Source: a virus
Reading direction: 5' to 3' (one strand)
IMG/VR virus record: IMGVR_UViG_3300044675_005482
Coordinates: 32,001 to 96,000 of that record
DNA: 64,000 nucleotides
In this document: positions 1 to 64,000 of the stretch, piece by piece
How the letters are laid out: each line of letters opens with the position of its first letter
Position numbering within the stretch: position 1 is the stretch's first letter
Program-made: the position numbers and the translations under genes
Notes under the pieces: generated by a model
The model's input: the letters and a program-made list of their open reading frames with translations, nothing else
Told to the model about the DNA's origin: nothing
Databases searched by the model: none

Positions 1-2
1 TT

Positions 3-344
3 GTAAAGGAATGGATTTTTTATAAAACCATCAGCTGCCATGCAAAAGGGGTTATAAGTAATACAGCTACAGCAAGAGGCAGCGATAGACAGACATTTGA
101 TAATAGATATAGAAACGAACAGGTAGTCCAATTAAGAACTGCTGAAAGATTAACGGCTAGAGAAAAAATAACTAATATCCGTGATTCAGAAAACAAGGTA
201 ATTTGGACAGAGATCGATTACCCAAACGATACTCCAACTGTATTTGAAATAATTGGAACAACTCCTATAACAGATCCATTCGGCAAAACCGTAGGATTTA
301 ATTCATCTGTAAAGAGATCGGAGAACCAGCAAATTGGATTCTAG
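3..344 (+). CDS. 5'-truncated virion neck protein (head-tail adaptor/stopper-like)
   Basis: Open frame from the window edge (VKEWIFYKTISCHAKG...ENQQIGF*), read manually; lies upstream of the tail genes. Confidence 0.55.
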   Translation, partial: VKEWIFYKTISCHAKGVISNTATARGSDRQTFDNRYRNEQVVQLRTAERLTAREKITNIRDSENKVIWTEIDYPNDTPTVFEIIGTTPITDPFGKTVGFNSSVKRSENQQIGF

Positions 345-1119
345 TCAAATGTTAATTCAGGCATCCAGCGGTCTAGAAAGACTGATGGTTGGAAACCGTG
401 ATAAGGCTATATTTAAAGATAGCACAGTCGCACAGGTGTCTGCATTTGTATACTATGAGGCTAGCGTAATATCCAAGTTAACAAAAAATAAAGCATTTCA
501 AAATAAATTTAGTAAGTTAATCTTTGATCAAATAAACAAAGATTTTCCAGCATATATAGATTCACAAGCAAGAGTAAAGCCTAAATCACTTCACCATGTT
601 TATGAATGGAAAAAGGCTGGACAACCAACTGCAAGACTATTTAAATTAAATAGGTTATCTCAAAATGGACTTTCATTTTCTTTTAATTATGAATTTTTAC
701 CGTCTAGAAGTGCAGTGCCAACTAAGATGACTGGGAAAAAGCATGTGTTTGCAAACAAGGCTTCTGTTATGGAAAAAGGAGAGCCCATAATAATTGCTCC
801 AAGGTCATCTGAGAGGCTTGTGTTCAATATGGATGGTGTAACCGTATTTATGCCAATAGGGGCCTCAGTGACCGTTAGAAGGCCTGGTGGAAGCTCTGTA
901 AAGAACTTCTTTGACTTACAGTATTCAAGATATTTTAGTGGGCAATTAGTTAATGAATCTATTAAAAAATCTGGCTTTCAAAAAATGTTTAGTGGCTCAA
1001 TGGCAAAGGCTTTAAAGCTTCCAGGAAATATTAAAAGAATTCAATATTCATTTTCTAGTAATTCTATAAGGTCACAGGCAGACACGTCTTTGACTCAGGC
1101 ATTTGGAGGCTCACTATGA
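334..1119 (+). CDS. Putative neck/tail-completion protein
   Basis: 261-aa ORF between the adaptor-like and tail-terminator-like genes; function from position only. Confidence 0.45.
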   Translation: MDSSQMLIQASSGLERLMVGNRDKAIFKDSTVAQVSAFVYYEASVISKLTKNKAFQNKFSKLIFDQINKDFPAYIDSQARVKPKSLHHVYEWKKAGQPTARLFKLNRLSQNGLSFSFNYEFLPSRSAVPTKMTGKKHVFANKASVMEKGEPIIIAPRSSERLVFNMDGVTVFMPIGASVTVRRPGGSSVKNFFDLQYSRYFSGQLVNESIKKSGFQKMFSGSMAKALKLPGNIKRIQYSFSSNSIRSQADTSLTQAFGGSL

Positions 1120-1628
1120 CAGTAGATTATAAATTAGATGCGGCGGTTGAGCTAAGAAAGTACCTTTGGGATCAATTGCTAACAATAGGAATATTAGAGG
1201 ATAGAGACTATTATTCAGATAATATAGGAAAAGAAATTGTTCCTATTATTCCAGTACAACAGGCTCCAGAGCTAAATCAATTTTTAAGCGGAAAGACTCA
1301 TATAGTCTATGACAAGATAGGCATGTCATATGAAGACAACTGGGCAATATGTTGTGAGCAAATATTGTTTACAATTTATTCTACAGATGTCTCACAGGTT
1401 AATCAAATTAGAAACTTTATGACTGACCTATTTAGAAGAATGGACGAATCAGCTAAAGACGTAAATCTTTGGCCTGGGGTATCTGACAAGTTTAAGTTCT
1501 ACAGCATCTTTATATCTGAGATATCTCCAACAACTCCATCAGATGAGTTAAAGGGCTTCCTTTCAGCCGACGTCATTCTTGAGGTCAAGTACGCAAGAAT
1601 ATCTGACATTAATGGTCGATTTGTATAG
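1116..1628 (+). CDS. Putative tail terminator protein
   Basis: 170 aa directly before the major tail protein; size and position typical of siphophage tail terminators. Confidence 0.55.
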   Translation: MTVDYKLDAAVELRKYLWDQLLTIGILEDRDYYSDNIGKEIVPIIPVQQAPELNQFLSGKTHIVYDKIGMSYEDNWAICCEQILFTIYSTDVSQVNQIRNFMTDLFRRMDESAKDVNLWPGVSDKFKFYSIFISEISPTTPSDELKGFLSADVILEVKYARISDINGRFV

Positions 1629-1631
1629 AGT

Positions 1632-1660
1632 TTGCCTTTGGGCGCATTATACACTAGAAT
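1632..1660 (+). promoter_or_regulatory. SigA-type promoter for major tail gene (TTGCCT-N17-TAGAAT)
   Basis: -35/-10 with 17-nt spacer; strong RBS AGGAGG before 1729. Confidence 0.6.
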
Positions 1661-1728
1661 TAGACAAGAGGAACGGCCTAGCCAGCCAAAACAATTTAAT
1701 ATTATTTTTTTAATAGGAGGTAGAAACA

Positions 1729-2391
1729 ATGTCATTTAACAATGCGAAAAATATCCTTGTAGGAGCATCACCACTTTTCATTTCTGAAAAGGACTCAACA
1801 CAGTCAGGTTATGTAGTACAGGAGCCAGGAACAGCTGCAGCAGCAGCATATGTATCTGGTCAGTCATACACAAAGACTTTAAATGATCTTAATGGTACAA
1901 AGTATCGTAACGTAGGTTATACAAATAACGGTCTTCAGATCACATACAACCCAACATACGATTCAGTAACAGTAGATCAGCTTCTTGATACAGCTAAGCT
2001 GTTCAAGTCTGCAATGGAAGTTATGATTGCAACTGAAATGTCAGAAGGTACTCTAGAGAACATCCTAGTTGTATTTGGACAAAAGGCAGACACATTAGCA
2101 ACAACTGGTACAGGACTAACTAAGGTAGATACACTAGGTCTTGAAGCAGGTGCACTTGGTAATGAGCCAACAGAGCGCCAGCTAATTGCAGTAGGTGCAG
2201 CTCCAACTGCAGATGCTACACAAACAGAGCGTATTTACTATGCACGTCGAGTATTGTCTGTACAACAGTCACAGTTCTCACTTGCACGTAATACACCAAC
2301 AACATTCCCAGTAACCTTCCGTCTTCTTCCAGACGCAGCTTACACAGGAGCAGAATACGGTAAGATTATTGACCGAGTTCTAACAGTTTAA
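1729..2391 (+). CDS. Major tail (tube) protein
   Basis: 220 aa, NILVGA..., VGYTNNGLQITY, TTFPVTFRLLPD; strong RBS, followed by terminator, chaperone and tape measure. Confidence 0.85.
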   Translation: MSFNNAKNILVGASPLFISEKDSTQSGYVVQEPGTAAAAAYVSGQSYTKTLNDLNGTKYRNVGYTNNGLQITYNPTYDSVTVDQLLDTAKLFKSAMEVMIATEMSEGTLENILVVFGQKADTLATTGTGLTKVDTLGLEAGALGNEPTERQLIAVGAAPTADATQTERIYYARRVLSVQQSQFSLARNTPTTFPVTFRLLPDAAYTGAEYGKIIDRVLTV

Positions 2392-2403
2392 TTTATTAAG
2401 CTT

Positions 2404-2439
2404 AGGAAGGCCTCCAGTAAAATGGGGGCCTTTCTGTTT
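2404..2439 (+). terminator. Intrinsic terminator after major tail gene
   Basis: AGGAAGGCCTCCA-GTAAAA-TGGGGGCCTTTCT hairpin followed by T-rich tract. Confidence 0.75.
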
Positions 2440-2466
2440 GTAGTGGTAATATCTATATGTTATAAT
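2438..2466 (+). promoter_or_regulatory. SigA-type promoter (TTGTAG-N17-TATAAT, extended TGn)
   Basis: TGTTATAAT at 2458-2466 upstream of the chaperone RBS GGAGGA. Confidence 0.6.
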
Positions 2467-2495
2467 AATTGAGACTAGATCCTAGGAGGATTAAA

Positions 2496-2828
2496 TTGGC
2501 AACAACAGTATATGACGTAGAAGAAATTACTCTACAAAATGGTGCTACAGCTAAGCTGAAGCCACTATCAATTAAAGAACTTAGAAAGTTTATGGTCGCC
2601 ATTCAAAGAACTGGCGAAGCAACTACAGAAGATGAAACATTAGATATTCTAATTGATGCTTGTGCAGTAGCACTTGAAAAACAACTACCAGAGTTGGTAG
2701 CAAATAGAGATTTACTAGAAGATGCATTAGACGTACCAACAATAAATCGCATACTTGAAGTATGTGGTGGTATTAAGTTGGACGACCCAAACCTACTAGC
2801 GGCAGCGGTTCTGGCTGGTCAGAACTAG
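2496..2828 (+). CDS. Tail assembly chaperone (short form, gpG-like)
   Basis: TTG start 5 nt after GGAGGA; lies between major tail and tape measure genes. Confidence 0.8.
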   Translation: MATTVYDVEEITLQNGATAKLKPLSIKELRKFMVAIQRTGEATTEDETLDILIDACAVALEKQLPELVANRDLLEDALDVPTINRILEVCGGIKLDDPNLLAAAVLAGQN

Positions 2829-3157
2829 ACTTAGCCGCTTTAGAAGGGGAAGTTTTTCTTTTAGGACACTGGAAGAATTACGAAGAACTAGAAGAAAACA
2901 TTTCAATGCCAGAGTTAATACAAACATTGAAATCAATAAAGCAGAAAGAGTCGGAAGAAAGAAAGTTTCTAGCAGGAATGCAAGGAATAGATCTAGATAT
3001 CGATGAAAATAAAAAAGAAGGTCCTACCTTTGAAGACGTTAGAAGAAAAGCTTTAGGTATACAAGCAGATTCATCTGATGTGGTTTCATTACAAGGACAA
3101 ATAGCTGCAGAAGCAGGATTTGGAATTGGTGCAGGGCTAGGATATTCTAAGGAGTAA
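2496..3157 (+). CDS. Tail assembly chaperone, -1 frameshifted long form (gpGT-like)
   Basis: Slippery heptamer C CCA AAC at 2786-2792; the -1 frame is open from 2777 to 3157 and includes ORF 2906..3157. Confidence 0.8.
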
Positions 3158-3160
3158 TAG

Positions 3161-6100
3161 ATGGCTGAAGAACAAGTAAGAACCAGAATTACCGCAGATG
3201 CGGATTTTTCTGGTCTTATTGCAGATGTTCACAAAGTAACAGCGTCACTATCCAAGTTACAGGAAAAGATTGCATCATCAAACAAAATGTTTGCAAACCA
3301 AATTGCTGTAATGAATCGATCATTTTCCGATACTTTAAGAAGCACTGGACAGTTCTCCACACACTTTGTAAGCTTAAATTCTGATGTAGAAAAGTTTGGA
3401 AAGCAATTAGATTCTGGACAGCTTAAGCTTAATCAATACTACAAGACAATGCAGGGTCACACAAGAACTTCTGGTGGTCTCATAAGAGAACTTGCAAAAC
3501 AGCAAGTAGCATTACAAAACTCAATTATTCAACCCCTTGGCAGAAATGCTCAGGGGTTGATGCAATTTAACGTACAAGTACCAAGAGGATTAAACGAGGT
3601 AAAAAATAAGGCTGCTCTTGCTAGACAAGAATTGCAGATTATGAATAAAGTTGTTCAACAGGGAGCTGGTCAATTAATCAACTGGGGTAAAAATACTCAG
3701 TGGGCTGGTCGTCAGTTAACTGTAGGACTTACGCTTCCTCTAGCAGCATTTGGTAAAGCCGCAGCAGATGCTTTTAGAACTGCAGATCAAGAACTAACAA
3801 GACTTACAAAGGTTTACGGAGACACTGCTGGATCTACGGCAGAAGAATTGGGAAGAGTAAGAAAAGAAGTTGAAGATACAGCAAAGGCTTTATCACAAAA
3901 CTTAGGAGCATCTTATAGAGAAACACTGGCTCTAGGTGCTGATATTGCAGCAACTGGACAGACTGGCCAACAACTTATCGCATCTATTGAAGAAACTACA
4001 AGACTAGCAGTGCTTGGAGAAGTAGACAGAGGCGAAGCAATGAAAGCTACGCTTGCAATTCAGTCAGCATTTAAGCAAAACACAGAAGAGCTCACAGAAT
4101 CAATTAACTTTCTTAACGCAGTTGAAAACCAAACATCAACAAGCCTTGCAGATTTAGTAGAAGCAATTCCTAAAGCTGGACCAGTAATTCAAGGACTTGG
4201 TGGAAGCGTTCAAGATTTAGCTCTTTACCTAACAGCAATGCGTGAAGGTGGAATTAACGCATCAGAAGGTGCAAATGCATTGAAATCAGGTTTAGCGTCT
4301 TTAATTAACCCAACAAAGGTTGCAGTCGGACAGTTTAAAGAATTCGGAATAGACCTTCTTGGTATTGTTAACGAAAATGCTGGAAGCACAACGGACATGC
4401 TACTTGCACTACAAGCAGCACTTGACAACCTAGATCCATTAAAGAAACAGCAAGCAATTGAAAACCTATTCGGCAAGTTCCAGTTCGCAAGAATGAACGC
4501 TTTGTTTGAGAATCTAGGAAAGCAAGGTAGCCAGACTCTTCAAGTCCTAGATTTAATGAAAGCAAGCACAGATGAGCTCGGAGCATTAGCAGATCGAGAA
4601 TTAACAGCCGTAACTGAATCCGCATCTGGTAGATACAACCGTGCAGTAGAAGGATTAAAGGCGCAACTTGCTGGAATTGGAGAAGCTTTTCTTAATATTA
4701 ATACAACATTAATTAATGTTGTAACTAAGGTTTTAGAGTTTGTACAAAATATGCCAAAGCCATTAAAGCAAGTGCTAACATTATTTGGCGGATTAACAGC
4801 AGTAGCTGGTCCACTTATTATGTTAACTGGTGTACTTGCTAACTTCTTTGGATACATAATCAAGGGCGTATTCCACATGAAGGCCCTTCTTAAAGGCGGA
4901 GAAGGATGGAAATATTTAACTCCAGAAATTTTAGCAGCTGAAAAAGCTGGAAGCTTAATAGAACAAACACTTTATAGCGACGCTAAAGCAGCAGGCGTTT
5001 TACAACTAGCATTAAGAAATCTTATTGATGAATTTTCAGTACTAGAAGCAAAGGCTGCTTCGGGATCTATTTCTGTTGCACCAGCAGTCAGAACAATGGC
5101 TGGAAACATGGTTCAAGAAGCAGGTGCAGGAGCAAGAATGGTTGATAAGAACCATCCTCTTGTTGGACCAGCATACTCTAGAGCAAGTTCTCATATGAAT
5201 CCTAGAGGAACAATGTCTGAGACAGAAAGATTAAATCAGACATTCTTTGGAATGGTTCCTGGATCAATTCCTGTAAATCAAAAGATTGGCGCTAATCCAC
5301 AAATTTATGCGGAGTCAGATCTTCCAAATATTCCAGGCTTAACTAGAATTAACGGAGCATCAACTGGTATAGTTGCTTCAGAAGCAGGCAAGTGGCATGC
5401 AATGATGGCGACACTTGGAATGCAATCACAACAAGAAATTGCTGAGTTAAAGAAATCAATTGCTGCAACTGGAGTTGCAAGCCAACAGTTCATGTCAATA
5501 TTCGATGATGTTTTGCCAGCAGTTTCTGGAATAACAAGAAATGCTGCAATTGAATCACGAGCTATTATCGCTCAATTAGAAGCAGGCGCAATGAATGTTC
5601 AGCAGGCTAGAGCAGAGATTATTGCTTTAAATGCTAGAACAGAAGCTTTGATTGCAGAAACAACAATGGCTCAGGCTCGTGGAATGGGTAGAACATTAAA
5701 CCCAACAATGATTCCTACATTAGATCAGCCAGTAGTTAATGCTACTGGAAAGTCTAATATGCGTGAATTGTTTAAAAAGAGTAAGACAAAAGACTTTATT
5801 GATAAGATTGCACGTAGCCTAGGAGTAAGAACTTCTGGAGCAGGATATAATATTGAAACAACTATTCCAAAAAGATTTGCTAAAGGTGGAGTTGTATACA
5901 GAGCAGAAGGAAGCGATGGTCCAGAGTTTAAGCCAATGGGAACTGATACTGTTCCAGCAATGCTTACTCCTGGAGAGTTTGTTGTTAAAGCAGATGCAGT
6001 AACTCCAGAAACATTACCTTATCTTAAGGCACTAAATGATTCTGGTGCAGGCAAAGACTTTATGCCCGCAGCAATGATGTGGCAAGGCACCGATGCAAAT

Positions 6101-9100
6101 CAAGCACTGGCTGGTAATAGACCTTCAATTAATTTAACTGGAGAATTTTTAGCCAACGATATGAGGCAACTGCACTCCAGAGGCTTGCATCCAATGGCTT
6201 TGCTATACGATCAAGGAGTAAGACTTGGTTACGATAAAGTTCAATTGCAGAAAGCTTTAAACGCAGCATACAATGAGCTTACATCTACATTTGCAGCAAA
6301 GGGATCTACAAAAATAAATTCAAGATACTTTGAAGTTGCTGCTAATAATATTGCTATGAAGCATTTAAAAACTGTCACTAGATATAGTCCAGCTATGAAG
6401 AGACAGGCTAGAATGGCAGAAGAGCTAATGTTTATTGGACATCAAAGAGATGCAAGAGGCAAGGGCGAACTTAAGGGTTCAAGAAGATCAGTTGGTTTTG
6501 ATGGACAAAAAATTCCTAAGCATCTAACTGGAACTTCAAGTGGTTTTTCTGGTGGACAAAATGCAGCACACTTTGCTTTAGCTCAAGAGCTTTACGATAC
6601 ACCAGCAGATAATTTATATAAAGGTCCATTGGGTAGCGGAAGTACTTTGACCAAAGTATTTGGTGCAGAAAGAGGACACATAGGTCCTAAAGTTTCTCCA
6701 TCAAGATGGAATGTACTTCTTGAAACTGTAAGAAGAAAGTCTAGATTTGCTCCAATAGCACCAGATGAAAGATCTATTGCCCTAACAAATAAATGGAGAC
6801 GTGGATACTCAAAGGGTGGAATGGTTTACATGGCAGGCGGTGGACTTGTTCCAAAGACACAGTATCTTGCAAAGGGAGACACTGTAAAAAATGCATTCCA
6901 AACTGGATTCCAGTCTGGTAAAACAGGTCCAGAAGGCGGACCTTCAGAAATGGGTAACACAGCAGCATTTGGTACTGGTATGGCATTACAGATGGGTGGA
7001 ATGTATACTGGCGGAAGCATGGGAACTGGAATGATGGCAGCAGGCACAGCAATGCAGATGCTACCTATGTTGCAGATGTTAAAGCCAGCATTAGGACAAC
7101 TTAAAAATATTACAGGAATGGTTACACTATTTGGCAAGGTTGCTGGAAATGCATTTAGAATTGCTGGAATGGCTGTTAAGTTCTTTACTGGTCCAATTGG
7201 AATAGCCTCATTAGCATTAGGCGCATTATTTATGGCGTACAGAAAAATAACAAGCATAATTAAAGAAAATAGAAGAGAGCAAGCATTACTTAATGGAATG
7301 ACTGCAAAGGGTGCAAAAGAAGCAGGCATATCTTACGAGACAATGACTGATAAGTTAAAGCGTGTTAATGCTGAGCTTAAGCTTCAAAGAGAAAAGGGAC
7401 TGCTTTCGTATGAGGCAACAACTAGCTCTGGAGTATCTGGCTTAACATTAACAATTGCAGAATTAAAAGAATTAAAGAAGACCGCAAAAGAAACAATGCC
7501 AGAGTTACTGGGAACATTTAATAGCATAGATTCATCTAAGGTTAATGATTTAGCTGCAAACTTGAAAGCCCAGTTTGTTGCTGGAGGAATGAGTGTACAA
7601 GATGCAACCAATAAGATTTATGCATTAATTGAAGCATCGAATAAAGCAGGCCAAGGCTTTGACGCAATAGCTCAAAAGGGTTTCCAGCAAATTATAGATA
7701 AGTCTTCAGCAGCAGCCTTTACTGTAAAAGCACTTGCTACAAATATAAGAGAGCTAGAAGCGGGAACAAGCGATGTAGATTCTGCAGCATTTGCCGCAAA
7801 TGTTGACTCTGTAATAGGATCACTAGATGCAGCCGTTCAATCATTAGTTGGAACTAAAGATGCAACAGGAGAAAAGATAACACAGACTCAGGCGCTAGCA
7901 ATGCAGTATCAGAAGCTTGTTGAGTTAGGCGTAAAAGATAATGAAATTGGGGAAATTGGTTTAAAGAATTTAAAGAAAGAAAGACCAGAGCTAGCATCTA
8001 TTCTTAAAGCTACAGATACAATAGGCGGAATGTATGCAAAATGGAGATTAACTTTAGCTGGCATTCAGGTTGATTTAAGAAATATTAATTCTGAAACAGC
8101 AATTGGTATGGCTATGTATCAAGATGCCCTTAACTTGGCTGGAGATCAAATTGAGTCTGGGCAAGTTGCTTCAAGGTCTTTAGGTAAAGCTGCAGCAGCT
8201 TCAAATAAATTAAAGAACGAAATTAAAACTGGACAAGATCTAATCAAAAAGGCATCTGATTCAGAAGCTGGAATGAATAGAAAACAAATTAAAGCAATCA
8301 ATGACAAAATTGCTGCAATTAAAAAAGAGGCAGATGCTAAAAGAAAAGCAATGTCTGATTCATTAGAAGCAGAAAATATAGAATTAGAGCTACAAAAACT
8401 TCAACTAGAAGCTCAATCTGCCTTAGCTCGTGGAGACAGAGATGCATATGCTCAAGCTCAGCTAAGCATACAGCAGTTAGTCAATGAGCGTCATGCCACA
8501 GAATCTTTAAATAAAGTCAAAGAAAATGAAGACAAGGCTGTTGAAGCGCAACAAAAGTTGCTCGATGCCGACGCAGAAAAGAAAGCTAGACAGCAAGAAG
8601 CTATAGCTGGTGCAGGAAAGAGCGTAGAGAATAAAGCAGAAGTTCAAAAACAAATAGATGACATAATGAACACACTAACCGCACTTGCACAAAGACAAAG
8701 AACCAACGACCTTGTTAAAGATAAAAACAAAAGAGAGACAGAAGACAAGGCTATTAAGGGCGACTTTAATAAGGTTTTAGAGTTGCTTGAAAAATCATCT
8801 AATGCGGTTCAAAATGAATTTACTTCTTATGTGGATCCTAAGACTGATAAAAGAGTAGTAGGTAAAGAGTATAAGTTCCCTAAGCAAGGAACCGTTACAA
8901 TGGGTGGAGCAGATTCTGCATTCCAGTCTTTAGTAGATGAAGTAACTTCTCAAGGCCAAACAAACTATGCTAAAATGGTAAAAGATCTTGGAGGAGGAGC
9001 AACACTTAAAGACATAGTAAAAGCAATGGGCGGAAGCGTTGCTGCAACTAAAACTCTTACCACTGCAGATGTTTTGGCAGCTACTGGCGATAAAGACATT

Positions 9101-9601
9101 AACTCTGCAAAAAAGGGAAAGGCAGCTGGAGCAAATAAGGGAGATCTTACCGATGATGCAAGAGAAGATATTATTGATAAGTTTAAATTAGAAGAAGGCG
9201 ATACTTTTACTTATGATGGAAGAACCTATGTAGTTAAAAGAGGAGAGTCTGGCTGGATGCGCTCTAGGGCAGTAAAGAGAGCTGGCGGAGGAAGATTTGT
9301 ACCTGGACAAACATATACTGTAAATGATGGCATGAAGACAGAGGGTATTAGATTTGATATGCCTGGAACAGTTTATCCTAACATTAACACTGCTCCAAGA
9401 TATAATATTCCTACAAGTGGAATTAATGGAATGAGAGGCGGTGCAAATAATGCATCTTCTTCAAATTGTGTGTATAATATTAATATTGAATTAAATGGAA
9501 CCAATGTCACAGCAGACGATGTAATGAGAAAGTTTGAGCAAAAGATGCAACTTGTTGGTGCAAAAGAGGGAAGAAATAAAACCTATGGAGGTAACGTATG
9601 A
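3161..9601 (+). CDS. Tape measure protein
   Basis: 2146 aa, Ala/Gly/Leu-rich helical, typical TMP core region and GTDTVPAMLTPGEFVV motif; follows the chaperones. Confidence 0.92.
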   Translation: MAEEQVRTRITADADFSGLIADVHKVTASLSKLQEKIASSNKMFANQIAVMNRSFSDTLRSTGQFSTHFVSLNSDVEKFGKQLDSGQLKLNQYYKTMQGHTRTSGGLIRELAKQQVALQNSIIQPLGRNAQGLMQFNVQVPRGLNEVKNKAALARQELQIMNKVVQQGAGQLINWGKNTQWAGRQLTVGLTLPLAAFGKAAADAFRTADQELTRLTKVYGDTAGSTAEELGRVRKEVEDTAKALSQNLGASYRETLALGADIAATGQTGQQLIASIEETTRLAVLGEVDRGEAMKATLAIQSAFKQNTEELTESINFLNAVENQTSTSLADLVEAIPKAGPVIQGLGGSVQDLALYLTAMREGGINASEGANALKSGLASLINPTKVAVGQFKEFGIDLLGIVNENAGSTTDMLLALQAALDNLDPLKKQQAIENLFGKFQFARMNALFENLGKQGSQTLQVLDLMKASTDELGALADRELTAVTESASGRYNRAVEGLKAQLAGIGEAFLNINTTLINVVTKVLEFVQNMPKPLKQVLTLFGGLTAVAGPLIMLTGVLANFFGYIIKGVFHMKALLKGGEGWKYLTPEILAAEKAGSLIEQTLYSDAKAAGVLQLALRNLIDEFSVLEAKAASGSISVAPAVRTMAGNMVQEAGAGARMVDKNHPLVGPAYSRASSHMNPRGTMSETERLNQTFFGMVPGSIPVNQKIGANPQIYAESDLPNIPGLTRINGASTGIVASEAGKWHAMMATLGMQSQQEIAELKKSIAATGVASQQFMSIFDDVLPAVSGITRNAAIESRAIIAQLEAGAMNVQQARAEIIALNARTEALIAETTMAQARGMGRTLNPTMIPTLDQPVVNATGKSNMRELFKKSKTKDFIDKIARSLGVRTSGAGYNIETTIPKRFAKGGVVYRAEGSDGPEFKPMGTDTVPAMLTPGEFVVKADAVTPETLPYLKALNDSGAGKDFMPAAMMWQGTDANQALAGNRPSINLTGEFLANDMRQLHSRGLHPMALLYDQGVRLGYDKVQLQKALNAAYNELTSTFAAKGSTKINSRYFEVAANNIAMKHLKTVTRYSPAMKRQARMAEELMFIGHQRDARGKGELKGSRRSVGFDGQKIPKHLTGTSSGFSGGQNAAHFALAQELYDTPADNLYKGPLGSGSTLTKVFGAERGHIGPKVSPSRWNVLLETVRRKSRFAPIAPDERSIALTNKWRRGYSKGGMVYMAGGGLVPKTQYLAKGDTVKNAFQTGFQSGKTGPEGGPSEMGNTAAFGTGMALQMGGMYTGGSMGTGMMAAGTAMQMLPMLQMLKPALGQLKNITGMVTLFGKVAGNAFRIAGMAVKFFTGPIGIASLALGALFMAYRKITSIIKENRREQALLNGMTAKGAKEAGISYETMTDKLKRVNAELKLQREKGLLSYEATTSSGVSGLTLTIAELKELKKTAKETMPELLGTFNSIDSSKVNDLAANLKAQFVAGGMSVQDATNKIYALIEASNKAGQGFDAIAQKGFQQIIDKSSAAAFTVKALATNIRELEAGTSDVDSAAFAANVDSVIGSLDAAVQSLVGTKDATGEKITQTQALAMQYQKLVELGVKDNEIGEIGLKNLKKERPELASILKATDTIGGMYAKWRLTLAGIQVDLRNINSETAIGMAMYQDALNLAGDQIESGQVASRSLGKAAAASNKLKNEIKTGQDLIKKASDSEAGMNRKQIKAINDKIAAIKKEADAKRKAMSDSLEAENIELELQKLQLEAQSALARGDRDAYAQAQLSIQQLVNERHATESLNKVKENEDKAVEAQQKLLDADAEKKARQQEAIAGAGKSVENKAEVQKQIDDIMNTLTALAQRQRTNDLVKDKNKRETEDKAIKGDFNKVLELLEKSSNAVQNEFTSYVDPKTDKRVVGKEYKFPKQGTVTMGGADSAFQSLVDEVTSQGQTNYAKMVKDLGGGATLKDIVKAMGGSVAATKTLTTADVLAATGDKDINSAKKGKAAGANKGDLTDDAREDIIDKFKLEEGDTFTYDGRTYVVKRGESGWMRSRAVKRAGGGRFVPGQTYTVNDGMKTEGIRFDMPGTVYPNINTAPRYNIPTSGINGMRGGANNASSSNCVYNINIELNGTNVTADDVMRKFEQKMQLVGAKEGRNKTYGGNV

Positions 9602-10071
9602 CTATAGAGTATTTACCTAGAGGTTCAATTCTTAGCATAGAGGCCAAGGATCTTCTTGCAACCCCAGCTGGAACAACATTAATTTGGAACAAAGTTACAG
9701 AACATAATAGAAGCGAATTGTCAGTGTCTGTTGAGCGTATTGAAAGATCAAGCAGAACCTCAAATGGAACATTGCGTAAAAACTTTATAGCCGATAAGAG
9801 AAAGTTTTCAACATCTTGGACCATGCTTCCTTCATACAGAACTTTAACTGTAGACGGAGCTTGGGGAGCTGAAGACATCAGATCTTTTTATCTATCAGAT
9901 GCTGGTAAAGGTGCATTTAACATTAAAATAAATTTAGCAAAAACAGGCACTGATCAAACATCTTCTGGGTTTGAGTTGGCTACAGTTGTAATTAGCTCAT
10001 GCAGTTTTACTGTAGTTAAAAGAGGACTTCAACCATACTGGAATGTTTCACTGGATATGGATGAGGTCTAA
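9598..10071 (+). CDS. Distal tail (Dit-like)/minor tail protein
   Basis: 157 aa directly after TMP, beta-rich. Confidence 0.6.
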   Translation: MTIEYLPRGSILSIEAKDLLATPAGTTLIWNKVTEHNRSELSVSVERIERSSRTSNGTLRKNFIADKRKFSTSWTMLPSYRTLTVDGAWGAEDIRSFYLSDAGKGAFNIKINLAKTGTDQTSSGFELATVVISSCSFTVVKRGLQPYWNVSLDMDEV

Positions 10072-11960
10072 TGATATCAGCATCCACAGAAGCCAAGACG
10101 GTACTTGAGCAAAGTACAACACTAAATACAAAAATTGGCTGTACTCTAGAATACAACATGAACAGTCTAGTAGACAACATTGTTGTTTCTGGACTAGACA
10201 TAACAGCTTCAGACGGAAGCAAACCATTTAAAAAACTTTTCCCAGTAGACTCTATTATTAAAGCATACAGACCAATTGGTGCTGGTATTAAATATGCAAT
10301 ATCTGGTGACGTAGCTCTTAACAGCTATAGAAATCCAAAATCAATATCCTATCCTATTGCTTATAGAACGTATTATCCAGGTGCAGATACAAAATACAAA
10401 TACTATATAACAGGTAAATCAACTGCGCTTAATGTTATTATTAATTATCCAAAAACAATATTGGCTAATAAAATAGTTGCTAGATTTGAGATATCACATT
10501 CAACGCCATCAACATGGACAATGTCTATAAATGAAGCACAAATAGCAACTGGCACGTCAGCAGACATAAAGGCCTTTGCATCTGGAGTATATGATTCTGG
10601 AACATTAACTTTACATTACAACGGAACATCTTGGTCAACAACAGAGCCTTCAGTTCCAGCCGCACCAGTTAGCTTAACTAGCGTTAGGTTACAGGCTCCA
10701 GGAGTTTCAAATAAATATATTGGTTTAATTGAACTTTCTCCTAGATGGGTTGTAGATGTATCAGACAGAATATCAAACTTTTCAATTTCTAAAGAGTCTT
10801 CTAGCGGGGCAGACGACATATTCCCAGTAGGTAAAGTAACTGCTAACTCAATATCAATGGGATTAATATCGTATGAAGATCAGAGAAAGGTTCAAACATT
10901 TGACAAAACCGATACGTTTGACGCATCAAAAATTTATTTGTATAAGCAAATTGAAGTAAAGCCTTTTGTTAAAATATACCACAGCGCAGGAACACTTACA
11001 GATTCAGATGGCCAATACGAAAAAATTAAACAGGGTCTATTTTACTTAGACACATGGTCAACAAGTGAGTTTGGGGAAATAGATCTTAGTGCATTAGACT
11101 CAGCTAAAATTTTACAGGAAACTCTTTGCCCATCATTATTATGTGAAGGGTACTCTGTTCCTGGAATTATAAGAAGGCTTTTAGATTCAGTTGGTTTTAC
11201 CAATTACAATATTAATTTACTTTCTACAGAATCATCTCCTCTAACACCAAGATTTTGGTGGTCTGATGACAATAAGACGATGTGGCAAGCAATTCAAGAA
11301 ATTTGTAGAGACGCTCAAATAACAGCTGTTTTTGATGAAAACAATATTTTGCAATTTTACACAAGGGACTATATCTTTAATTCCGCAAGACCAGTTGATT
11401 GGTCATTTAGATATAGTTCAAGTGGATTAAATCTACCTAACATAATGTCTTTAAGCAAAACAGAATTACCGTCAGCAAATCAAATTAAAGTTTTGTGGAA
11501 TAGTGTTACAACAAACGAATACTCAGGCTCAGCACAACCACTATGGCAATCTTCTAAGGGATGGATGAGTGCACTTTCGCTAGATCAAAACTTACTTACT
11601 TCTGACACACAGGGATCTTATATTAAGCTAAGCGCTATAACCGTTAATGAATATGAAGCTGGAAAAGTTATTGAAGAGTATAGCGGGTATCTAGTAATTG
11701 ATTCTGAAATTATAGAATATGACGGTGTAGAATATGAGTATACAACAGAAACTGGACAAAAATTTCAAGTTGTAGTTCAAAGTGATTCTGATGTTTTAAA
11801 GTTTTTAGGACTAGGCGCAGTCGGTTCAGACAAGTATGTAAGAACTGGAAGAGTTAGAATTAAAACAAGAGGTGCATTTGGAACAACTGTTGAAAATCAT
11901 TATGCAGCAGCACAAAATATAATTGATTCTTGGGAAGGATACGAAGTTAAATGGGTGTAA
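10071..11960 (+). CDS. Minor tail/baseplate hub protein
   Basis: 629 aa; hub-like segment (IIRRLLDSVG...WQAIQEIC...FDENNILQF). Confidence 0.65.
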   Translation: MISASTEAKTVLEQSTTLNTKIGCTLEYNMNSLVDNIVVSGLDITASDGSKPFKKLFPVDSIIKAYRPIGAGIKYAISGDVALNSYRNPKSISYPIAYRTYYPGADTKYKYYITGKSTALNVIINYPKTILANKIVARFEISHSTPSTWTMSINEAQIATGTSADIKAFASGVYDSGTLTLHYNGTSWSTTEPSVPAAPVSLTSVRLQAPGVSNKYIGLIELSPRWVVDVSDRISNFSISKESSSGADDIFPVGKVTANSISMGLISYEDQRKVQTFDKTDTFDASKIYLYKQIEVKPFVKIYHSAGTLTDSDGQYEKIKQGLFYLDTWSTSEFGEIDLSALDSAKILQETLCPSLLCEGYSVPGIIRRLLDSVGFTNYNINLLSTESSPLTPRFWWSDDNKTMWQAIQEICRDAQITAVFDENNILQFYTRDYIFNSARPVDWSFRYSSSGLNLPNIMSLSKTELPSANQIKVLWNSVTTNEYSGSAQPLWQSSKGWMSALSLDQNLLTSDTQGSYIKLSAITVNEYEAGKVIEEYSGYLVIDSEIIEYDGVEYEYTTETGQKFQVVVQSDSDVLKFLGLGAVGSDKYVRTGRVRIKTRGAFGTTVENHYAAAQNIIDSWEGYEVKWV

Positions 11961-13750
11961 ACACAACTACTCTTGAAGGAATTATGGCTGCATCTTGGGG
12001 CAGATTTTATGATGTTGATAGAACGCCAACCGCACCAACACCAGCACAACTTGCAATTCCATGGATATCTGCAGTTCCAACCTCACCAACAGAAGCTACA
12101 ATTATTATTATGACTCCTTCAGTAACACCAGGGAGTTATCGTGGAGACATTACTCGTGGAAGTTCTTTTAGCGGACCAGACAGAACCTTCAATGATGCTG
12201 ATGGAATATTTACAGTTACTGGATTAACTCCAGGAGAAACATACAGAATAAGAGCTGCTTGCCATGCATCAAATCCAGCAATATACGGTGCATATGCATA
12301 TGAAAGTTTTACTATGCCAAAACCTGCAACAGTTGCAAGCGTTGGAACAACAATTGCTGGAGTAAATATTCCGAATAACACACCAGCGCCTACTGTATCA
12401 CCAACAGACACTGGAGCGCAAAACAACACAGTAGAAGTGCCAGACGGTAATCCAACTGTCCCTGCCCCTACTGGAAGCTATAATGCTGTTGTTGGAAATA
12501 GACAAGTCACCAGATCTTTGTTTAAAGTTACTAATAACTCAAAGGTTAAAGACATATATTCAATTGCAATGAAGGATTTAAATATAAGTAAGACATCCAC
12601 GCACTACGCATTTGGAGCAGGATTATTTTTTCAAAGCAGCGTAACTAATACAGAGGCCGAAGGAGGATTCGGTATATTTGTAGACAATAGCGGAATGAAT
12701 GGATATTTCTTAATGATGCAAACAACTACAAATACATCAGTGCATGGTGAAAAAGAAGTAAAAATACTAAAGGTTGTAAATGGGTCAAAGACAGTTTTAG
12801 CAGACAGCCAAAGTTCTGCAACTAAAAGTGTTAACGGAGTTGTTGGGGCAAAAAATTATAAGGTAGACATTAAGGTAAAAGTAACTCCAACCACTGTAGT
12901 TTTAGATGTATATATTAATAACTTTAAAATATCAGCAGTAGACAGCAATGCATCTGGAACAACAGATCCAAAGAAGCTAGTTCTTCCAGTTACATCTAAA
13001 ATTGCAATGCTTTCATCAGTAGGAACAGCAAGCTTTGATTATGTATACGCAATCCCAATTGATGAAAATCAGTATAATACTGGAGTTATGCAAAATGTAT
13101 ATAACGGACAGTTTGCATCAACATCCCTTAACTTTCTTTACGGAGAAAAAGTTTTAAGCAATTTTAACAAAACAGAATTGCCTGGAGGAAAACTAGAGGA
13201 GTTTGGAACAGTAGCAAGAGAACTTAGAAAAGTTTCTGTAAAGTACCCAGAAAGACCTGGATATCCTCTTTATCCAACTTTAGGAATTAATAAATATGTA
13301 CAGGTGCTTGGCAGCAGGCTCTCCTCATTTGGAGCTGAAATTTATTTAATAAATAATGCTGGAACCTATGTGCCTGTAGATGATGGACAAACTTATTCAT
13401 TTAGCGTTCTAGGAAACTATGTTGTAACAACTGGACAGCATGAATACACAGATTCATCAATAAATGAATTTAGTACACCAGAGCCAGCAATATTTGAGTC
13501 ATTGTGGATTCAAAATGAGAGTGATGCAAAAAAGCTTTCAGAGTGGATAAAGACACAATGGTCAAAGCAGCAGCTTGTTATTAATATGCAGGTTGCTTCT
13601 AATCCTTTAATTAGCGTCGGAGACGTTATATCAATTAATTACCCAGACAATAATTTAGACGGGACAAAGAAGTTTATTGTAACAAACGTAAGCAACGCAT
13701 TTGATCAAGGCTTAGAAACATCTATAACGGCTAGATCTATATATACATAG
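11951..13750 (+). CDS. Minor tail protein with FN3-like and lectin-like regions
   Basis: VTGLTPGETYRIRA FN3 signature, Pro/Thr-rich linker, C-terminal NPLISVGDVISI hub-like end; start may be 11984. Confidence 0.65.
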   Translation: MGVNTTTLEGIMAASWGRFYDVDRTPTAPTPAQLAIPWISAVPTSPTEATIIIMTPSVTPGSYRGDITRGSSFSGPDRTFNDADGIFTVTGLTPGETYRIRAACHASNPAIYGAYAYESFTMPKPATVASVGTTIAGVNIPNNTPAPTVSPTDTGAQNNTVEVPDGNPTVPAPTGSYNAVVGNRQVTRSLFKVTNNSKVKDIYSIAMKDLNISKTSTHYAFGAGLFFQSSVTNTEAEGGFGIFVDNSGMNGYFLMMQTTTNTSVHGEKEVKILKVVNGSKTVLADSQSSATKSVNGVVGAKNYKVDIKVKVTPTTVVLDVYINNFKISAVDSNASGTTDPKKLVLPVTSKIAMLSSVGTASFDYVYAIPIDENQYNTGVMQNVYNGQFASTSLNFLYGEKVLSNFNKTELPGGKLEEFGTVARELRKVSVKYPERPGYPLYPTLGINKYVQVLGSRLSSFGAEIYLINNAGTYVPVDDGQTYSFSVLGNYVVTTGQHEYTDSSINEFSTPEPAIFESLWIQNESDAKKLSEWIKTQWSKQQLVINMQVASNPLISVGDVISINYPDNNLDGTKKFIVTNVSNAFDQGLETSITARSIYT

Positions 13751-13754
13751 GAAA

Positions 13755-13763
13755 TGGTATAAT
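13755..13763 (+). promoter_or_regulatory. Extended -10 promoter, leaderless transcript
   Basis: TGGTATAAT, then 6 nt, then ATG 13770; no RBS. Confidence 0.6.
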
Positions 13764-13769
13764 GATAAA

Positions 13770-14168
13770 ATGGTAAGTAAAAGAATATCGACCACTGGTG
13801 TTGGCACTACAGCACCAATAACCCTTTATTCCAATTCCCCAGAAAATACTGACCTAGCCCCAAATTTTAAAGTCATTATTCCTGGCAATGTAATTGGCCC
13901 AATGTTCTCATCTTCAGCGGACCTAGAAGCTACGGAGCTTGAGGGTGAAGTACAGGTTGAGGTAGAGACAGAAGGGGATGAAACTGTTGTTGAAGGCGGA
14001 AACTCTGTATCAACATTTGCTGTACCAAACTCTAGCGATATAAGTATTCTGTCAAATTCAGTTGTATATGATGCTAGTGGCCAGCCAAGCGTTACTGCAG
14101 TATTTAAGATTAAAAATTCTAGTGGAAAAACACTAAAAGGAATAAATGTGAGGGTACAATCATTATGA
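13770..14168 (+). CDS. Hypothetical virion protein
   Basis: 132-aa ORF within the tail module. Confidence 0.5.
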   Translation: MVSKRISTTGVGTTAPITLYSNSPENTDLAPNFKVIIPGNVIGPMFSSSADLEATELEGEVQVEVETEGDETVVEGGNSVSTFAVPNSSDISILSNSVVYDASGQPSVTAVFKIKNSSGKTLKGINVRVQSL

Positions 14169-15076
14169 TAACTAAATTTGGAAAAAGATTCTTAACTAGC
14201 TATATTGCTGGCAACGTCGGCTTTGCTCAAAAGGATATCGCTTTGGGTATTGGAACAACAGAGCCTAATGGCAAGGGTAAAGATACAAGACTAGATTTTG
14301 AATTTTATAGATTGCCAGCAACACTAGGAAGCATTGATATTTCACAAACTGGCGTTGATCCAGAAAATGAGCCAATCTTTTCATATACAGCAATTTATAA
14401 AGCTACAATTCCACAAGATATTGCTGGAGTAATATCAGAAGTTGGTTTGTATCCAGGAGCAAGAACCTCAAATAATAACTTCGATAGTAAGTTTCTAACA
14501 GATTTTGAAAATAATTTATTGTGGTCAGATGGATCTAACAATCCTGTATTAAGACCAAATGAAGTTTCTCCAGAATTTACAGCGAGAATTGGCGAGAACA
14601 TGGTTCAATATAATGTGGTTGCTAGCTCTACAAAAGAATATACAAACGCATTAGTCCTATATGATATATCTGGATACAGCGTAAATGATACACTTTCAAT
14701 TGCATATAAAAAGAATGATAACAACTTGTCTAAGATAAGAGTCAAACTTTACAGTTCAGATACTGCTTACTGCTGGGTTGATTTTACTCCATTGACTGGA
14801 ACTGGTGACAGAATTCAATCAACAACATTAAACAATCTTTTTTCAAACGTTACTGCAACGGCTCCAGACTTAACAGCAATTACTAAGATAGGTGTTGAAG
14901 TTACAGCTGGATCTGGCGGCAACACAGAGGTTCACTTTGACGGAATCAGAATCAATGACGAGGATACCTTTGACCCTTCATATGGAATGATTAGCAGATC
15001 TTTGTTATCGACACCTTTAGTAAAGCCATCTGGTAGACCAGTAGATATAGAATACAAACTGGTATTAGGATTCTAA
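14165..15076 (+). CDS. Minor tail/baseplate protein
   Basis: MITKFGKRFL...IALGIG...ISEVGLY pattern typical of tail-fibre attachment domains. Confidence 0.6.
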   Translation: MITKFGKRFLTSYIAGNVGFAQKDIALGIGTTEPNGKGKDTRLDFEFYRLPATLGSIDISQTGVDPENEPIFSYTAIYKATIPQDIAGVISEVGLYPGARTSNNNFDSKFLTDFENNLLWSDGSNNPVLRPNEVSPEFTARIGENMVQYNVVASSTKEYTNALVLYDISGYSVNDTLSIAYKKNDNNLSKIRVKLYSSDTAYCWVDFTPLTGTGDRIQSTTLNNLFSNVTATAPDLTAITKIGVEVTAGSGGNTEVHFDGIRINDEDTFDPSYGMISRSLLSTPLVKPSGRPVDIEYKLVLGF

Positions 15077-17011
15077 ATGACAGATACTTTAAACGCTGGA
15101 GGCAAGATTGTACCTAAAGATCTTGCTGTTGCTACGCAACCAGATGTAGATAAAAATTTTTTTACAGCATCCGTAAAGGGTTTAAAGCTTTCTAAAACTT
15201 ATGCAATTCAGTTTCAATGGGTAGAGTCAGATGGCAAGTTAAGCGATTGGTCTACCTCTTATGTTTTTACAACATCAAATGAATCTGCTCCTGCAGTTCC
15301 ATCATCAACAGTTCCTTCAACTGGAAGCGGTGGAATTCCAGTTACTCTTTCTACTTTCCCAACAAACGCCAAGAGAGTAGACGTTTATGTAATAGGTGGA
15401 ATATTTGGCATAGGTAAAGTTGCTTATTCATTTTCAACAGCTGGAACAAATATTATTTCTGCGCCAGGCGGAACTTATGTTGTTGAACTAAGATCAGTAT
15501 CCCCAACTGGAGTCACAAGTACAGTTGGAGAAAGCTTTACAATTACTGTTGCAGATATTGGTGGCGAAGTAATTGCAGCACCAACTAACCCTAATGGATT
15601 TACTGCTTCAAGAATCCTTGCTGGCGTACAGCTAAGCTGGGCTGGAACATATGCTAACGGAACATTTACGGGATTTGAAGCAATTAAAGTTTTTGCTGGA
15701 ACCTCAACAAGTGCAACACCTGGAACATATATTGAGGTTGGAGTTTTAACTGGCAACAATGTAAAAAATACAATTACAATTCCAGTAGATGGAACATATG
15801 TTAAATATGGTCAAGCAACTTATCTTCATGCAGCCGCAGTAAATAAAAATGGAACTGTTGGAACAATACAGGCAAACGTTGCTTCAGTTGCACTTGGGCC
15901 AGGAAAAGCAACAGATGCAGACATTAATGATGGCGCAGTTGTTATTTCTAAATTGGCATCAGATGTTCTTACAGTTGGAAACTTAAAAGCTGGAGACATT
16001 AATGCTACATCTTATATTCGTGCTGGGTCAAAGGCAGTTGATGGAACTGGAGCAAGAGTAGAAATTTCTAGCTCAACAATATCACAAAGCGGATCAAATG
16101 TTTTACCTGGATTTTATATTTATGGATCAACAGGCACTCCAGTACTTTCTGCGCCACTTGGCGGAGGATTATCTATTACAGGTTCTGGAACATTTACTGG
16201 AAATATTAGCGGAGCAAGCGGAGAATTTACAGGAGACCTTGGAGCAAGTGGCGGTAACTTTACAGTAAGAAGCGGAATCATGACAGCGCTTGCTGGCTCA
16301 ATTGGCGGATGGGTAATTAATAGCCAAGCATTAAAAAATTCAGCAGTAACGTTCCCAAACATTATGCTTGACCCAAGCAACGCTAAAATTGAATTAAGAC
16401 AAACGGCATCTAATTCAAGCGATACTGGAAATTCTATAAAAATGGACACATCTTCTGGATTAAGAATTGGAACTAGCGGATCTCCTAAATTTACAGTAGA
16501 TATGGCTGGCAACATGGTTGCACAAGATGCAACGCTATATGGAAAAATTATTACAACTGGAACAAGCCCAGTCGGGGCTTCTGGTACATTAACCATAGAT
16601 TCTGGATTTATTGATCATACAAGCTATTTGTATATTAGATCAGGGTCATTTGCTGCAATAAGCGCAAATGGTTTATTTCAAGCAAGTGCCGCTGACGGTA
16701 CAGACGCATCTAACCTATATCTTTATCCAAACGAAGTAATTATTGGAACTGGTGGCGCTACTGGAGATGTACAATTAAGAATGGGAGCGGTTGGAACCCC
16801 ATCTGGATTTACTGGGTGGTATGCAAACGGAATAGATATAAATCTTGAGCCAACAGGTAACAATGGTACTATTGGCAGAACAGTTACATTATTTGCTGGT
16901 CAGCTTAGGGCTGGCAGAGCTTTGCATACAGGTGCGGCAACTTCATCTGCTGGAATTGAAGCAGTAGTGTTTGGTTCAAATGTTGGCGACCTTTACTTTA
17001 GTACGGCGTGA
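15077..17011 (+). CDS. Tail fibre/host-specificity protein
   Basis: N-terminal FN3-like domains, VVISKLASDVLTVGNLKAGDI fibre repeat, Gly/Ser/Thr-rich beta C-terminus. Confidence 0.7.
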   Translation: MTDTLNAGGKIVPKDLAVATQPDVDKNFFTASVKGLKLSKTYAIQFQWVESDGKLSDWSTSYVFTTSNESAPAVPSSTVPSTGSGGIPVTLSTFPTNAKRVDVYVIGGIFGIGKVAYSFSTAGTNIISAPGGTYVVELRSVSPTGVTSTVGESFTITVADIGGEVIAAPTNPNGFTASRILAGVQLSWAGTYANGTFTGFEAIKVFAGTSTSATPGTYIEVGVLTGNNVKNTITIPVDGTYVKYGQATYLHAAAVNKNGTVGTIQANVASVALGPGKATDADINDGAVVISKLASDVLTVGNLKAGDINATSYIRAGSKAVDGTGARVEISSSTISQSGSNVLPGFYIYGSTGTPVLSAPLGGGLSITGSGTFTGNISGASGEFTGDLGASGGNFTVRSGIMTALAGSIGGWVINSQALKNSAVTFPNIMLDPSNAKIELRQTASNSSDTGNSIKMDTSSGLRIGTSGSPKFTVDMAGNMVAQDATLYGKIITTGTSPVGASGTLTIDSGFIDHTSYLYIRSGSFAAISANGLFQASAADGTDASNLYLYPNEVIIGTGGATGDVQLRMGAVGTPSGFTGWYANGIDINLEPTGNNGTIGRTVTLFAGQLRAGRALHTGAATSSAGIEAVVFGSNVGDLYFSTA

Positions 17012-17016
17012 TATAA

Positions 17017-20000
17017 ATGGCTACCTGGCAAAAAAAATCTACAGGATGGGTTGAAATACTTTCTATATTTAGAAAGACAAGCACTAGTGCATGGACAGAG
17101 ATACAAAACGTTTGGAGAAAAACTTCTACTGGCTGGGTAAAGGTTTTTACAAGAACTAATCTGCCTGGAATAACAACATTCCCTAGAGTACGAGATGTCA
17201 ATGGAAATAACATTGATAACAACATATACATTGCAAACGTAGGCGATACTCTGTACGGGTATAGAGGAGTTTGGTCCAATACTCCAACCTCATATGAAGA
17301 TAGATGGGCTTGGAGTTCATTTGCAGGAGGACCGTATTCTTTATTTAGTCCTTCACAAATAAATACTACATTACCTACAACTGTTTCCTGGGATGATAGA
17401 TATATTGTATATCAGGTAAGAGCTACTAATGCTTCTGGTACTTCGGAATGGGTTTCAAGTGCTAACGAAGCACATTTAATTAAATATCCTCCTTTTATAT
17501 CCAGCGCAACAATAACAAAAAATGGCGTAGATGTTGGCGGAACAGCAAAGCTAAAGCCAGGAGACGCTTTAGTTGGAGCATGGGTTGAAGATACAGCAAC
17601 AGATACAATTTCTAGTAGCTATGCTTATGAATGGACTTACTCTAATGGAACAGCAGCTGCAAATGATAATGGAACAAAATTTTATACAATATCAGCTGCC
17701 GATGTTGGAAAGTCTTTAATTTTTAAAGTTACAGGAACTAATACTGGTGGTACAGATTTTGCTTCAAGCACACCAACTGCAGTAATAGAAGAAGCTTTAG
17801 CCGTATACAGCTTCAGCTTTGGAAACACATTATATGTTGGTACAAATGGATACATCGGTGTTGATTCTGGATCTTCAAGCACTGGAGTTCCAGCAACAGG
17901 AAGAAATTTAAATATTATGGGCGGTAAAGATTGGCAGATGAGCACAATCTATTACTGGTCAAATGCAGATACATATGCAGTTAGATATGACGGTTATGAA
18001 TATCAAAAGGGTGGACAAGAAGCTTTTAGAGTAACATACCAAGCTAAATTTTATACCAATCAAAACTACGTAGACTATAAAATTATTAGATGGGGATCAA
18101 GCTTAACAATGTCTCCGACTGCTTTTGGTATGTACGCAAATGGCTCATTAGTTGCTAACACATATTCGGGACCATTTGTTTATAGTCCTGGAGTTACAAT
18201 GCGTGTTTATTATGATGGAAGTATTCCAACAGCTTATGTTGGATTTACAGAGATTCCAGCAGCAGTACCAAATGATGCAATGCTAAATGCTGGTGCAGTA
18301 TCATCTGGATCTGCAGATGATGGTTATTTAACTTTATCTACTGCAGCAAATCAATATAATCCACCAACATTAACATCTGTAAGTGCATCTTCCACTGGTA
18401 CTTCTATTTCTGCAACATTTACAACTGGAGCTGATTATAACGGACATAATTATGTAATTAGGACTGGATCACACTTTGGAACTCTTATAAATAGTGGAAG
18501 CTCATTTAGCGGTGCTTTTGCGTATGATAACCTTTCTGGAGGAACTACATATTATGTTACGCTTACACCATTTAACTCTCAATCACAAACTGGCTCATCA
18601 TCTCAATTTAGTGTAACAACCTCAAGTAATCCTGGAGCATTTAGCGTTAACAGCGGAAGTAAATTTAAGCCACCAACGTCATTTGGAACTAGAACAGTTA
18701 CTGTTGGATGGTCAACATCACTAAATGGCCCCAATTATGAAGTTCAATTAGAAGGTAGTAGTGATGGATCTACGTGGGCAATATGTACTGGAAGATGGCC
18801 AGGAAACACAGTAGATACAACATTAAGTTTAGCTGGATCTCCTTACTTTACAACAACTTCAATAACAATAACAAATGTTCAATATTTTAAATTTTACCGT
18901 GCTACTGCAAGAGCAAGAAATTCAAGTTTTGATTCTGCTTCTGCAGCATACTCAAATGGCGGAACTTCTACAAGCCTTCAATACTATCAGTTAGCTGGAG
19001 AAAATCCAGGAACTCCAGGAATTGGAACAATAACTTTAGGTAAAACTTCTGCATCAATACCATGGACATTTCCAACAAATACTGGATCCAACTTTATTGA
19101 TTGGGTACAGTTTTCGTTAGATAACTCTACATTTAATAATGATTTTACTACACCATATGCATTTACTGGTTTAACAGCAGGAACAGCATATACGTTATAT
19201 TATAGATCATTAAACTATGATGGGCTTTTTTCTTCTACTCTAACAAGCTCATTCACAACACTTGCACTTCAACCACCAAATACTCCAGCCGCACCAACTG
19301 CTGGAACAACCAACAATACAAGTATTGCATGGAGCTGGTCTGCTCCAACAGTAGACTCAACACACTTAGCAGCTACTGGATATGAATATGCTCATACACA
19401 GTCTGCATCAACACCAACAAGTGGTTGGACGGCAACAACGGCTACATCTGTTACCATAACAGGGCTTTCTCAAAATACAACATATCATATGCATATTAGA
19501 GCAACAAACGCTGACGGAACTAGCGGATCAAGTAGTGCTTCTAAGACAACCACAAATGTAGTTGCAACAAGCTATACTGTTACTTATAGTGGAAATGGAA
19601 ATACTGGAGGTACTGCTCCAACTGCACATTCAACTACAAGCTCATTAACAATTAAGGCCCTGCCTTCACCAGCCTTTACAAGAACAAACTGTACGCTTGG
19701 ATCGGGATGGAATACGGCTGCAAATGGAAGCGGAACAAATATTGCAGCTGGAGACACATATACACCTACAGCAAATATTACTCTGTATGCAAAATGGACT
19801 GCAAATTCTGTATCAGCAGCAGCTCCAGCAAACTTTACATTCGTTGGAAATATTAACAACAACACTCAAAAGCAGTGGAGCTGGAGTGCTCAAACATCTG
19901 TTACAGGTGGAACGGCAAATGGCTACAGGTGGCAGCTAACAACAACAAACCCAAACGTTGCTGGATGGAACGGGGTATTTACAGAAGGTACTCAAACGGC

Positions 20001-20121
20001 AACATCCCGTACTATTTCTGTTGCAAATGCTTCTTCAAACCCTAGATGGATGAGAGTATGTGTAAATATAACAGACGGCCTTGGGGCTGCAAAAAATGGA
20101 TCATTTACTCTATGGAAATAG
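17017..20121 (+). CDS. Large Ser/Thr-rich adhesin-like tail protein (Ig/FN3 repeats, InlB B-repeat-like domain)
   Basis: Several FN3 signatures (LSGGTTYYVTL, LTAGTAYTLYY, LSQNTTYHMHI); YTVTYSGNG...GWNTAANGSG...ITLYAKW B-repeat. Confidence 0.7.
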   Translation: MATWQKKSTGWVEILSIFRKTSTSAWTEIQNVWRKTSTGWVKVFTRTNLPGITTFPRVRDVNGNNIDNNIYIANVGDTLYGYRGVWSNTPTSYEDRWAWSSFAGGPYSLFSPSQINTTLPTTVSWDDRYIVYQVRATNASGTSEWVSSANEAHLIKYPPFISSATITKNGVDVGGTAKLKPGDALVGAWVEDTATDTISSSYAYEWTYSNGTAAANDNGTKFYTISAADVGKSLIFKVTGTNTGGTDFASSTPTAVIEEALAVYSFSFGNTLYVGTNGYIGVDSGSSSTGVPATGRNLNIMGGKDWQMSTIYYWSNADTYAVRYDGYEYQKGGQEAFRVTYQAKFYTNQNYVDYKIIRWGSSLTMSPTAFGMYANGSLVANTYSGPFVYSPGVTMRVYYDGSIPTAYVGFTEIPAAVPNDAMLNAGAVSSGSADDGYLTLSTAANQYNPPTLTSVSASSTGTSISATFTTGADYNGHNYVIRTGSHFGTLINSGSSFSGAFAYDNLSGGTTYYVTLTPFNSQSQTGSSSQFSVTTSSNPGAFSVNSGSKFKPPTSFGTRTVTVGWSTSLNGPNYEVQLEGSSDGSTWAICTGRWPGNTVDTTLSLAGSPYFTTTSITITNVQYFKFYRATARARNSSFDSASAAYSNGGTSTSLQYYQLAGENPGTPGIGTITLGKTSASIPWTFPTNTGSNFIDWVQFSLDNSTFNNDFTTPYAFTGLTAGTAYTLYYRSLNYDGLFSSTLTSSFTTLALQPPNTPAAPTAGTTNNTSIAWSWSAPTVDSTHLAATGYEYAHTQSASTPTSGWTATTATSVTITGLSQNTTYHMHIRATNADGTSGSSSASKTTTNVVATSYTVTYSGNGNTGGTAPTAHSTTSSLTIKALPSPAFTRTNCTLGSGWNTAANGSGTNIAAGDTYTPTANITLYAKWTANSVSAAAPANFTFVGNINNNTQKQWSWSAQTSVTGGTANGYRWQLTTTNPNVAGWNGVFTEGTQTATSRTISVANASSNPRWMRVCVNITDGLGAAKNGSFTLWK

Positions 20122-20138
20122 TATAATCATATGAGATA

Positions 20139-20147
20139 TGTTATAAT
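20139..20147 (+). promoter_or_regulatory. Extended -10 promoter, leaderless transcript
   Basis: TGTTATAAT-N6-ATG(20154). Confidence 0.6.
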
Positions 20148-20153
20148 TACAAT

Positions 20154-20375
20154 ATGAGAGACTTTACGCATATATCTAATGAAGATAAAATAAGCATTAT
20201 AAACGGAAGAATTAGAAATTTAGAATGGAATCTTTATAATTTAGAGGCTGGACTAGTAGAAGAAAATGCTAGAGAAAATATAATATCTGAAAATGTTACT
20301 AATATAACTAATGAAATATTAGAGACTAAAAGATGTATAGAGGCTTTAGAGGTAGAGCTAAATAGCTTAATCTAG
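20154..20375 (+). CDS. Small coiled-coil protein (paralogue of 20423)
   Basis: EDKISIIN...YNLE...ENA shared with the next ORF. Confidence 0.6.
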   Translation: MRDFTHISNEDKISIINGRIRNLEWNLYNLEAGLVEENARENIISENVTNITNEILETKRCIEALEVELNSLI

Positions 20376-20378
20376 GTA

Positions 20379-20407
20379 TTGCCTAAAATTTACTAAAATG
20401 CTATAAT
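20379..20407 (+). promoter_or_regulatory. SigA-type promoter (TTGCCT-N17-TATAAT, TGn)
   Basis: Consensus-like elements; RBS AGGAGG follows. Confidence 0.65.
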
Positions 20408-20422
20408 AAAGAAGGAGGAAAG

Positions 20423-20650
20423 ATGACAACATTAACAAAAGAAGAAAAGATTAATATAATCAATTCTCATAAAAGAAGTCTTTTGTATTCTCAATATAAT
20501 CTAGAAGTAGATCTTATACAAGAAAATGCAAAGACCACAGTAGATCCAGAAAATTTGGCTGTAATTAATAACCAGATTGCTGAATCTCAAAAGCAGATAG
20601 ATGCTCTAACTGCTGAGGCAACTAGACTTACAAACTTAACAGAAGCATAG
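20423..20650 (+). CDS. Small coiled-coil protein (paralogue of 20154)
   Basis: EEKINIIN...YNLE...ENA; strong RBS. Confidence 0.65.
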   Translation: MTTLTKEEKINIINSHKRSLLYSQYNLEVDLIQENAKTTVDPENLAVINNQIAESQKQIDALTAEATRLTNLTEA

Positions 20651-20656
20651 GATACA

Positions 20657-20854
20657 ATGACAAACAGCAATCCAGAAAAATTTGAATTAGTCATAACTGC
20701 CTTGCAGCAAAGAATAGGTGAACTTGTCTCAAACTATGAGACTCAAATTGCTATTCTTCGTGCAGACCTTACTCAATTAGTAAAAGAAAAGGAATCAAAA
20801 GATGGGGCTATTCAAGAGTACTCAGACTCCCTTAATAATCTCACAGCCAACTAA
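20657..20854 (+). CDS. Small coiled-coil hypothetical protein
   Basis: 65-aa heptad-rich ORF in operon context. Confidence 0.55.
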   Translation: MTNSNPEKFELVITALQQRIGELVSNYETQIAILRADLTQLVKEKESKDGAIQEYSDSLNNLTAN

Positions 20855-21200
20855 TTTCCCATCTGGCATAGCAGTTAAAACAGACAAGAATACATATTGG
20901 ATTAAAGATTCTAAAAGGTATAAGTTAATATCTGACCGTGCTGCAAACTCATGGTCATTTACAACTGTTAATGCCACAGAAGAAGCTTTATCTAGCACAA
21001 AGCTTGTTGGCAAGCTAGGATTTAGAGATGGAACCTTGATAAAAAACATCTCAGATGGTAAAATGTATTTAGTATCACAGAATAAACTAAGACACATTTC
21101 TGACCCAGATCTATTTTTAAAATATGGTTTAGACAGATCAAAGGTTATAGAAGTATCTGATGCAGAAATTAAGTCACATGATTTAGGAGAAAATTTATAA
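20802..21200 (+). CDS. Hypothetical protein with two internal repeats
   Basis: GIAVK..YWIKDSKRYKL / GTLIK..YLVSQNKLRHI duplicated unit. Confidence 0.55.
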   Translation: MGLFKSTQTPLIISQPTNFPSGIAVKTDKNTYWIKDSKRYKLISDRAANSWSFTTVNATEEALSSTKLVGKLGFRDGTLIKNISDGKMYLVSQNKLRHISDPDLFLKYGLDRSKVIEVSDAEIKSHDLGENL

Positions 21201-21622
21201 TGGCATTTAATGATGGAGAGCCTTTAGACGCTGCAAAGCTTGGGGCATTAGAGCTACAGATTAATAATCTAAGCGCTAATATACCAAAGATTGGTGCATC
21301 TACTACAAATGTTACTGTAAATAATCAGACAGTCCAGCAAGCAAATATTCCACAAATAGTAGGAAATGCATTTGGAGAACCATGGGCATTAAAATTAGGA
21401 CACAATACTAAAGACTTTCAGTTTCCAGGAACTGGATTAAATAGCATTCCTAAGGCAGTGATTCTTACTACAAGACACGGTGGGTCTAAGAATGTTTGGA
21501 CTCCAGCGGTAGGTACAAAAACTGGAAGCATAACACAATCTGGTTTTACGGCACACGTATTCTTGCCAAGTGGTTGTACTCCACACAATATCTATATCAG
21601 CTATATGGCAATCTGCTACTAG
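21200..21622 (+). CDS. Putative tail-associated protein (possible small lectin-like C-terminus)
   Basis: MAFNDGEPLDAAKL start; C-terminus ITQSGFTA...ISYMAI resembles phage fibre tips. Confidence 0.45.
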   Translation: MAFNDGEPLDAAKLGALELQINNLSANIPKIGASTTNVTVNNQTVQQANIPQIVGNAFGEPWALKLGHNTKDFQFPGTGLNSIPKAVILTTRHGGSKNVWTPAVGTKTGSITQSGFTAHVFLPSGCTPHNIYISYMAICY

Positions 21623-21663
21623 TTGACAACACAAGTTAATATGTTACACTTACGGTGTAACAT
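21623..21663 (+). promoter_or_regulatory. Promoter TTGACA-N16-TACACT overlapped by a 9-bp inverted repeat (possible operator)
   Basis: ATGTTACAC-TTACG-GTGTAACAT at 21641-21663. Confidence 0.5.
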
Positions 21664-21664
21664 C

Positions 21665-21689
21665 AAAGTCACGCACCCGTGACTTTTTT
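21665..21689 (+). terminator. Intrinsic terminator at the end of the structural module
   Basis: AAAGTCACG-CACC-CGTGACTTTTTT. Confidence 0.75.
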
Positions 21690-21705
21690 CGTATAAAGGC
21701 GAACA

Positions 21706-22506
21706 ATGAGCAACGATTTAAAGTGGATGCTTTCATCCGACCAGCAGTTTCCGTATCAAGACGACAAGATGATTGCCCTATGGTTTAAGGTAATGAAATG
21801 GTTCAAGCCAGACGTTGTAGACTATCTTGGCGATACAGATGACCAAGCTTGCTACAGCAAGTATACAGAAGGAAGATCGGCTGAGTTTTTAAACTATCAC
21901 AAGACAGAAAGCGGAGACCTCATTGTTCCAATGATGCGTCACGAAGCAAAGGGTGCAAGAGATTTCTATGCAAAGACAAGAGACATGCTTCCAGATGCTC
22001 AATTATTTTCTGCTTTAGGTAATCACGACATTAGAGTATTTAATTATGTAGATGCAAAGCTTCCAGAGTATATTAGCGAAGTAACTCCAGAATCTTTGTG
22101 GAGCCTTGACTCTTTAGGATACGAATACATTTATTACAATGAACTTCCTAAGCGCCGCTTTGGAGACATACATGTACACCATGGACTTTCTGTTTCAGCA
22201 ACTGGTGCTGTTAGAAAAGACATGGAAGATTTACAGGTTTCATTAATTCGTGGCCACTCACACAGAATTGCTTCGCATATGGTAACATATGAACTTAGAA
22301 ATAATGGAGAGGGAGAAACTCTGCGTGGCTATGAAATTGGACATATGTGTGATGAAAAGAGTGATGGCATGAAGTATAGCCAGCATCATGACTGGCAAAA
22401 GGGGTTTGCAGTTGCACATATTGTAAACGACTATCCACACATTCAAATGATTCACGTATCCCCAGACTACTCATGCGTAGTGGATGGAAAGGTGTTTACT
22501 TTATAA
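21706..22506 (+). CDS. Calcineurin-like metallophosphoesterase
   Basis: SDQQ, LGD, GNHD, HHG and GHSH motifs. Confidence 0.8.
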   Translation: MSNDLKWMLSSDQQFPYQDDKMIALWFKVMKWFKPDVVDYLGDTDDQACYSKYTEGRSAEFLNYHKTESGDLIVPMMRHEAKGARDFYAKTRDMLPDAQLFSALGNHDIRVFNYVDAKLPEYISEVTPESLWSLDSLGYEYIYYNELPKRRFGDIHVHHGLSVSATGAVRKDMEDLQVSLIRGHSHRIASHMVTYELRNNGEGETLRGYEIGHMCDEKSDGMKYSQHHDWQKGFAVAHIVNDYPHIQMIHVSPDYSCVVDGKVFTL

Positions 22507-22691
22507 TGTGGTGCCAAAAATGTAATGGCAGGGTTTTTGTAGATAGAGTATTTTCACAAAAATTACATATGGAGCTATTCTGCATAATGTGTGGAAAGCG
22601 TTGGATGATTAATAAGGAAACGAGTGCTTTCGGTAAATGGCTAGATCAAAAAGAAACGGCAAATCAAAAAGCTTACGGTATTTCTTCCTAA
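22506..22691 (+). CDS. Small zinc-ribbon protein
   Basis: CQKC...CIMC; ATG 22506 coupled to the upstream stop. Confidence 0.6.
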   Translation: MWCQKCNGRVFVDRVFSQKLHMELFCIMCGKRWMINKETSAFGKWLDQKETANQKAYGISS

Positions 22692-23116
22692 ACGATAAGA
22701 TACATAAGGTATTAAAGCTTTCAAGGTCTAAAGACGAATTGGTTGCTTGGTGCTATCCAGACAAAAAAAGATATATGTACTCCTATTCTCAAGTTAAAAA
22801 GCATATGGAGAATGCATACGATCTAACTGAAGTTGGATCAATGCTGGGCAAGCACAGAGTAACCATACTTGATTATATACTTGAAGGAAAGATCGTTGCC
22901 CCACAGAAAGTTTATCCAATAGGCAATCCAGAAAGCACATGGTCAAAGTATATGTTTAATCAAAAAGACATATACGGATTACATGAGTTTATTTTAGATT
23001 CAGGGCATGCTTCAAACATGCCTTCTAAAATAGAATTAACAGCGCTTCTCAAACACAACATTATATTGTATACTAAGACCGAATCGGGATTCGTACCAGT
23101 ATGGAAGGCGGAGTAG
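22637..23116 (+). CDS. Putative HTH DNA-binding protein
   Basis: YDLTEVGSMLGKHRVTILDYILEGKI MerR/excisionase-like HTH. Confidence 0.55.
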   Translation: MARSKRNGKSKSLRYFFLNDKIHKVLKLSRSKDELVAWCYPDKKRYMYSYSQVKKHMENAYDLTEVGSMLGKHRVTILDYILEGKIVAPQKVYPIGNPESTWSKYMFNQKDIYGLHEFILDSGHASNMPSKIELTALLKHNIILYTKTESGFVPVWKAE

Positions 23117-23229
23117 TGGAAAAGGGAAGAACTGTTAACTGTGAGCTTTGTGGAAGAGACATAGAAGTTCGTTGGGGAATATTTGCTAACGAAACATTAT
23201 CAAGACATAAGAAGGCGGAACATAAATGA
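23116..23229 (+). CDS. 37-aa C2H2-type zinc-finger microprotein (not in ORF track)
   Basis: GTG start overlapping the upstream TAG; VEKGRTVNCELCGRDIEVRWGIFANETLSRHKKAEHK*; stop overlaps the next ATG. Confidence 0.55.
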   Translation: MEKGRTVNCELCGRDIEVRWGIFANETLSRHKKAEHK

Positions 23230-23429
23230 CAACGAAGGTAAAAGTAGACCTGTCTTTTACAAGAAATCTTGGGAACTATGAAAGCATTAAAATTGGAATA
23301 GGTATTGAAGATGATGTACGACAAGGTGAGAATGTTGATGCTGCAACAGAACGTGTATACAAATTTGTTGAAGATAAGCTAATCCAAAAAACTCGTGAGG
23401 TAGAAGAGGAGCTTAAGGGTGGCAAATGA
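23226..23429 (+). CDS. Hypothetical protein
   Basis: TRNLGNYESIKI motif; tight operon coupling. Confidence 0.65.
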   Translation: MTTKVKVDLSFTRNLGNYESIKIGIGIEDDVRQGENVDAATERVYKFVEDKLIQKTREVEEELKGGK

Positions 23430-23742
23430 TAGATCTCCATATATCTTAATGTCAATGTATCAGGCACTATATAAAGAAAGATATGGCACTGAGCCACGAA
23501 TGAATAAGTTTCGTGAGAAGTGGGCTATGCAAGATGTTATTGATAGTGTAGGATTAGATCGTGCAAAAGAGATACTGTCGTACTACTTTACACTGCCAAA
23601 GGGTGGCCACCCACTCCAATTCTTTCTGTATAACTTTGATAGAATAGATGCAGCTATTTCAGAGGCTGAAAAAGATAAAGAACGTCGTCGTTTGTTATTA
23701 GAGGAAACGAAAAATTTAGTTGAAAGAGGCGGCATAGAGTGA
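23419..23742 (+). CDS. Hypothetical protein upstream of helicase (possible loader/initiator)
   Basis: 107 aa coupled to dnaB; function from position only. Confidence 0.5.
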   Translation: MANDRSPYILMSMYQALYKERYGTEPRMNKFREKWAMQDVIDSVGLDRAKEILSYYFTLPKGGHPLQFFLYNFDRIDAAISEAEKDKERRRLLLEETKNLVERGGIE

Positions 23743-24986
23743 ATACAGAAGCAACATTAATTTCTGCTGTATGTAAGAATAAAGATATTAGCACATTGCT
23801 GGCAGATAACGTAGACGAACTCTTTACATCGCATAGAGACATCTGGGAAGGTTTAAAATCTTATTACTATAAGTTTAAAGCTGTACCAGAAGCTGGTGTG
23901 CTGCTTGAAAAGTTTAAAGATTTTGAGATTGACCCAAACGCAAAAGCTGAGACTGGATACTATTTAGACAAACTAAAGAACGAGTATCTAACTAATAGGC
24001 TAAAGAATATTATTCTTAAGAGCGGCTCAATGCTTAAAGAAGATGCAGCATCTAGAGTTCTTGAGCAAATGCAAGTTCAGTTATCTTCTCTTAGCAAATT
24101 TACTAGCAATGTTAGAGATTTAGATGTTACTGATATTGAAAATGCTACAAAGCACTTTGAGGCGGTAAAGCTTAGGTCTGCTGAAATGGGTGGATCTCCA
24201 GGAATTAAAACTGGGTTTGAAGCTATTGATTTAGCATACCCAACTGGTATGGCTCCTGGACACCTTATAGTTGCTATTGGTTGGCCAGGCCGTGGTAAGA
24301 CATGGTTTACATCCTACCTCGCATGCAAGGCTTGGGAACAGGGATTCAAGCCAATGATTGTTTCACTTGAAATGTCACCAGAAAATATGCGTGACCGTAT
24401 ATTTACAATGTTAGGCTCTGGACTATTTCGTGCAAGTGATTTGTCAAAGGGTGACATTAACATTGACGATTTCCGTTCTTGGGGTAAAAAAAGATTTGAT
24501 GAAAAGAATGGATTCGTTCTTGTATCAAATGAGGGAATGGCAGAAGTTACTCCTGCAACTATTCAGGGTAAGATTGATCAGCACAAACCAGACTTAGTTA
24601 TTTTAGATTATCATCAGCTGTTTTCAGATAATAAAAAATCTATGGGTGCTACAGAGCGTAACATGAATATCTCTCGTGAGTTTAAAATGTTAGCAATGAG
24701 CAATAACATTCCTATTATTGATATTACTGCAGCAACTATGGACGATGTATCAGATCAGGATAATCCTCCGATGCTATCTCAGGTTGCTTGGTCTAAGGCT
24801 ATTGAATACGATGCTGATATGGCTATTGCAATTCATAAATATACTGGAACAAATATGGTTGAGGTGGTTTCAAGAAAGAATCGTCACGGCCAAGAGTTTG
24901 GCATGTATCTAGATTGGGATATCAACCGTGGTATTGTCAAAGAGATTTACGAAAATCCTTTTGCGAATGACGCACAAAAGAATTAA
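23739..24986 (+). CDS. dnaB: DnaB-like replicative helicase
   Basis: Walker A GWPGRGKT, SLEMS, VILDY, IEYDAD, KNRHG. Confidence 0.92.
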   Translation: MNTEATLISAVCKNKDISTLLADNVDELFTSHRDIWEGLKSYYYKFKAVPEAGVLLEKFKDFEIDPNAKAETGYYLDKLKNEYLTNRLKNIILKSGSMLKEDAASRVLEQMQVQLSSLSKFTSNVRDLDVTDIENATKHFEAVKLRSAEMGGSPGIKTGFEAIDLAYPTGMAPGHLIVAIGWPGRGKTWFTSYLACKAWEQGFKPMIVSLEMSPENMRDRIFTMLGSGLFRASDLSKGDINIDDFRSWGKKRFDEKNGFVLVSNEGMAEVTPATIQGKIDQHKPDLVILDYHQLFSDNKKSMGATERNMNISREFKMLAMSNNIPIIDITAATMDDVSDQDNPPMLSQVAWSKAIEYDADMAIAIHKYTGTNMVEVVSRKNRHGQEFGMYLDWDINRGIVKEIYENPFANDAQKN

Positions 24987-25269
24987 AAGATTTCAGGTTG
25001 ATGTCGAGTTTGGTGATAATGCACAGATTATAAGCTTAAGGCCTCAGTACGAAAATTTGTTAGTGCACGACATGAGGTCAAAGGGATACGTTAGGGTACT
25101 TGACATAGACCCAGCGTTTTCGGTAGAATTTACAGGTGAAACATGGAAGTTCTTAATGACTCTTCATGGCGTATACGTAGGAAAGAAGAAGGCATGGCAA
25201 TCGGAGGGTATAATACAAAGCAAGTTGATACCACGCAATATTCCCCAGCACACATTAAGTCAATATTAA
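24967..25269 (+). CDS. Hypothetical protein between helicase and primase
   Basis: ATG 24967; overlaps both neighbours. Confidence 0.55.
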   Translation: MTHKRIKRFQVDVEFGDNAQIISLRPQYENLLVHDMRSKGYVRVLDIDPAFSVEFTGETWKFLMTLHGVYVGKKKAWQSEGIIQSKLIPRNIPQHTLSQY

Positions 25270-26192
25270 AATCAATTGGCTTAGAGATAGTTGGAGAAAC
25301 CAACAACGATTTCCTATGCTACTGCCCATTTCATTCAAATAGACATACATCAAGCTTTAGCGTAAGTCGTGAGAAAGGCGCTTTTATTTGTTTTAATCCA
25401 GCATGTGGAGAAGCTGGAACCTTATTAGATTTAGTTAAAAGAACAATGCAGAAGAATGATTTTGAGTCTATGAGGTTTATATCCTCAAAAGAAACAGAGG
25501 CATTAGAAAACTTTGATGAGCTACTTAATGATGCAGTATCAGACAAGCCTGTATTTGAAGAGTTTCCTTATGAAACCTTAGTTAAATTAAATGATGATTT
25601 GGTTACTGAATGGAAAGCCCAAAGGTACTTTGAGTCCAGAGGAATTACTATGGAGTCTGGAAAGTATTTTAATTTAGGGTATTCAAAAAATATGGACATG
25701 GTTACAGTGCCAGTTCACAGTCCAGACGGAATGCCAATTGGTATTGTAGGAAGATCAATAGAAGGAAAGTCATTTAAAAACAGCACAAACTTACCTAAAA
25801 GCAAAACTCTTTTTAATATTCACCGTGCTAAAAAGATTGGCGGAAATGTAATAGTTGTGGAGTCTAGCTTTGATGCAATCCGTGTGCATCAGGCTGGCTT
25901 CCCAAACGTTGTTGCTACCCTTGGTGGCTTTTTGTCAACAGAGCAACAGCATTTACTAAACAGATATTTTAATAAGATATTAATAATGACAGACTCAGAT
26001 TTAGCTGGCAGGCAATTAGGCTTAAGCATAGCTAATAAATTAAAGATGAAAGACCTCTTGTGGGCTTCTTACGAATATGGTAAGATATATCCACATGATG
26101 CAAAAGATGTGGGCGATATGACTGATGAAGAGATTAAAGCCTGTATTAAAAACGCTGTATCCGATATAGAATACAGATCCTGGAACTCGTGA
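25194..26192 (+). CDS. dnaG: DNA primase (CHC2 zinc finger + TOPRIM)
   Basis: CPFH...CFNPAC, VVESSFD, MTDSDLAG, KDVGD; start may be 25143. Confidence 0.9.
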   Translation: MAIGGYNTKQVDTTQYSPAHIKSILKSIGLEIVGETNNDFLCYCPFHSNRHTSSFSVSREKGAFICFNPACGEAGTLLDLVKRTMQKNDFESMRFISSKETEALENFDELLNDAVSDKPVFEEFPYETLVKLNDDLVTEWKAQRYFESRGITMESGKYFNLGYSKNMDMVTVPVHSPDGMPIGIVGRSIEGKSFKNSTNLPKSKTLFNIHRAKKIGGNVIVVESSFDAIRVHQAGFPNVVATLGGFLSTEQQHLLNRYFNKILIMTDSDLAGRQLGLSIANKLKMKDLLWASYEYGKIYPHDAKDVGDMTDEEIKACIKNAVSDIEYRSWNS

Positions 26193-26198
26193 TATAAT
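26190..26198 (+). promoter_or_regulatory. Extended -10 promoter for SSB gene
   Basis: TGATATAAT, leader hairpin, then AAGGAG RBS. Confidence 0.55.
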
Positions 26199-26244
26199 AC
26201 AAATACAGATGGATTTACACCATCAATTACACAAGGAGATATAA

Positions 26245-26916
26245 ATGAGTATAGTAAAAGGTCTAAAAGACTTAAACAAGGCACTAGATAAGCCAACATA
26301 CAGTGGCGGAGATGAAAACAAAGGTCGCTGGCTAAAGATTGAAGATGGCGAAAGCGTAAAGATCCGTTTCTTGCAGGAACTAGATCCAGATTCACCAACA
26401 TATAATGACAAGCTTGGTTGCGGATTTATCGCATTAGAGCACACAAACCCAAAGGATTACCGTCGTAAGGCTCTAGACACAATGGAGACCGAAGGCCGTG
26501 ACTGGGCAAACGAACAGCATCGTAAGGATCCAAAGGCTGGCTGGAAGGCAAAGACACGCCTTTACATCAACGTATTAGTAGATGACGGCAAGGAAGAACC
26601 ATACGTTGCAATCCTTTCACAAGGCACAAGTGGAAAAACAATCACACCTACTCTTATTGAGTATGCTGGCGAAATTGGAAGCATTACTAATCTGATGTGG
26701 CGCATTAAGCGTAATGGGCTTAAGACAGATACAAGTTACACAATCATTCCACTCGCAAAGGATGAGACCCCATTTGATTTCTCAGGTCTAGAATTGTTTG
26801 ATCTTGAGAAGACAGCAGTCAGACACGTTCCATATGCAGAGCAGGAAGCTTTTTATATGGGCGAAGGCGGAAGCGCAGAAGAGTCTTCTTCTACAAGCAG
26901 CAGCCTAGACTGGTAA
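26245..26916 (+). CDS. Single-stranded DNA-binding protein (gp32-like)
   Basis: WLKIEDGESVKIRFL, acidic Ser-rich tail ending in W; between primase and polymerase. Confidence 0.75.
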   Translation: MSIVKGLKDLNKALDKPTYSGGDENKGRWLKIEDGESVKIRFLQELDPDSPTYNDKLGCGFIALEHTNPKDYRRKALDTMETEGRDWANEQHRKDPKAGWKAKTRLYINVLVDDGKEEPYVAILSQGTSGKTITPTLIEYAGEIGSITNLMWRIKRNGLKTDTSYTIIPLAKDETPFDFSGLELFDLEKTAVRHVPYAEQEAFYMGEGGSAEESSSTSSSLDW

Positions 26917-26924
26917 CATTAAAT

Positions 26925-26954
26925 AATAGGGCCAGTCTATTGACTGGCCCTATT
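26925..26954 (+). terminator. Terminator hairpin after SSB, overlapping the next -35
   Basis: AATAGGGCCAGTC-TATT-GACTGGCCCTATT perfect 13-bp stem. Confidence 0.75.
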
Positions 26955-26968
26955 GTATTTAGTAGAAT
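26940..26968 (+). promoter_or_regulatory. SigA-type promoter TTGACT-N17-TAGAAT, leaderless
   Basis: ATG 26975 lies 6 nt after the -10. Confidence 0.7.
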
Positions 26969-26974
26969 AGCAAC

Positions 26975-27181
26975 ATGATATCATACGAAATACCAGATCC
27001 ATTTACTACATTTGTTACTAAAAAGTATCAAAACTATACTGGAATGGCTTATGATTTCTTTGCCAGAGAATGGCATTTAAAGTGTGCTTGTTGCAAAGAG
27101 GATCTATATGCACCAAACAAAAAGCTTATGACAAAGATTAGACTTTATCATACTAGAAACGAATGCACAGGCGGATATTAA
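26975..27181 (+). CDS. Small Cys/His zinc-binding protein
   Basis: CACC...H...C. Confidence 0.55.
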   Translation: MISYEIPDPFTTFVTKKYQNYTGMAYDFFAREWHLKCACCKEDLYAPNKKLMTKIRLYHTRNECTGGY

Positions 27182-30100
27182 TGAGTTTTACGCACTTACA
27201 CGTTCACTCCTATTATTCATTAATGGATGGACTTAACTCACCTAAAGAATTATGTCAGGCAGCGCTAGATGCTGGACAAACTGCAATTGCAATCACAGAC
27301 CATGGTACTCTCTCGTCACACAGAGATATGCAGATTGCTGCAAAGGAAATTGGCATTAAGCCGATTCTTGGTGTTGAAGCGTACATTTCTCCAACAGATA
27401 GGTTTGACAAGTCTTCTAAAACAGACAAGAGTATTCAAGCCTATAACCATATTATTTTGCTAGCTAAAAATAAGACTGGGTTGGAGAATATTAATATCCT
27501 GCAAGAGCTTGCCTGGAACGAAGGCTTTTATCATAAGCCACGTATTGACAGAGAGGTATTAAAAGAATATGCTGAAGGTATTATTGTATTGTCTGGATGC
27601 CTTAATGGGCTTATCTCTAAGTGCATCGAAAGGAGCGAGTTTTCTGAGGCTAAACTTATTCTCAAAGACTTTAAGAAAACTTTCGGTGAAGATTTTTATA
27701 TTGAGGTTCAATCTCACAACCCGAAAGAGGTTAACGAAAAACTCTTAGAGTTGGCGGACGAGCTAAAGATTAAGGCGGTGGCAACAGGAGATGCTCACTT
27801 TGCTAAAGAAGAAGATAGAATTCTAGAAGAAGCCCTGCTCATTTTATCTACATCTCCAAAGGCAGACAAAGACACAGATTTTGATATGTCTAGAAACATG
27901 AAGAACATGTTAGATAGATTTAACTATCTTTATCCTGATCGTAGAATTTCATTCCAAGATATGAATCTATTTATCCAGAGTCGCTCTGAAATTGAGGCTG
28001 ACTTTAATAAGGCTGGAATTACTCGTAAGGATATTTACGATAATACAATAGAGATTACTAATAAAATTGGAGACTATGAATTCCATAGCGGACTAGACCT
28101 TCTACCAGTCCCAAAAACAGATGCTGATGAAAGACTAAGGTCCCTATCTGAAAAGGGCTTAGAGAGCCTTCAGAAGGCTTCAGACCCAATTTATATAGAG
28201 CGCCTAGAAGAAGAGCTCTCAGTAATTGCATCTAAAAACTTTGCATCTTACTTCCTTGTTGTAGCCGATATGATTAACTGGGCAAAAGAAAATGGCATTA
28301 AGGTTGGTCCAGGTCGTGGCTCTGCTGCTGGATCCTTAGTTTGTTATGCATTAGGAATTACAGATGTAGATCCAATTGAATATAACCTTTTGTTTTTCCG
28401 ATTTATTAATCCAGAGCGAAATGACTTTCCAGATATTGATACAGACTTTGAAGACCGTCGACGTAAAGAAGTTAAAGACTATTTAAAGAAAAGATTTAAG
28501 CATGTTGCTTCTATCTCTACATATACTTATTTTAAGGATAAGGGTGTAGTTAGAGATGCTGCTCGTGTATTTATGGTTCCGCTTCAAGAAGTTAACCGTG
28601 CAATGAAATCAATTGACACCTTTGAAGACTTTATGGAGTCTCCAAATACAAAAGAATTTAGAATGAAATACCCAGAAGTTGTTTGGCTTGCAGAGCGTTT
28701 ACGTGGACGCATTCGTTCTGTTGGAGTTCACGCTGCTGGAGTTGTGGTGGCAAAAGATGATCTTAGAAAGTATGCTCCAGTAGAATCTCGTGCAGATGCT
28801 AATGACGATGTATCTGGACGTATCCCAGTTGTTGCATATGATATGGATACAGTTGCAGATATCGGACTTATTAAGCTTGATGCACTTGGACTTAAGACTT
28901 TGTCTGTTATATCAGATACTTTGTCATCAATTAAAAAGAGAACTGGCAAAGATATTAATCTTTCTAGTCTTAAGTTAGACGATCCAAAAGTCTACAAGAT
29001 GCTAAGCGATGGTTATACCAAGGGAGTTTTCCAGGCAGAAGCAACCCCATACACCAATTTGCTTATCAAGATGGGTGTGGATAAGTTTGAAGACCTTGTT
29101 GCATCAAACGCTTTGGTAAGACCAGGAGCTATGAACACGGTTGGAGCAGCTTACATTGACAGAAAAAATGGTAAAGAGGCTGTTGATTTTAGCCATTTGA
29201 TTATGAAAGAGTTTACCGAAAACACATATGGTGTTATTATATATCAAGAGCAGGTTATGCAAGCCTGTGTGTATTTAGGTGGCATGTCTTGGTCAGAGGC
29301 TGATAAGGTCCGCAAGATTATTGGAAAGAAAAAGGATGCAAAAGAGTTCGACCAGTTCAAAGATCAATTTATTGATGGGGCTTCAAAACACATTACTAAG
29401 AAAAAAGCAGAGCAGCTATGGCACGACTTTGAAGCTCATGCTGGATATTCTTTCAACCGTTCTCACGCTGTTGCTTATTCTATGCTTAGCTATTATACTG
29501 CTTGGCTTAAGTCCTATTATCCTCTTGAGTTCATGTTTTCAGTTCTTAAAAACGAAAACGATAAAGATGCGAGAACAGAATATTTAATTGAGTCTAAGAG
29601 ACTAGGCATTAAAGTAAAGCTTCCACATGTAAATGAGTCTGAGATGTACTTCTCTTTAAAAAATGACTCGATTGTTTTTGGTTTAGCTGAGATTAAATTT
29701 ATTTCAGACAACATTGCAAATAAAATAATAGAAAAGAGGCCATATAAAAACTATGATGACTTTATTGAAAAATCATCGCAAAAAGGTAGCGGTATTAACA
29801 GCAGGGCTGTCTCTGCTCTTAATGCCATCGGTGGTGCGGCGTTTGATGATAATCCAAGACAAGGTAACGAAAAAGACAACTACTACGAATACCTAGGCAT
29901 ACCAACATTTAATTTGGACCTACCTCCAAGAATTAAATCTCAAGCACGACCTATTTCTGAATTTGATGATCTAGGTTCGTTTGTAATGTTTGGAATGGTA
30001 AAGGCAATTAAAAGAGGAACTGGCTGGGCCAGAGTAGAGCTTGTTGATGAAACAGGATCTATTGGACTATTCCATACAGAGCAAACACAAATTGAGACTG

Positions 30101-30447
30101 GGCAAATGTACTTCATCCTTGTTGGAGATAATCGTATTGCCAGATACATTAAGGTTGGAGACATTGATCCCAAGTCCGACGATTTGTTTGTAGACTACCT
30201 GTATCGTAAGGAATATGATTTAGAAGAAGATGAATATATAGTTGTTAACTTTACTCCATACAAAACAAAAGCTGGCAAAATGATGAGCCACATAGTTTTG
30301 TCTAATGCAGATAAAGAATTAACTAGAGTAATTGTTTTTCCAACTATGTACAAAATGTCTTTAGCAAAGATGCGTGAAGGAATGAAGTGTAAGCTGGTTC
30401 TGTCAAAACTTGACGACGGAACTTTAAATGTTAAGGAGATACTATAA
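27181..30447 (+). CDS. dnaE: DNA polymerase III alpha subunit (DnaE) with PHP domain
   Basis: HLHVHSYYSLMDG, TDHG, GPGRGSAAGSLV, PDIDTDF, KLDALGL, YSFNRSH. Confidence 0.95.
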   Translation: MSFTHLHVHSYYSLMDGLNSPKELCQAALDAGQTAIAITDHGTLSSHRDMQIAAKEIGIKPILGVEAYISPTDRFDKSSKTDKSIQAYNHIILLAKNKTGLENINILQELAWNEGFYHKPRIDREVLKEYAEGIIVLSGCLNGLISKCIERSEFSEAKLILKDFKKTFGEDFYIEVQSHNPKEVNEKLLELADELKIKAVATGDAHFAKEEDRILEEALLILSTSPKADKDTDFDMSRNMKNMLDRFNYLYPDRRISFQDMNLFIQSRSEIEADFNKAGITRKDIYDNTIEITNKIGDYEFHSGLDLLPVPKTDADERLRSLSEKGLESLQKASDPIYIERLEEELSVIASKNFASYFLVVADMINWAKENGIKVGPGRGSAAGSLVCYALGITDVDPIEYNLLFFRFINPERNDFPDIDTDFEDRRRKEVKDYLKKRFKHVASISTYTYFKDKGVVRDAARVFMVPLQEVNRAMKSIDTFEDFMESPNTKEFRMKYPEVVWLAERLRGRIRSVGVHAAGVVVAKDDLRKYAPVESRADANDDVSGRIPVVAYDMDTVADIGLIKLDALGLKTLSVISDTLSSIKKRTGKDINLSSLKLDDPKVYKMLSDGYTKGVFQAEATPYTNLLIKMGVDKFEDLVASNALVRPGAMNTVGAAYIDRKNGKEAVDFSHLIMKEFTENTYGVIIYQEQVMQACVYLGGMSWSEADKVRKIIGKKKDAKEFDQFKDQFIDGASKHITKKKAEQLWHDFEAHAGYSFNRSHAVAYSMLSYYTAWLKSYYPLEFMFSVLKNENDKDARTEYLIESKRLGIKVKLPHVNESEMYFSLKNDSIVFGLAEIKFISDNIANKIIEKRPYKNYDDFIEKSSQKGSGINSRAVSALNAIGGAAFDDNPRQGNEKDNYYEYLGIPTFNLDLPPRIKSQARPISEFDDLGSFVMFGMVKAIKRGTGWARVELVDETGSIGLFHTEQTQIETGQMYFILVGDNRIARYIKVGDIDPKSDDLFVDYLYRKEYDLEEDEYIVVNFTPYKTKAGKMMSHIVLSNADKELTRVIVFPTMYKMSLAKMREGMKCKLVLSKLDDGTLNVKEIL

Positions 30448-30647
30448 TGTCAAGCGAAGAAGAAGTTATTGCCTCGCTCAGCACAAATAAGATATTGGTG
30501 GCAATCCTAGAGTCTTTGGGTAAAGTTTCAGTACCAACCCTGACATTTTTAGATGCTTCTAATGAGGATAAAGAATTAGTTATTGACTATGACGAGGAAG
30601 GCCCGTCATTTGTTTTTAGTGTAAAGGCAAAGCAAAATAATGGATAA
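30447..30647 (+). CDS. Hypothetical protein
   Basis: 66-aa coupled ORF. Confidence 0.55.
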   Translation: MSSEEEVIASLSTNKILVAILESLGKVSVPTLTFLDASNEDKELVIDYDEEGPSFVFSVKAKQNNG

Positions 30648-30984
30648 CAGTTTAGTTACAGACTATGGATTAGATGCACTCTCTGCAGTACTTCATGAGA
30701 CCGCTATTGAAAAAGGTTTCTGGGATGGAGATTACAGTAATGACAAAATTGGAAACAAGTTAGCACTTGTTCATTCTGAAGTTACTGAAGTGCTTGAAGC
30801 AATTAGAAAGTCTAAGGGCAGCGAACATATTGTAGAAGAAATTGCAGATATTTTAATTAGAACATTAGATGTATACGCAGCAATGAGAAATGAAAATGTA
30901 GTTGTAGATAGTCTAGATGAAATTCTAAATAAAAAGATTAATATAAATAAAGATAGGCCAAGGCTTCACGGAAACCTATTTTAA
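30640..30984 (+). CDS. MazG-like nucleotide pyrophosphohydrolase
   Basis: LALVHSEVTEVLEA...EEIADILIR. Confidence 0.8.
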   Translation: MDNSLVTDYGLDALSAVLHETAIEKGFWDGDYSNDKIGNKLALVHSEVTEVLEAIRKSKGSEHIVEEIADILIRTLDVYAAMRNENVVVDSLDEILNKKININKDRPRLHGNLF

Positions 30985-30985
30985 A

Positions 30986-30994
30986 TGGTATACT
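30986..30994 (+). promoter_or_regulatory. Extended -10 promoter for recA
   Basis: TGGTATACT upstream of 31015. Confidence 0.5.
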
Positions 30995-31014
30995 AGGAGA
31001 AAGAAAAGGTTAAT

Positions 31015-32019
31015 ATGAAAATAGATATCGATAGTGTACTATCAAAATTAGATCCAAAAACAAGACAAAGAGTTCAATCAGCACAAGATGTAAAAGTAGA
31101 AAAGCAATTAACGCCAAGCATTGGTTTAAACATGGCGCTCAGAGGAGGACTTGGTTACGGTAGACAAGTTCTTGTATGGGGAAATAAGTCTGCTGGAAAG
31201 TCTTCTTTTTGCTTACAAATGATAGCCCTTGCACAAAAAGAAGGAAAGACTTGTGCATGGATTGATGCTGAGGCATCTTATGATCAGTCTTGGGCAGAAG
31301 CTTTAGGAGTTGATTCTTCTAAACTAATTTATTCACCAGCAAAAACTGTTAATGACATGGTAGATGTTGCTACAAAACTTATGGATGCAGGCGTAGACAT
31401 GATCGTTGTAGACTCAATATCTGCTTTGCTACCAGCCATCTACTTTGAAAAAGATGGAAATGAAATGAAAGATTTGCAAGACACTAAGCAAATCGGCGCT
31501 GAAGCAAAGGATATGACTCACGCAGTCAAAATGTTAAACTATGCAAACAAAAACACATTACTTGTTCTCATCTCACAACAACGAAATCAATTTGGATCTA
31601 TGCATGCTTCGCACATCCCCACAGGTGGCATGGCAGTCAAGTTCTTTTCTTCCACTGTCATTAAGCTCTGGTCGTCTGAGGCTGAAGCGAATGCTATTAA
31701 GGCTGGGATTAAAGTTGGCGACAAGATCATTGAGCAAAGAGTCGGAAGGCCAGTTAATTGGATTATTGATTACAACAAACTCGGCCCCCCAAATCTATCA
31801 GGACAATACGACTTTTACTACCAAGGGGAATCTCTTGGTGTAGATTATGTTGGAGAAACTTTAGATGTTGCTGAAATGGTTGGAGCAATTGAAAAGGGCG
31901 GAGCTTGGTATACTGTCAATGGAGAAAGACTTCAAGGACGTGCAAAAGCTGTTCAATATCTTCGTGATAATCCTGAAGTAGTTTTAAAACTACAGGAGGA
32001 TATCAATGCCAAATCTTGA
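31015..32019 (+). CDS. recA: RecA-like recombinase
   Basis: Walker A GNKSAGKS, WIDAE, VVDSISAL, TGGMAVKFFSS, KGGAWY. Confidence 0.92.
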   Translation: MKIDIDSVLSKLDPKTRQRVQSAQDVKVEKQLTPSIGLNMALRGGLGYGRQVLVWGNKSAGKSSFCLQMIALAQKEGKTCAWIDAEASYDQSWAEALGVDSSKLIYSPAKTVNDMVDVATKLMDAGVDMIVVDSISALLPAIYFEKDGNEMKDLQDTKQIGAEAKDMTHAVKMLNYANKNTLLVLISQQRNQFGSMHASHIPTGGMAVKFFSSTVIKLWSSEAEANAIKAGIKVGDKIIEQRVGRPVNWIIDYNKLGPPNLSGQYDFYYQGESLGVDYVGETLDVAEMVGAIEKGGAWYTVNGERLQGRAKAVQYLRDNPEVVLKLQEDINAKS

Positions 32020-32194
32020 CGAATTTTTAAAACCACAGATCGAGCATAAGGAATATAATTTAGAAAAGCTTCCTGGGCTAAGAGCTTGCAACACATGTGA
32101 CGAAGATGTTAATGGTGCGCTGTGGGATCCGATAGAGTTGGTAATGTCTTGGAGATGTTCCAAAGGTCATGAAACAGTATTTAAGGTGCAGTAG
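32006..32194 (+). CDS. Small zinc-binding protein
   Basis: CNTC...CSKGH. Confidence 0.55.
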   Translation: MPNLDEFLKPQIEHKEYNLEKLPGLRACNTCDEDVNGALWDPIELVMSWRCSKGHETVFKVQ

Positions 32195-32499
32195 TGTCAG
32201 AAAGATCAGAAGTAAAAAGAGATGGTGCCAAAGCACAGAAGAATTCTGGACGTGGTGATTATCAAAAGGGCGATGCTAAATGGAAGATGTTTCTTGTAGA
32301 CTACAAGGAAGCTTCAAAATCTTTTACTTTAAACAAGCCAGTATGGTCAAAGATTTGTACTGATACATTTAAAGTAAGTAGAGATATGCATCCAGCATTA
32401 AAGATTATTATAGGTGAGGATTCCAAAGTTCGACTTGGAATTATTGAATGGACTGTATTAGAAGAGCTAATGCAATTCTGGGAGGACAATCATGATTAA
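32194..32499 (+). CDS. PD-(D/E)xK nuclease, putative Holliday junction resolvase
   Basis: NSGRG...KGDA...VDYKE. Confidence 0.6.
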   Translation: MSERSEVKRDGAKAQKNSGRGDYQKGDAKWKMFLVDYKEASKSFTLNKPVWSKICTDTFKVSRDMHPALKIIIGEDSKVRLGIIEWTVLEELMQFWEDNHD

Positions 32500-32650
32500 A
32501 GAAATATTTTTAACAACATTAACTGGAGCAGGAGTGGGTGCAATATTTGCATTGTTTAAGCTTCCAGTTCCAGCCCCACCAGTATTTGCAGGAGTTATGG
32601 GTATTGTTGGTTTGTGGATTGGCTACGGATTAATTGCGAGAGCATTATAA
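32492..32650 (+). CDS. XapX/DUF1427-like small membrane protein (not in ORF track)
   Basis: MIKEIFLTTLTGAGVGAIFALFKLPVPAPPVFAGVMGIVGLWIGYGLIARAL*; GGAGG RBS. Confidence 0.75.
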   Translation: MIKEIFLTTLTGAGVGAIFALFKLPVPAPPVFAGVMGIVGLWIGYGLIARAL

Positions 32651-32754
32651 TGACTATGTTTTTATTAGGATTGATGTTGGGTTTTAGCGTCGGATACCCA
32701 ATGGGATTGTTTATAGACAAATTAGATAAAAGGGTGAAGAATGGCAGAAGATAA
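32650..32754 (+). CDS. 34-aa single-TM microprotein (not in ORF track)
   Basis: MTMFLLGLMLGFSVGYPMGLFIDKLDKRVKNGRR*; TAATG-coupled. Confidence 0.5.
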   Translation: MTMFLLGLMLGFSVGYPMGLFIDKLDKRVKNGRR

Positions 32755-33079
32755 AAATACACTAGAACTTATTAGTGACATAACTGAGTTTAACGACCTT
32801 CATGAGTTTATGAAGGACGAACATCTAGACAAAGCTTTGGCAGTTGTTGTAAAGCTTTTGATGAATCCAGATGTTCCATCTGCAAAGTCTCCTATGCTAA
32901 TTATGGAGCTTCAGGCAATGTCTACTAAATTTGCTGTGCTTGCGTCTTACTATTCAACTATTGCAAAAGATAAAGCTGGCACAGAAAATAATAACAAAAA
33001 GAATATTTATTACTCTTTAAAAGAAGCCATCGACAAACTTGTAGATGCCCTTAAATATGTCGTTAGGTACAATTCATAA
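32741..33079 (+). CDS. Hypothetical helical protein
   Basis: 112 aa coupled to the Cas4-like gene. Confidence 0.55.
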   Translation: MAEDKNTLELISDITEFNDLHEFMKDEHLDKALAVVVKLLMNPDVPSAKSPMLIMELQAMSTKFAVLASYYSTIAKDKAGTENNNKKNIYYSLKEAIDKLVDALKYVVRYNS

Positions 33080-33864
33080 TGGGAAGAGATATTGTAAAGA
33101 ACCTTAAGTTTAAAAAGCATGCTGGAAAACATTTTGACCCAGAACGCTTTGCCAATCTACTAGACGAGGCATATAGAAATACAAAACGTGCAGACGGTGA
33201 GATGACAAAGAAGTCATTTAGCCCAAGCTCGCTTGGCTATGGACATGGAACCTGCCCAAGATACTGGTACATGGCATTTAGCGGAGCAATGTTTATTGAT
33301 AATAACGATGCAGTTGCTGTTGCTAATATGGCACAGGGAACACAGGCTCACGAAAGGCTTCAGAATTTAATTAAGAGTATGCCAGAGTGGAGAGCGGAAG
33401 AAGAAGAGATCATTAATGAGTATCCTCCTATTCGTGGCTTCATTGACTTGATCATGGAGTATGATGGCGAAACTGTAATTGGTGAAATTAAAACGGCGAA
33501 GCAAGAAGTTTGGGATGCTAGACAGTCTGAGATGAAGTCTTCTGCTAACCACATGCTTCAACTCCTTACATACATGAAGCTAAAGAACGCTAAAGAGGGA
33601 TTCTTTTTGTATGAAAATAAAAATACTCAGGAGATTCTTGTCATTCCAGTCTCAATGAATGAAAAAAATAAAAAGATAATTGAAGATACATTTTTATGGA
33701 TGCAAGAAGTGTGGGATAATTTTCAAGACGGAGATCTTCCTATGCGTCCAGCAGGTGCAACAAAATCCAAAATGCCGTGCACCTATTGTCCAGTTAAGAA
33801 AGAATGTTATGCTGGACTTACTGGTACAGTTCAAATAGAAAAGTTTGAGATTCCAGTATTATGA
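33079..33864 (+). CDS. Cas4-like PD-(D/E)xK exonuclease
   Basis: CPRY, GTQAHE, GFIDL...EIKT, QLLTY, CTYCPVKKEC (four Fe-S cysteines). Confidence 0.85.
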   Translation: MGRDIVKNLKFKKHAGKHFDPERFANLLDEAYRNTKRADGEMTKKSFSPSSLGYGHGTCPRYWYMAFSGAMFIDNNDAVAVANMAQGTQAHERLQNLIKSMPEWRAEEEEIINEYPPIRGFIDLIMEYDGETVIGEIKTAKQEVWDARQSEMKSSANHMLQLLTYMKLKNAKEGFFLYENKNTQEILVIPVSMNEKNKKIIEDTFLWMQEVWDNFQDGDLPMRPAGATKSKMPCTYCPVKKECYAGLTGTVQIEKFEIPVL

Positions 33865-34142
33865 TATGCTCAAATAAAGAGTGTGGCAAAGAGTTCGAAA
33901 TAAGAACCCATAATCAAAAGTATTGCTCTGATGAGTGTTGCCGAATTGCAACAAATAAAAGAATTATGGAAAAGTATTATGAGAAAAAGGCAATAAGAAA
34001 CGGATCAATTGTAAGAACATGTAAAAAGTGTAAGACACGACTAAGCGTCTATCACAACCAGGATGTCTGCTCTGCTTGCGAAAAATCTTTAAGCCTAGAG
34101 GCTCGTGAGAAATTGTTGAGGATGATAGATGACATTAGCTGA
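33861..34142 (+). CDS. Cys-rich zinc-finger protein
   Basis: CSNKEC...YCSDEC...CKKC...CSAC. Confidence 0.6.
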   Translation: MICSNKECGKEFEIRTHNQKYCSDECCRIATNKRIMEKYYEKKAIRNGSIVRTCKKCKTRLSVYHNQDVCSACEKSLSLEAREKLLRMIDDIS

Positions 34143-34698
34143 TTTAGTAAAGGTTAAAGCAAACCGTGTCCTAGGTATTGATGCTTCTACCAATTCCGTA
34201 GCCTTTTGTTTAATGGAAAATGATAAACCTTTAAAATGGGGTAAGATAGAATTTAAAGGCAACGATATCTTTGAAAAAATTCACGATGCAAAAAATAAAA
34301 TGCATGTAATGCTAGATGAATTAAAGAGTGATTATATTGTAGTTGAGGGTGCAGTACTTGTCAGATCACCTGATGCTGTGATAAAATTGTCTTATGTCTA
34401 TGGAGTTGTTATTGCTGAGCTTATGTCTACTGGCGCTAAGGTTATTACAATTAGCCCTACCGCTTGGCAGGCGTACATTGGCAACAAAAATCCGACGAAA
34501 GATGAAAAGTCTGCAATAAGATTAGCCAATCCAGGATATGCAGATTCATGGTACAAAAATCAATTAAGAAATATGCGTAAGCAAAGAACCGTAGACTACT
34601 TTAATAAAAAGTATAATCTATCGCTAACAGATTTTGATGTTGCAGATTCATTCGGAATTGCACACTACTCTAATCAAATACTGACGGAGAGAAAATGA
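34129..34698 (+). CDS. RuvC-like resolvase
   Basis: VLGIDAS, VVEG, DVADSFGIA. Confidence 0.8.
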   Translation: MTLADLVKVKANRVLGIDASTNSVAFCLMENDKPLKWGKIEFKGNDIFEKIHDAKNKMHVMLDELKSDYIVVEGAVLVRSPDAVIKLSYVYGVVIAELMSTGAKVITISPTAWQAYIGNKNPTKDEKSAIRLANPGYADSWYKNQLRNMRKQRTVDYFNKKYNLSLTDFDVADSFGIAHYSNQILTERK

Positions 34699-35543
34699 TA
34701 CCTAAAACTATTTTTCAAACCTACTCCTGCGCCTACGAAGATCTTCCTTCATACATTAAGAATTGTACAGACACATGGAAAGAAAGAAACCCAGACTTTG
34801 ATTACGTTTATATGAGCGAAAAAGAATGTTATGAGTTTATTTTAAACAACTATAGTCAACGCCATGCAGATATTTATGCTGGGCTTAAACACAAGGCAAT
34901 GAAAGGCGATTGGTGGAGATACCTTATTGTGAATAAGCTTGGCGGAGTTTACATGGATATAGACACTGTATGTCGTAAGCCCTTATCTTCAGTTTTAGAT
35001 TTAAGTAATGACTTTATGACATCGTTAGATTTAGTACCAAGCGCCTTGTTTACACAGTGGGGATTTGCAGCTAAGTCTAATAGTCCAATACTTGAAAATC
35101 TAATTGATCATGTATTAGATAATTATGATGAGTTTCCAGATAACAGAAAGTTAATTGGAACAGATTTAACTGGGCCAACAGCTTTTCAAAAATCAATTAA
35201 AGATGTAATTGGAGATGATATTCAAATGCTAATTAATTTGTGTAGCCCTGATGCATCCAAGCATCTAGACTTTGCAGAAGAAAATTCACAATCAATTGAT
35301 CAAATTGTAGAAATTTTTAACAACTCAGAGCACGTTAAAAACAATAAATTTAAATTATATTTTTGGACATTTAATAATGCTGCTCGACACTTTACGTCGG
35401 CATGGAGATGGTCGGACCATACAATAGATGATAACATTATTAGTAGAATGATAAAGCATAAGTGTGATAATGTTAATTATGAGTATGCAGATATTAAAAT
35501 ACATTTAAAGAAGCCTTCCTACAGTTCGTTTGGATTTAATTAA
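34695..35543 (+). CDS. DXD glycosyltransferase (GT32/OCH1-like)
   Basis: MIPKTIFQT, DWWRY...GGVYMDID, TGP. Confidence 0.85.
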   Translation: MIPKTIFQTYSCAYEDLPSYIKNCTDTWKERNPDFDYVYMSEKECYEFILNNYSQRHADIYAGLKHKAMKGDWWRYLIVNKLGGVYMDIDTVCRKPLSSVLDLSNDFMTSLDLVPSALFTQWGFAAKSNSPILENLIDHVLDNYDEFPDNRKLIGTDLTGPTAFQKSIKDVIGDDIQMLINLCSPDASKHLDFAEENSQSIDQIVEIFNNSEHVKNNKFKLYFWTFNNAARHFTSAWRWSDHTIDDNIISRMIKHKCDNVNYEYADIKIHLKKPSYSSFGFN

Positions 35544-35544
35544 T

Positions 35545-35889
35545 ATGGCTATGGACTTAATTGGACTGGACCCTATAGGAATAGAGGGCAAACATTTTAG
35601 AAGAAATATTAGATCATGGCATCATATGTGGGATGCAATATCAGCATTATACCCAGATATTGCCACTAAAGTAGAGTACGCATATTCAAATGATGGCGAC
35701 GGTTTAAATAAAGAAGATTGTTTGGCACTGGCAGAGCTTCTTGCCTTAGAAATGGAAAATGAAAGACAAGACTTAAAGGTGTATGTAAAAGAAAATTTTT
35801 CTAAAAACAATGTAATGGCTCCAGACTTTACAGACTTTAATGATTTTTTAATCTTCTTAGAAGAGTGTGGAGGATTTGAAATATGGTAA
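35545..35889 (+). CDS. Hypothetical protein
   Basis: FRRNIRSWH...FLEECGGFEIW. Confidence 0.55.
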   Translation: MAMDLIGLDPIGIEGKHFRRNIRSWHHMWDAISALYPDIATKVEYAYSNDGDGLNKEDCLALAELLALEMENERQDLKVYVKENFSKNNVMAPDFTDFNDFLIFLEECGGFEIW

Positions 35890-36032
35890 AGTTTTATCAA
35901 AGCAAAGAATGGCTATATAGAAGGTACGTTGTTCAAAAGAAAACGGTAACAGAGATAGGTAAAGAGTGTGGAGTTTCTGCTATGACTATACAGAGATACT
36001 TAGAACAGTTTGGATTGATTAAAAAAAGATGA
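35883..36032 (+). CDS. 49-aa HTH DNA-binding protein (not in ORF track)
   Basis: MVKFYQSKEWLYRRYVVQKKTVTEIGKECGVSAMTIQRYLEQFGLIKKR*. Confidence 0.7.
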   Translation: MVKFYQSKEWLYRRYVVQKKTVTEIGKECGVSAMTIQRYLEQFGLIKKR

Positions 36033-36610
36033 CTAACCCAATAGCTTTTGACAATGTATATTTAAATGATGTATGGGGATACAAAAGTGGACCAGGCTCT
36101 GACCCAACATTTGCTAAGCCTTGGATTGATCAGGTTAATTATTTTCTGTCAAGAAAAGATGTTAAGACTGTAATTGATATTGGTTGTGGAGACTGGAGAA
36201 TAGGCAAATGCTTAAATCTAGAAGGCAAAGACTATACTGGTATAGATATTAGCTCAATAATTTTAAAAGAAACCTCTTTAAACGCCACAGAAAATATTAA
36301 ATTTATACACGGAGACTTTGAAACCTTAGAGACACACGATGCTGATCTAATAATAATTAAAGACGTACTACAACACTTGACAAACGCTTCTATATATAAT
36401 ATTATTAATAAAATTATGGGCAAAGCTAAGTATGCTTTAATTTGTGATGATTTAGATAGAGATAATAAAAGCAACAACAATGCAGATATTATGCCAGGAC
36501 ATCATAGATTTATAGATATATCTGCAGAGCCATTTAACTTTAACTTTATACAGTTAGGATATTTTAAAGGCAAGAACATTAGTCTATATATTAGAGATGA
36601 GGAGCGGTAA
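36029..36610 (+). CDS. Class I SAM-dependent methyltransferase
   Basis: SGPGS, VIDIGCGD, YTGIDIS, KDVLQHL. Confidence 0.85.
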   Translation: MTNPIAFDNVYLNDVWGYKSGPGSDPTFAKPWIDQVNYFLSRKDVKTVIDIGCGDWRIGKCLNLEGKDYTGIDISSIILKETSLNATENIKFIHGDFETLETHDADLIIIKDVLQHLTNASIYNIINKIMGKAKYALICDDLDRDNKSNNNADIMPGHHRFIDISAEPFNFNFIQLGYFKGKNISLYIRDEER

Positions 36611-36952
36611 ATGTTGAAGCCAGTATATGAGGACGTAAGCAGGTTTGATTGCTCAGACCTATATTTAAGATCAGTTGGTGCGCCTTCTGGTTCTAAAATA
36701 TGGTCAGCGTGTCACGAAATAGCCCACCTCCTAATTGAAAAGAATATATCATATGGAGACTCAGCTTTAAATCCTGCAAGAATATTTTCTTCGGCGGACC
36801 CAACAGAACAGCTAAAGGTTCGCATAGATGACAAGCTAAATAGAGTAATGAATAATCAAGGATATGCTGGGGATAATGATATCGATGATTTAATTGGATA
36901 CTTGGTTCTATATAAAATTGCTAAAAGTCAGGTTGCAATTTCAGTCGACTAG
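36611..36952 (+). CDS. DUF1599/nucleotide-modification-associated domain protein
   Basis: KNISYGDS...RIDDKLNR...DLIGYLVL. Confidence 0.65.
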   Translation: MLKPVYEDVSRFDCSDLYLRSVGAPSGSKIWSACHEIAHLLIEKNISYGDSALNPARIFSSADPTEQLKVRIDDKLNRVMNNQGYAGDNDIDDLIGYLVLYKIAKSQVAISVD

Positions 36953-36961
36953 AAGTATAAT
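36933..36961 (+). promoter_or_regulatory. SigA-type promoter TTGCAA-N17-TATAAT, leaderless
   Basis: ATG 36968 lies 6 nt after the -10. Confidence 0.65.
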
Positions 36962-36967
36962 ATATAC

Positions 36968-37504
36968 ATGACAGAATTAGAACCAGCGGTGCATTTTGAT
37001 CGCATGAACAAGGTAGTTGAAGAGTTATTAAAGGGCAATACTCATAGTCAGATTGCAGCATCTACTGGATTCAAAAGAGCAGAAGTAATAGAGCTAATTA
37101 ATGAATGGAAAGATGTCGTTCATAATGATGTTAGTTTAAGAGGTCGTGCAAAAGAAGCCATATCTGGAGCTGATCAGCACTATGCAATGCTCATTAAAGA
37201 GGCCTGGAAGACCGTAGAGGACGCAGATACACAGGGCCAACTAAGTGTTAAGGCTGGTGCTTTAAAGCTCATAGCGGACATTGAGACCAAGCGTATAGGC
37301 ATGCTACAGTCTGTCGGGGTGCTTGAAAATAATGAACTGGCATCTCAAATTGCAGAGACAGAAAGAAAGCAGGAAATCCTTGTTGGCATATTAAAAGAGG
37401 TAACTGCAGGATGTCCAAAATGTAAGATGGATGTTGCTAAAAGGCTTTCACAAATTACTGGAATAGTAGAGGCAGTTGTTGTAGAGGACTCCAATGCCGT
37501 TTGA
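36968..37504 (+). CDS. Putative terminase small subunit
   Basis: N-terminal HTH plus coiled coil, directly upstream of the large terminase. Confidence 0.6.
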   Translation: MTELEPAVHFDRMNKVVEELLKGNTHSQIAASTGFKRAEVIELINEWKDVVHNDVSLRGRAKEAISGADQHYAMLIKEAWKTVEDADTQGQLSVKAGALKLIADIETKRIGMLQSVGVLENNELASQIAETERKQEILVGILKEVTAGCPKCKMDVAKRLSQITGIVEAVVVEDSNAV

Positions 37505-39290
37505 TTTTGGCGACTTAATAGATTTACTTGATGGCGAAGAGTTTGAAGAAAAGCCAGTAGATCTTCGTGAGTTTGTTACAAGCCCAAATTATTTAGGGCT
37601 TCCTCCATTGTCAGATCTTCAATACACATTAATCGAAAAAAGCTCACAAATATATAAAGAGTCCACATTGATAAAATTGTTTGGAGAAGAAGAAGGAAAA
37701 AGAATTGCAAAACAAACTGCAACTGAAGTTATTGCACAGCTAGGCAAGGGAAGCGGAAAAGATTACTGCTCTACAATTGCAGTATCTTATATAGTATATT
37801 TACTATTGTGCCTAAAGGATCCAGCATCATATTATGGTAAGCCTCCAGGTGATGCAATTGATATCATTAATATTGCTATTAACTCACAGCAAGCAAACAA
37901 TGTATTCTTTAAGGGATTTAAAACTAGAATTGAAAAGTCGCCATGGTTTATAGGTAAATACGATCCAAAGGCTTCTGAAATGAAGTTTGATAAAGCTGTT
38001 ACAGTACACTCAGGTCACTCAGAAAGAGAAGCCTGGGAAGGATATAACGTTATTGTAGTTATTCTAGATGAGATATCAGGCTTTTCTATTGAAAATACAA
38101 CAGGACACGATCAGGCTAAAACTGCTGACGCTATATATGATATGTATCGTGCATCCGTAGACTCTCGTTTTCCAGACTTTGGGAAAGTAATTCTTCTTTC
38201 ATTTCCACGATTTAAAAATGACCCTATACAAAAATTTTATGAATCTGTCATTGGTGAAAAAGAAACTATAATTAGAACACATAAGTTTAAGATGGATGAA
38301 GATCTTCCAGACGGAACTGTTGGGAATGAGTTTGAGGTTGAGTGGGAAGAAGATCATATAAAGTCTTACCTTGTTCCAAAAGTGTATGCTTTAAAAAGAC
38401 CAACTTGGGAAGTAAACCCAACAAGAAGCATTGAAGATTTTAAGACAGCGTTCTACAAAAATAGTATGGACGCACTTGGTAGATTTGCCTGCATGCCTCC
38501 AGAAATGATTGATGCATTTTTTAAATCAAGAGAAAAAGTAGAAAAAGCGTTTAACAACACAGGCATAGCCGTAGATCAGTTTGGAAGACTTGAAGAATGG
38601 TTCAAGCCAGATCCAGACAAAAAATATTTTCTTCACGTTGACTTGGCTCAAAAGCATGACCATTGTGCAGTTGCAATGGCACATGTCGATAGATGGGTAA
38701 ACGTTAAAGTAACAAGCGATTATTCTCAGCCAGCTCCAATAGTACATGTAGATGCTGTAAGATATTGGACTCCTACTCCAGATAAGTCTGTAGATTTTAC
38801 TGAAGTAAAAGACTATATTCTTTCATTAAGAACAAGGGGATTTAATATAGGTGTTTGCACATTTGACCGATGGAACTCTCACGACATGATGCAGCAATTA
38901 AAGCAGTATGGAATTAACACGGAGATTTTATCTGTAGCAAAGAAGCATTATGATGATATGGCAATGGTGGTTCTAGAAGAAAGAATTAACGGACCACATA
39001 TACCGCTTCTTATTGATGAATTGCTTCAGCTTAAGATAATGAGAGATAAAGTAGATCACCCAAGAAAGGGATCCAAAGACTTGGCTGACGCAGTTTGTGG
39101 ATCAATATTTAATTCAATTAGCAGAACTAGACCAGATAATAATTCTGAAATAAATATTCATACTTATGAATCAATGAGTTATGATAATGACTTTAAGGTT
39201 GATGATAAAGAAACATCACTGAATATGATTAGGCCACCAAGAATGCCAGATAGGTTGTCGGAAGCGCTAGAGAGTATGGAGATAATATGA
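37494..39290 (+). CDS. terL: Terminase large subunit
   Basis: Walker A GKGSGKD, Walker B VILDE, nuclease HVDLA, FDRWNS, SKDLADA. Confidence 0.9.
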   Translation: MPFDFGDLIDLLDGEEFEEKPVDLREFVTSPNYLGLPPLSDLQYTLIEKSSQIYKESTLIKLFGEEEGKRIAKQTATEVIAQLGKGSGKDYCSTIAVSYIVYLLLCLKDPASYYGKPPGDAIDIINIAINSQQANNVFFKGFKTRIEKSPWFIGKYDPKASEMKFDKAVTVHSGHSEREAWEGYNVIVVILDEISGFSIENTTGHDQAKTADAIYDMYRASVDSRFPDFGKVILLSFPRFKNDPIQKFYESVIGEKETIIRTHKFKMDEDLPDGTVGNEFEVEWEEDHIKSYLVPKVYALKRPTWEVNPTRSIEDFKTAFYKNSMDALGRFACMPPEMIDAFFKSREKVEKAFNNTGIAVDQFGRLEEWFKPDPDKKYFLHVDLAQKHDHCAVAMAHVDRWVNVKVTSDYSQPAPIVHVDAVRYWTPTPDKSVDFTEVKDYILSLRTRGFNIGVCTFDRWNSHDMMQQLKQYGINTEILSVAKKHYDDMAMVVLEERINGPHIPLLIDELLQLKIMRDKVDHPRKGSKDLADAVCGSIFNSISRTRPDNNSEINIHTYESMSYDNDFKVDDKETSLNMIRPPRMPDRLSEALESMEII

Positions 39291-39526
39291 GCGAGTATCA
39301 GGAAAGAGCAAAGGAGTGTAAATGCTGTGGAAAGCATGTTCCTCTACCAACCGTGTTAAAAGATTTTAACGGTATTATTTTATGCCCAACAACCTTTGCT
39401 AACGTAATGGAATATAAAAGAATATGGAAGGCAATAGGAAGTAGGCCAAGCGGATCTATTAGAAAACATTTCTCTGAGTATGTTCAATCTCTAGTAGAAA
39501 ATGAAGCTATTAATGAAGTTCAATGA
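39287..39526 (+). CDS. Small Cys-containing hypothetical protein
   Basis: CKCC...LCPT. Confidence 0.5.
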   Translation: MSEYQERAKECKCCGKHVPLPTVLKDFNGIILCPTTFANVMEYKRIWKAIGSRPSGSIRKHFSEYVQSLVENEAINEVQ

Positions 39527-40592
39527 TGTTTTTAATACCAGGGTACTTAATTCAATACATCCAGATTCGGTAGAAAGATTTTTATTTAACTTAGATTCAA
39601 ATAGCGTTTTAAATAAAGAACGTGTACAAAAAATGTTTTATAATAATATAAGCAACGAAAATATAAAATATATACACACTCTAGGAAAATCTGGACACAA
39701 AAATGACAACATTACATATTCTTATAATAGCTTGGGCTTTAGAGGCAAAGAGTTTGAGCCAGAAGAAGATTTAGTTATTGCTGGGTGCTCTCAAACTTTT
39801 GGAATGGGGCTAGAAGAAAATTATATATGGGGGAATGTAGTAGCAAACAGTCTTGGATATAAGGCCTCAAATATTTCTATGCCAGGTGCATCAACTGAAT
39901 CAATTATAAATAACATATATGCTTACTTTAAAGAGTATGGTCACCCTAAAATGCTACTAGCTCTTTTCCCAGACATGTATAGATTTCAAATACCAACTAA
40001 TAGAAAATATATAACATCTTCCTCTATTAAAAATGAAGGACCAGAACCTTACGAACAACCATACATGACCTACCTTTACCTTGATAAACAAGAGCAAAGC
40101 AAGAAGCCTAAGTACCAAAAGATTCCTTTTGATTTAGAAGAAATTATAACACCAGAAATTGCTTTTTTTTATAACATGAAAAGCATTATTATTTTAAACC
40201 AATATTGTAATGCATTGGGTATCAAATTTTATTGGGCTAGCTGGAGGCCAGAACTAGATATTGCTATAACAAAGATTAAATCTGATTCTAAAGACTACGA
40301 AAACTATGTATCATTAGACATATTTAACTGGTACACAAAGCACTCATTTGAAGAAGACCCATTCGGGGTTGAAAAAAATTTAATAGAATCGGAATATTAT
40401 CATAAAGATTACGCCTTAGATTGCTATAATTGCTATAATGAACAAGAGTGTGACATGATCGTTAATTGCCATGAGGAATTATTTGAATCTAATAAAAATT
40501 TGTTTCATCACGGAAATGACCGTGCACATATAGGCTCGCATAAACATCAACACATAGCAGAAAAATTTATTGAAAGGATAAAGAATGAATAG
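39513..40592 (+). CDS. SGNH/GDSL-like hydrolase or acyltransferase (paralogue 1)
   Basis: NSLGFR, AGCSQTFG, NISMPGAS, C-terminal HIGSHKH. Confidence 0.6.
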   Translation: MKFNDVFNTRVLNSIHPDSVERFLFNLDSNSVLNKERVQKMFYNNISNENIKYIHTLGKSGHKNDNITYSYNSLGFRGKEFEPEEDLVIAGCSQTFGMGLEENYIWGNVVANSLGYKASNISMPGASTESIINNIYAYFKEYGHPKMLLALFPDMYRFQIPTNRKYITSSSIKNEGPEPYEQPYMTYLYLDKQEQSKKPKYQKIPFDLEEIITPEIAFFYNMKSIIILNQYCNALGIKFYWASWRPELDIAITKIKSDSKDYENYVSLDIFNWYTKHSFEEDPFGVEKNLIESEYYHKDYALDCYNCYNEQECDMIVNCHEELFESNKNLFHHGNDRAHIGSHKHQHIAEKFIERIKNE

Positions 40593-40686
40593 AATAACAT
40601 TTACTACTTTTTATATTATAGAAAAAATAAAAAGAAAAATAAAGACTAAAAAATATAAAAAAAGAAATAGCGGGTTTATGTACTAA
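40585..40686 (+). CDS. 33-aa basic microprotein coupled to carbamoyltransferase (not in ORF track)
   Basis: MNRITFTTFYIIEKIKRKIKTKKYKKRNSGFMY*; TAATG junction with 40686. Confidence 0.5.
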   Translation: MNRITFTTFYIIEKIKRKIKTKKYKKRNSGFMY

Positions 40687-42194
40687 TGATTATCCTGGGG
40701 ATAAACGAGACTTCTCACGATGCTTCTGTGTCTTTAATTAAGGATGGCCAGATACTTTTTGCAGGACATGCAGAAAGATATAGCAAAGAAAAGAATGATT
40801 GGTATATAAATGATGATCTCCTTAAAGATGCTTTTTCTTATGGGTTTCCAGACCACATAGCATACTATGAGAAGCCTCTTTTAAAAGCATCTAGATTATT
40901 TTTAAAAGGAGGATCTGGAGACTGGCTTCCAAGATATAAAGTAGATAATATTTTTGGCAGACCTCTACCAGTAAAATCATTCAAGCATCACTACTCCCAT
41001 GCTTGTGCTGGGTATTATACTAGCCCATATGCAGACGCAGCTATTGTTGTGCTTGATGCTATTGGAGAATATAATACTTCAACCATCTGGGTTGGAGAAG
41101 GAGAAAAAATTAAATTAAAGTATAAGCAAAATTACCCAGTGAGCTTTGGACTTTTTTATTCGGCATTTACAGAGCTATTAGAATTAATGCCAAATCAAGA
41201 AGAGTATATAATGATGGGAATGGCAGCTTATGGAAATCCAGATAGATATTTTAATCAAGTAAATAATTATTTCCCAGAATACAATAAGCAAAAATATAAT
41301 TTTCACAAAGGAATAAAAGATTTTGATTGGGGACACGTTCCTTGTTTTGCTGGTACGGAGGGCACAGGCTATGTTGGAGAATGGTTCCAGCAAAGAAAAT
41401 TTGATTTAGCTGCGGCGGTACAAAAGGTATACGAACTAAGGCTTAGCGAGTTTATGCACATGGCATATACAATTACTGGTAAAAAGAATTTAGTTTTTAT
41501 GGGAGGTTGTGCTTTAAACAGCAAGGCAAATACAATGCTCTGGAATATATTTAAAGATGTTTGGATCATGCCAAACCCAGGAGACGCTGGAAGCTCATTA
41601 GGAGCAGCATTAGCACTATACGGCAAACACATAGAGTGGAAAGGTCCATATTTAGGACACGACATTGGTGGGAAATATCCAGTTCAAAAAATTTTTGATG
41701 GCATATTAAAAGATGGCATAGTTGCTGTTGCTTCAGGAAGGGCAGAGTATGGCCCAAGAGCTTTAGGAAATAGAAGCATCCTTGCTGACCCTAGAGATCC
41801 AAACATTAAAGACAAAGTAAATCTAATAAAACAAAGAGAGATGTTTAGACCGTTTGCTCCAGTAGTATTAGAAGAGTTTGCCAGCGAATGGTTTGATATG
41901 AATTTTGCATCTCCATATATGCAATACACTGTTAAATGTAAATATCCAGACAAGGTTCCATCTGTAGTTCATGTAGACGGAACATCTAGAGTTCAAACAG
42001 TCAATAGAGATCAGCATCCAGGCCTGCACATGGTTTTAAGAAAGTTTTACTGGGAAACTGGAATCCCAATGCTATTGAATACTAGCTTAAATATAAAGGG
42101 ACAGCCATTGTTAAATGATAAACAAGATGCTATTGACTGGCAGGAGCATTATAGATATAATATACTAACTAGCAACAATAGCTTAGTTGGTTAA
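40686..42194 (+). CDS. O-carbamoyltransferase (NodU/CmcH/TobZ family)
   Basis: HDASV, HHYSHA, VLDAIGE, GGCALN, EYGPRALGNRSIL, REMFRPFAP, HVDGTSRVQTV, LNTSLN. Confidence 0.93.
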   Translation: MIILGINETSHDASVSLIKDGQILFAGHAERYSKEKNDWYINDDLLKDAFSYGFPDHIAYYEKPLLKASRLFLKGGSGDWLPRYKVDNIFGRPLPVKSFKHHYSHACAGYYTSPYADAAIVVLDAIGEYNTSTIWVGEGEKIKLKYKQNYPVSFGLFYSAFTELLELMPNQEEYIMMGMAAYGNPDRYFNQVNNYFPEYNKQKYNFHKGIKDFDWGHVPCFAGTEGTGYVGEWFQQRKFDLAAAVQKVYELRLSEFMHMAYTITGKKNLVFMGGCALNSKANTMLWNIFKDVWIMPNPGDAGSSLGAALALYGKHIEWKGPYLGHDIGGKYPVQKIFDGILKDGIVAVASGRAEYGPRALGNRSILADPRDPNIKDKVNLIKQREMFRPFAPVVLEEFASEWFDMNFASPYMQYTVKCKYPDKVPSVVHVDGTSRVQTVNRDQHPGLHMVLRKFYWETGIPMLLNTSLNIKGQPLLNDKQDAIDWQEHYRYNILTSNNSLVG

Positions 42195-42245
42195 AGCCCC
42201 GAACTCATAATTCGGTAATCGTAGGTTCAAGTCCTACTTGTTGCA
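42172..42245 (+). tRNA. tRNA with CAT anticodon (Ile2/lysidine or elongator Met)
   Basis: Acceptor GCAACAA/TTGTTGC, anticodon arm CCGAA-CTCATAA-TTCGG, T arm GTAGG-TTCAAGT-CCTAC; lacks initiator features. Confidence 0.9.
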
Positions 42246-42258
42246 CACAGGAGGTGCT

Positions 42259-43263
42259 ATGTTTAATACACATATGGGTGACAATGAAAGCTTGCTGGAC
42301 GCAATGATCCATAAGCCAAGTCATTTTTTTAATGTGTCAGAACACACCAAATTTTTATTATATGATAACTCTTTAGTTAAAGACACACCTAAAGAAGTAA
42401 ATCCTGCTGTGTTTAGAAAGAATCAAATATCATACAGGATGAACAGAAAAAATTATAGGTCTCCAGATTTTCACAAAGACACCGACATTCTTTTTGCTGG
42501 TTGCTCTTTGACTTATGGTGACGGAATCCCAGAAGAATTTGTATGGCCTAGCATTGTTGCAAGAGATCTTGGTCTAACCTATGCCAATTTGGGACTATCT
42601 GGAGATTCAGTTTACGGACAAGTAAAAAGAATATTTGCCTACTTTAAAGAATTTGGACATCCTAAATATCTATACGCTATTTTCCCAGAATTTTATAGAA
42701 TGGTTATACCAATAAATAGAAGAGTGTTTACTACTGGGAATTCTGTAAGAGAATTAAAGGAAAGAAAAGATAATGATTATAATGAATTTATTTTAAAAAA
42801 TGCTTTTATTCCAGGCTCTATAGATAAAAACTTTAAAATGTCTATTCGTCCTCATGTTGCAGAGCATGTATTGAACCCAGAAATACCTCATTTTTTATCT
42901 GCACAAAGCATACTTATGCTGGACGCATACTGTGAAGCCGCAGGCATTAAGTTTGCTTGGTCTACGTGGGATCAAAAACAATTTATGGTGCTAAAATCAT
43001 TAGGAGAAAACTACTATAAAAACTTAATAGATATAGACATGGAGTCATGGGAAATATGCTATAGTCCAATAGAAGATAAGTATAAGAAAAATGGAGAACA
43101 GGTATTCTGCCATAATGAGTTAAAAGATATAAGCAGAGGGTTTTTTGATTTAGGTATGGATAGAGATTATGGAATTAAATCAGCACATTGGGGATCTCAT
43201 AGGCATCAGCACGTAGCTGATATCATTAAAAATCATGTATCGAAATGGATTAGTAATGGATGA
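42259..43263 (+). CDS. SGNH/GDSL-like hydrolase or acyltransferase (paralogue 2)
   Basis: AGGAGG RBS just after the tRNA; AGCSLTYG, NLGLSGDS, AYFKEFGHPK, HWGSHRH. Confidence 0.6.
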   Translation: MFNTHMGDNESLLDAMIHKPSHFFNVSEHTKFLLYDNSLVKDTPKEVNPAVFRKNQISYRMNRKNYRSPDFHKDTDILFAGCSLTYGDGIPEEFVWPSIVARDLGLTYANLGLSGDSVYGQVKRIFAYFKEFGHPKYLYAIFPEFYRMVIPINRRVFTTGNSVRELKERKDNDYNEFILKNAFIPGSIDKNFKMSIRPHVAEHVLNPEIPHFLSAQSILMLDAYCEAAGIKFAWSTWDQKQFMVLKSLGENYYKNLIDIDMESWEICYSPIEDKYKKNGEQVFCHNELKDISRGFFDLGMDRDYGIKSAHWGSHRHQHVADIIKNHVSKWISNG

Positions 43264-43537
43264 AATAATGCAACATTACCTAGAAATAGGTGCAATTGAA
43301 ATTTCTGGTGTAGATAGTAATGGAGAAATGCTGTTCTCTATTACTGAAAAAGCAAAGGAAGTTGCCCCAGAACTATGGGAGTCTCACCAAGAGCATGTAG
43401 ATAAAACCCTTATAGATCTTTATGAAAAGGGGCTTATTGAGGTAGAGTATAATGAAAACCTAGAGGCTGAAATAAAGTTAAGCGAAGCTGGCATTGAGGC
43501 ATCAAGAGAATACGGCTTAAGGTTTTTAGGAGAATAG
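43256..43537 (+). CDS. Hypothetical acidic protein (winged-helix-like)
   Basis: LYEKGLIEV...LSEAG pattern. Confidence 0.5.
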   Translation: MDEIMQHYLEIGAIEISGVDSNGEMLFSITEKAKEVAPELWESHQEHVDKTLIDLYEKGLIEVEYNENLEAEIKLSEAGIEASREYGLRFLGE

Positions 43538-43540
43538 TTA

Positions 43541-44590
43541 ATGTTTAGTTATCAGGGCTGGAAATTTGACACTATAGAATCAATACCATACCCAGAAGAA
43601 AACTTTGAAATAATTAAGGTTACTAACTTAAGGAACAGAGAGTCTATATCCTATGGCTCTGTAATTGAAGAGCCTGCCTTTATGATGCCAGCCAACGCAC
43701 ACCTGTGGCATTTTGTGCAGGAGGGCCTAGCTCAGTATGAAGTTATAGCCAATAAAATTCCATCAGTTAAGTTATTTTTGCACGACATACATATTGGAAC
43801 CGTAACAGAAAAATTTTTAAGTATTGAAAATTATTGTAAAATAAAAGGAAAGAATTTTAAATACATTAAAGATTTGTCTAATATTTATAGTCACGATAAA
43901 AAAGTATACATTACACACAGCAGGACTATTCTCATTAAGGAAGCATATTTTATTAACGATACACTAAGATTAATAGACAGAGATTTAGTGCTTCAAGGTA
44001 ATGTTGTGCCATACTGGGTAGAAGCAACAGATGCTGACGGTAACTGGATTGAAGGAGAAGAGTATAAAAAGGCTTCCCCTTATTTTAATCAAGACTGCAT
44101 ATACGATAGATGGCAGATGGACGGACTACACCTTGTAAAAGATAGATTGAGTCCTTATATAAAAGAAAATAATGAGTCTTATAAAAAAATATATATTAGC
44201 AGAGAAGATGTAAATAAAATGTGGTCGCAATTGTCCCCAGATAGAGCCTTTGCGGAAGAGCATATCTTGGTTGACTATTTTATTTCACAGGGGTATAATA
44301 AGGTTGTACTGACTAATTATGATTACATAGATCAAATTAATATTATTTTTAATGCTACTCATATTGTTGGTCTTACTGGTTCTGGTTTATTTAATACCTT
44401 TTTATGTAAACCTGGCACTACCGTAATTGAAATAAACGTAAGCGGTGGATACTATTGGTCTTATGAATATTTTAAAGAATTTAATATAAAAGTTAAAACG
44501 GCAGAACTAAGATGGAGAAAAGATTACACTGCAGTATTGTCAAAGAAAAACATGGATAAATTAAAAGAACTGGTAGAAAATAATGATTAA
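43541..44590 (+). CDS. GT61/DUF563-like glycosyltransferase (paralogue 1)
   Basis: HLWHF, KIYISR, QINIIFNATHIVGLTGSGL...VIEI. Confidence 0.7.
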   Translation: MFSYQGWKFDTIESIPYPEENFEIIKVTNLRNRESISYGSVIEEPAFMMPANAHLWHFVQEGLAQYEVIANKIPSVKLFLHDIHIGTVTEKFLSIENYCKIKGKNFKYIKDLSNIYSHDKKVYITHSRTILIKEAYFINDTLRLIDRDLVLQGNVVPYWVEATDADGNWIEGEEYKKASPYFNQDCIYDRWQMDGLHLVKDRLSPYIKENNESYKKIYISREDVNKMWSQLSPDRAFAEEHILVDYFISQGYNKVVLTNYDYIDQINIIFNATHIVGLTGSGLFNTFLCKPGTTVIEINVSGGYYWSYEYFKEFNIKVKTAELRWRKDYTAVLSKKNMDKLKELVENND

Positions 44591-45677
44591 TATAGTTGTT
44601 CCGCTAGCTGGAGAAGGAACTAGATTTTCTTCTGCTGGCTTCAAAACCCCAAAGCCTTTAATAGTTGTCGATGGCAAAACTATGATAGAGCATTCCGTAG
44701 AGACCCTTGGTATTAAGGGCAGGTATATTTTTATAACAAAAGAATATAAAAACAATTTATATAACATTGAGCTGTCCTCTATTATTAAAAGGATAATGCC
44801 AGATGCAATTGAAATAAAAGTTGATAAAAAACAACGTGGTGCTGCAGATGCCGTAATGTATGCAGAAAAATATATTGATAATAAGAACAGCTTAATAACA
44901 ATTAATTGCGATCAAATTTTAAATTGGGATGCGGAAGAGTTTCTTAAGCATGTTGAAGATTCTGGTGCTGACGGTGCTGTAGTTTTATTTAAAGCCGACG
45001 ATCCAAAGCATAGCTACGCAGAAGTTATAGACAATAAGATTATAAAGATTGTTGAAAAAGAAGTGATATCTAATGACGCATTAATTGGAGTACACTACTG
45101 GAAACACGGTTCAGATTTTGTTGCTTCGGCAAAAGAGCTTTTAAACATTGACGGCCCAAATGAAGTATATATATCTCAAACATACTCTGCTATGTTAAAA
45201 AATGGAAAGACAATATCTCCATTCTTTATTCCTAATAATGACTATATTAATTTAGGAACACCAGAAGACGTAACAATTTATTTGGGGAAGGTTAAAGAAT
45301 TTTATACAGACAAGCCAAAAACAATATTCTGCGATATAGACGGAACAATTATAAAGCACCTACACAAGTTCAGTGACCTAGGTAAATTTGATGCAGAAAT
45401 TTTGCCAGGGGTAATAAATAAGTTTAATGAGTGGGATTCAAAAGGATATAAGATTATTTTAACAACTGCTAGAAAAGAATCGGCAAGGGCAATTACAGAG
45501 AAACATTTAAATGGGCTTGGTTTGTGCTGGGACATGTTAATAATGGGAGTCACAAGCGGGCAAAGAGTTCTAATAAATGATAAACTAAACTATAAAGATC
45601 CAGATAGAGCAACTTCTATTAACCTAATCACAAACGACGGGTTTGAATCAACATACTGGGAAGAGTACGGGCTATGA
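44583..45677 (+). CDS. Sugar-phosphate nucleotidyltransferase fused to a HAD phosphatase
   Basis: VPLAGEGTRF...PKPLI, NCDQ, LGTPED; C-terminal FCDIDGT, TTAR, IND. Confidence 0.85.
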   Translation: MINIVVPLAGEGTRFSSAGFKTPKPLIVVDGKTMIEHSVETLGIKGRYIFITKEYKNNLYNIELSSIIKRIMPDAIEIKVDKKQRGAADAVMYAEKYIDNKNSLITINCDQILNWDAEEFLKHVEDSGADGAVVLFKADDPKHSYAEVIDNKIIKIVEKEVISNDALIGVHYWKHGSDFVASAKELLNIDGPNEVYISQTYSAMLKNGKTISPFFIPNNDYINLGTPEDVTIYLGKVKEFYTDKPKTIFCDIDGTIIKHLHKFSDLGKFDAEILPGVINKFNEWDSKGYKIILTTARKESARAITEKHLNGLGLCWDMLIMGVTSGQRVLINDKLNYKDPDRATSINLITNDGFESTYWEEYGL

Positions 45678-46003
45678 AGCTTTCAAGACTAGAAGACACT
45701 ATCGGAGGATGGTTTGTAGGAGATTTTGACAAGGCGGCATACAGGACAGATGCATGTGAGGTATCCTATAAGTATCATCATAAGGGAGAGCATTGGCCCA
45801 CACACTACCAAGAAAAGGTAATGGAGATCAATCTAATGGTTCGTGGACAAATGAAGATGCAGGATAAAATACTTTTATCTGGAGATATTTTTATAATATA
45901 TCCTTATGAGATAGCTGATCCAGAATTCCTTACTGACTGCGAAGTTGTTTGCGTAAAGGTTCCTGGAATTACAAATGACAAAGTGGTAGTTGAAAAGATA
46001 TGA
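45674..46003 (+). CDS. Cupin-fold protein
   Basis: GWFVGDF, HYQ...EINL..RG, GDIFII.P. Confidence 0.7.
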   Translation: MKLSRLEDTIGGWFVGDFDKAAYRTDACEVSYKYHHKGEHWPTHYQEKVMEINLMVRGQMKMQDKILLSGDIFIIYPYEIADPEFLTDCEVVCVKVPGITNDKVVVEKI

Positions 46004-46470
46004 GGCTTATATCTCATAGAGGTAATTTATCTGGACCAAATTCTGAAAAGGAAAATAGTCCAGAGTATATAAAAATAGCTTATGAATTAGGGTACGATGT
46101 AGAGATAGATCTTTGGTCTAATGACACAGAAATGTTTTTAGGTCACGATGAACCACAATATAAAATAGATTATGAGTTTATAAACTCAATGTCTGATAGA
46201 TTATGGGTACACTGCAAAAATTTAGAAGCCCTATATTGTTGCGAGTTTTTACTTAAAGATATAAACTATTTTTGGCATCAATCTGATGATTTTACTTTAA
46301 CTAGCAAAAACATAATATGGACATATCCAGGGAAATACTTAACTCCAAATTCTGTTCTTGTGATGCCAGAGCTTAATAAGTTTGCTGATATCGGTCCAGA
46401 TGTGTATGGTATTTGCACAGATGAGATTCTAGAAGTAAAGGAAATGCTAGATGACATACCAGTTTCCTGA
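46000..46470 (+). CDS. GDPD-like phosphodiesterase
   Basis: ISHRGN, ENSP, GYDVEIDLW, LGHD, GICTD. Confidence 0.75.
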   Translation: MRLISHRGNLSGPNSEKENSPEYIKIAYELGYDVEIDLWSNDTEMFLGHDEPQYKIDYEFINSMSDRLWVHCKNLEALYCCEFLLKDINYFWHQSDDFTLTSKNIIWTYPGKYLTPNSVLVMPELNKFADIGPDVYGICTDEILEVKEMLDDIPVS

Positions 46471-47569
46471 TAGATGGAAGGCTGAGTCGGTAGAAGTAAT
46501 AGATACACCAGATTCATTTGGCAAAATATTTAAGCTCTCTAATGTATCTTATACCAATAAGTCTCATACTGAAACAATACATGTACCAGGCAAAACTTTT
46601 ATTGGCTTAGCAGACTTTTATATATGGCATTTTTTATATGATTCGATTGCACAATTTTGTTATTTAAAAACTCAAATTAAAGATATTAATCTTTTTTTTA
46701 TTGCTCCAGCAGTAGTTGAGCCTGGCACAAAAGATGACTTCTTAGATCAAATGAAATACATTAGCTTTCATGCTAAGTCAGATACAATTAAAGAACCTCA
46801 GCCACACAAATATTTTGAAGATATATTTGAAATATTTGTAACCCAAGAACATATATATAATCTAGACTCTGTTAACTTTACTTTTGAGGAAGTATATTTT
46901 GTTTATGACAACGTTAGATATTTTAATAGAGTTCCAGAACTATTACATGCTGGCAAACACTGGTTTAATATACCATACGCATATTGGATAAATAACTCAT
47001 GGGAATCTCGTGCTCATATTACTAGGGGAGTTTTTCCAGAAACATGGTGGAGAAGCATAGGCATACTAGAAATGAGAAATATATTTTTAAAAAAATTAAA
47101 AGATGTAAAAACAGAAACTCCTAAAAAAATATTTTTATCTAGAAAAGATGCCAATGGGAGGTACAAAGAGAGAGGACTAAGTCCAACTTTTGATAGGTAT
47201 TGCAGTGACGAGGTAGACTCAACTGTAGAAGATTTTTTTGTTTCTCGTGGATATCACCCTATAGTTTTAGAAGGAATGGGATATCTAGAGCAATTAAATT
47301 ATTTTAAAAATGCTACACATATTGCTGGCATAGTCGGATCGTCTTTTTGCCAAACGCTTGTATGTAATCCTTCTGCCATAGTATCTCAAATTATGGTAAA
47401 TAGAAAATATGATTTTACCTACCAATTTATTTCAGAGATGGTAGGATATCATCTTAATGATATAGACTTAAGGTCAGTCTATCCAGTTATTGATAAAATA
47501 AAATTAATTTTAGAAAAAAAATACGGATTCATTGAGTCTGTACATAGGAGTAAAAATTATGAGATATAA
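46451..47569 (+). CDS. GT61/DUF563-like glycosyltransferase (paralogue 2)
   Basis: YIWHF, KIFLSR, EQLNYFKNATHIAGIVGSSF. Confidence 0.7.
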   Translation: MTYQFPDRWKAESVEVIDTPDSFGKIFKLSNVSYTNKSHTETIHVPGKTFIGLADFYIWHFLYDSIAQFCYLKTQIKDINLFFIAPAVVEPGTKDDFLDQMKYISFHAKSDTIKEPQPHKYFEDIFEIFVTQEHIYNLDSVNFTFEEVYFVYDNVRYFNRVPELLHAGKHWFNIPYAYWINNSWESRAHITRGVFPETWWRSIGILEMRNIFLKKLKDVKTETPKKIFLSRKDANGRYKERGLSPTFDRYCSDEVDSTVEDFFVSRGYHPIVLEGMGYLEQLNYFKNATHIAGIVGSSFCQTLVCNPSAIVSQIMVNRKYDFTYQFISEMVGYHLNDIDLRSVYPVIDKIKLILEKKYGFIESVHRSKNYEI

Positions 47570-48575
47570 TCAAGTTAATGCTATAGACATAATTCCAGTT
47601 AACTCGTCGGCATTTTGCATGAGGGTACCTAGAGTAAAATTTAAGTCTTTGCAGGCCAGAACACCCACAAGCATATATTATAATTTTGTATACCCAGAAG
47701 AACATGATCCTAATTTAGAAATTACTGAGCAGAGAGACGTATTTGTTATTCCCTATGTTGAAAAATATTATCATAACTTTTTAGAGCTTATTCCAAAGAT
47801 ATTGTTTTTAAAAAATATTAACCCGAATTTTAGATTAATAGTAATTGCCAATAATGAGTCTGAAGTTAATCCAAAAACTGGACTTTTTTATGGGTGGGAA
47901 AAGGGGGAAGACGACAATAATCATAATTTGAGCAACATAAAAGAATTTTTAGATATGTCTAACATTAGATATATGTGTACTCATTCAAAATCAGATTTTT
48001 TTCAAAACATGGTTGCCCAATCAGCGTACATATTCTTTGATTATAAAAAAAATATTGGAAGAAATCGTCCAAGCTTTTATCCAAAAAATTATGATTTTCC
48101 AAACTCGTACCCCTTTCACGCAACTACAGCTCAGACCGCAGAGTCTTTAATGCCGTATCTTGAGATATTACATGGAATAATAAATGAAAGTATATCTGGA
48201 AATAGAAGCATATATGTATCTAGAAAACATTTTCCAGAAAGAAAATTAGATAACGAAGAAGCTTTAGAGCAATTTATGATTGATTCTGGATACGAGATAC
48301 ATCATTTTGAAACAATGTCAATAGTTGATCAATTAAAATTAGTAAAAGAGTGCAAAAGAATAGTTATTTTAAATGGATCTTCCGCAGTTAATTGTATGTT
48401 TGCCAACCCAGGCACAGAAGTTTTTGTTTTTAATAACGGGGCTGACATAGTAGGTCTTTACGAAAAGGCTTGTGAGGAGTATAATATACAATACAACTTC
48501 ATAGAAATGCCAGACAACAATGCAGAATGGATAATTGAATATTTAAAAACAAATAAACTTAATAAGCCTTTGTAG
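47559..48575 (+). CDS. GT61/DUF563-like glycosyltransferase (paralogue 3)
   Basis: YYHNF, IYVSRK...RKLDNE, DQLKLV...NGSSAVN; AGGAG RBS. Confidence 0.75.
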   Translation: MRYNQVNAIDIIPVNSSAFCMRVPRVKFKSLQARTPTSIYYNFVYPEEHDPNLEITEQRDVFVIPYVEKYYHNFLELIPKILFLKNINPNFRLIVIANNESEVNPKTGLFYGWEKGEDDNNHNLSNIKEFLDMSNIRYMCTHSKSDFFQNMVAQSAYIFFDYKKNIGRNRPSFYPKNYDFPNSYPFHATTAQTAESLMPYLEILHGIINESISGNRSIYVSRKHFPERKLDNEEALEQFMIDSGYEIHHFETMSIVDQLKLVKECKRIVILNGSSAVNCMFANPGTEVFVFNNGADIVGLYEKACEEYNIQYNFIEMPDNNAEWIIEYLKTNKLNKPL

Positions 48576-48638
48576 CTCAGAGGACAGAGCAGGACTCTTC
48601 TAAGGTCTTGGTCGCAGGTTCGACTCCTGCCAAGGGCA
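48566..48638 (+). tRNA. tRNA-Arg(TCT)
   Basis: GCCTTTG/CAAGGGC acceptor, GGACT-CTTCTAA-GGTCT anticodon arm, GCAGG-TTCGACT-CCTGC T arm. Confidence 0.9.
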
Positions 48639-48642
48639 CAAG

Positions 48643-48715
48643 GCCCCTGTAGCCCAGTGGCAGAGGCACACGACTTAAAATCGTGAAAGCGTTGGTTCGA
48701 ATCCAACCAGGGGCA
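48643..48715 (+). tRNA. tRNA-Leu(TAA), short variable loop
   Basis: GCCCCTG/CAGGGGC acceptor, CACGA-CTTAAAA-TCGTG anticodon arm, GTTGG-TTCGAAT-CCAAC T arm. Confidence 0.88.
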
Positions 48716-48719
48716 CAAT

Positions 48720-48792
48720 TGGAGATTAGCTCAGCAGGCAGAGCGGGAAGCTGTTAACTTCTAGGTCATAGGTTCGAATCCTATATCTCCAG
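48720..48792 (+). tRNA. tRNA-Asn(GTT)
   Basis: TGGAGAT/ATCTCCA acceptor with U1-A72 and G73; GGAAG-CTGTTAA-CTTCT anticodon arm. Confidence 0.9.
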
Positions 48793-48812
48793 CAAATGTT
48801 AAACAGTTTTAT

Positions 48813-49547
48813 TTAGTCTTCTTCTGGCGTCCAGGCAGGACCTTCAAGCCATCTACCTATAGATTCTTTTGATCTATCTTTTACATACTTAAGATATTCT
48901 TCGCCTTTGTAATTATAAAATGTTCCAGGAGCATGTTCTGTTTTTGTTGCAAAACAAGAGAATGCATATCTTGTTCCAGAAGTCACAGGTTTTGTTCCAT
49001 GATAATATGGAGACTCAGCGCCATGAATTACAACATCTCCAGGTTCTGGTTTATATATTAATTCTCCAGGCATGCATTCAATTTCAGCATTTGGTTTTAA
49101 TGTTCCGTCTGGTAAAAATGCTGGATAAAAAACTTCTCCACCTTCAAATTCAGATAAATATGTTACAACACCATAATCAATTAGGCTACAGGTTCCGTAT
49201 GTGTCTTCTTGTGTAAGCTCGTGAGCTTTATCTTTTCCTGGATTATCAGCATGAATAAACATTCCTTCATGACCTACTCTAGAGGTAATTACTTGAGACT
49301 GTGGATTAATTACGTAGTCTGGATAAAGCAATTCTGACACATGCTCCCATAGATCTATAATGCCAGGAACTGGTGGGCTCATTTTGTCATCATACCAAGG
49401 AATAGCATTGCCCTCTTCCTGAAATAGCTCTGGATTAAAGGTATCTAGTATGCTTGAAAATCTATCGCACATCTCTCTGGGGACATATCCCTTAAATACG
49501 TATATGCCATCAATTATTTTAGTGCAATCTGGTCTGTCGTAGAACAT
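48813..49547 (-). CDS. 2OG-Fe(II) oxygenase (prolyl-hydroxylase-like)
   Basis: HAD (HxD), YLSEFEGGE, YHG, TRY. Confidence 0.85.
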   Translation of the reverse strand: MFYDRPDCTKIIDGIYVFKGYVPREMCDRFSSILDTFNPELFQEEGNAIPWYDDKMSPPVPGIIDLWEHVSELLYPDYVINPQSQVITSRVGHEGMFIHADNPGKDKAHELTQEDTYGTCSLIDYGVVTYLSEFEGGEVFYPAFLPDGTLKPNAEIECMPGELIYKPEPGDVVIHGAESPYYHGTKPVTSGTRYAFSCFATKTEHAPGTFYNYKGEEYLKYVKDRSKESIGRWLEGPAWTPEED

Positions 49548-49553
49548 TCCTTA

Positions 49554-49562
49554 ATTATACCA
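49554..49562 (-). promoter_or_regulatory. Extended -10 promoter, leaderless, minus strand
   Basis: Reverse complement TGGTATAAT-N6-ATG(49547). Confidence 0.65.
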
Positions 49563-49606
49563 TAGGTAATATATTTCCTAGGCAACCACTTTTTTAATAG
49601 AAAAAA

Positions 49607-49615
49607 TGCTATAAT
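49607..49615 (+). promoter_or_regulatory. Extended -10 promoter for lysin gene (divergent pair)
   Basis: TGCTATAAT; AAGGAG RBS before 49664. Confidence 0.6.
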
Positions 49616-49663
49616 ACATATATATGCCATAGAGCATAAGCAATAATTTTAAAGGAGAATAAC

Positions 49664-50227
49664 ATGTCAAGCAATATACACCCAAATGCAGCAAAGGTGG
49701 TAGCAGCAGCAAAGAAGTATGCAGATGAAGGATACTCAGAGGGACCAAACAACGATACAATTTTTGGAAAGCGCTATGGAATGAATAATCAACCATGGTG
49801 TGCAATGTTTGTTTCAGGATGCTTTGATGATGCAGGACTAGTTCACCTAGTTGCAGCTTCAACCAAGAAGGGCTTTGCATCATGCGATGCAGGAGCACAG
49901 TGGTTTGCAAAGAACAAGAGAATTGTTCCAATTGGACAAGCACAAGCTGGTGACGTAGTATTCTTTAACTTTGATAAGACTCCTACAGATACAGAGCATG
50001 TTGGAATTGTTGTTAAGAATGACGGAAAGAATCTTCATTGCTATGAAGGAAACACAAGCGGAAACGCAAAAGGATCTCAAGCTAACGGAGACGGTGTATT
50101 TCTTAAGAAGAGAGCATACAGCTTAGTAATGTCAGTTGCTCGCCCAGATTGGGATGCAGCTCCAAAGGCTGCGGCTGCAGCTCCTGCAAAAAAGGCAGCA
50201 GTAAAAGCGCCAGCAAAGAAGAAGTAA
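49664..50227 (+). CDS. CHAP-domain peptidoglycan hydrolase (endolysin candidate) with PAKK tail
   Basis: PWCAMFVS, GDVVFF, HVGIV, EGNT; C-terminal AAPKAAAAAPAKKAAVKAPAKKK. Confidence 0.85.
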   Translation: MSSNIHPNAAKVVAAAKKYADEGYSEGPNNDTIFGKRYGMNNQPWCAMFVSGCFDDAGLVHLVAASTKKGFASCDAGAQWFAKNKRIVPIGQAQAGDVVFFNFDKTPTDTEHVGIVVKNDGKNLHCYEGNTSGNAKGSQANGDGVFLKKRAYSLVMSVARPDWDAAPKAAAAAPAKKAAVKAPAKKK

Positions 50228-50458
50228 ATGCTTCATAGATGGTTGCCAAATCCAGATAACAGTATAGATTATAATTATTTAGATATCGATACTCACAATG
50301 GCCCATTTTGCGACGTATGCAGAAAGTTTTTTTGTATGATATGCGACGACCTATCTCTTTTAAAGTGCGAAGAAGATCCAGATCCTAGCATAGAGTGGTC
50401 TCCAATAGGTGGAGAACTTGCAATGGCAATAATAAATAGAAAAGGTCACAATGAATAA
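50228..50458 (+). CDS. Small Cys-rich protein
   Basis: CDVC..FCMIC...C. Confidence 0.5.
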   Translation: MLHRWLPNPDNSIDYNYLDIDTHNGPFCDVCRKFFCMICDDLSLLKCEEDPDPSIEWSPIGGELAMAIINRKGHNE

Positions 50459-51041
50459 AGTAGAATTAGGTCCAGACATTTGGGCAATTGAAGATTTCTT
50501 ATCTAAAGAAGAATTAGATCAGCTTGTAGAGTTGGCAGAATCAAAGACTCAAGAAGATTGGGAGTATCAGTATAACTTTGATATTTCACAGGCCGCCTCA
50601 CAAGATGGTAAATTTAAAAAGGGTGACCCAGAATTTGATGAAGCAGTAAAAAAGAAAAATGTGTTTTGGGATGACAAAATGTTAGCAATATCTTTTCCAG
50701 AACTAAGAAAAATTCTTACAAAGAGAACGCTAGATGCATTTGACAATCAGTATAGAATCAATGAAATAGCACGAATTCAAAGACAATATCCTGGAACAGA
50801 GTTAAAGGTTCATCACGATCAGGGCTACGACATGACTCTATTAAGAGCGGTTATCATTTACCTTAATGATGATTATGATGGTGGAGAACTTTACTTTACA
50901 CAGCACGACTTAAAGCTTAAACCAAAGGCTGGTACCCTGGTTACATTCCCAGGAACTGACGACTACTTACATGGGGTGGCAAATGTATTGCCAGGCAAAA
51001 CACGCTATGTGATTAGCACATTTGCTTTTTCTAAGGACTAA
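50451..51041 (+). CDS. 2OG-Fe(II) oxygenase
   Basis: HHD, YLNDDYDGGEL, KPKAG, LHGV, TRY. Confidence 0.88.
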   Translation: MNKVELGPDIWAIEDFLSKEELDQLVELAESKTQEDWEYQYNFDISQAASQDGKFKKGDPEFDEAVKKKNVFWDDKMLAISFPELRKILTKRTLDAFDNQYRINEIARIQRQYPGTELKVHHDQGYDMTLLRAVIIYLNDDYDGGELYFTQHDLKLKPKAGTLVTFPGTDDYLHGVANVLPGKTRYVISTFAFSKD

Positions 51042-51045
51042 TACA

Positions 51046-51552
51046 ATGAATATATCAATACTTGGCAATGGTTTTATTGCATCTGCATTAATAGAAATTA
51101 TTGATGATTACAATAAAAAAGAAGAAGCAAACAAAATAAACATCAATAACGTTCTTGTCAGAAACCCTTCTAGATATAGCAATGTTTCAGAATATATGAC
51201 TACTGATTTAGAAGACATTCTTCAAAACCAAAGCGATATTGTTATAGATCTTAGTAATAACATAAAGTTTTCTTTAGAGACATTGCCTAAAATTGCTGCT
51301 GCTGGTAAATCTATAATGGTTCTAGGCAAAGTTTTTCTTTCAGAGCACGGTAAATTTGTATCCAACTTAGAAAAAGAATATGGAATAAAGGTTTTAATAG
51401 GAGGCTGTATTTCTGCTGACCTTCCACTTAACATATCAGATTCTAATCCAATGTATTATCCAGGAGTTAATTACATTGAAAAAAGAGGGAATAGCTCTGA
51501 CCAAGTCTGTACTGCAATTTTTGAAGAACTCATATATTTCTATAGCAAGTAA
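51046..51552 (+). CDS. Stand-alone Rossmann domain resembling the homoserine dehydrogenase N-terminus
   Basis: ISILGNGFIA, VLVRN, DIVID, AGKSI, GGCISADLP. Confidence 0.55.
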   Translation: MNISILGNGFIASALIEIIDDYNKKEEANKININNVLVRNPSRYSNVSEYMTTDLEDILQNQSDIVIDLSNNIKFSLETLPKIAAAGKSIMVLGKVFLSEHGKFVSNLEKEYGIKVLIGGCISADLPLNISDSNPMYYPGVNYIEKRGNSSDQVCTAIFEELIYFYSK

Positions 51553-51554
51553 TA

Positions 51555-51622
51555 TGATATAATTATACTAGGATGCCCGATAGGGGTCCTAATATAACTT
51601 ATTCGCTTGAAAGGGGAATAAA
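51555..51622 (+). promoter_or_regulatory. Promoter plus two-hairpin 5'UTR with a ROSE-like RNA thermometer
   Basis: TGATATAAT; hairpin 51569-51591; TTATTCGCTT-GAA-AGGGGAATAA pairs UCGCU with the SD. Confidence 0.6.
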
Positions 51623-52042
51623 ATGGTAACACAATTTGCTATGGATCTTTTTAGAGATCCATTTTTTATTGGCTTTAATCGTGAGTTAGAAAGAATGGCT
51701 AATGTGCACAATGCTGCATCTCGTCAATCTTATCCTCCATATGATGTATTAAAGCTAGATGATGACACATACAGAGTGTCACTTGCAGTAGCAGGATTTA
51801 CAAAGGAAGATATTGATCTATCAGTAGACAATGGAACCCTTGTAGTATCTGGAGAAATCACAGAAATTACCGATGCAGAAGTTTTGCATAAAGGAATTGC
51901 TGCCCGTAAGTTCACAAGGTCTTTTGCCCTTGGAGAATACATGGAAGTCTCTACTGCGTCGTTAAAGGACGGAATGCTTCATATTGATATTGATCGCATT
52001 ATTCCTGAAGACAAAAAGCCAAAAACAATTAAAATCAAATAA
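51623..52042 (+). CDS. Small heat-shock protein (Hsp20/IbpA-like)
   Basis: YPPYDV, LAVAGF, LHKGIAARKFTRSF, LKDGML. Confidence 0.93.
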   Translation: MVTQFAMDLFRDPFFIGFNRELERMANVHNAASRQSYPPYDVLKLDDDTYRVSLAVAGFTKEDIDLSVDNGTLVVSGEITEITDAEVLHKGIAARKFTRSFALGEYMEVSTASLKDGMLHIDIDRIIPEDKKPKTIKIK

Positions 52043-52044
52043 GG

Positions 52045-52127
52045 TATAATAGTACTGTCCCATCGGATGGGATATCGGGCTAATAGTTACGCCTTAGGAT
52101 GGACCTGAGCATGTCCTCAAACTGCTC
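52045..52127 (+). ncRNA. Putative structured leader or small RNA with an H-type pseudoknot
   Basis: TATAAT 52045-50; hairpin 52056-74; GGAC/GTCC stem whose loop GAGCA can pair with TGCTC. Confidence 0.4.
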
Positions 52128-52146
52128 TTTAAATTTAGGGAGACAC

Positions 52147-52554
52147 ATGTTTGAATACAGGGTTAAGCAGGTAACAAAGGTAGTGGACGGAGATACTATT
52201 GATGTTGATATTGATCTTGGTTTTAGCATATCTTACTCTCAAAGATTAAGACTAGCTGGAATAGATACACCAGAGTCTAGAACATCAGACAGGTTTGAAA
52301 AGACACTTGGAGTTGAATCAAAGGATTATTTAAAACATAAGTTAAAAGATGCTAAGGATGTAGTTGTAAGAACAGAAAAGCCAGACAGCTCAGAAAAGTA
52401 TGGCAGAATACTTGGTTGGGTTTATGTTGATGGAAACACAAAATCAGTTAATGAACAAATGATTGAAGATGGATATGCATGGGGATACATGGGAGAAACT
52501 AAGGTCAAAGATTTTGCAGCCTTAGCTGAAAAGAGAAAAAAGAGCGGCAAGTAA
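52147..52554 (+). CDS. Thermonuclease (SNase-like)
   Basis: VVDGDTID, RLAGIDTPE, EKYGRILG. Confidence 0.9.
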   Translation: MFEYRVKQVTKVVDGDTIDVDIDLGFSISYSQRLRLAGIDTPESRTSDRFEKTLGVESKDYLKHKLKDAKDVVVRTEKPDSSEKYGRILGWVYVDGNTKSVNEQMIEDGYAWGYMGETKVKDFAALAEKRKKSGK

Positions 52555-52742
52555 TGCCAGTATACGAATACAAATGTAGATTAGATGAAGCACATGCTTT
52601 GTTATCAATAACAAGATCCATATCAGATTCAGATCCAGGATACAGATGTGAAGAATGTAACTCAGAAATGATAAGACACTTTAGTCCATTTGGTATACAG
52701 TTTAAGGGTAACGGCTTTTATAAAACAGATAATCCTAGTTAA
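52554..52742 (+). CDS. FmdB-family zinc ribbon protein
   Basis: MPVYEYKC...CEEC...FKGNGFYKTD. Confidence 0.85.
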   Translation: MPVYEYKCRLDEAHALLSITRSISDSDPGYRCEECNSEMIRHFSPFGIQFKGNGFYKTDNPS

Positions 52743-52757
52743 TTTTAACTAACATTC

Positions 52758-52801
52758 TGCTATAATTACTAAGTAAGCAAAGATATTGCATTACTTAGGA
52801 G
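52758..52801 (+). promoter_or_regulatory. Extended -10 promoter and leader hairpin overlapping the SD
   Basis: TGCTATAAT; CTAAGTAAGCAA/TTGCATTACTTAG stem reaching into AGGAG. Confidence 0.5.
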
Positions 52802-52809
52802 ATACCTAG

Positions 52810-55323
52810 TTGACTAGAAAGTTACAGTATTTTTTAACCAGCCTTTTTATAATCGGCTGGCTTTTCCTTTTTGGGCCCAGTATAGCAAATGCTGATGAGC
52901 CAACAGTTCAAGTAACTCCAGCTAATCCTTCTTCAGATACTGCCACAGCAACCACTCCTATTACAGTTGAAACGGTTGCAGATAAGGTAGAAGCGGCAGC
53001 AGATACATTACAGGCAGCAGCAGAAACACAAGCAGCTGCTATAACTACTACAATTCAAGCTAATGTTCCTAACACAACAATAACACAAGCAGCTACAATT
53101 GCTACCACACAAGAGCCAATTGCTACTGCAGTTGCAGAGGCTACAGTAAAGGTGCAAGAGGCCACAACAGCGATTCAGTCTGCTGAGACAGCGGTTTCTG
53201 TTGCTACAACGGCACAGTCAGCTGTTGAGTCACAAACGGTGGTAGTTGCAGAAGCAACAACAAATTTAAATAATGCTCAGACAGCATTAAATACAGTAAC
53301 TCAGCAAGTCGAATCACAGACCGCAGTGGTTGCTGCAGATACTGCAAACGTAGCAGTGGCGCAGGCTGCCGTTAATGCACAGACCACCGTAGTAAATACC
53401 GAAACTTCAGAGCTAACTGCTCTTCAAAATACTCCTTCAGATTCTAAAACCTATACAACTACTGGATATGTAGCCCCAGTTGCTCCTGAAAATCCAACCA
53501 CAACCACTACAGTTTTGCCAGCAATGTATGATGCAGCAACTAAAATAAACACACCGTTTGATATCAAAATGGGTAACACTGTTTATGAAGGACAGGGCAA
53601 TAATAGCCAGATATATGTAACTTCAAAAGCAACTATTACATTTGGCGTGGGAGATTTTAACTGGACCGACTTCCCAGCAGGTGCACACATTTCAGTATTT
53701 GGTAGTGATTTTATGAGTGCAGGTCCTGGTGCTGGAATTACTGTAAAAACAACAGAGACAACTTTAGCTGTTGATTGGGATCTTCATAGATTTGGAGACA
53801 ATAATGGACCAATTACAAATGTTAATTGGACTATGACTGTTAACCCTACAACAGGTGAATGGACTGGTGTAGGTACCGTTGCTGGTAATACTACATCATT
53901 ATATGGCGGACCTCGTATTGGAATTCGTGAGGCTTCTGGCCAAGCTGTAAAGCCAATGACAAATGTAACTAATACAGAACTAACTGCTCAAATTGAAAGT
54001 CAAACAGCAGTGGTTGCTACTGAAACTGCAGAACTAACTACCTTAGTCCAAGAAAAGAATGAAGCTGTAGCGGTACTTGCAGCAGACACTGCAATTCTAA
54101 ATACATTGCAAGCGCAAAAAACAACTGCTGAAGCAGTAGTTATAGATAAAACAGAAATTAAAACAGCAGAAGTTGCAACTTTAACTCAACTTACAGAAAC
54201 TGCAACGGCCACAGTTCAGGCTGCAGATACACTTGCAAATACAGCAACTACAAAAGTAAATGAGGCAGTAACAGCAATGACAAATGCTGCACAAGTTACT
54301 ACAAATTATTACGCAGAACAGAGAGCTGCACAACAAGCAGCGTCTCAGGCAGCTGCAGAAGCAGCAGCACAACAAGCAGCACAAGAAGCTGCGGCAGCGG
54401 AAGCTGCAGCGGCCAAAGCAGAAGCAGAAGCTAAAGCAGCTGCAGAAGCTGCAGCAAAAGCCGAAGCCGAAGCAAAGGCAGCCGCTGAAGCAGCGGCCAA
54501 AGCAGAAGCAGATAGAGTTGCTGCTGAGGAAGCAGCAGCTAAAGCAGAAGCAGATCGTGTAGCAGCAGAAGAAGCTGCAGCAAAAGCTGAACAAGAAGCT
54601 AAAGAGCAAGCAGAGGCAAATGCTAAAGCAGAAGCAGAAAGATTAGAGGCAGAAGCAGAGGCTGCAAGACAAGCAGAAGAGCAAGCCAAAGCAGAAGCAG
54701 AAGCTAAAGCACAAGAAGAAGCAAATGCAAAAGCAGAAGCGGAAGCTAAGCAAGCAGAGGCAGATAAATTAAAGGCTGAGGCGGAAGCAAAAGAGGCAGA
54801 GAAGGAAGCCCTTGATAAAGCTATAGAAGATGCTAAACAAGGTAAAGAATTAACTGAAGAACAAAAAGACGCAGTAGTTGAAAGTCTTGTTGCAGACCTA
54901 AAGCAAGGAGAAGCAGTAAGTTCTGCAGATATTAAAGCATCTGGAATTGAATATAAAGATCTTCCACCTGCAACCCCAGTAGATGTTAGAACAGATGAAA
55001 ATGGAAATGCAGTTGTAATTACTGCAGCAGTTGCTGCACAAGTAGAATTATTACAAAATCCTTCAGAGCTTTTGTCAACAGCATTAGAGAATCCAGCTGC
55101 AGCAATTGCAGCATTGGGCGCAATCGGTGCTGACATGTCAGATGAAGAAAGAGAAGAAGCAACAGATATGGTTGTTGCTACAGTAGTTGCAGCAGGTGCT
55201 GCAATTAACGCAGCAGCCGTTGCCACAGGAGGAGCCACAGGAGGTGGCACAGGAGGCGGAGGAAGTTCTGGTGGGGGCTCAGGAGCCAATTCACCAGGTT
55301 CACGAGGAGGAAGAAGATGGTAA
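52810..55323 (+). CDS. Exported, probably C-terminally anchored, long coiled-coil surface protein
   Basis: Signal peptide ending ANA|D, Ala/Thr coiled coil, central beta domain, EAAAKAE repeats, hydrophobic stretch then Gly-rich GGRRW end. Confidence 0.7.
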   Translation: MTRKLQYFLTSLFIIGWLFLFGPSIANADEPTVQVTPANPSSDTATATTPITVETVADKVEAAADTLQAAAETQAAAITTTIQANVPNTTITQAATIATTQEPIATAVAEATVKVQEATTAIQSAETAVSVATTAQSAVESQTVVVAEATTNLNNAQTALNTVTQQVESQTAVVAADTANVAVAQAAVNAQTTVVNTETSELTALQNTPSDSKTYTTTGYVAPVAPENPTTTTTVLPAMYDAATKINTPFDIKMGNTVYEGQGNNSQIYVTSKATITFGVGDFNWTDFPAGAHISVFGSDFMSAGPGAGITVKTTETTLAVDWDLHRFGDNNGPITNVNWTMTVNPTTGEWTGVGTVAGNTTSLYGGPRIGIREASGQAVKPMTNVTNTELTAQIESQTAVVATETAELTTLVQEKNEAVAVLAADTAILNTLQAQKTTAEAVVIDKTEIKTAEVATLTQLTETATATVQAADTLANTATTKVNEAVTAMTNAAQVTTNYYAEQRAAQQAASQAAAEAAAQQAAQEAAAAEAAAAKAEAEAKAAAEAAAKAEAEAKAAAEAAAKAEADRVAAEEAAAKAEADRVAAEEAAAKAEQEAKEQAEANAKAEAERLEAEAEAARQAEEQAKAEAEAKAQEEANAKAEAEAKQAEADKLKAEAEAKEAEKEALDKAIEDAKQGKELTEEQKDAVVESLVADLKQGEAVSSADIKASGIEYKDLPPATPVDVRTDENGNAVVITAAVAAQVELLQNPSELLSTALENPAAAIAALGAIGADMSDEEREEATDMVVATVVAAGAAINAAAVATGGATGGGTGGGGSSGGGSGANSPGSRGGRRW
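54385..54810 (+). repeat. Degenerate ~42-bp (14-aa) coding tandem repeat
   Basis: AAEAAAKAEAEAKA x2, then AAEEAAAKAEADRV-type units; boundaries approximate. Confidence 0.7.
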
Positions 55324-55496
55324 GAATAATAAAGAATATCCTAAAGGATATGGTAGACCAAGCATGGACGCTTCTCGGTATGTTTATTGCTTGGGTAGTT
55401 CTGGACGGAAGTGCAAAGACTGTAGTTGGTTATGGAATCATGGCAACAACTGCTCTTTGGATAATTACAAGCCCGATCAGAAATAGAGAGGAATAA
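55317..55496 (+). CDS. 59-aa two-TM membrane protein (not in ORF track)
   Basis: GAGGAGG RBS; DQAWTLLGMFIAWVVLDGSAKTVVGYGIMATTALWII. Confidence 0.7.
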   Translation: MVRIIKNILKDMVDQAWTLLGMFIAWVVLDGSAKTVVGYGIMATTALWIITSPIRNREE

Positions 55497-55498
55497 AA

Positions 55499-55789
55499 AT
55501 GGCAAAAGCACATATTGAAGAGCCAGTACAGGTAGGTTCTGGAGCAATTGCAAGCATCAATAACATATTCATGAGAATTGTTGCTGTATTTGCAGCATCA
55601 GGACTTTCAGTAATTGGAGCAGGAGCAGTAGTCGGAATTGAAACATACAAGGCTGTTATTCTTGCTGGAACATTAGGAGTAGCAACAGTAGTTGAGAAAT
55701 TAGCTCGTGGTTTCCTAGATGATGGCAAGCTAACAATTGATGAAATTAATTCAGCGTTTTCAGCAGTCGATAAAAAAGCTGCGAAATAA
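55499..55789 (+). CDS. Membrane protein (holin-like candidate)
   Basis: Two hydrophobic segments and a DDGKLTIDEIN C-terminus. Confidence 0.55.
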   Translation: MAKAHIEEPVQVGSGAIASINNIFMRIVAVFAASGLSVIGAGAVVGIETYKAVILAGTLGVATVVEKLARGFLDDGKLTIDEINSAFSAVDKKAAK

Positions 55790-55798
55790 TGCTATAAT
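55790..55798 (+). promoter_or_regulatory. Extended -10 promoter, leaderless
   Basis: TGCTATAAT-N6-ATG(55805). Confidence 0.6.
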
Positions 55799-55804
55799 AG
55801 TATT

Positions 55805-55948
55805 ATGAAAACCTATTTAATTAAGTTATCTGTTGATATTGAAATAGAGGCCTTTAATGAGGACGATGCTAAAGAATATTTATCAGACATATTTAATATT
55901 GATGATGAGATTAAAAAGGTTGGCATAGTAAAAATTATTGAAAAATAA
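55805..55948 (+). CDS. 47-aa hypothetical protein (not in ORF track)
   Basis: MKTYLIKLSVDIEIEAFNEDDAKEYL...IEK*. Confidence 0.6.
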   Translation: MKTYLIKLSVDIEIEAFNEDDAKEYLSDIFNIDDEIKKVGIVKIIEK

Positions 55949-55951
55949 TCG

Positions 55952-55981
55952 TTGACAAACCTCATTAATACAATGTATAAT
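55952..55981 (+). promoter_or_regulatory. Consensus SigA promoter TTGACA-N18-TATAAT for the whiB operon
   Basis: Perfect hexamers. Confidence 0.75.
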
Positions 55982-56016
55982 AGTTATACCAGGCGGACTG
56001 AGTGATAGGAAAATGA

Positions 56017-56250
56017 GTGCTTAATCTCACCGAAAAGGGTGTTGAGGTATTTATCAAAAAATACAAAAGCGACAAGCAAGAGTCTTTCTGGGATAACTAC
56101 GACCTAATTATTTGGAATAAAAATAATAGTGGTTTTACAAACATCAAAGGACTTTTCAGAAACAATTCATGGGGCCTAGCAGATAAAATATCTGTTAGTG
56201 ATCAAGGAGTCTGGAAACTGTCAAAAAAGTATGTCAAATATTTTAAATGA
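56017..56250 (+). CDS. Hypothetical protein
   Basis: 77 aa, Trp-rich, GTG start. Confidence 0.55.
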   Translation: MLNLTEKGVEVFIKKYKSDKQESFWDNYDLIIWNKNNSGFTNIKGLFRNNSWGLADKISVSDQGVWKLSKKYVKYFK

Positions 56251-56542
56251 ACTTGGTATAGATAGAGACGACTTTCAATGGTTCCATCTTGCGCTATGTC
56301 GTGGGATGGACACCAATTTGTTCTATGACAAGTACGAAGCAGATGTAAATATAGCAAAAAATATAGACGAGGCCTGTCTTGGGTGCCCCGTTATTAAAAC
56401 ATGCTACGAGTTTGGTACTGAAAACAACGAGCACGGAATCTGGGGTGGAGTGTACTTAAACTCTGGATCAACAGATAAAGCCAGAAACTCTCATAAAACA
56501 AAAGAGGTCTGGAAGAGACTAAAGGCAAAGCATGGAAAATAA
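56231..56542 (+). CDS. whiB: WhiB-family Fe-S transcription factor
   Basis: W...ALC...LFY...C..CPV...C...GIWGG. Confidence 0.9.
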   Translation: MSNILNELGIDRDDFQWFHLALCRGMDTNLFYDKYEADVNIAKNIDEACLGCPVIKTCYEFGTENNEHGIWGGVYLNSGSTDKARNSHKTKEVWKRLKAKHGK

Positions 56543-56837
56543 ACACTTTAAGTATGGAATCAATCAATGGACTGGTGAGCCAAATAAGCCTGTTTTTTAT
56601 ACCCCAGAAATGTCTAAAGCTGTAAGATCAATTAAAAAACCAGTTCACAATTTACAAATGGACATAGCACAGTACCCAGATTTTCTTGCTATAAGACTAT
56701 ATGAAGATAATTTTGTTCAATTTGCTGGAAATAAAAAAGAAATGGTAATTGATTATGTATCTAAGATTAAAAAGATTATAGAGTCATATGGGGTAAGATG
56801 TGAATTGGAAGGTGTTCCTAGTGCAAGAATACTATGA
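56532..56837 (+). CDS. Hypothetical protein
   Basis: 101-aa coupled ORF. Confidence 0.55.
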   Translation: MENKHFKYGINQWTGEPNKPVFYTPEMSKAVRSIKKPVHNLQMDIAQYPDFLAIRLYEDNFVQFAGNKKEMVIDYVSKIKKIIESYGVRCELEGVPSARIL

Positions 56838-57018
56838 TACGGTTATTATAGTTTATTTACACAATTTAGGTGTTACTGGAACAATTGATAAAATGGGAGC
56901 GTATGCTTCAATTGTAAGATATAAAAAAGACGAAGTAGAGTACGAAGAACTGATTGAAAATAATGAATTCGCCATATTGGATGAATTAGTATTTGAACAT
57001 ATAATAGAGGAACAATAA
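56800..57018 (+). CDS. Hypothetical protein
   Basis: Small beta-rich ORF; start uncertain. Confidence 0.45.
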   Translation: MNWKVFLVQEYYDTVIIVYLHNLGVTGTIDKMGAYASIVRYKKDEVEYEELIENNEFAILDELVFEHIIEEQ

Positions 57019-57254
57019 TGGAAAAGATCCTGTGCTATTCATGCAATAAGAGTAAGAATAAACTAAGCGTAAAGTTTTCTTCCCTTTTGCCAATTAGCCT
57101 ACTGATGTGCGAAACCTGCATATCTTCTAAGTTTGAGCCACGCTGGGTAATTATCTTGTCTGGAAGACAAAATGGGGCTGAGTCCGTAAGAGACTTTATC
57201 CTAAAAAGAAAGTACGTTGGTAGCGAAATTACAGCATCTGAGCTTATTCTTTAA
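57018..57254 (+). CDS. Zinc-finger hypothetical protein
   Basis: CYSC...CETC. Confidence 0.55.
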   Translation: MEKILCYSCNKSKNKLSVKFSSLLPISLLMCETCISSKFEPRWVIILSGRQNGAESVRDFILKRKYVGSEITASELIL

Positions 57255-57294
57255 GCATGTTGGACATTGAATTTATAAATAGTATACTAGTATT

Positions 57295-57852
57295 ATGACC
57301 TGTATAGTTGCTATTGCCCAAAATGGAGTTGTCTATATGGCCTCCGACCATGCTGCTTCAGACGATAAAACTGGATGGATTCTGTCTAGAAAAGAACCAA
57401 AGGTTTTTAAAGTTGGACAATATGGAGTTGCATTTACAGATTCATTTCGCATGGGACAAATTTTGCAATACTCATGGACTCCTCCAAAGTACACACCAAC
57501 AAAAACAAATTCTGGTTTAGATAAATTTATGAGAACTAAGTTTGTTGATTCAGTTAAGCAAGCATTTAAAGACAACGGATACGGAAGCATCGGATCTTCC
57601 TCAGAAGAAGATACTGGTGGAATTTTTATAGTAGGGGTATGCGGTAGAATCTTTACTATAGATGAAGACTTTCATGTAGGAGAAAATGTTGTAAACTATA
57701 TGGCGGAAGGCAGTGGCGGAATGATAGCATTGGGAGCTTTATACGCTACAAAAAATCAAAAGAATCCACGTTTACGTTTAAAGGCTGCATTAGAAGCTGC
57801 AACAGAGTTTAATATGTCAGTAGCAGCACCCTACACTTATATTCAAGTTTAG
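57295..57852 (+). CDS. Ntn-hydrolase, HslV/proteasome-beta-like protease
   Basis: N-terminal M-T-CIV, ASD, KVF, GSGG..ALGAL; leaderless promoter TATACT 57283-57288. Confidence 0.75.
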   Translation: MTCIVAIAQNGVVYMASDHAASDDKTGWILSRKEPKVFKVGQYGVAFTDSFRMGQILQYSWTPPKYTPTKTNSGLDKFMRTKFVDSVKQAFKDNGYGSIGSSSEEDTGGIFIVGVCGRIFTIDEDFHVGENVVNYMAEGSGGMIALGALYATKNQKNPRLRLKAALEAATEFNMSVAAPYTYIQV

Positions 57853-57866
57853 TGTATAATTGAGGT

Positions 57867-58196
57867 ATGAAGATGTTAACAACCTTACTTGCAGCAGTAG
57901 TTGGATTTTTCGGATTCAAGGCGGCCAGAGAGTTCTTTGATAAGAATGTAATTTTAATTGCAGATAAAGACGATATTATTCAAGAAGGATATAACGATCC
58001 TGATGATTTTTACAAAGATGCTATGGATTTAAGAGGGACCCCAACACACGAATGCGTATGTGGATCTAATATATGGAATGTTAGAGTTATATTCCAAGAT
58101 TTTGAGGTTGCCCAATACTTTTTAGATATGGAATGTGCAGGCTGTGGTAGCATTGCAACAGCACCTACGTTATTAGACAGAGAACCTAAAGAATGA
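57867..58196 (+). CDS. Membrane-anchored zinc-binding protein
   Basis: N-terminal hydrophobic segment; HECVCG...ECAGCG; leaderless promoter TATAAT 57855-57860. Confidence 0.55.
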   Translation: MKMLTTLLAAVVGFFGFKAAREFFDKNVILIADKDDIIQEGYNDPDDFYKDAMDLRGTPTHECVCGSNIWNVRVIFQDFEVAQYFLDMECAGCGSIATAPTLLDREPKE

Positions 58197-58354
58197 GAAA
58201 GACTGAAAGAATAAGGGCTCTAGAGATAGAGCAATCCGCTTTAAAGGCACAATTAGACCTGCTTACAGAAACATTGTTAACTTTAATAGACATTCGTAGT
58301 CTAGAAAAGACTACTCTAGAGTCTGGCAAGTGGTATACAAAACCTAAAGAATAG
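58193..58354 (+). CDS. 53-aa coiled-coil microprotein (not in ORF track)
   Basis: MRKTERIRALEIEQSALKAQLDLL...GKWYTKPKE*. Confidence 0.5.
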   Translation: MRKTERIRALEIEQSALKAQLDLLTETLLTLIDIRSLEKTTLESGKWYTKPKE

Positions 58355-58358
58355 GCTA

Positions 58359-58387
58359 TTGACAGCCATTATTCTATTTAGTAGAAT
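58359..58387 (+). promoter_or_regulatory. SigA promoter TTGACA-N17-TAGAAT, leaderless
   Basis: ATG 58394 lies 6 nt after the -10. Confidence 0.75.
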
Positions 58388-58393
58388 AAAGAA

Positions 58394-59335
58394 ATGAATA
58401 CAAAAACTATAGCGCTGATTGCAGCCTTACTAATTGCAGTACCTCAATCTGCTGAAGCTTCTAAGACTTCAGTTAAGAATACTACTATCACAACGCCTTC
58501 ATTGGCAATTCTAGACACTGGACTAGACACCTCTTTGCCGTTCTTTGCTGGCAAAATTGTACACGAAGTTTGTTTTGTTGGCTGGAGCACATGTCCAAAC
58601 GGTTCTGGTTTTCAAGAAGGTCCTGGGTCTGCTGTTGTAAACCCTAAGTTTATTAATACAAATGGATTTGATCATGGAACACAGATGGCCTATATTGCAT
58701 TGGCTACTAATCCAAATATGAATATTGTGTTTGTTAGAATTGTCGGTAATACTTCAGACGGAAGACGACAGATTGTCCCAGATAGCACAATTGAAGGTGC
58801 ATTAAAGTGGGTACTGGCAAATAAAGATAAGTATAATATTCAAGCAGTTGCAATGGCGCAAGGGTCTATGTCAAGAAACACTTCTGCAACAGATTATTGC
58901 GTAAAGATTCCTACAGTAACTTCAGCAGTCGATGCCCTTGTTGCTGCTGGTGTACCTTCTTTCTTCCCTAATGGAAATGATAGAAATTATAATAAGATTA
59001 ATTGGCCAGCATGTATCCCATCAGCAGTTGCGGTTGGATCAACAGACCAAATGGGGTCCATCAACCTATATACAAATCACGATAAGTCTTTGACAGACTT
59101 TTTCTCTCTAGGCAATGCTAAAGTAATGGTTCCTGGTGGATCAATTATTAATGGTGCTGGAACCTCTATCTCTGTTCAAACTGCAGCAGCAAATTGGATT
59201 AAGCTAAAGTCTGCTAAGCCAAATCTCAGTTATCAAGAAACATATAATTTAATTCTTAAAACTGGAAAGGCAACCAAAAATTCAAGAATACCTACTGGTA
59301 TTTTGTTTGATGTGAATGGGGCAATAAATGGATAA
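58394..59335 (+). CDS. Secreted subtilisin-like (S8) serine protease
   Basis: Signal peptide ending AEA; ILDTG, DHGT, NGND and GTS catalytic motifs. Confidence 0.8.
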   Translation: MNTKTIALIAALLIAVPQSAEASKTSVKNTTITTPSLAILDTGLDTSLPFFAGKIVHEVCFVGWSTCPNGSGFQEGPGSAVVNPKFINTNGFDHGTQMAYIALATNPNMNIVFVRIVGNTSDGRRQIVPDSTIEGALKWVLANKDKYNIQAVAMAQGSMSRNTSATDYCVKIPTVTSAVDALVAAGVPSFFPNGNDRNYNKINWPACIPSAVAVGSTDQMGSINLYTNHDKSLTDFFSLGNAKVMVPGGSIINGAGTSISVQTAAANWIKLKSAKPNLSYQETYNLILKTGKATKNSRIPTGILFDVNGAING

Positions 59336-59537
59336 ACAGCAAACTGTAATGGAAGGCATCATTGAAGATGTAGCAACAGACCTATATAATAAATGGTCAG
59401 CAGCACTTCCAGAAGCAGAAAGAAATGATAATGCATTTAGTGCTTTATCAACAAATGCTCACGAGACTACTTTATTTATTATTCAAAACTTTATGAATAG
59501 ATTTAATGAAGCAGCAGAGGAACTAAAAGATAAATGA
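59328..59537 (+). CDS. Hypothetical protein
   Basis: 69-aa helical ORF. Confidence 0.5.
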   Translation: MDKQQTVMEGIIEDVATDLYNKWSAALPEAERNDNAFSALSTNAHETTLFIIQNFMNRFNEAAEELKDK

Positions 59538-59836
59538 AGATTACAGACGACACATTAGACGAAGTTTTAAAGTCTAACGATTTAGTCCTTGTGGATTTCT
59601 GGGCTGAATGGTGCGGACCGTGTTTAAAGATATCTCCAATTCTAGATGAAATATCTAAAGAGACTGGGCTACTCGTTGGTAAGTTAAATATTGATGAGAA
59701 TCCTGTAAAAACATCTGAATATTCAGTTGTCTCTATACCAAATATGATATTATTTAAAGACGGTAAGCCAGTAAAAACCATAATTGGAGCAAAGCCAAAG
59801 CATGCTATGCTAAAGGAGCTTGAAGAATGGATTTAG
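59534..59836 (+). CDS. trxA: Thioredoxin
   Basis: VDFWAEWCGPC. Confidence 0.93.
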   Translation: MKITDDTLDEVLKSNDLVLVDFWAEWCGPCLKISPILDEISKETGLLVGKLNIDENPVKTSEYSVVSIPNMILFKDGKPVKTIIGAKPKHAMLKELEEWI

Positions 59837-60021
59837 AAAACCTAGACTCAGATCATTTAGAGTTTGAGATATGGTTAAAAAATGGCTTTGATCGTGGATG
59901 GGTATCAGATGTATTCTGTAATACTCATGACGGTCCACCTCTTTCAGAAGAAGAGGCGCAAGAATGGGATGAGGGCGGAGATCCGTGCTCTTTCCAAGTT
60001 AAAGTAAATATGCTAAACTAA
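59827..60021 (+). CDS. Hypothetical acidic protein
   Basis: CNTHDG...GGDPC. Confidence 0.55.
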   Translation: MDLENLDSDHLEFEIWLKNGFDRGWVSDVFCNTHDGPPLSEEEAQEWDEGGDPCSFQVKVNMLN

Positions 60022-60070
60022 GTTTCTGTGCTCGCATAAGAGGCAGAATAAATAAGGAGAAATGAATTAA

Positions 60071-61093
60071 ATGAACTCATTTAAGAAAGTATCGCTAATC
60101 ATCGCTGCAGCCCTGACTAGCACAATGCTTGTATCGCCAGCAGCTAACGCTAACGCTGGAACTGTTACCCTAACGGTGGCGGGATCTGCAGCAGTAGGTG
60201 GAACAGTAGTAGGAACTCCTGTATCACTACCAGTACCAGCAGATAACAGTATCGATGCAGCAGATGCATTAAAGATTGCTGTAACATCAGTAGACACTGG
60301 AACAGTAGTAACAGCAGTTGCAACAAATGCAACAATTGTTCCTGCTCTAGCAACAGCATCAGCACCAGTAACTGCATCAAGCGGTTCATCAACACTTTCA
60401 GTTTCAACAGGAACTGGAAATTCAGCAGACTTTTTTGTATATACTAAGTCTACAGCAGTAGGAACAGTTGCGATTACTCGTGCTGGAACTACAACAGTTT
60501 ATTATGTACAAGGTACAGCAGGTGCCCTAAACTCAATCGCAATTACAGCACCAGCATCTGGAGCAGCAGGAACAGTTGCAACACTTAAGGTAGCAGGATA
60601 CGATGTATTCGGAAACCTAAAGGGTGGATCAACAATTAATACTCTTGTAAGCTCAAATGGCGCAGCAGTTGTCACAGCTCTTACAACAGACACAGCAGTA
60701 GCAACACTTGGAACTAAGGAGCAGACAGTTACACTTCCTGCTTCAGGCCAGGTTGTAGTTACAGCATATGCAACAGTAGCATCAGCCGTAACAGGACTTG
60801 CAACACCTGTAGGCTCTGTAGTTGCAACAGTAGCTGTTCGTGATCTTGCAGGAGAACTTGCAGCAACAAATGCTGCTCTTGCAGTAGCAAATGCTGCTCT
60901 TGCAGCAGAAAAGGCTGGACGTGCAGCAGATAAGGTTGCCTCAGATAAGGCCCTTGCAGACGCATCAGCAAAGCTTGCAACCGATAAGGCAGCAGCGGAT
61001 CTTGCTAAGGCTACTTACATTGCAGAGTATAATGCTCTAGCAAAGAAGTGGAACGCAAAGAATCCAAAGGCTAAGGTTAAGCTAAAGAAGTAA
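60071..61093 (+). CDS. Secreted Ala/Thr/Val-rich surface (S-layer-like) protein
   Basis: Signal peptide MNSFKKVSLIIAAAL...ANA, Ig-like beta region (DVFGN), C-terminal coiled coil with Lys-rich end. Confidence 0.65.
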   Translation: MNSFKKVSLIIAAALTSTMLVSPAANANAGTVTLTVAGSAAVGGTVVGTPVSLPVPADNSIDAADALKIAVTSVDTGTVVTAVATNATIVPALATASAPVTASSGSSTLSVSTGTGNSADFFVYTKSTAVGTVAITRAGTTTVYYVQGTAGALNSIAITAPASGAAGTVATLKVAGYDVFGNLKGGSTINTLVSSNGAAVVTALTTDTAVATLGTKEQTVTLPASGQVVVTAYATVASAVTGLATPVGSVVATVAVRDLAGELAATNAALAVANAALAAEKAGRAADKVASDKALADASAKLATDKAAADLAKATYIAEYNALAKKWNAKNPKAKVKLKK

Positions 61094-61101
61094 TGCTTAC
61101 A

Positions 61102-61147
61102 TTAAAGATTGAGGGCAGTATATACTTATATTGTCCTCAATCTTTAA
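61102..61147 (+). terminator. 21-bp stem-loop after the surface-protein gene
   Basis: TTAAAGATTGAGGGCAGTATA-TACT-TATATTGTCCTCAATCTTTAA. Confidence 0.7.
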
Positions 61148-61166
61148 CTTCAACAGAAAGAATAAA

Positions 61167-61310
61167 ATGAATCAAGAAGCCCAAAACATTGAAGATCAAG
61201 TTCGTGAAAAGATAGTCCAAAGCCTTTTGGCATTAACAATACCATCTACATGGAATCCAGACACTACATTGAGATATATAATTAGCTATATTAGTAAAAA
61301 GGATAACTAA
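61167..61310 (+). CDS. 47-aa hypothetical protein (not in ORF track)
   Basis: MNQEAQNIEDQVREKIV...KKDN*. Confidence 0.45.
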   Translation: MNQEAQNIEDQVREKIVQSLLALTIPSTWNPDTTLRYIISYISKKDN

Positions 61311-61313
61311 CAA

Positions 61314-62033
61314 TTGATTAGAACATTGTATGACAAGATATTTGTAATAGAAAATTATATAAGTAAAGACACTTGTAACTTTTTAGCTAACTGTTTTGAG
61401 TCTAGGGTTGTAGAAACAGAAAGAAAAGGTATATTTGGCGGACCATCATATTCAAAAGGCAATAACATTAAAGGCGCCTCAGATGGCCAAAACTTTTTAG
61501 ATTATTCAAACGTTCCTGATTACAACATAGGCGTTGATATTATGGCGGGCATAATAGAAAGAACATGCAGAACAATATCAGACCATTACGATAATCCTTA
61601 TTACTTAAAGAGTATGTTCTGGAGTAAAATGCTTACTGGAGGCAAAAATACTCTTCATATGGATAACTGGTATGAAAATTTTGATGGACAATTAAAGCCA
61701 AGACCATATAACATGTACGATAGATCTGGACTTCTTTACCTAACAGATAACTATCAGGGTGGGGAATTGTATTTCCCTAAGCAGGATCTTAAATTTAAGC
61801 CTAAGGCTGGAACATTTATATTCTTTGAAGGCAATATAGAAGTTCCTCATGAAGTGCTAGAAGTAACTGGTGGTACAAGATGTAATATTATTTCTTTCTA
61901 TGGAGATGCAAATAATTATACACTGGATACAAACTCTATCTTGGATCAATTTCCAATTAATGAAACACAAAGTACTGCAGATAGTTTAAATAACATAAAG
62001 GAGATAATAAAAGAATATGACAGATTCAACTAA
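61314..62033 (+). CDS. 2OG-Fe(II) oxygenase
   Basis: LHMD, YLTDNYQGGELYFP, KPKAG, PHEV, GTR. Confidence 0.85.
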   Translation: MIRTLYDKIFVIENYISKDTCNFLANCFESRVVETERKGIFGGPSYSKGNNIKGASDGQNFLDYSNVPDYNIGVDIMAGIIERTCRTISDHYDNPYYLKSMFWSKMLTGGKNTLHMDNWYENFDGQLKPRPYNMYDRSGLLYLTDNYQGGELYFPKQDLKFKPKAGTFIFFEGNIEVPHEVLEVTGGTRCNIISFYGDANNYTLDTNSILDQFPINETQSTADSLNNIKEIIKEYDRFN

Positions 62034-62220
62034 AAAGACTTTACTAAAAACAACAAGCTGGGAAACTTTTCACCTAGTAGGAGTTGCTGGAGTAATTTAT
62101 TTATTTACTGGTGAATGGGAGTATGCTAGCTTAGGTGCACTTATTTATATCGGCTGGGAAGCTCTTGGATACTTTTTACACGAAAGAGTATGGGCTAAAT
62201 TTGGTGGTAAGGTTAAGTAA
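62017..62220 (+). CDS. DUF2061-like small membrane protein
   Basis: KTLLKTTSW...YFLHERVW. Confidence 0.7.
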   Translation: MTDSTKKTLLKTTSWETFHLVGVAGVIYLFTGEWEYASLGALIYIGWEALGYFLHERVWAKFGGKVK

Positions 62221-62366
62221 TGGGAAAGCATAACGATAAGATTAAAAGAGCATTGGAGCAAAGAATTGCTTCAACTCCAAATGGTGCTGGCTTTAAGAAG
62301 CCTGGATCAATGAATAAGAAGAAGACAGGGTACCGTGGCCAAAAGGCCAGAGGAACATCAAAGTAA
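62220..62366 (+). CDS. 48-aa basic microprotein (not in ORF track)
   Basis: MGKHNDKIKRALEQRIASTPNGAGFKKPGSMNKKKTGYRGQKARGTSK*; TAATG-coupled at both ends. Confidence 0.55.
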   Translation: MGKHNDKIKRALEQRIASTPNGAGFKKPGSMNKKKTGYRGQKARGTSK

Positions 62367-62488
62367 TGTTTAGCGATATATGCGAATGGAATAAATGTGG
62401 CAAGAAAGCTAGCAGGATTGCCGCAAAGCCAGAGGGCGGTATCATAGACATTTGTGACGAATGCTGGCATCAGCATTACAGGTCTTAA
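62366..62488 (+). CDS. 40-aa zinc-finger microprotein (not in ORF track)
   Basis: CEWNKC...CDEC. Confidence 0.5.
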   Translation: MFSDICEWNKCGKKASRIAAKPEGGIIDICDECWHQHYRS

Positions 62489-62497
62489 TCAACTAAA

Positions 62498-62537
62498 TGC
62501 TATAATAGGGTTATAGATGGAATTCTAGACCCATCTA
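62498..62537 (+). promoter_or_regulatory. Extended -10 promoter plus 5' leader hairpin
   Basis: TGCTATAAT; TAGATGG/CCATCTA stem; AGGAG RBS before 62564. Confidence 0.55.
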
Positions 62538-62563
62538 AATAACAAACCTATAGGAGAAATAAA

Positions 62564-62710
62564 ATGTCAGACGGATTAAACTTAACAGGCTTTAATGATG
62601 TAAAGCCAGCAGGAACAAACAATTTGGGAGAGCAGTATGCTGCTGATCCAAAGTCAGCATTCCCATCAACAGACGTATCAAACCAATCTGCAGCACAGGG
62701 CCCAAAGTAA
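62564..62710 (+). CDS. 48-aa low-complexity microprotein (not in ORF track)
   Basis: Own promoter and RBS; MSDGLNLTGFNDVKPAGTNN...QGPK*. Confidence 0.6.
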   Translation: MSDGLNLTGFNDVKPAGTNNLGEQYAADPKSAFPSTDVSNQSAAQGPK

Positions 62711-62713
62711 ACC

Positions 62714-62812
62714 ATGTGTATTGAATGTGGCTGCGAGTCTATCGGAAGCGAAACAGGTATTGCTTCAGTTGTAATAGAAGATACTTCAACGCAGGATAGA
62801 TCAGGAAACTAA
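62714..62812 (+). CDS. 32-aa MCxxCGC peptide (not in ORF track)
   Basis: MCIECGCESIGSETG...RSGN*; TAATG coupling with 62812. Confidence 0.5.
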   Translation: MCIECGCESIGSETGIASVVIEDTSTQDRSGN

Positions 62813-63204
62813 TGATCAAGGGTTTTGACAAGATTGGCCCACTTCAAAAGGCTTCTTTAAGAGAAGGTAATTTTGTTCTTACTGGAGACGAAGAAGATGT
62901 TTTAGTTGGTCGTATCGAATACGTTATGGTCGAAGGATTATTTGGAATACCTGGTTCAGAGTATGCTATTGAAGCATCAGAAGATGAGCCAGCAATTCTA
63001 ATAAGAAAATTCGAACAAGAAGAAGAGAGCGGATTGTGGGAAGAAACTCAATGGCTAATCGGTAAGCCTCTAAAGCTTTGTACATTAATACAACCGCTAC
63101 CTCTTGAAGAAGAAGATTCAATGGCAAAAGCTATTGATACTGATTCCAATATCACAAAGAGCTATTGGAATGGAAGTTTCAGCCCGAAGGGTGCTATAAA
63201 ATAA
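62812..63204 (+). CDS. Acidic hypothetical protein
   Basis: GRIEYVM..G.FG.PGSEYAIEAS. Confidence 0.55.
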   Translation: MIKGFDKIGPLQKASLREGNFVLTGDEEDVLVGRIEYVMVEGLFGIPGSEYAIEASEDEPAILIRKFEQEEESGLWEETQWLIGKPLKLCTLIQPLPLEEEDSMAKAIDTDSNITKSYWNGSFSPKGAIK

Positions 63205-63395
63205 TGTCAGATAACGGTACAGGCATGACGCCACCACCAAATGCAGGATCACCTTCAGGTGCTGTAACTAGTAGAGAAGCTACTAGAAAACAACCAAGAC
63301 AAGGTTTAAAGATAGATACAAACAAACATGGCATACGCAGGGAAACATCTTTAGTTCCTAAACCGCCTAAAAAGTTTGGTAGAAAGAAAGTATAA
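63204..63395 (+). CDS. Basic Pro-rich hypothetical protein
   Basis: ATG coupled to the upstream stop; MSDNGTGMTPPP...GRKKV. Confidence 0.5.
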   Translation: MSDNGTGMTPPPNAGSPSGAVTSREATRKQPRQGLKIDTNKHGIRRETSLVPKPPKKFGRKKV

Positions 63396-63404
63396 CTATA
63401 TAAA

Positions 63405-63434
63405 AAATACAGCCCTAGAAATAGGGCTGTATTT
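63405..63434. terminator. Bidirectional-type intrinsic terminator
   Basis: AAATACAGCCCTA-GAAA-TAGGGCTGTATTT. Confidence 0.75.
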
Positions 63435-63448
63435 ATTTAAGGATAAAC

Positions 63449-63541
63449 ATGTGTAAAAATTGTGGTAACTGTTCAACAGAACATAATGGAAGAACAATAG
63501 ATGATGCAGTTGATGTATCAGAGGCTAGTATAATTATTTAG
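63449..63541 (+). CDS. 30-aa MCxxCGxC peptide (not in ORF track)
   Basis: AAGGA RBS; MCKNCGNCSTEHNGRTIDDAVDVSEASIII*. Confidence 0.4.
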   Translation: MCKNCGNCSTEHNGRTIDDAVDVSEASIII

Positions 63542-63833
63542 ATTTATCAGTAACGGCACGTTCAATTCTATCAATTGAATCACGTAATGAAGATCCACCG
63601 TTATTAAATAACTCGGCTTTGATAATTGCAAGCTCAGTGTCTATTTTATTAAAGTGCTCTTGTCCGTCATTTAGTCTTTGAGTAATTCCAGGCTTTTCAT
63701 CGGTGCCATACCAGTCATCAATAAACTTAAACCATGTACCAAAAAGCTTTACAAACTTAGAAAATAAGTACCCAATCGCAGAGGCGGCAGCACCAATTAA
63801 AACAATCCATTGTAAAGGGTTCATATTTTTCAT
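63534..63833 (-). CDS. Single-TM membrane protein with coiled coil (lysis-associated type)
   Basis: WIVLIGAAASAIGYLF TM; NGGSSLRDSIDRIE motif; start uncertain. Confidence 0.6.
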   Translation of the reverse strand: MKNMNPLQWIVLIGAAASAIGYLFSKFVKLFGTWFKFIDDWYGTDEKPGITQRLNDGQEHFNKIDTELAIIKAELFNNGGSSLRDSIDRIERAVTDKSK

Positions 63834-63898
63834 AATGAACTTATTATACATTCCTGGTAAACTCAATGCAATTAACTAAAAAATGTTTATTATTATGG

Positions 63899-63927
63899 TT
63901 GACAAGGACGTCTATAAATTATATAAT
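63899..63927 (+). promoter_or_regulatory. Consensus SigA promoter TTGACA-N17-TATAAT, leaderless
   Basis: ATG 63934 lies 6 nt after the -10. Confidence 0.75.
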
Positions 63928-63933
63928 AAATAC

Positions 63934-64000
63934 ATGATAAACTTAGTCGAAAAAATCGTATGCCTTTTTAAGGGTCATGACCTATCTTTTGCAGGTACTT
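63934..64000 (+). CDS. 3'-truncated small protein
   Basis: MINLVEKIVCLFKGHDLSFAGT... runs off the window edge. Confidence 0.5.
   Translation, partial: MINLVEKIVCLFKGHDLSFAGT

What the first reader, a model, noticed from the sequence alone, without database searches (positions are those of the whole stretch)
39513..48575. tRNA-bounded glycan-building and decorating island: three GT61-like genes, carbamoyltransferase flanked by two SGNH paralogues, and a donor-synthesis trio
Seen: a 9-kb, very AT-rich run of SGNH-like / 33-aa peptide / carbamoyltransferase / tRNA / SGNH-like / wHTH / GT61 / NTP-transferase-HAD / cupin / GDPD-like / GT61 / GT61 / tRNAs. A GT32 (34695) and a SAM methyltransferase (36029) are slotted singly into the replication operon. 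Established: NodU/CmcH enzymes O-carbamoylate hydroxyls, SGNH folds include polysaccharide O-acyltransferases and esterases, and GT61 includes protein O-GlcNAc and xylosyl/arabinosyl transferases. Inference: the phage makes its own activated donor, builds a glycan and decorates it (carbamoyl/acyl/methyl) on virion proteins or the infected-cell surface. This is far more elaborate than a lone phage glycosyltransferase.
Basis: partly seen in the sequence, partly recalled or inferred. Interest (0 to 1): 0.85.

Follow-up and report, generated by a model that had tools for sequence, protein, structure and literature searches.

The report
Phage sugar-and-carbamoyl tailoring island
A lake-water phage carries a real 9-kb block of sugar-building genes. 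It is joined to a three-gene set (esterase-fold enzyme, a 33-residue peptide ending in tyrosine, carbamoyl-adding enzyme) that also occurs in bacteria and probably passes carbamoyl groups through the peptide's tyrosine; what gets decorated is unknown.

Summary
The gene list is correct. Pfam confirms three GT61 genes, the NodU/CmcH carbamoyltransferase (CmT), the NTP-transferase-HAD fusion, and the upstream GT32 and methyltransferase. A predicted structure shows the two paralogues are SGNH-fold proteins, and the 156-aa protein is a mini GDPD-like phosphodiesterase. 'wHTH' is unverified, and only the 3' end is tRNA-bounded.

The island is composite.

1. The core is SGNH protein(s), the '33-aa peptide' and CmT. 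The peptide is a conserved gene: a basic micro-protein that always ends [F/Y]-x-Tyr, found in at least 57 of 79 related phage loci. It always sits against an SGNH or CmT gene. The same SGNH-peptide-CmT order occurs in bacteria of several phyla.
2. The GT61, NDP-sugar, cupin and GDPD module is variable. It occurs in about 20 of 79 loci and is homologous to cyanophage sugar islands.

My best reading (about 0.4) is a carbamoyl-tyrosine relay, analogous to the DltX/PatA acyl-tyrosine shuttles that feed SGNH transferases. It would decorate a phage-built glycan. The acceptor is unproven. A hydroxylated virion protein is the leading candidate, and DNA is unlikely.

Rivals are a crocagin-like peptide product, and direct carbamoylation with the peptide as an accessory.

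Earlier notes of this scan reported the same tyrosine-tailed peptide triad on other DNA. I retested the main points here.

The parts
34695..35543 (+). GT32-type glycosyltransferase, lying singly in the replication/recombination operon
   Evidence: Pfam Gly_transf_sug E 2e-14 and Caps_synth E 5.5e-6. Present in 21 of 79 related loci.
36029..36610 (+). SAM-dependent methyltransferase
   Evidence: Pfam Methyltransf_31/25/11 and PHROG methyltransferase. Present in only 5 of 79 related loci.
36968..39290 (+). Terminase small-subunit-like (36968-37504) and large-subunit-like (37494-39290) genes: the conserved 5' neighbours of the island
   Evidence: phrog_9507, and weak terminase large subunit matches. 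The TerL-like gene is found in 59 of 79 loci, directly upstream of the core.
39287..39526 (+). 79-aa Cys-motif (CKCCGK...CP) small protein that travels with the terminase gene
   Evidence: Sequence. Present in 56 of 79 loci, always between the TerL-like gene and the first SGNH gene.
39513..40592 (+). SG1, a divergent SGNH-fold protein (block I G-C-S97; D340 and H343 invariant)
   Evidence: AF2 model pLDDT 74.7. Foldseek and VIA hits are all SGNH/GDSL, Z 12-15. Invariant residues from alignment A2. 356 relatives in IMG/VR. None in GenBank phages.
40585..40686 (+). Tyrosine-tailed basic micro-protein: 33 aa, ending GFMY; its start overlaps the SG1 stop and its stop overlaps the CmT start (TAATG)
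   Evidence: 63 motif matches on the + strand against 0 on the - strand, among 7001 small ORFs in 79 loci. 46 of them abut an SG or CmT gene. Variable sites by codon position 11:5:14. SD-like AAAGGA upstream. Bacterial counterparts end in DPFIY(K).
40686..42194 (+). NodU/CmcH-type O-carbamoyltransferase (CmT)
   Evidence: Pfam Carbam_trans_N and Carbam_trans_C. phrog_1601 E 1e-103. 45% identical to Ralstonia phage RsoM2USA and 43-47% to bacterial homologues.
42172..42246 (+). tRNA-Met (CAT); overlaps the last 23 nt of the CmT gene
   Evidence: ARAGORN.
42259..43263 (+). SG2, paralogue of SG1 (SGNH fold by homology)
   Evidence: 32% identity, E 1e-48. Alignments A1 and A2. Metatranscriptome contigs cover 42219-42487 and 42899-43160 (weak, since DNA may be present in the library).
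43256..43537 (+).
   Evidence: Conserved in 33 of 79 loci. No Pfam or PDB match.
43541..44590 (+). GT61a glycosyltransferase
   Evidence: Pfam Glyco_transf_61 E 1.1e-12, 48.8 bits against a cut-off of 27. Absent from the relative L008 and present at 71% identity in L010.
44583..45677 (+). Sugar-1-phosphate nucleotidyltransferase fused to a HAD phosphatase
   Evidence: Pfam NTP_transferase and HAD families. NCBIfam rmlA_long, AglF and HAD-IIIA. PDB 4evw and HddC. 34-37% identical to cyanophage genes.
45674..46003 (+). Small cupin-like protein
   Evidence: phrog_24762 E 3e-30. Atlas look-alike clusters carry Cupin_2, score 0.96-0.97. A homologue directly follows gene 206, the best match to the window's NTP-HAD protein, in phage Bellamy.
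46000..46470 (+). Mini GDPD-like phosphodiesterase domain (H6-R7-G8, E18-N19, E35, D37, H49-D50)
   Evidence: Profile against PDB GDPD 7e0v, E 9.6e-5. AF2 pLDDT 95.5. Foldseek GDPD hits, prob 1.0. 2503 cluster representatives. Fused to GT61 or methyltransferases in other proteins.
46451..47569 (+). GT61b glycosyltransferase
   Evidence: Pfam Glyco_transf_61, 31.1 bits against a cut-off of 27. 49% identical to a sixth GT61 at genome 97356-98486.
47559..48575 (+). GT61c glycosyltransferase (likely ATG at 47559; the ORF opens at a TTG at 47532)
   Evidence: Pfam Glyco_transf_61 E 6e-19. Start read from the translation. Contig depth over GT61b/c falls from about 80 to 0-9 in one lake run, so the region varies between strains.
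48566..48793 (+). tRNA-Arg(TCT), tRNA-Leu(TAA) and tRNA-Asn(GTT): the 3' border
   Evidence: ARAGORN.
48813..49547 (-). Divergent 2OG-Fe(II) oxygenase-like protein flanking the island
   Evidence: Pfam 2OG-FeII_Oxy_3 E 0.0026, below the cut-off. Paralogy. Conserved at 75-94% in the close relatives.
50451..51041 (+). P4H-like 2OG-Fe(II) oxygenase, one of seven paralogues in the genome
   Evidence: Pfam 2OG-FeII_Oxy_3 E 1.1e-11. Oxygenase hits lie within 10 kb of the SG gene in 46 of 79 loci.

Best explanation
The stretch is a composite tailoring island of an uncultured freshwater phage with a DnaE-type polymerase.

Module 1 is the conserved core: SG1, the 33-aa peptide, CmT and SG2. It is a three-part carbamoylation cassette that also exists in bacteria. 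Inferred mechanism:
1. CmT makes carbamoyl-AMP from carbamoyl phosphate and ATP (established chemistry of the TobZ/NodU family, from my own knowledge).
2. It loads the carbamoyl group on the hydroxyl of the invariant C-terminal tyrosine of the micro-protein.
3. The SGNH-fold proteins take the group on their block-I serine and deliver it to acceptor hydroxyls.
4. Different SGNH paralogues serve different acceptor sites.
This would be a soluble version of the acyl-tyrosine shuttle shown for DltX-DltD, PatA-PatB and OatA.

Module 2 is variable: GT61a, NTP-transferase-HAD, cupin, mini-GDPD, GT61b and GT61c. It makes an NDP-sugar and builds a short glycan. The HAD domain is inferred to trim a sugar bisphosphate to a sugar-1-phosphate, which the nucleotidyltransferase activates. 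The cupin is a possible isomerase or epimerase.

Both modules are inferred to act on the same product: a glycan that is carbamoylated, and possibly methylated by the upstream methyltransferase. The acceptor is not shown. The leading candidate is a phage protein hydroxylated by the seven P4H-like oxygenases, for example the FN3-(FFxPPx)27-Hint protein in the tail-fibre region.

Shown here: gene content, folds, conservation, synteny and the peptide's reality. Inferred: every chemical step and the target.
For: Folds and families.

The peptide is a gene:
- 63 matches on the + strand against 0 on the - strand.
- 46 of them abut an SG or CmT gene.
- It is present in at least 57 of 79 loci, and in more by eye.
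- Substitutions within one subgroup are conservative, and the second codon position varies least (11:5:14).
- Tyr is invariant and the residue at -2 is always F or Y.

The triad is conserved beyond phages:
- In Edaphobacter, Binataceae, two Verrucomicrobia and a gammaproteobacterium, a basic ORF ending DPFIY abuts a CmT that is 43-47% identical.
- The gene just upstream matches the SG profile at E 2e-18 to 3e-8.
- Haliscomenobacter, Opitutales and Bdellovibrionales loci carry the peptide (ending DPFIYK or DPYIYK) beside CmT, but no SG homologue was detected next to it.
- The phage peptide profile ranks five of these bacterial peptides as the top 5 of 3949 small ORFs.

A more distant CmT branch carries DUF5989 membrane micro-proteins ending PFIYA[VL]F, which fits FXYXXF, right after the CmT gene.

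PMC12148441 shows that an acyl-Tyr in the C-terminal FXYXXF motif (FIYANF in N. gonorrhoeae PatA) is the donor for SGNH transferases. PatB is among the Foldseek matches of SG1.

Complete phage genomes with peptide + SG placed away from CmT still carry a CmT. In one complete genome (G006) and one 39%-complete record (G008), a micro-peptide gene lies directly after the CmT gene.

There are 1-4 SG copies per locus and one CmT.

The glycan module, when present, always lies near the triad, although in shuffled order. The GDPD-like domain occurs fused to GT61 elsewhere.

Candidate acceptor: the FN3-(FFxPPx)n-Hint protein followed by P4H-like oxygenases is conserved in relatives.
Against: - No chemistry has been tested. 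To my knowledge an O-carbamoyl-tyrosine intermediate has never been demonstrated.
- Characterised NodU/TobZ/CmcH enzymes carbamoylate their final acceptor directly.
- The phage peptide ends at the tyrosine, so it lacks the XXF half of the shuttle motif. It has no transmembrane helix, and there is no MBOAT or AT3 partner, so the membrane-crossing purpose of the known shuttles does not apply.
- The peptide is not a DUF5989 member by HMM.
- The conserved hydrophobic-aromatic N-terminus and the Lys-rich middle of the peptide are unexplained.
- The link between the triad and the GT61 module rests on neighbourhood only, and about 55 of 79 loci have the triad without GT61 nearby.
- One 91%-complete relative has the repeat-Hint protein but no GT61, so the acceptor assignment is weak.
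Confidence: 0.4

Rival explanations
1. Peptide-product (RiPP-like) reading. The micro-protein is the substrate, not a carrier. Its C-terminal aromatic tripeptide is hydroxylated by 2OG oxygenases, carbamoylated by CmT, possibly glycosylated by the GT61 enzymes and methylated, and then released by the SGNH hydrolases. This follows crocagin biosynthesis, where CgnA ends in the core IYW, CgnC is a dioxygenase, CgnD an SGNH-type hydrolase, CgnI a carbamoyltransferase and CgnL a methyltransferase.
For: - The top structural match of SG1 is CgnD (8a2n), Z 14.9 over 214 residues.
- CgnA is a 21-aa, Lys/Arg-rich precursor with a 3-residue C-terminal aromatic core. Crocagin-like clusters carry glycosyltransferases in place of the carbamoyltransferase (PMC10070186).
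- The last three residues of the phage peptide are its most conserved part.
- Oxygenase genes lie within 10 kb in 46 of 79 loci.
Against: - CgnD scores within about 1 Z unit of generic SGNH esterases, which is a tie, and there is no sequence-level relation.
- No homologues of the class-defining CgnB/CgnE proteins were seen.
- In the three bacterial loci whose neighbouring genes I scanned, the genes next to the conserved triad included no oxygenase.
- One to four SGNH paralogues per locus is odd for a leader peptidase.
- Some bacterial peptides carry a Lys after the Tyr (DPFIYK), which a carrier tolerates more easily than a defined core would.
Confidence: 0.2
2. CmT carbamoylates the glycan directly. 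The SGNH proteins are ordinary O-acyl transferases or esterases of the glycan. The micro-protein is only an accessory: a CmT/SGNH subunit, a chaperone, or a translational-coupling leader.
For: - All characterised members of the CmT family act directly on small-molecule or glycan hydroxyls (my own knowledge).
- The peptide's start overlaps the upstream stop, and its stop overlaps the downstream start, which fits a coupling ORF.
- SGNH folds include carbohydrate esterases among the matches, CE2 and CE3.
Against: - A pure coupling ORF would not keep an invariant C-terminal [F/Y]-x-Y and a basic architecture from phages to Acidobacteriota and Verrucomicrobiota.
- The peptide sits next to SG genes even where CmT is tens of kb away.
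- The motif coincides with the proven acyl-Tyr donor motif of SGNH transferases.
Confidence: 0.2
3. Host-envelope target. The same enzymes remodel a polymer of the infected cell (cell-wall glycopolymer, capsule or lipid-linked glycan), for example to block superinfection. The GDPD-like domain would act on glycerophosphodiester-type polymers.
For: - Structural matches of the GDPD-like model include GDPD domains of staphylococcal phage tail proteins (9f5m, 9eul).
- Homologous donor modules lie in cyanophage islands that are annotated as LPS-related.
- GT61 content varies between close strains, as expected for a surface arms race.
Against: - I noted no signal peptide or transmembrane segment when reading the island's protein sequences (by eye; no predictor was run).
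- No flippase, polymerase or lipid-carrier transferase was found in the island among the genes searched.
- The host is unknown.
Confidence: 0.1
4. DNA hypermodification. The sugars and carbamoyl groups are put on phage DNA bases, as in RB69/DLP3 arabinosyl-5-hydroxycytosine.
For: - The island follows the replication/recombination genes.
- The RB69/DLP3 pathway also uses an NDP-sugar pyrophosphorylase plus a HAD phosphatase (PMC13326640).
Against: - No thymidylate-synthase homologue, ThyX or C5-methyltransferase is present, and Tet_JBP matches are sub-threshold only.
- The known DNA arabinosyltransferases match GT-B-fold glycosyltransferases such as GT4-type sucrose-phosphate synthase and BshA, not GT61.
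- The tblastn search with the NTP-HAD protein listed no T4-like (RB69-type) phage among its hit organisms.
Confidence: 0.07

Closest known systems
Acyl-tyrosine shuttles feeding SGNH transferases: DltX-DltB-DltD, PatA-PatB, OatA (PMC12148441)
   Same: A short C-terminal motif with an invariant Tyr and an aromatic residue two positions before it (FIY in NgPatA's FIYANF; [F/Y]-[IVMT]-Y here), encoded next to an SGNH-fold protein with an intact block-I Ser and block-V Asp/His.
   Different: No MBOAT or AT3 loader, no transmembrane helix, and the motif stops at Tyr (no XXF). The proposed loader is a soluble ATP-dependent carbamoyltransferase, and the group would be carbamoyl rather than acetyl or D-alanyl. 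Nothing has been tested biochemically.
Carbamoyltransferase cassettes with DUF5989 (PF19451, SxtK-type) micro-proteins and GDSL proteins (the sxtI/J/K/L block of saxitoxin clusters; the sxt naming is from my own knowledge and earlier scan notes)
   Same: A CmT gene immediately flanked by a basic micro-protein containing PFIY. Verified here in four prokaryotic loci with true DUF5989 proteins ending PFIYA[VL]F.
   Different: The phage and DPFIY(K) peptides are shorter, lack the membrane helix and do not match the DUF5989 HMM. No SxtJ-like gene was looked for. The function of SxtJ/K is itself unknown.
Crocagin biosynthetic gene cluster of Chondromyces crocatus (PMC10070186)
   Same: A short Lys/Arg-rich peptide with a three-residue aromatic C-terminus, a 2OG dioxygenase, an SGNH-type hydrolase (the best structural match of SG1), a carbamoyltransferase and a methyltransferase. 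Relatives of that cluster carry glycosyltransferases.
   Different: No CgnB/CgnE homologues were seen and the core has no Trp. The SGNH similarity is at fold level only. The bacterial version of the triad lacks the oxygenase.
Cyanomyophage sugar islands (S-CAM9, S-PRM1, S-SM2, Bellamy, SynMITS9220M01)
   Same: Homologous NDP-sugar pyrophosphorylase (34-37% identity), GDPD-like protein (41-49%) and cupin (38-39%). The order 'best NTP-HAD match (gene 206), then cupin (gene 207)' is kept in Bellamy. They are embedded among several glycosyltransferases and close to tRNA genes.
   Different: Those islands use other glycosyltransferase families plus epimerases, and lack the SGNH family. The peptide profile and motif scan of the S-CAM9 and Bellamy islands found no such peptide. 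Their products are equally uncharacterised.
Phage DNA arabinosylation pathway of RB69/DLP3 (PMC13326640)
   Same: A phage-encoded route to an NDP-sugar through a nucleotidyltransferase and a HAD phosphatase, followed by several glycosyltransferases.
   Different: That pathway needs a thymidylate-synthase homologue to create the hydroxyl on cytosine, an isomerase and a kinase domain, and uses glycosyltransferases that match GT-B enzymes such as sucrose-phosphate synthase and BshA. None of these is present here.
Virus-encoded glycosylation of virion proteins
   Same: Several virus-encoded glycosyltransferases and a methyltransferase that would act in the cytoplasm on structural proteins.
   Different: No carbamoylation, SGNH/peptide cassette or own donor synthesis is described for the phage cases. 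Here the protein target is only a candidate.

Membership tests
Glycosyltransferase family 61 (Pfam PF04577) | Match to the family HMM above the curated cut-off | tested here: met
   GT61a 48.8 bits, GT61b 31.1 bits, GT61c 69.0 bits; cut-off 27. Six such genes in the genome.
Glycosyltransferase family 61 (Pfam PF04577) | Fold and acceptor type (protein O-GlcNAc, xylosyl or arabinosyl transfer) | not tested
PDB sequence search gave nothing.
NodU/CmcH/TobZ O-carbamoyltransferases | Both the N-terminal (Kae1-like) and the C-terminal (YrdC-like) domains present | tested here: met
   Carbam_trans_N E 1.7e-39 and Carbam_trans_C E 1.5e-55. Full-length match to phrog_1601.
SGNH/GDSL hydrolase superfamily | Flavodoxin-like alpha/beta fold shared with solved members | tested here: met
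   VIA Z 12-15, 160-214 aligned residues, against dozens of SGNH structures. All significant Foldseek hits are SGNH.
SGNH/GDSL hydrolase superfamily | Block I Ser nucleophile and block V Asp-x-x-His | tested here: met
   G95-C96-S97, D340 and H343 are invariant in 20 sequences. Block I aligns with GDS of 4rsh. The D-to-H spacing varies in some members.
SGNH/GDSL hydrolase superfamily | Match to a Pfam GDSL model | tested here: not met
   No Pfam hit for SG1 or SG2. The Edaphobacter homologue reaches Lipase_GDSL_2 only at E 2.4e-4, below the cut-off.
Glycerophosphodiester phosphodiesterase (GDPD) | N-terminal HRG...EN...E.D...HD catalytic motif | tested here: met
   H6, R7, N19, E35 and H49 are invariant; G8, E18, D37 and D50 are nearly invariant. 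Profile against GDPD 7e0v gives E 9.6e-5 over residues 3-52.
Glycerophosphodiester phosphodiesterase (GDPD) | Complete TIM-barrel of about 230-250 residues | tested here: inconclusive
   The protein has only 156 aa. Foldseek TM-score is 0.5-0.6 on the query and 0.38-0.40 on the targets. No Pfam GDPD hit.
Cupin superfamily | Double-stranded beta-helix fold | tested here: inconclusive
   Only language-model look-alikes: Cupin_2 clusters at 0.96-0.97. No Pfam hit and no model made.
Winged helix-turn-helix / RiPP recognition element | wHTH fold or a PqqD-like match | tested here: inconclusive
   No Pfam hit. Profile against PDB gave no hit below E 0.18.
DUF5989 (PF19451, SxtK type) | Match to the family HMM | tested here: not met
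   None of 24 phage peptides and none of 5 bacterial DPFIY peptides match. No match in the genome. Positive controls from four CmT loci score 44-82 bits.
Acyl-tyrosine shuttle motif (DltX/PatA FXYXXF) | Invariant Tyr with an aromatic residue at -2 near the C-terminus | tested here: met
   Y33 is invariant, and F or Y stands at -2 in all 24 aligned peptides and in 43 of 44 unique peptides; the exception looks spurious.
Acyl-tyrosine shuttle motif (DltX/PatA FXYXXF) | XXF tail, transmembrane helix and an MBOAT/AT3 loader | tested here: not met
   The peptides end at Tyr, or at Tyr-Lys in bacteria. No MBOAT or AT3 gene appeared among the island ORFs scanned.
Acyl-tyrosine shuttle motif (DltX/PatA FXYXXF) | Covalent acyl-Tyr intermediate handed to the SGNH serine | not testable with these tools
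   Needs mass spectrometry of the expressed proteins.
Crocagin-type RiPP cluster | CgnB/CgnE peptide-binding proteins (class-defining) | not tested
   No query sequence was on hand. No island protein other than SG1/SG2 is of comparable size.
Phage DNA hypermodification (5hmC/5hmU/5hoC-based) | Thymidylate-synthase-like hydroxy(methyl)ase, or TET plus C5-methyltransferase, to create the hydroxyl handle | tested here: not met
   PF00303, PF02511 and PF00145 gave no match. PF12851 gave only 12-16 bits against a cut-off of 34.9.

The most novel reading that the evidence does not exclude
A soluble carbamoyl-tyrosine relay that needs no MBOAT. A NodU-type carbamoyltransferase loads carbamoyl on the C-terminal tyrosine of a micro-protein of about 30 residues. 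A set of divergent SGNH transferases then distributes it to defined hydroxyls of a phage-built GT61 glycan, which sits on a prolyl-hydroxylated tail-fibre-region protein. This would be a new group-transfer logic, shared by phages and bacteria, and it would also explain the unknown small proteins found next to bacterial carbamoyltransferases.
Probability: 0.25. Interest if true: 0.85.

Novelty: new variant of a known kind. Interest (0 to 1): 0.72.

Why it matters
If the relay reading holds, tyrosine-carrier chemistry would no longer be limited to membrane-bound acetyl and D-alanyl transfer. It would extend to a cytoplasmic carbamoyl transfer. It would also give a function to a very large, uncatalogued family of micro-proteins, and to a family of SGNH proteins that is common in freshwater phages (356 relatives in IMG/VR).

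The phage invests heavily in modification enzymes:
- eight glycosyltransferases
- seven oxygenases
- two SGNH proteins
- one carbamoyltransferase
- one methyltransferase
- its own donor synthesis

This suggests that post-translational or glycan decoration is central to the biology of abundant lake phages. The GT61 genes vary between close strains, which suggests a role at the phage-host interface.

The core cassette has only three genes and can be tested directly in E. coli.

Tried and rejected
- Complex prediction with the 93-aa acidic protein and the micro-peptide gave 'no answer' (score 0.01). This is no evidence either way.
- Megablast of the island against GenBank phages found nothing. 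tblastn of SG1 against the same collection found nothing.
- SG1 and the SG profile against PDB sequences gave nothing significant. CgnD is not detected by sequence.
- The acidic-protein profile against PDB gave nothing. GT61c against PDB gave nothing.
- The promoter and terminator scan was not above shuffled expectation, so I claim no operon boundaries.
- The CmT neighbourhoods in Ralstonia phage RsoM2USA and phage C48C1, and the S-CAM9 and Bellamy sugar islands, contain no SG homologue and no Tyr-tailed peptide.
- DUF5989 membership of the peptide is rejected by HMM.
- RNA contigs of one metatranscriptome touch SG2, GT61a and the tRNA end, but not the peptide or CmT. Absence of cover means nothing, and the library may hold DNA.
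- Contig joints from the tRNA-Met end to 43322 or to 48565 have sides of 30 letters or fewer on tRNA sequence. I treat them as unreliable rather than as deletion variants.
- MAG labels of the closest 'genomic' CmT hits (Bacteroidia, Acidimicrobiaceae, Beijerinckiaceae, Flavobacterium, Methylococcus; 65-79% identity) disagree with each other. These are most likely phage contigs binned by mistake, so I draw no host from them.
- An arabinosyl-DNA pathway was considered and set aside.
- A ribosome-arrest or leader-peptide role for the micro-ORF was considered. It is kept only inside the 'accessory' rival.

Full report
**Where the window lies**

The window is bases 32001-96000 of a 113,997-bp IMG/VR phage record that CheckV rates as complete. 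The phage has a DnaE-type polymerase that is 58% identical to those of large Streptomyces phages, and its GC content is about 36%. Near-identical DNA occurs in lake and freshwater metagenomes from well over a dozen studies. The host is unknown. MAG labels on related contigs contradict each other, so I did not use them.

**Checking the observation**

- Pfam puts all three GT61 genes above the curated cut-off. It also finds both carbamoyltransferase domains and an NTP_transferase + HAD fusion. PHROGs and NCBIfam agree.
- The two 'SGNH-like' ORFs have no Pfam hit. They are clear paralogues (32% identity, E 1e-48).
- With 18 database homologues and SG2 I built an alignment and an AlphaFold2 model (pLDDT 74.7). 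Every significant Foldseek hit, and dozens of VIA-align hits at Z 12-15, are SGNH/GDSL proteins. G-C-S97, D340 and H343 are invariant.
- The 156-aa protein carries the N-terminal GDPD catalytic motif. Its family profile hits GDPD 7e0v (E 9.6e-5), and a pLDDT-95 model matches only GDPDs at the top. At 156 residues it is a shortened version.
- The cupin label rests on language-model look-alikes only.
- The 'wHTH' label could not be verified. Its real start is probably 43256.
- GT32 and the methyltransferase upstream are confirmed.
- The block is modestly AT-richer than its flanks.
- A tRNA cluster bounds only the 3' end. tRNA-Met lies inside the block, and the 5' neighbours are the terminase genes.

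**The island is two modules**

A profile scan of IMG/VR found 356 relatives of the SGNH family, and I examined 79 loci. Mapping the island's proteins onto them gave the following.
- The terminase pair, a 79-aa Cys-motif protein, one to four SGNH genes and one carbamoyltransferase form a conserved backbone. CmT is present in 64 of 79 loci, many of which are truncated.
- The GT61 genes, the NTP-HAD fusion, the cupin and the GDPD-like gene occur in only about 10-22 loci. Their order is shuffled, but they always lie close to the SGNH/CmT genes.
- The donor-synthesis genes are homologous to genes in cyanomyophage sugar islands: 34-37% for the pyrophosphorylase, 41-49% for the GDPD-like protein and 38-39% for the cupin. 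The order 'best NTP-HAD match (gene 206), then cupin (gene 207)' is kept in phage Bellamy. Elaborate phage sugar islands are therefore not unprecedented, although none has been characterised.
- The GDPD-like family is large, with 2503 cluster representatives. It occurs fused to GT61, to methyltransferases and to a sulfotransferase-like domain, which ties it functionally to decorating transferases.
- In one lake run, contig depth over GT61b/c collapses while the rest of the island stays at about 80x. Close relatives also differ in GT61 content. The glycosyltransferase set therefore varies between strains.

**The 33-aa ORF is the key**

The gap between SG1 and CmT holds a small ORF. Its start overlaps the SG1 stop, its stop overlaps the CmT start (TAATG), and an AAAGGA motif precedes it.
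- A motif scan of the 79 loci looked for ORFs of 18-60 aa with at least 25% Lys+Arg and an ending of [FYW][IVLMT]Y. It found 63 on the + strand and none on the - strand, among 7001 small ORFs. Of these, 46 lie directly upstream of an SGNH or CmT gene, and some loci have two copies.
- The architecture is constant: a hydrophobic-aromatic N-terminus, a Lys-rich middle and a C-terminal [R/D/K]-[F/Y]-[I/V]-Y. Tyr is invariant.
- Within one subgroup the substitutions are conservative, and the second codon position varies least.

The family is not confined to phages. A CmT-profile scan of prokaryotic genomes gave these results.
- Bacterial CmT genes of 43-47% identity are preceded by basic ORFs ending DPFIY(K), or followed by one in the Opitutales locus. 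This holds in Edaphobacter modestus, a Binataceae MAG, two Verrucomicrobia, Haliscomenobacter, an Opitutales MAG, a gammaproteobacterium and a Bdellovibrionales MAG.
- In five of these loci the gene immediately upstream matches my SGNH-family profile at E 2e-18 to 3e-8. The Edaphobacter copy has a sub-threshold GDSL hit.
- The phage peptide profile ranks five bacterial peptides as the best 5 of 3949 small ORFs.
- In a more distant CmT branch, true DUF5989 membrane micro-proteins ending PFIYA[VL]F follow the CmT gene. The short peptides themselves do not match DUF5989.
- Complete phage genomes in which peptide + SGNH lie far from any CmT still carry a CmT elsewhere. In one complete genome (G006) and one 39%-complete record (G008), a micro-peptide gene lies directly after the CmT gene.

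**Mechanism**

Two published systems resemble this.

*1. Acyl-tyrosine shuttles.* PMC12148441 shows that SGNH transferases of cell-envelope acylation take their acyl group from a tyrosine in a C-terminal FXYXXF motif. The motif sits on the micro-protein DltX or on the MBOAT PatA, whose peptide is FIYANF. OatA uses a tyrosine in the same way.
- The phage peptide ends in the first half of that motif and is encoded next to SGNH proteins. One Foldseek match of those proteins is PatB.
- An aryl carbamate is chemically competent to carbamoylate a serine hydrolase (my own knowledge).
- I therefore favour a relay: CmT loads Tyr, and the SGNH paralogues unload it onto acceptors. This explains the triad's conservation, the peptide's position beside either enzyme, and the variable number of SGNH genes per single CmT.
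- Against it: no membrane step, no MBOAT, a truncated motif, and no precedent for carbamoyl-Tyr.

*2. Crocagin biosynthesis.* PMC10070186 describes a 21-aa basic precursor with a three-residue aromatic C-terminus, a 2OG dioxygenase, the SGNH hydrolase CgnD, a carbamoyltransferase and a methyltransferase.
- CgnD is the top VIA match of SG1, but only within about 1 Z unit of generic esterases. Sequence searches do not find it.
- I could not find CgnB/CgnE-type proteins.
- I found no oxygenase next to the bacterial triads whose neighbours I scanned.
- I keep this as the main rival.

**The target**

Known routes to a hydroxyl handle on DNA are absent. The DNA arabinosylation pathway of RB69/DLP3 uses different transferases.

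The genome holds seven P4H-like oxygenases, four of them in the tail-fibre region. One lies directly downstream of a 616-aa FN3-(FFxPPx)27-Hint protein, and three more follow in tandem a few kb further on. That protein family is conserved in relatives. It is a reasonable acceptor candidate for hydroxylation followed by glycosylation. However, one nearly complete relative keeps it without any GT61, so the link is weak. A host-envelope target cannot be excluded.

**Relation to earlier notes of this scan**

Before I looked at earlier notes I had already reached the conserved peptide and the crocagin parallel. The notes then pointed me to the DltX/PatA paper and to DUF5989. I checked both myself. 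The scan has therefore met this peptide/SGNH/CmT triad before, on other DNA. In the literature I could search, I found no description of it in phages.

**Verdict**

The feature is a real tailoring island of two modules, and its core is probably a new variant of tyrosine-carrier group transfer. Product and target remain open. The three-gene core can be tested directly at the bench.

Noticed in passing
genome 17460-19310 (locus L088:17460-19310), outside the window: A 616-aa protein with FN3-like domains, about 27 tandem FFxPPx units and a C-terminal Hint-like domain. It sits right after the tail-fibre and virion genes, and P4H-like 2OG oxygenases follow it. The family is conserved in related phages with varying repeat types (FFxPPx, PFF/PPPF, YFPP).
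   Followed up: partly
genome 664-2899 (-), 3749-4741 (+) and 97356-98486 (+), outside the window: Three more GT61 genes and a further glycosyltransferase (phrog_2170). The genome therefore carries at least eight glycosyltransferases. The GT61 at 97356 is 49% identical to GT61b.
   Followed up: partly
window 46342-48518: In one freshwater run the contig depth falls from about 80 to 0-9 over GT61b/GT61c, while the rest of the island stays covered. This suggests that the dominant strain there carries a different glycosyltransferase cassette.
   Followed up: no
window 42172-42194 and 48566-48575: The CmT gene and the GT61c gene both end inside the first bases of tRNA genes (tRNA-Met and tRNA-Arg).
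   Followed up: no
L108-L113 (prokaryotic MAG contigs): Contigs with 65-79% identical CmT, and in most cases the same micro-peptide, are filed under MAGs of unrelated phyla (Bacteroidia, Acidimicrobiaceae, Beijerinckiaceae, Chitinophagaceae, Flavobacterium, Methylococcus). They are most likely phage contigs binned by mistake.
   Followed up: no
L120:2574-3287 and L124:7461-8891 (bacterial loci): The bacterial SGNH-peptide-CmT triads sit beside an APS kinase, a radical SAM gene, a GT28-like gene, and integrase or transposase genes. This hints that the cassette is mobile and is linked to other group-transfer enzymes.
   Followed up: no
window 49664-50227: A CHAP/NlpC-P60 peptidoglycan hydrolase gene lies just beyond the tRNA cluster. 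It is conserved downstream of the island in about 20 related loci.
   Followed up: no
window 43235-43255: A 99%-identical contig (L007) has a stop at codon 3 of the long form of the 'wHTH' ORF. The protein therefore probably starts at 43256 (93 aa), and it is strongly acidic.
   Followed up: partly

Follow-up and report, generated by a model that had tools for sequence, protein, structure and literature searches.

Coding sequences that run into tRNA genes

Coding sequences (CDSs) that take their stop codon from inside a tRNA gene belong to a class already published for bacteria, in which some 250 CDS/tRNA overlaps of this kind were recorded among 115,660 t(m)RNA genes, including an FtsW/RodA-family CDS that enters tRNA-Ile(CAT) in 44 Helicobacter genomes and smpB, which enters ssrA in Carsonella (Hudson, Lau and Williams 2014, PMC4131195). 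A related arrangement is secG–leuU of E. coli, in which the secG stop lies 14 nt before the leuU tRNA with no promoter between, and where a single RNase P cut separates mRNA and tRNA, with the upstream mRNA gone within 30 s (Mohanty and Kushner 2007, PMC2241853). Literature searches for CDS/tRNA overlaps in phages returned little. In mitochondria, incomplete stop codons (T or TA) are finished by polyadenylation, and in animal mitochondrial transcripts the tRNAs reportedly act as punctuation, their excision setting the mRNA ends, as is said to have been described by Ojala et al. in 1981.

The DNA analysed in the present study (the window, 64,000 nt) is part of the 114-kb genome of an uncultured freshwater phage, and it contains the following genes.

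40686..42194, + strand: carbamoyltransferase (CBT) CDS of the NodU/CmcH/TobZ type, 502 amino acids (Pfam PF02543 Carbam_trans_N, E 1e-39; PF16861 Carbam_trans_C, E 1e-55)
42172..42245, + strand: tRNA(CAT), elongator Met or Ile2, no encoded CCA (ARAGORN; Rfam RF00005, full-length match, 72.7 bits; covariation)
47559..48575, + strand: GT61c CDS, C-terminus KPL, final 10 nt within tRNA-Arg (Pfam Glyco_transf_61, E 6e-19)
48566..48638, + strand: tRNA-Arg(TCT) (ARAGORN; Rfam RF00005, full-length match, 65.4 bits)
48643..48792, + strand: tRNA-Leu(TAA) and tRNA-Asn(GTT), the remainder of the array, with 4-nt spacers (ARAGORN; Rfam)

Both overlaps claimed in the original prediction were confirmed by ARAGORN, Rfam, ORF and Pfam analysis. 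The CBT stop, TAA at 42192–42194, lies 23 nt inside tRNA(CAT) at the D-loop/D-stem boundary, and the final seven codons (SNNSLVG) are, like the stop itself, all encoded by the tRNA. The GT61c stop, TAG at 48573–48575, is U8-A9-G10 of tRNA-Arg, giving an overlap of 10 nt. We placed the GT61c start at ATG 47559 in place of TTG 47532, because the TTG extension contains an in-frame stop in a locus with 99% relatedness (L002).

Each overlap thus pairs a valid tRNA with a same-strand, Pfam-positive CDS that stops inside it, as in the class of Hudson et al. 2014 (PMC4131195), with which the phage locus also shares lineage conservation and the prediction of a non-stop mRNA. It differs from the bacterial cases in being carried by a phage, in having two junctions (three in relatives) and several junction variants, and in the presence of a predicted tRNA promoter within the CDS end. 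As in secG–leuU, an mRNA is followed directly by a tRNA and no terminator intervenes (none was predicted between CBT and tRNA(CAT) or between GT61c and tRNA-Arg), but the phage stops lie inside the tRNAs, a predicted promoter precedes tRNA(CAT) and the RNase P cut is a predicted one. The likeness to mitochondrial punctuation extends to coding regions that are flush with or overlap tRNAs, but not to the completion of stops by poly(A), which we rejected on frame: at the predicted cut the frame reads ...ACU A (42168–42171) for CBT and ...AAU AA (48561–48565) for GT61c, and since A added at either cut gives AAA, polyadenylation would restore no stop.

Conservation of the junctions

We compared the window with 80 IMG/VR loci fetched from 566 relatives found, in which the CBT relatives show 73–99% identity. 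The 23-nt CBT/tRNA(CAT) overlap was present in 57 of the 81 sequences, representing 34 distinct junction sequences, and the 10-nt GT61c/tRNA-Arg overlap was identical in all seven distinct GT61c relatives, down to 50% amino acid identity; the junctions of both enzyme genes are stable at 50–75% amino acid identity. The possibility, raised at the outset, that sequencing errors had removed earlier stops was eliminated for both overlaps, as was assembly error, because identical junctions recur across many independent metagenome contigs. A third junction of like type, a small ORF running into tRNA-Asn, was found in relatives. No match to isolated phages was obtained by megablast of the region. The arrangement is an uncommon one, given the bacterial figures cited above and the related isolate Streptomyces phage Gilson, in which none of the 31 tRNAs is entered by any sizeable ORF.

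Among the fetched loci with a tRNA immediately behind CBT, 60 retained the overlap and one (L081) had a CBT stop of its own; there the protein ends ...ILT and the stop abuts the tRNA. This ratio could reflect selection for the overlap, although few single mutations are able to make an earlier CBT stop without damage to the promoter or the tRNA. With 1 or 4 nt inserted in the spacer (L036, L003), the stop shifts to the TAG at tRNA positions 8–10. Overlaps of 0, 10 and 23 nt all persist as junction variants, as do relatives that lack the tRNA. In distant CBT homologues the C-terminus is ...ILT or ...VF, the former corresponding approximately to the point at which the tRNA starts.

The tRNA appears to dictate the CBT tail. 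Covariation was observed at five of the seven acceptor pairs and two of the four D-stem pairs of tRNA(CAT), the tail peptide tracks this acceptor- and D-stem covariation, and the alternation of the CBT stop between TAA and TAG is the 13:23 D-stem pair. Every reading frame is closed by tRNA(CAT) within 23 nt (TAG at 8–10, TAG at 13–15 and TAA/TAG at 21–23). A general rule that any tRNA soon closes all three frames proved only partly true, as closure within 26 nt was seen in just 13 of 76 distinct tRNAs of these loci, mostly of the tRNA(CAT) family; TAG at positions 8–10 is present in 62 of the 76.

Predicted promoters within the enzyme genes

A feature new in this analysis is a predicted promoter embedded in the 3′ end of CBT, and a further candidate lies within GT61c.

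42133..42161, + strand: predicted sigma-70 promoter TTGACT-17-TATAAT, in CBT codons 482–493 (11/12 consensus match)
48457..48485, + strand: candidate promoter TTTACG-17-TATAAT, about 80 nt upstream of tRNA-Arg, unchanged in seven distinct relatives

The first of these lies in the last 62 nt of CBT, with a −10 box that ends 10 nt ahead of position 1 of tRNA(CAT) and a predicted transcription start at approximately 42167–42169. Its hexamers are conserved beyond coding need, at synonymous sites: among 38 distinct CBT genes, codons 482–484 (GCT ATT GAC) and 491–493 (TAT AAT ATA) are each a single codon in at least 97%, compared with a baseline in which 94% codon uniformity was reached by only 9.7% of 300 comparable columns. 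The neighbouring codons D481 and Y489 vary freely, and the promoter spacer is variable too. Where tRNA(CAT) sits elsewhere (L013, L049, L054 and L081), TTGACA and TATAAT or TATACT, separated by 17–18 nt, are still found upstream and end 9–12 nt before position 1, so that the module accompanies the tRNA into intergenic DNA, and in the tRNA-less relatives TTTACA-17-TATAAT persists across the CBT stop. With no more than one mismatch allowed, TTGAC-N18-TATAATATA matched three times in the window compared with 0.11 expected, two of the matches being the CBT and GT61c sites, and the plus strand of the genome contained ten matches of at least 11/12 to the promoter consensus compared with 2.7 in shuffles. 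As the promoter is conserved at synonymous sites and travels with tRNA(CAT), a transcript of its own is very probable for this tRNA, promoter activity being read here from consensus and conservation. The GT61c candidate also showed a single codon at all five of its codons against a baseline of 37%, but the support is weaker than for the CBT promoter, with only seven distinct sequences and a position 80 nt upstream of the tRNA.

Probable packing at a tRNA hot spot and the alternatives

Between the two overlaps lies an island of sugar-tailoring genes.

42259..48575, + strand: sugar-tailoring island (Pfam), present in some relatives only
42250..43263, + strand: first island gene, ATG at 42259, with GGAGG ribosome-binding site at 42250–42254; paralogue of the gene at 39501–40592
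43541..44590, 46451..47569 and 47559..48575, + strand: three GT61-like genes (Pfam)
44583..45677, + strand: nucleotidyltransferase–HAD fusion (Pfam)

The island also holds small ORFs, several without a Pfam match, and the GGAGG of its first gene starts 5 nt past tRNA(CAT), with 4 nt between. No tmRNA gene was found in this phage genome; the related Streptomyces phage Gilson has an annotated one.

In our judgement the overlaps, which are real and long-lived, probably result from extreme packing where transcription units meet in a recombination-prone phage hot spot for tRNAs and accessory genes, and are a by-product of it. The sigma-70-type promoter in the CBT 3′ end would drive tRNA(CAT) and the island behind it, with a leader of approximately 3–5 nt, and since promoter and tRNA would occupy all the room, the CBT frame would continue to the first in-frame stop. 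GT61c would likewise use the TAG at U8-A9-G10 of tRNA-Arg, which is almost universal. The extra 3–7 residues at the C-terminus would be set by tRNA structure and free of protein constraint, and if RNase P cut read-through transcripts, the loss of their stop would be a tolerated cost with no designed switch. Transcription may also read into the tRNAs from upstream, which counts against this explanation. Our best reading is thus that the overlap is harmless, and nothing shows a regulatory switch.

It was also proposed originally that the overlaps are scars of cassette exchange at tRNA anchors; on this reading the anchors would be conserved tRNA genes and the junctions themselves would be functionless. 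This fits loosely with the variable array, since relatives carry anything from 0–3 nt between tRNA(CAT) and tRNA-Arg, or further tRNAs, or a small ORF with tRNA-Asn, up to the 6.3-kb island; the two tRNAs are adjacent in many relatives, the island is patchily distributed over the CBT tree and, between the window and L017, its genes are 47–94% identical. In addition, tRNA-Arg is near-identical across genomes that share only 50% GT61c identity, although purifying selection alone predicts high tRNA identity. What did not hold up is a mobile-element signature: no tRNA-derived direct repeats were found in 42000–49000 and no integrase domain was found in a Pfam scan of the island and flanking genes, and we therefore rejected an integrase-mediated island at the tRNA. 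Moreover, the promoter is no foreign graft; the sequence that holds it has homology to the C-terminal end of distant CBT homologues. We regard scars as a somewhat unlikely explanation in their own right; the proposal concerns origin and is compatible with packing.

It is distinctly unlikely, in our estimation, that the intra-tRNA stop is functional, making enzyme translation and tRNA folding or excision mutually exclusive on read-through transcripts, whether by shut-off or by shielding from RNase P, with the embedded promoter supplying the tRNA independently. If true, phages would have here a conserved way of settling the mRNA–tRNA conflict on one shared transcript.

Shut-off is the form that the original prediction took, namely that RNase P maturation leaves CBT and GT61c mRNAs without a stop, which tmRNA would tag, coupling tRNA release to enzyme shut-off. 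Its logic holds: no terminator is predicted, the cut would precede a stop that poly(A) would not replace, the overlap is long persistent and overlaps between CDSs and tRNA genes in bacteria have prompted the same idea (PMC4131195). However, two of the findings that it had named as telling against it were made at least in part. Production of the tRNAs only from their own promoters is borne out as far as tRNA(CAT) has a conserved, dedicated predicted promoter, which could supply the tRNA and leave the CBT mRNA intact; and some homologues have a stop ahead of the tRNA or lack the tRNA altogether (L081, the tRNA-less relatives and the distant homologues). All the junction variants described above survive. 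A stop inside the tRNA is also unnecessary for coupling, because in secG–leuU the upstream mRNA is destroyed after the RNase P cut with its stop outside the tRNA (PMC2241853). Furthermore, tagging would have to rely on the host's tmRNA, as the phage encodes none, and nothing ties CBT or GT61c to a need for timed shut-off. We consider this model very doubtful, and the overlaps can be explained without it.

We give equally little credence to masking, a model of opposite direction in which ribosomes terminating 10–23 nt inside the tRNA would prevent its acceptor and D arms from folding on read-through transcripts, so that RNase P could not cut a message under translation, the tRNA coming only from short promoter transcripts: a terminating ribosome covers roughly 12–15 nt past the stop, so that its footprint beyond the CBT stop would reach the anticodon stem, and the internal promoter would give an untranslated tRNA precursor, but the model is pure inference, L081 persists without masking and far less of the tRNA is covered by 10-nt overlaps.

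No new regulatory principle is revealed at present. What the locus provides is a natural example, clean and well replicated, of approximately 62 nt that act simultaneously as protein end, predicted promoter and first third of a tRNA. It shows that CDS/tRNA overlaps can stay stable across long divergence, and annotation pipelines that bar such overlaps would truncate or drop the genes concerned. For these phages, the promoter–tRNA module and the variable array point to the border of a transcription unit and to a hot spot of accessory-gene exchange.

Coding sequences that end within tRNA genes

The original prediction placed the stop codons of two coding sequences inside tRNA genes, and concordant ARAGORN and Rfam calls, together with the ends of the reading frames, bear this out.

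40686-42194, carbamoyltransferase (CBT) ORF (Pfam E values 1e-39 and 1e-55)
42172-42245, tRNA(CAT) (ARAGORN and Rfam concordant, 72.7 bits)
48566-48638, tRNA-Arg(TCT) (ARAGORN and Rfam concordant, 65.4 bits)

CBT, with the C-terminus ...SNNSLVG, enters tRNA(CAT) by 23 nt and stops at TAA 42192-42194, and the third GT61-like gene (GT61c) ends in ...KPL at TAG 48573-48575, i.e. positions 8-10 of tRNA-Arg. The start of GT61c was set at ATG 47559, not TTG 47532, because a related locus (L002) has a stop in the upstream extension. The next gene's ribosome-binding site begins 5 nt past tRNA(CAT). CCA is unencoded in all four tRNAs (ends at window 42245-42246, 48638-48642, 48715-48719 and 48792), and the Arg-Leu-Asn array has 4-nt spacers.

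We fetched 80 of 566 detected related viral contigs, with CBT identities of 73-99%. The 23-nt overlap was kept in 57 of 81 sequences including the window (34 distinct junction sequences), and three loci (L003, L004 and L036) have a 10-nt overlap with TAG at positions 8-10. CBT of locus L081 ends in ...YNILT with its TAA flush with tRNA-Arg, 18 loci have no tRNA behind CBT and end within a few residues of this ...ILT position (about where the tRNA begins), and the distant homologues of Ralstonia phage RsoM2USA and phage C48C1 end at ...ILT or at most four residues from it; the 7-residue CBT tail is therefore a tRNA-encoded add-on. On a midpoint-rooted CBT tree, built with the C-terminal columns left out, the 23-nt state lies on either side of the root; this topology implies that adjacency to a tRNA was lost three or more times and that the 10-nt type arose twice independently. 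The GT61c overlap was the same in all seven distinct relatives (from 16 loci, some on one contig), down to 50% amino-acid identity, and a third such junction occurs in relatives, where a small ORF enters tRNA-Asn and stops at TAG 8-10. One locus (L052:8620-8820) carries a 55-nt tandem duplication within tRNA(CAT), which may be genuine or a product of the assembly, with the CBT tail retained and an intact cloverleaf shifted 32 nt downstream.

The overlapped bases evolve as tRNA and not as protein. Across 17 distinct tRNA(CAT) sequences, pairing was kept in 98.6% of cells, with compensatory changes in 5/7 acceptor and 2/4 D-stem pairs; the CBT tail variants (SNNSLVG, GVSSLVG, GASSSVG, SPNSSVG and others) track these tRNA changes, and the alternation of the stop between TAA and TAG is the covarying 13:23 D-stem pair. 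tRNA(CAT) closes all three frames within 23 nt (TAG 8-10, TAG 13-15, TAA or TAG 21-23), and where the spacer has gained 1 nt (L036) or 4 nt (L003), the reading frame ends at TAG 8-10 instead. TAG is found at 8-10 in 62 of 76 distinct tRNAs; early closure of all three frames, found in only 13 of the 76, was rejected as a general tRNA property. These data show that the overlaps are real and stable and that tail evolution is tRNA-driven.

Candidate promoters ahead of the tRNAs

The 3' end of CBT also contains a promoter-like sequence, and a second candidate precedes tRNA-Arg.

42133-42138, TTGACT, followed by a 17-nt spacer, within CBT codons 482-493
42156-42161, TATAAT (-10 box), ending 10 nt ahead of tRNA(CAT) position 1
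48457-48485, TTTACG-17-TATAAT, approximately 80 nt ahead of tRNA-Arg

The CBT site matches 11/12 consensus positions, a score equalled but not exceeded by other promoter-like matches in the 10 kb scanned; sigma-70-like matches on the genome + strand numbered 10, against 2.7 in shuffles. Among 38 distinct CBT genes, each of the codons GCT, ATT, GAC, TAT, AAT and ATA accounts for at least 97% of the sequences that keep the amino acid, and only 9.7% of 300 comparable columns attain 94% single-codon use; D481 and Y489, close to the promoter codons, switch freely among codons. This shows nucleotide-level constraint that fits a promoter. The spacer varies among relatives. Where tRNA(CAT) is intergenic (L013, L049, L054 and L081), TTGACA, 17-18 nt and TATAAT or TATACT lie upstream, the -10 box ending 9-12 nt ahead of position 1; in L081 the CBT-embedded promoter stands immediately ahead of tRNA-Arg, and tRNA-less relatives retain TTTACA-17-TATAAT across the CBT stop. 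Taken together, the promoter match, codon constraint and intergenic copies argue that the CBT end is a conserved transcription-unit boundary, and tRNA(CAT) is very probably transcribed on its own, with a short leader, the transcript running on into the sugar-tailoring island downstream.

The 48457-48485 site is invariant in the seven GT61c relatives, with 5/5 codons single-codon against a 37% baseline, which is only suggestive of a second, weaker promoter. A further TTGACT-17-TATAAT match (11/12) lies at window 44271-44299 within the first of the GT61 genes, 290 nt upstream of the stop codon of that gene. Other leading tRNAs of relatives (Lys, Asn and Ile) have a different conserved upstream motif, approximately CCTWGGCATGA...AAACTGCCC (L032:10650-10682, L018:4320-4355 and L060:2270-2303), which ends 1-8 nt ahead of tRNA position 1 and was absent from the window. 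Its spacing does not fit sigma-54; conceivably, it serves as a promoter specific to the phage or as a signal for processing.

The variable locus and its phage

Between tRNA(CAT) and tRNA-Arg, relatives carry nothing (adjacent tRNAs), other tRNAs, a small ORF with tRNA-Asn, or the 6.3-kb island, whose distribution on the CBT tree is patchy and whose genes have mosaic identities. The locus is a recombination hot spot, which lends loose support to the suggestion that the overlaps are scars of cassette exchange. No integrase was found among the island and flanking genes scanned (several small ORFs match no Pfam family) and no tRNA-fragment repeats within 42000-49000, and a site-specific integration site was rejected on these grounds. 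In L060 (5758-5831) the post-CBT position held by a CAT tRNA in L037 (5016-5089) is occupied by tRNA-Ile(TAT); their acceptor, D and T arms match and the anticodon arm differs, which hints at a tRNA-Ile2 that reads AUA as the identity of the CAT tRNA. The genome that contains the window has a separate tRNA-Ile(TAT) at position 112083.

The source record (113,997 bp, graded complete by CheckV; the window covers bases 32001-96000) has ~37% GC, almost all genes on the + strand, six tRNAs and a siphovirus-type gene set.

3161-9601, tape-measure protein
27163-30447, PolIII-alpha-like polymerase
37494-39290, large terminase

The terminase is 62% identical with those of Stanwilliamsviridae (former cluster BE) Streptomyces phages (Gilson, Kenrey and others), which share the layout of terminase followed by a tRNA- and small-gene-rich region; low-GC Actinobacteria may be hosts of this freshwater clade. 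Paralogues at 39501-40592 and 42259-43263 (32% identical, without Pfam match) flank CBT and the tRNA, with two to four copies around CBT in relatives, and 48813-52554 includes two 2OG-Fe(II) oxygenases (one on the - strand), a CHAP/NlpC-P60 peptidase, Hsp20 and a staphylococcal-nuclease homologue.

Mechanism and known overlaps

If active, the CBT-embedded promoter would supply tRNA(CAT). RNase P cutting of read-through transcripts, if it occurs, would remove the stop, and polyadenylation at the cut would turn the broken codon into AAA, not into a stop. The original prediction held that tmRNA tagging of such non-stop mRNAs shuts the enzymes off upon tRNA release, and non-stop mRNAs were likewise proposed by Hudson, Lau and Williams from same-orientation CDS-upstream overlaps, of which they counted 250 among 115,660 bacterial t(m)RNA genes (PMC4131195). 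This shut-off model is not needed: in E. coli secG-leuU, where the stop lies 14 nt outside the tRNA, the upstream mRNA already decays in <30 s after the RNase P cut (PMC2241853). A tmRNA gene is annotated in Gilson, but none was found in this phage genome. Persistence of the overlap alone does not prove selection. One or two free codons separate the -10 box from the tRNA, and a single mutation there could hardly ever create a stop.

The commonest overlap of Hudson, Lau and Williams, tRNA-Ile(CAT) in Helicobacter (PMC4131195), shares the CAT anticodon with the CBT overlap; in the related isolate Gilson, a sizeable ORF reads into none of 31 tRNAs. The phage overlaps thus belong to a known CDS/tRNA overlap class, in which they are unusually stable, and to which they would add the sharing of bases by promoter, CDS and tRNA.
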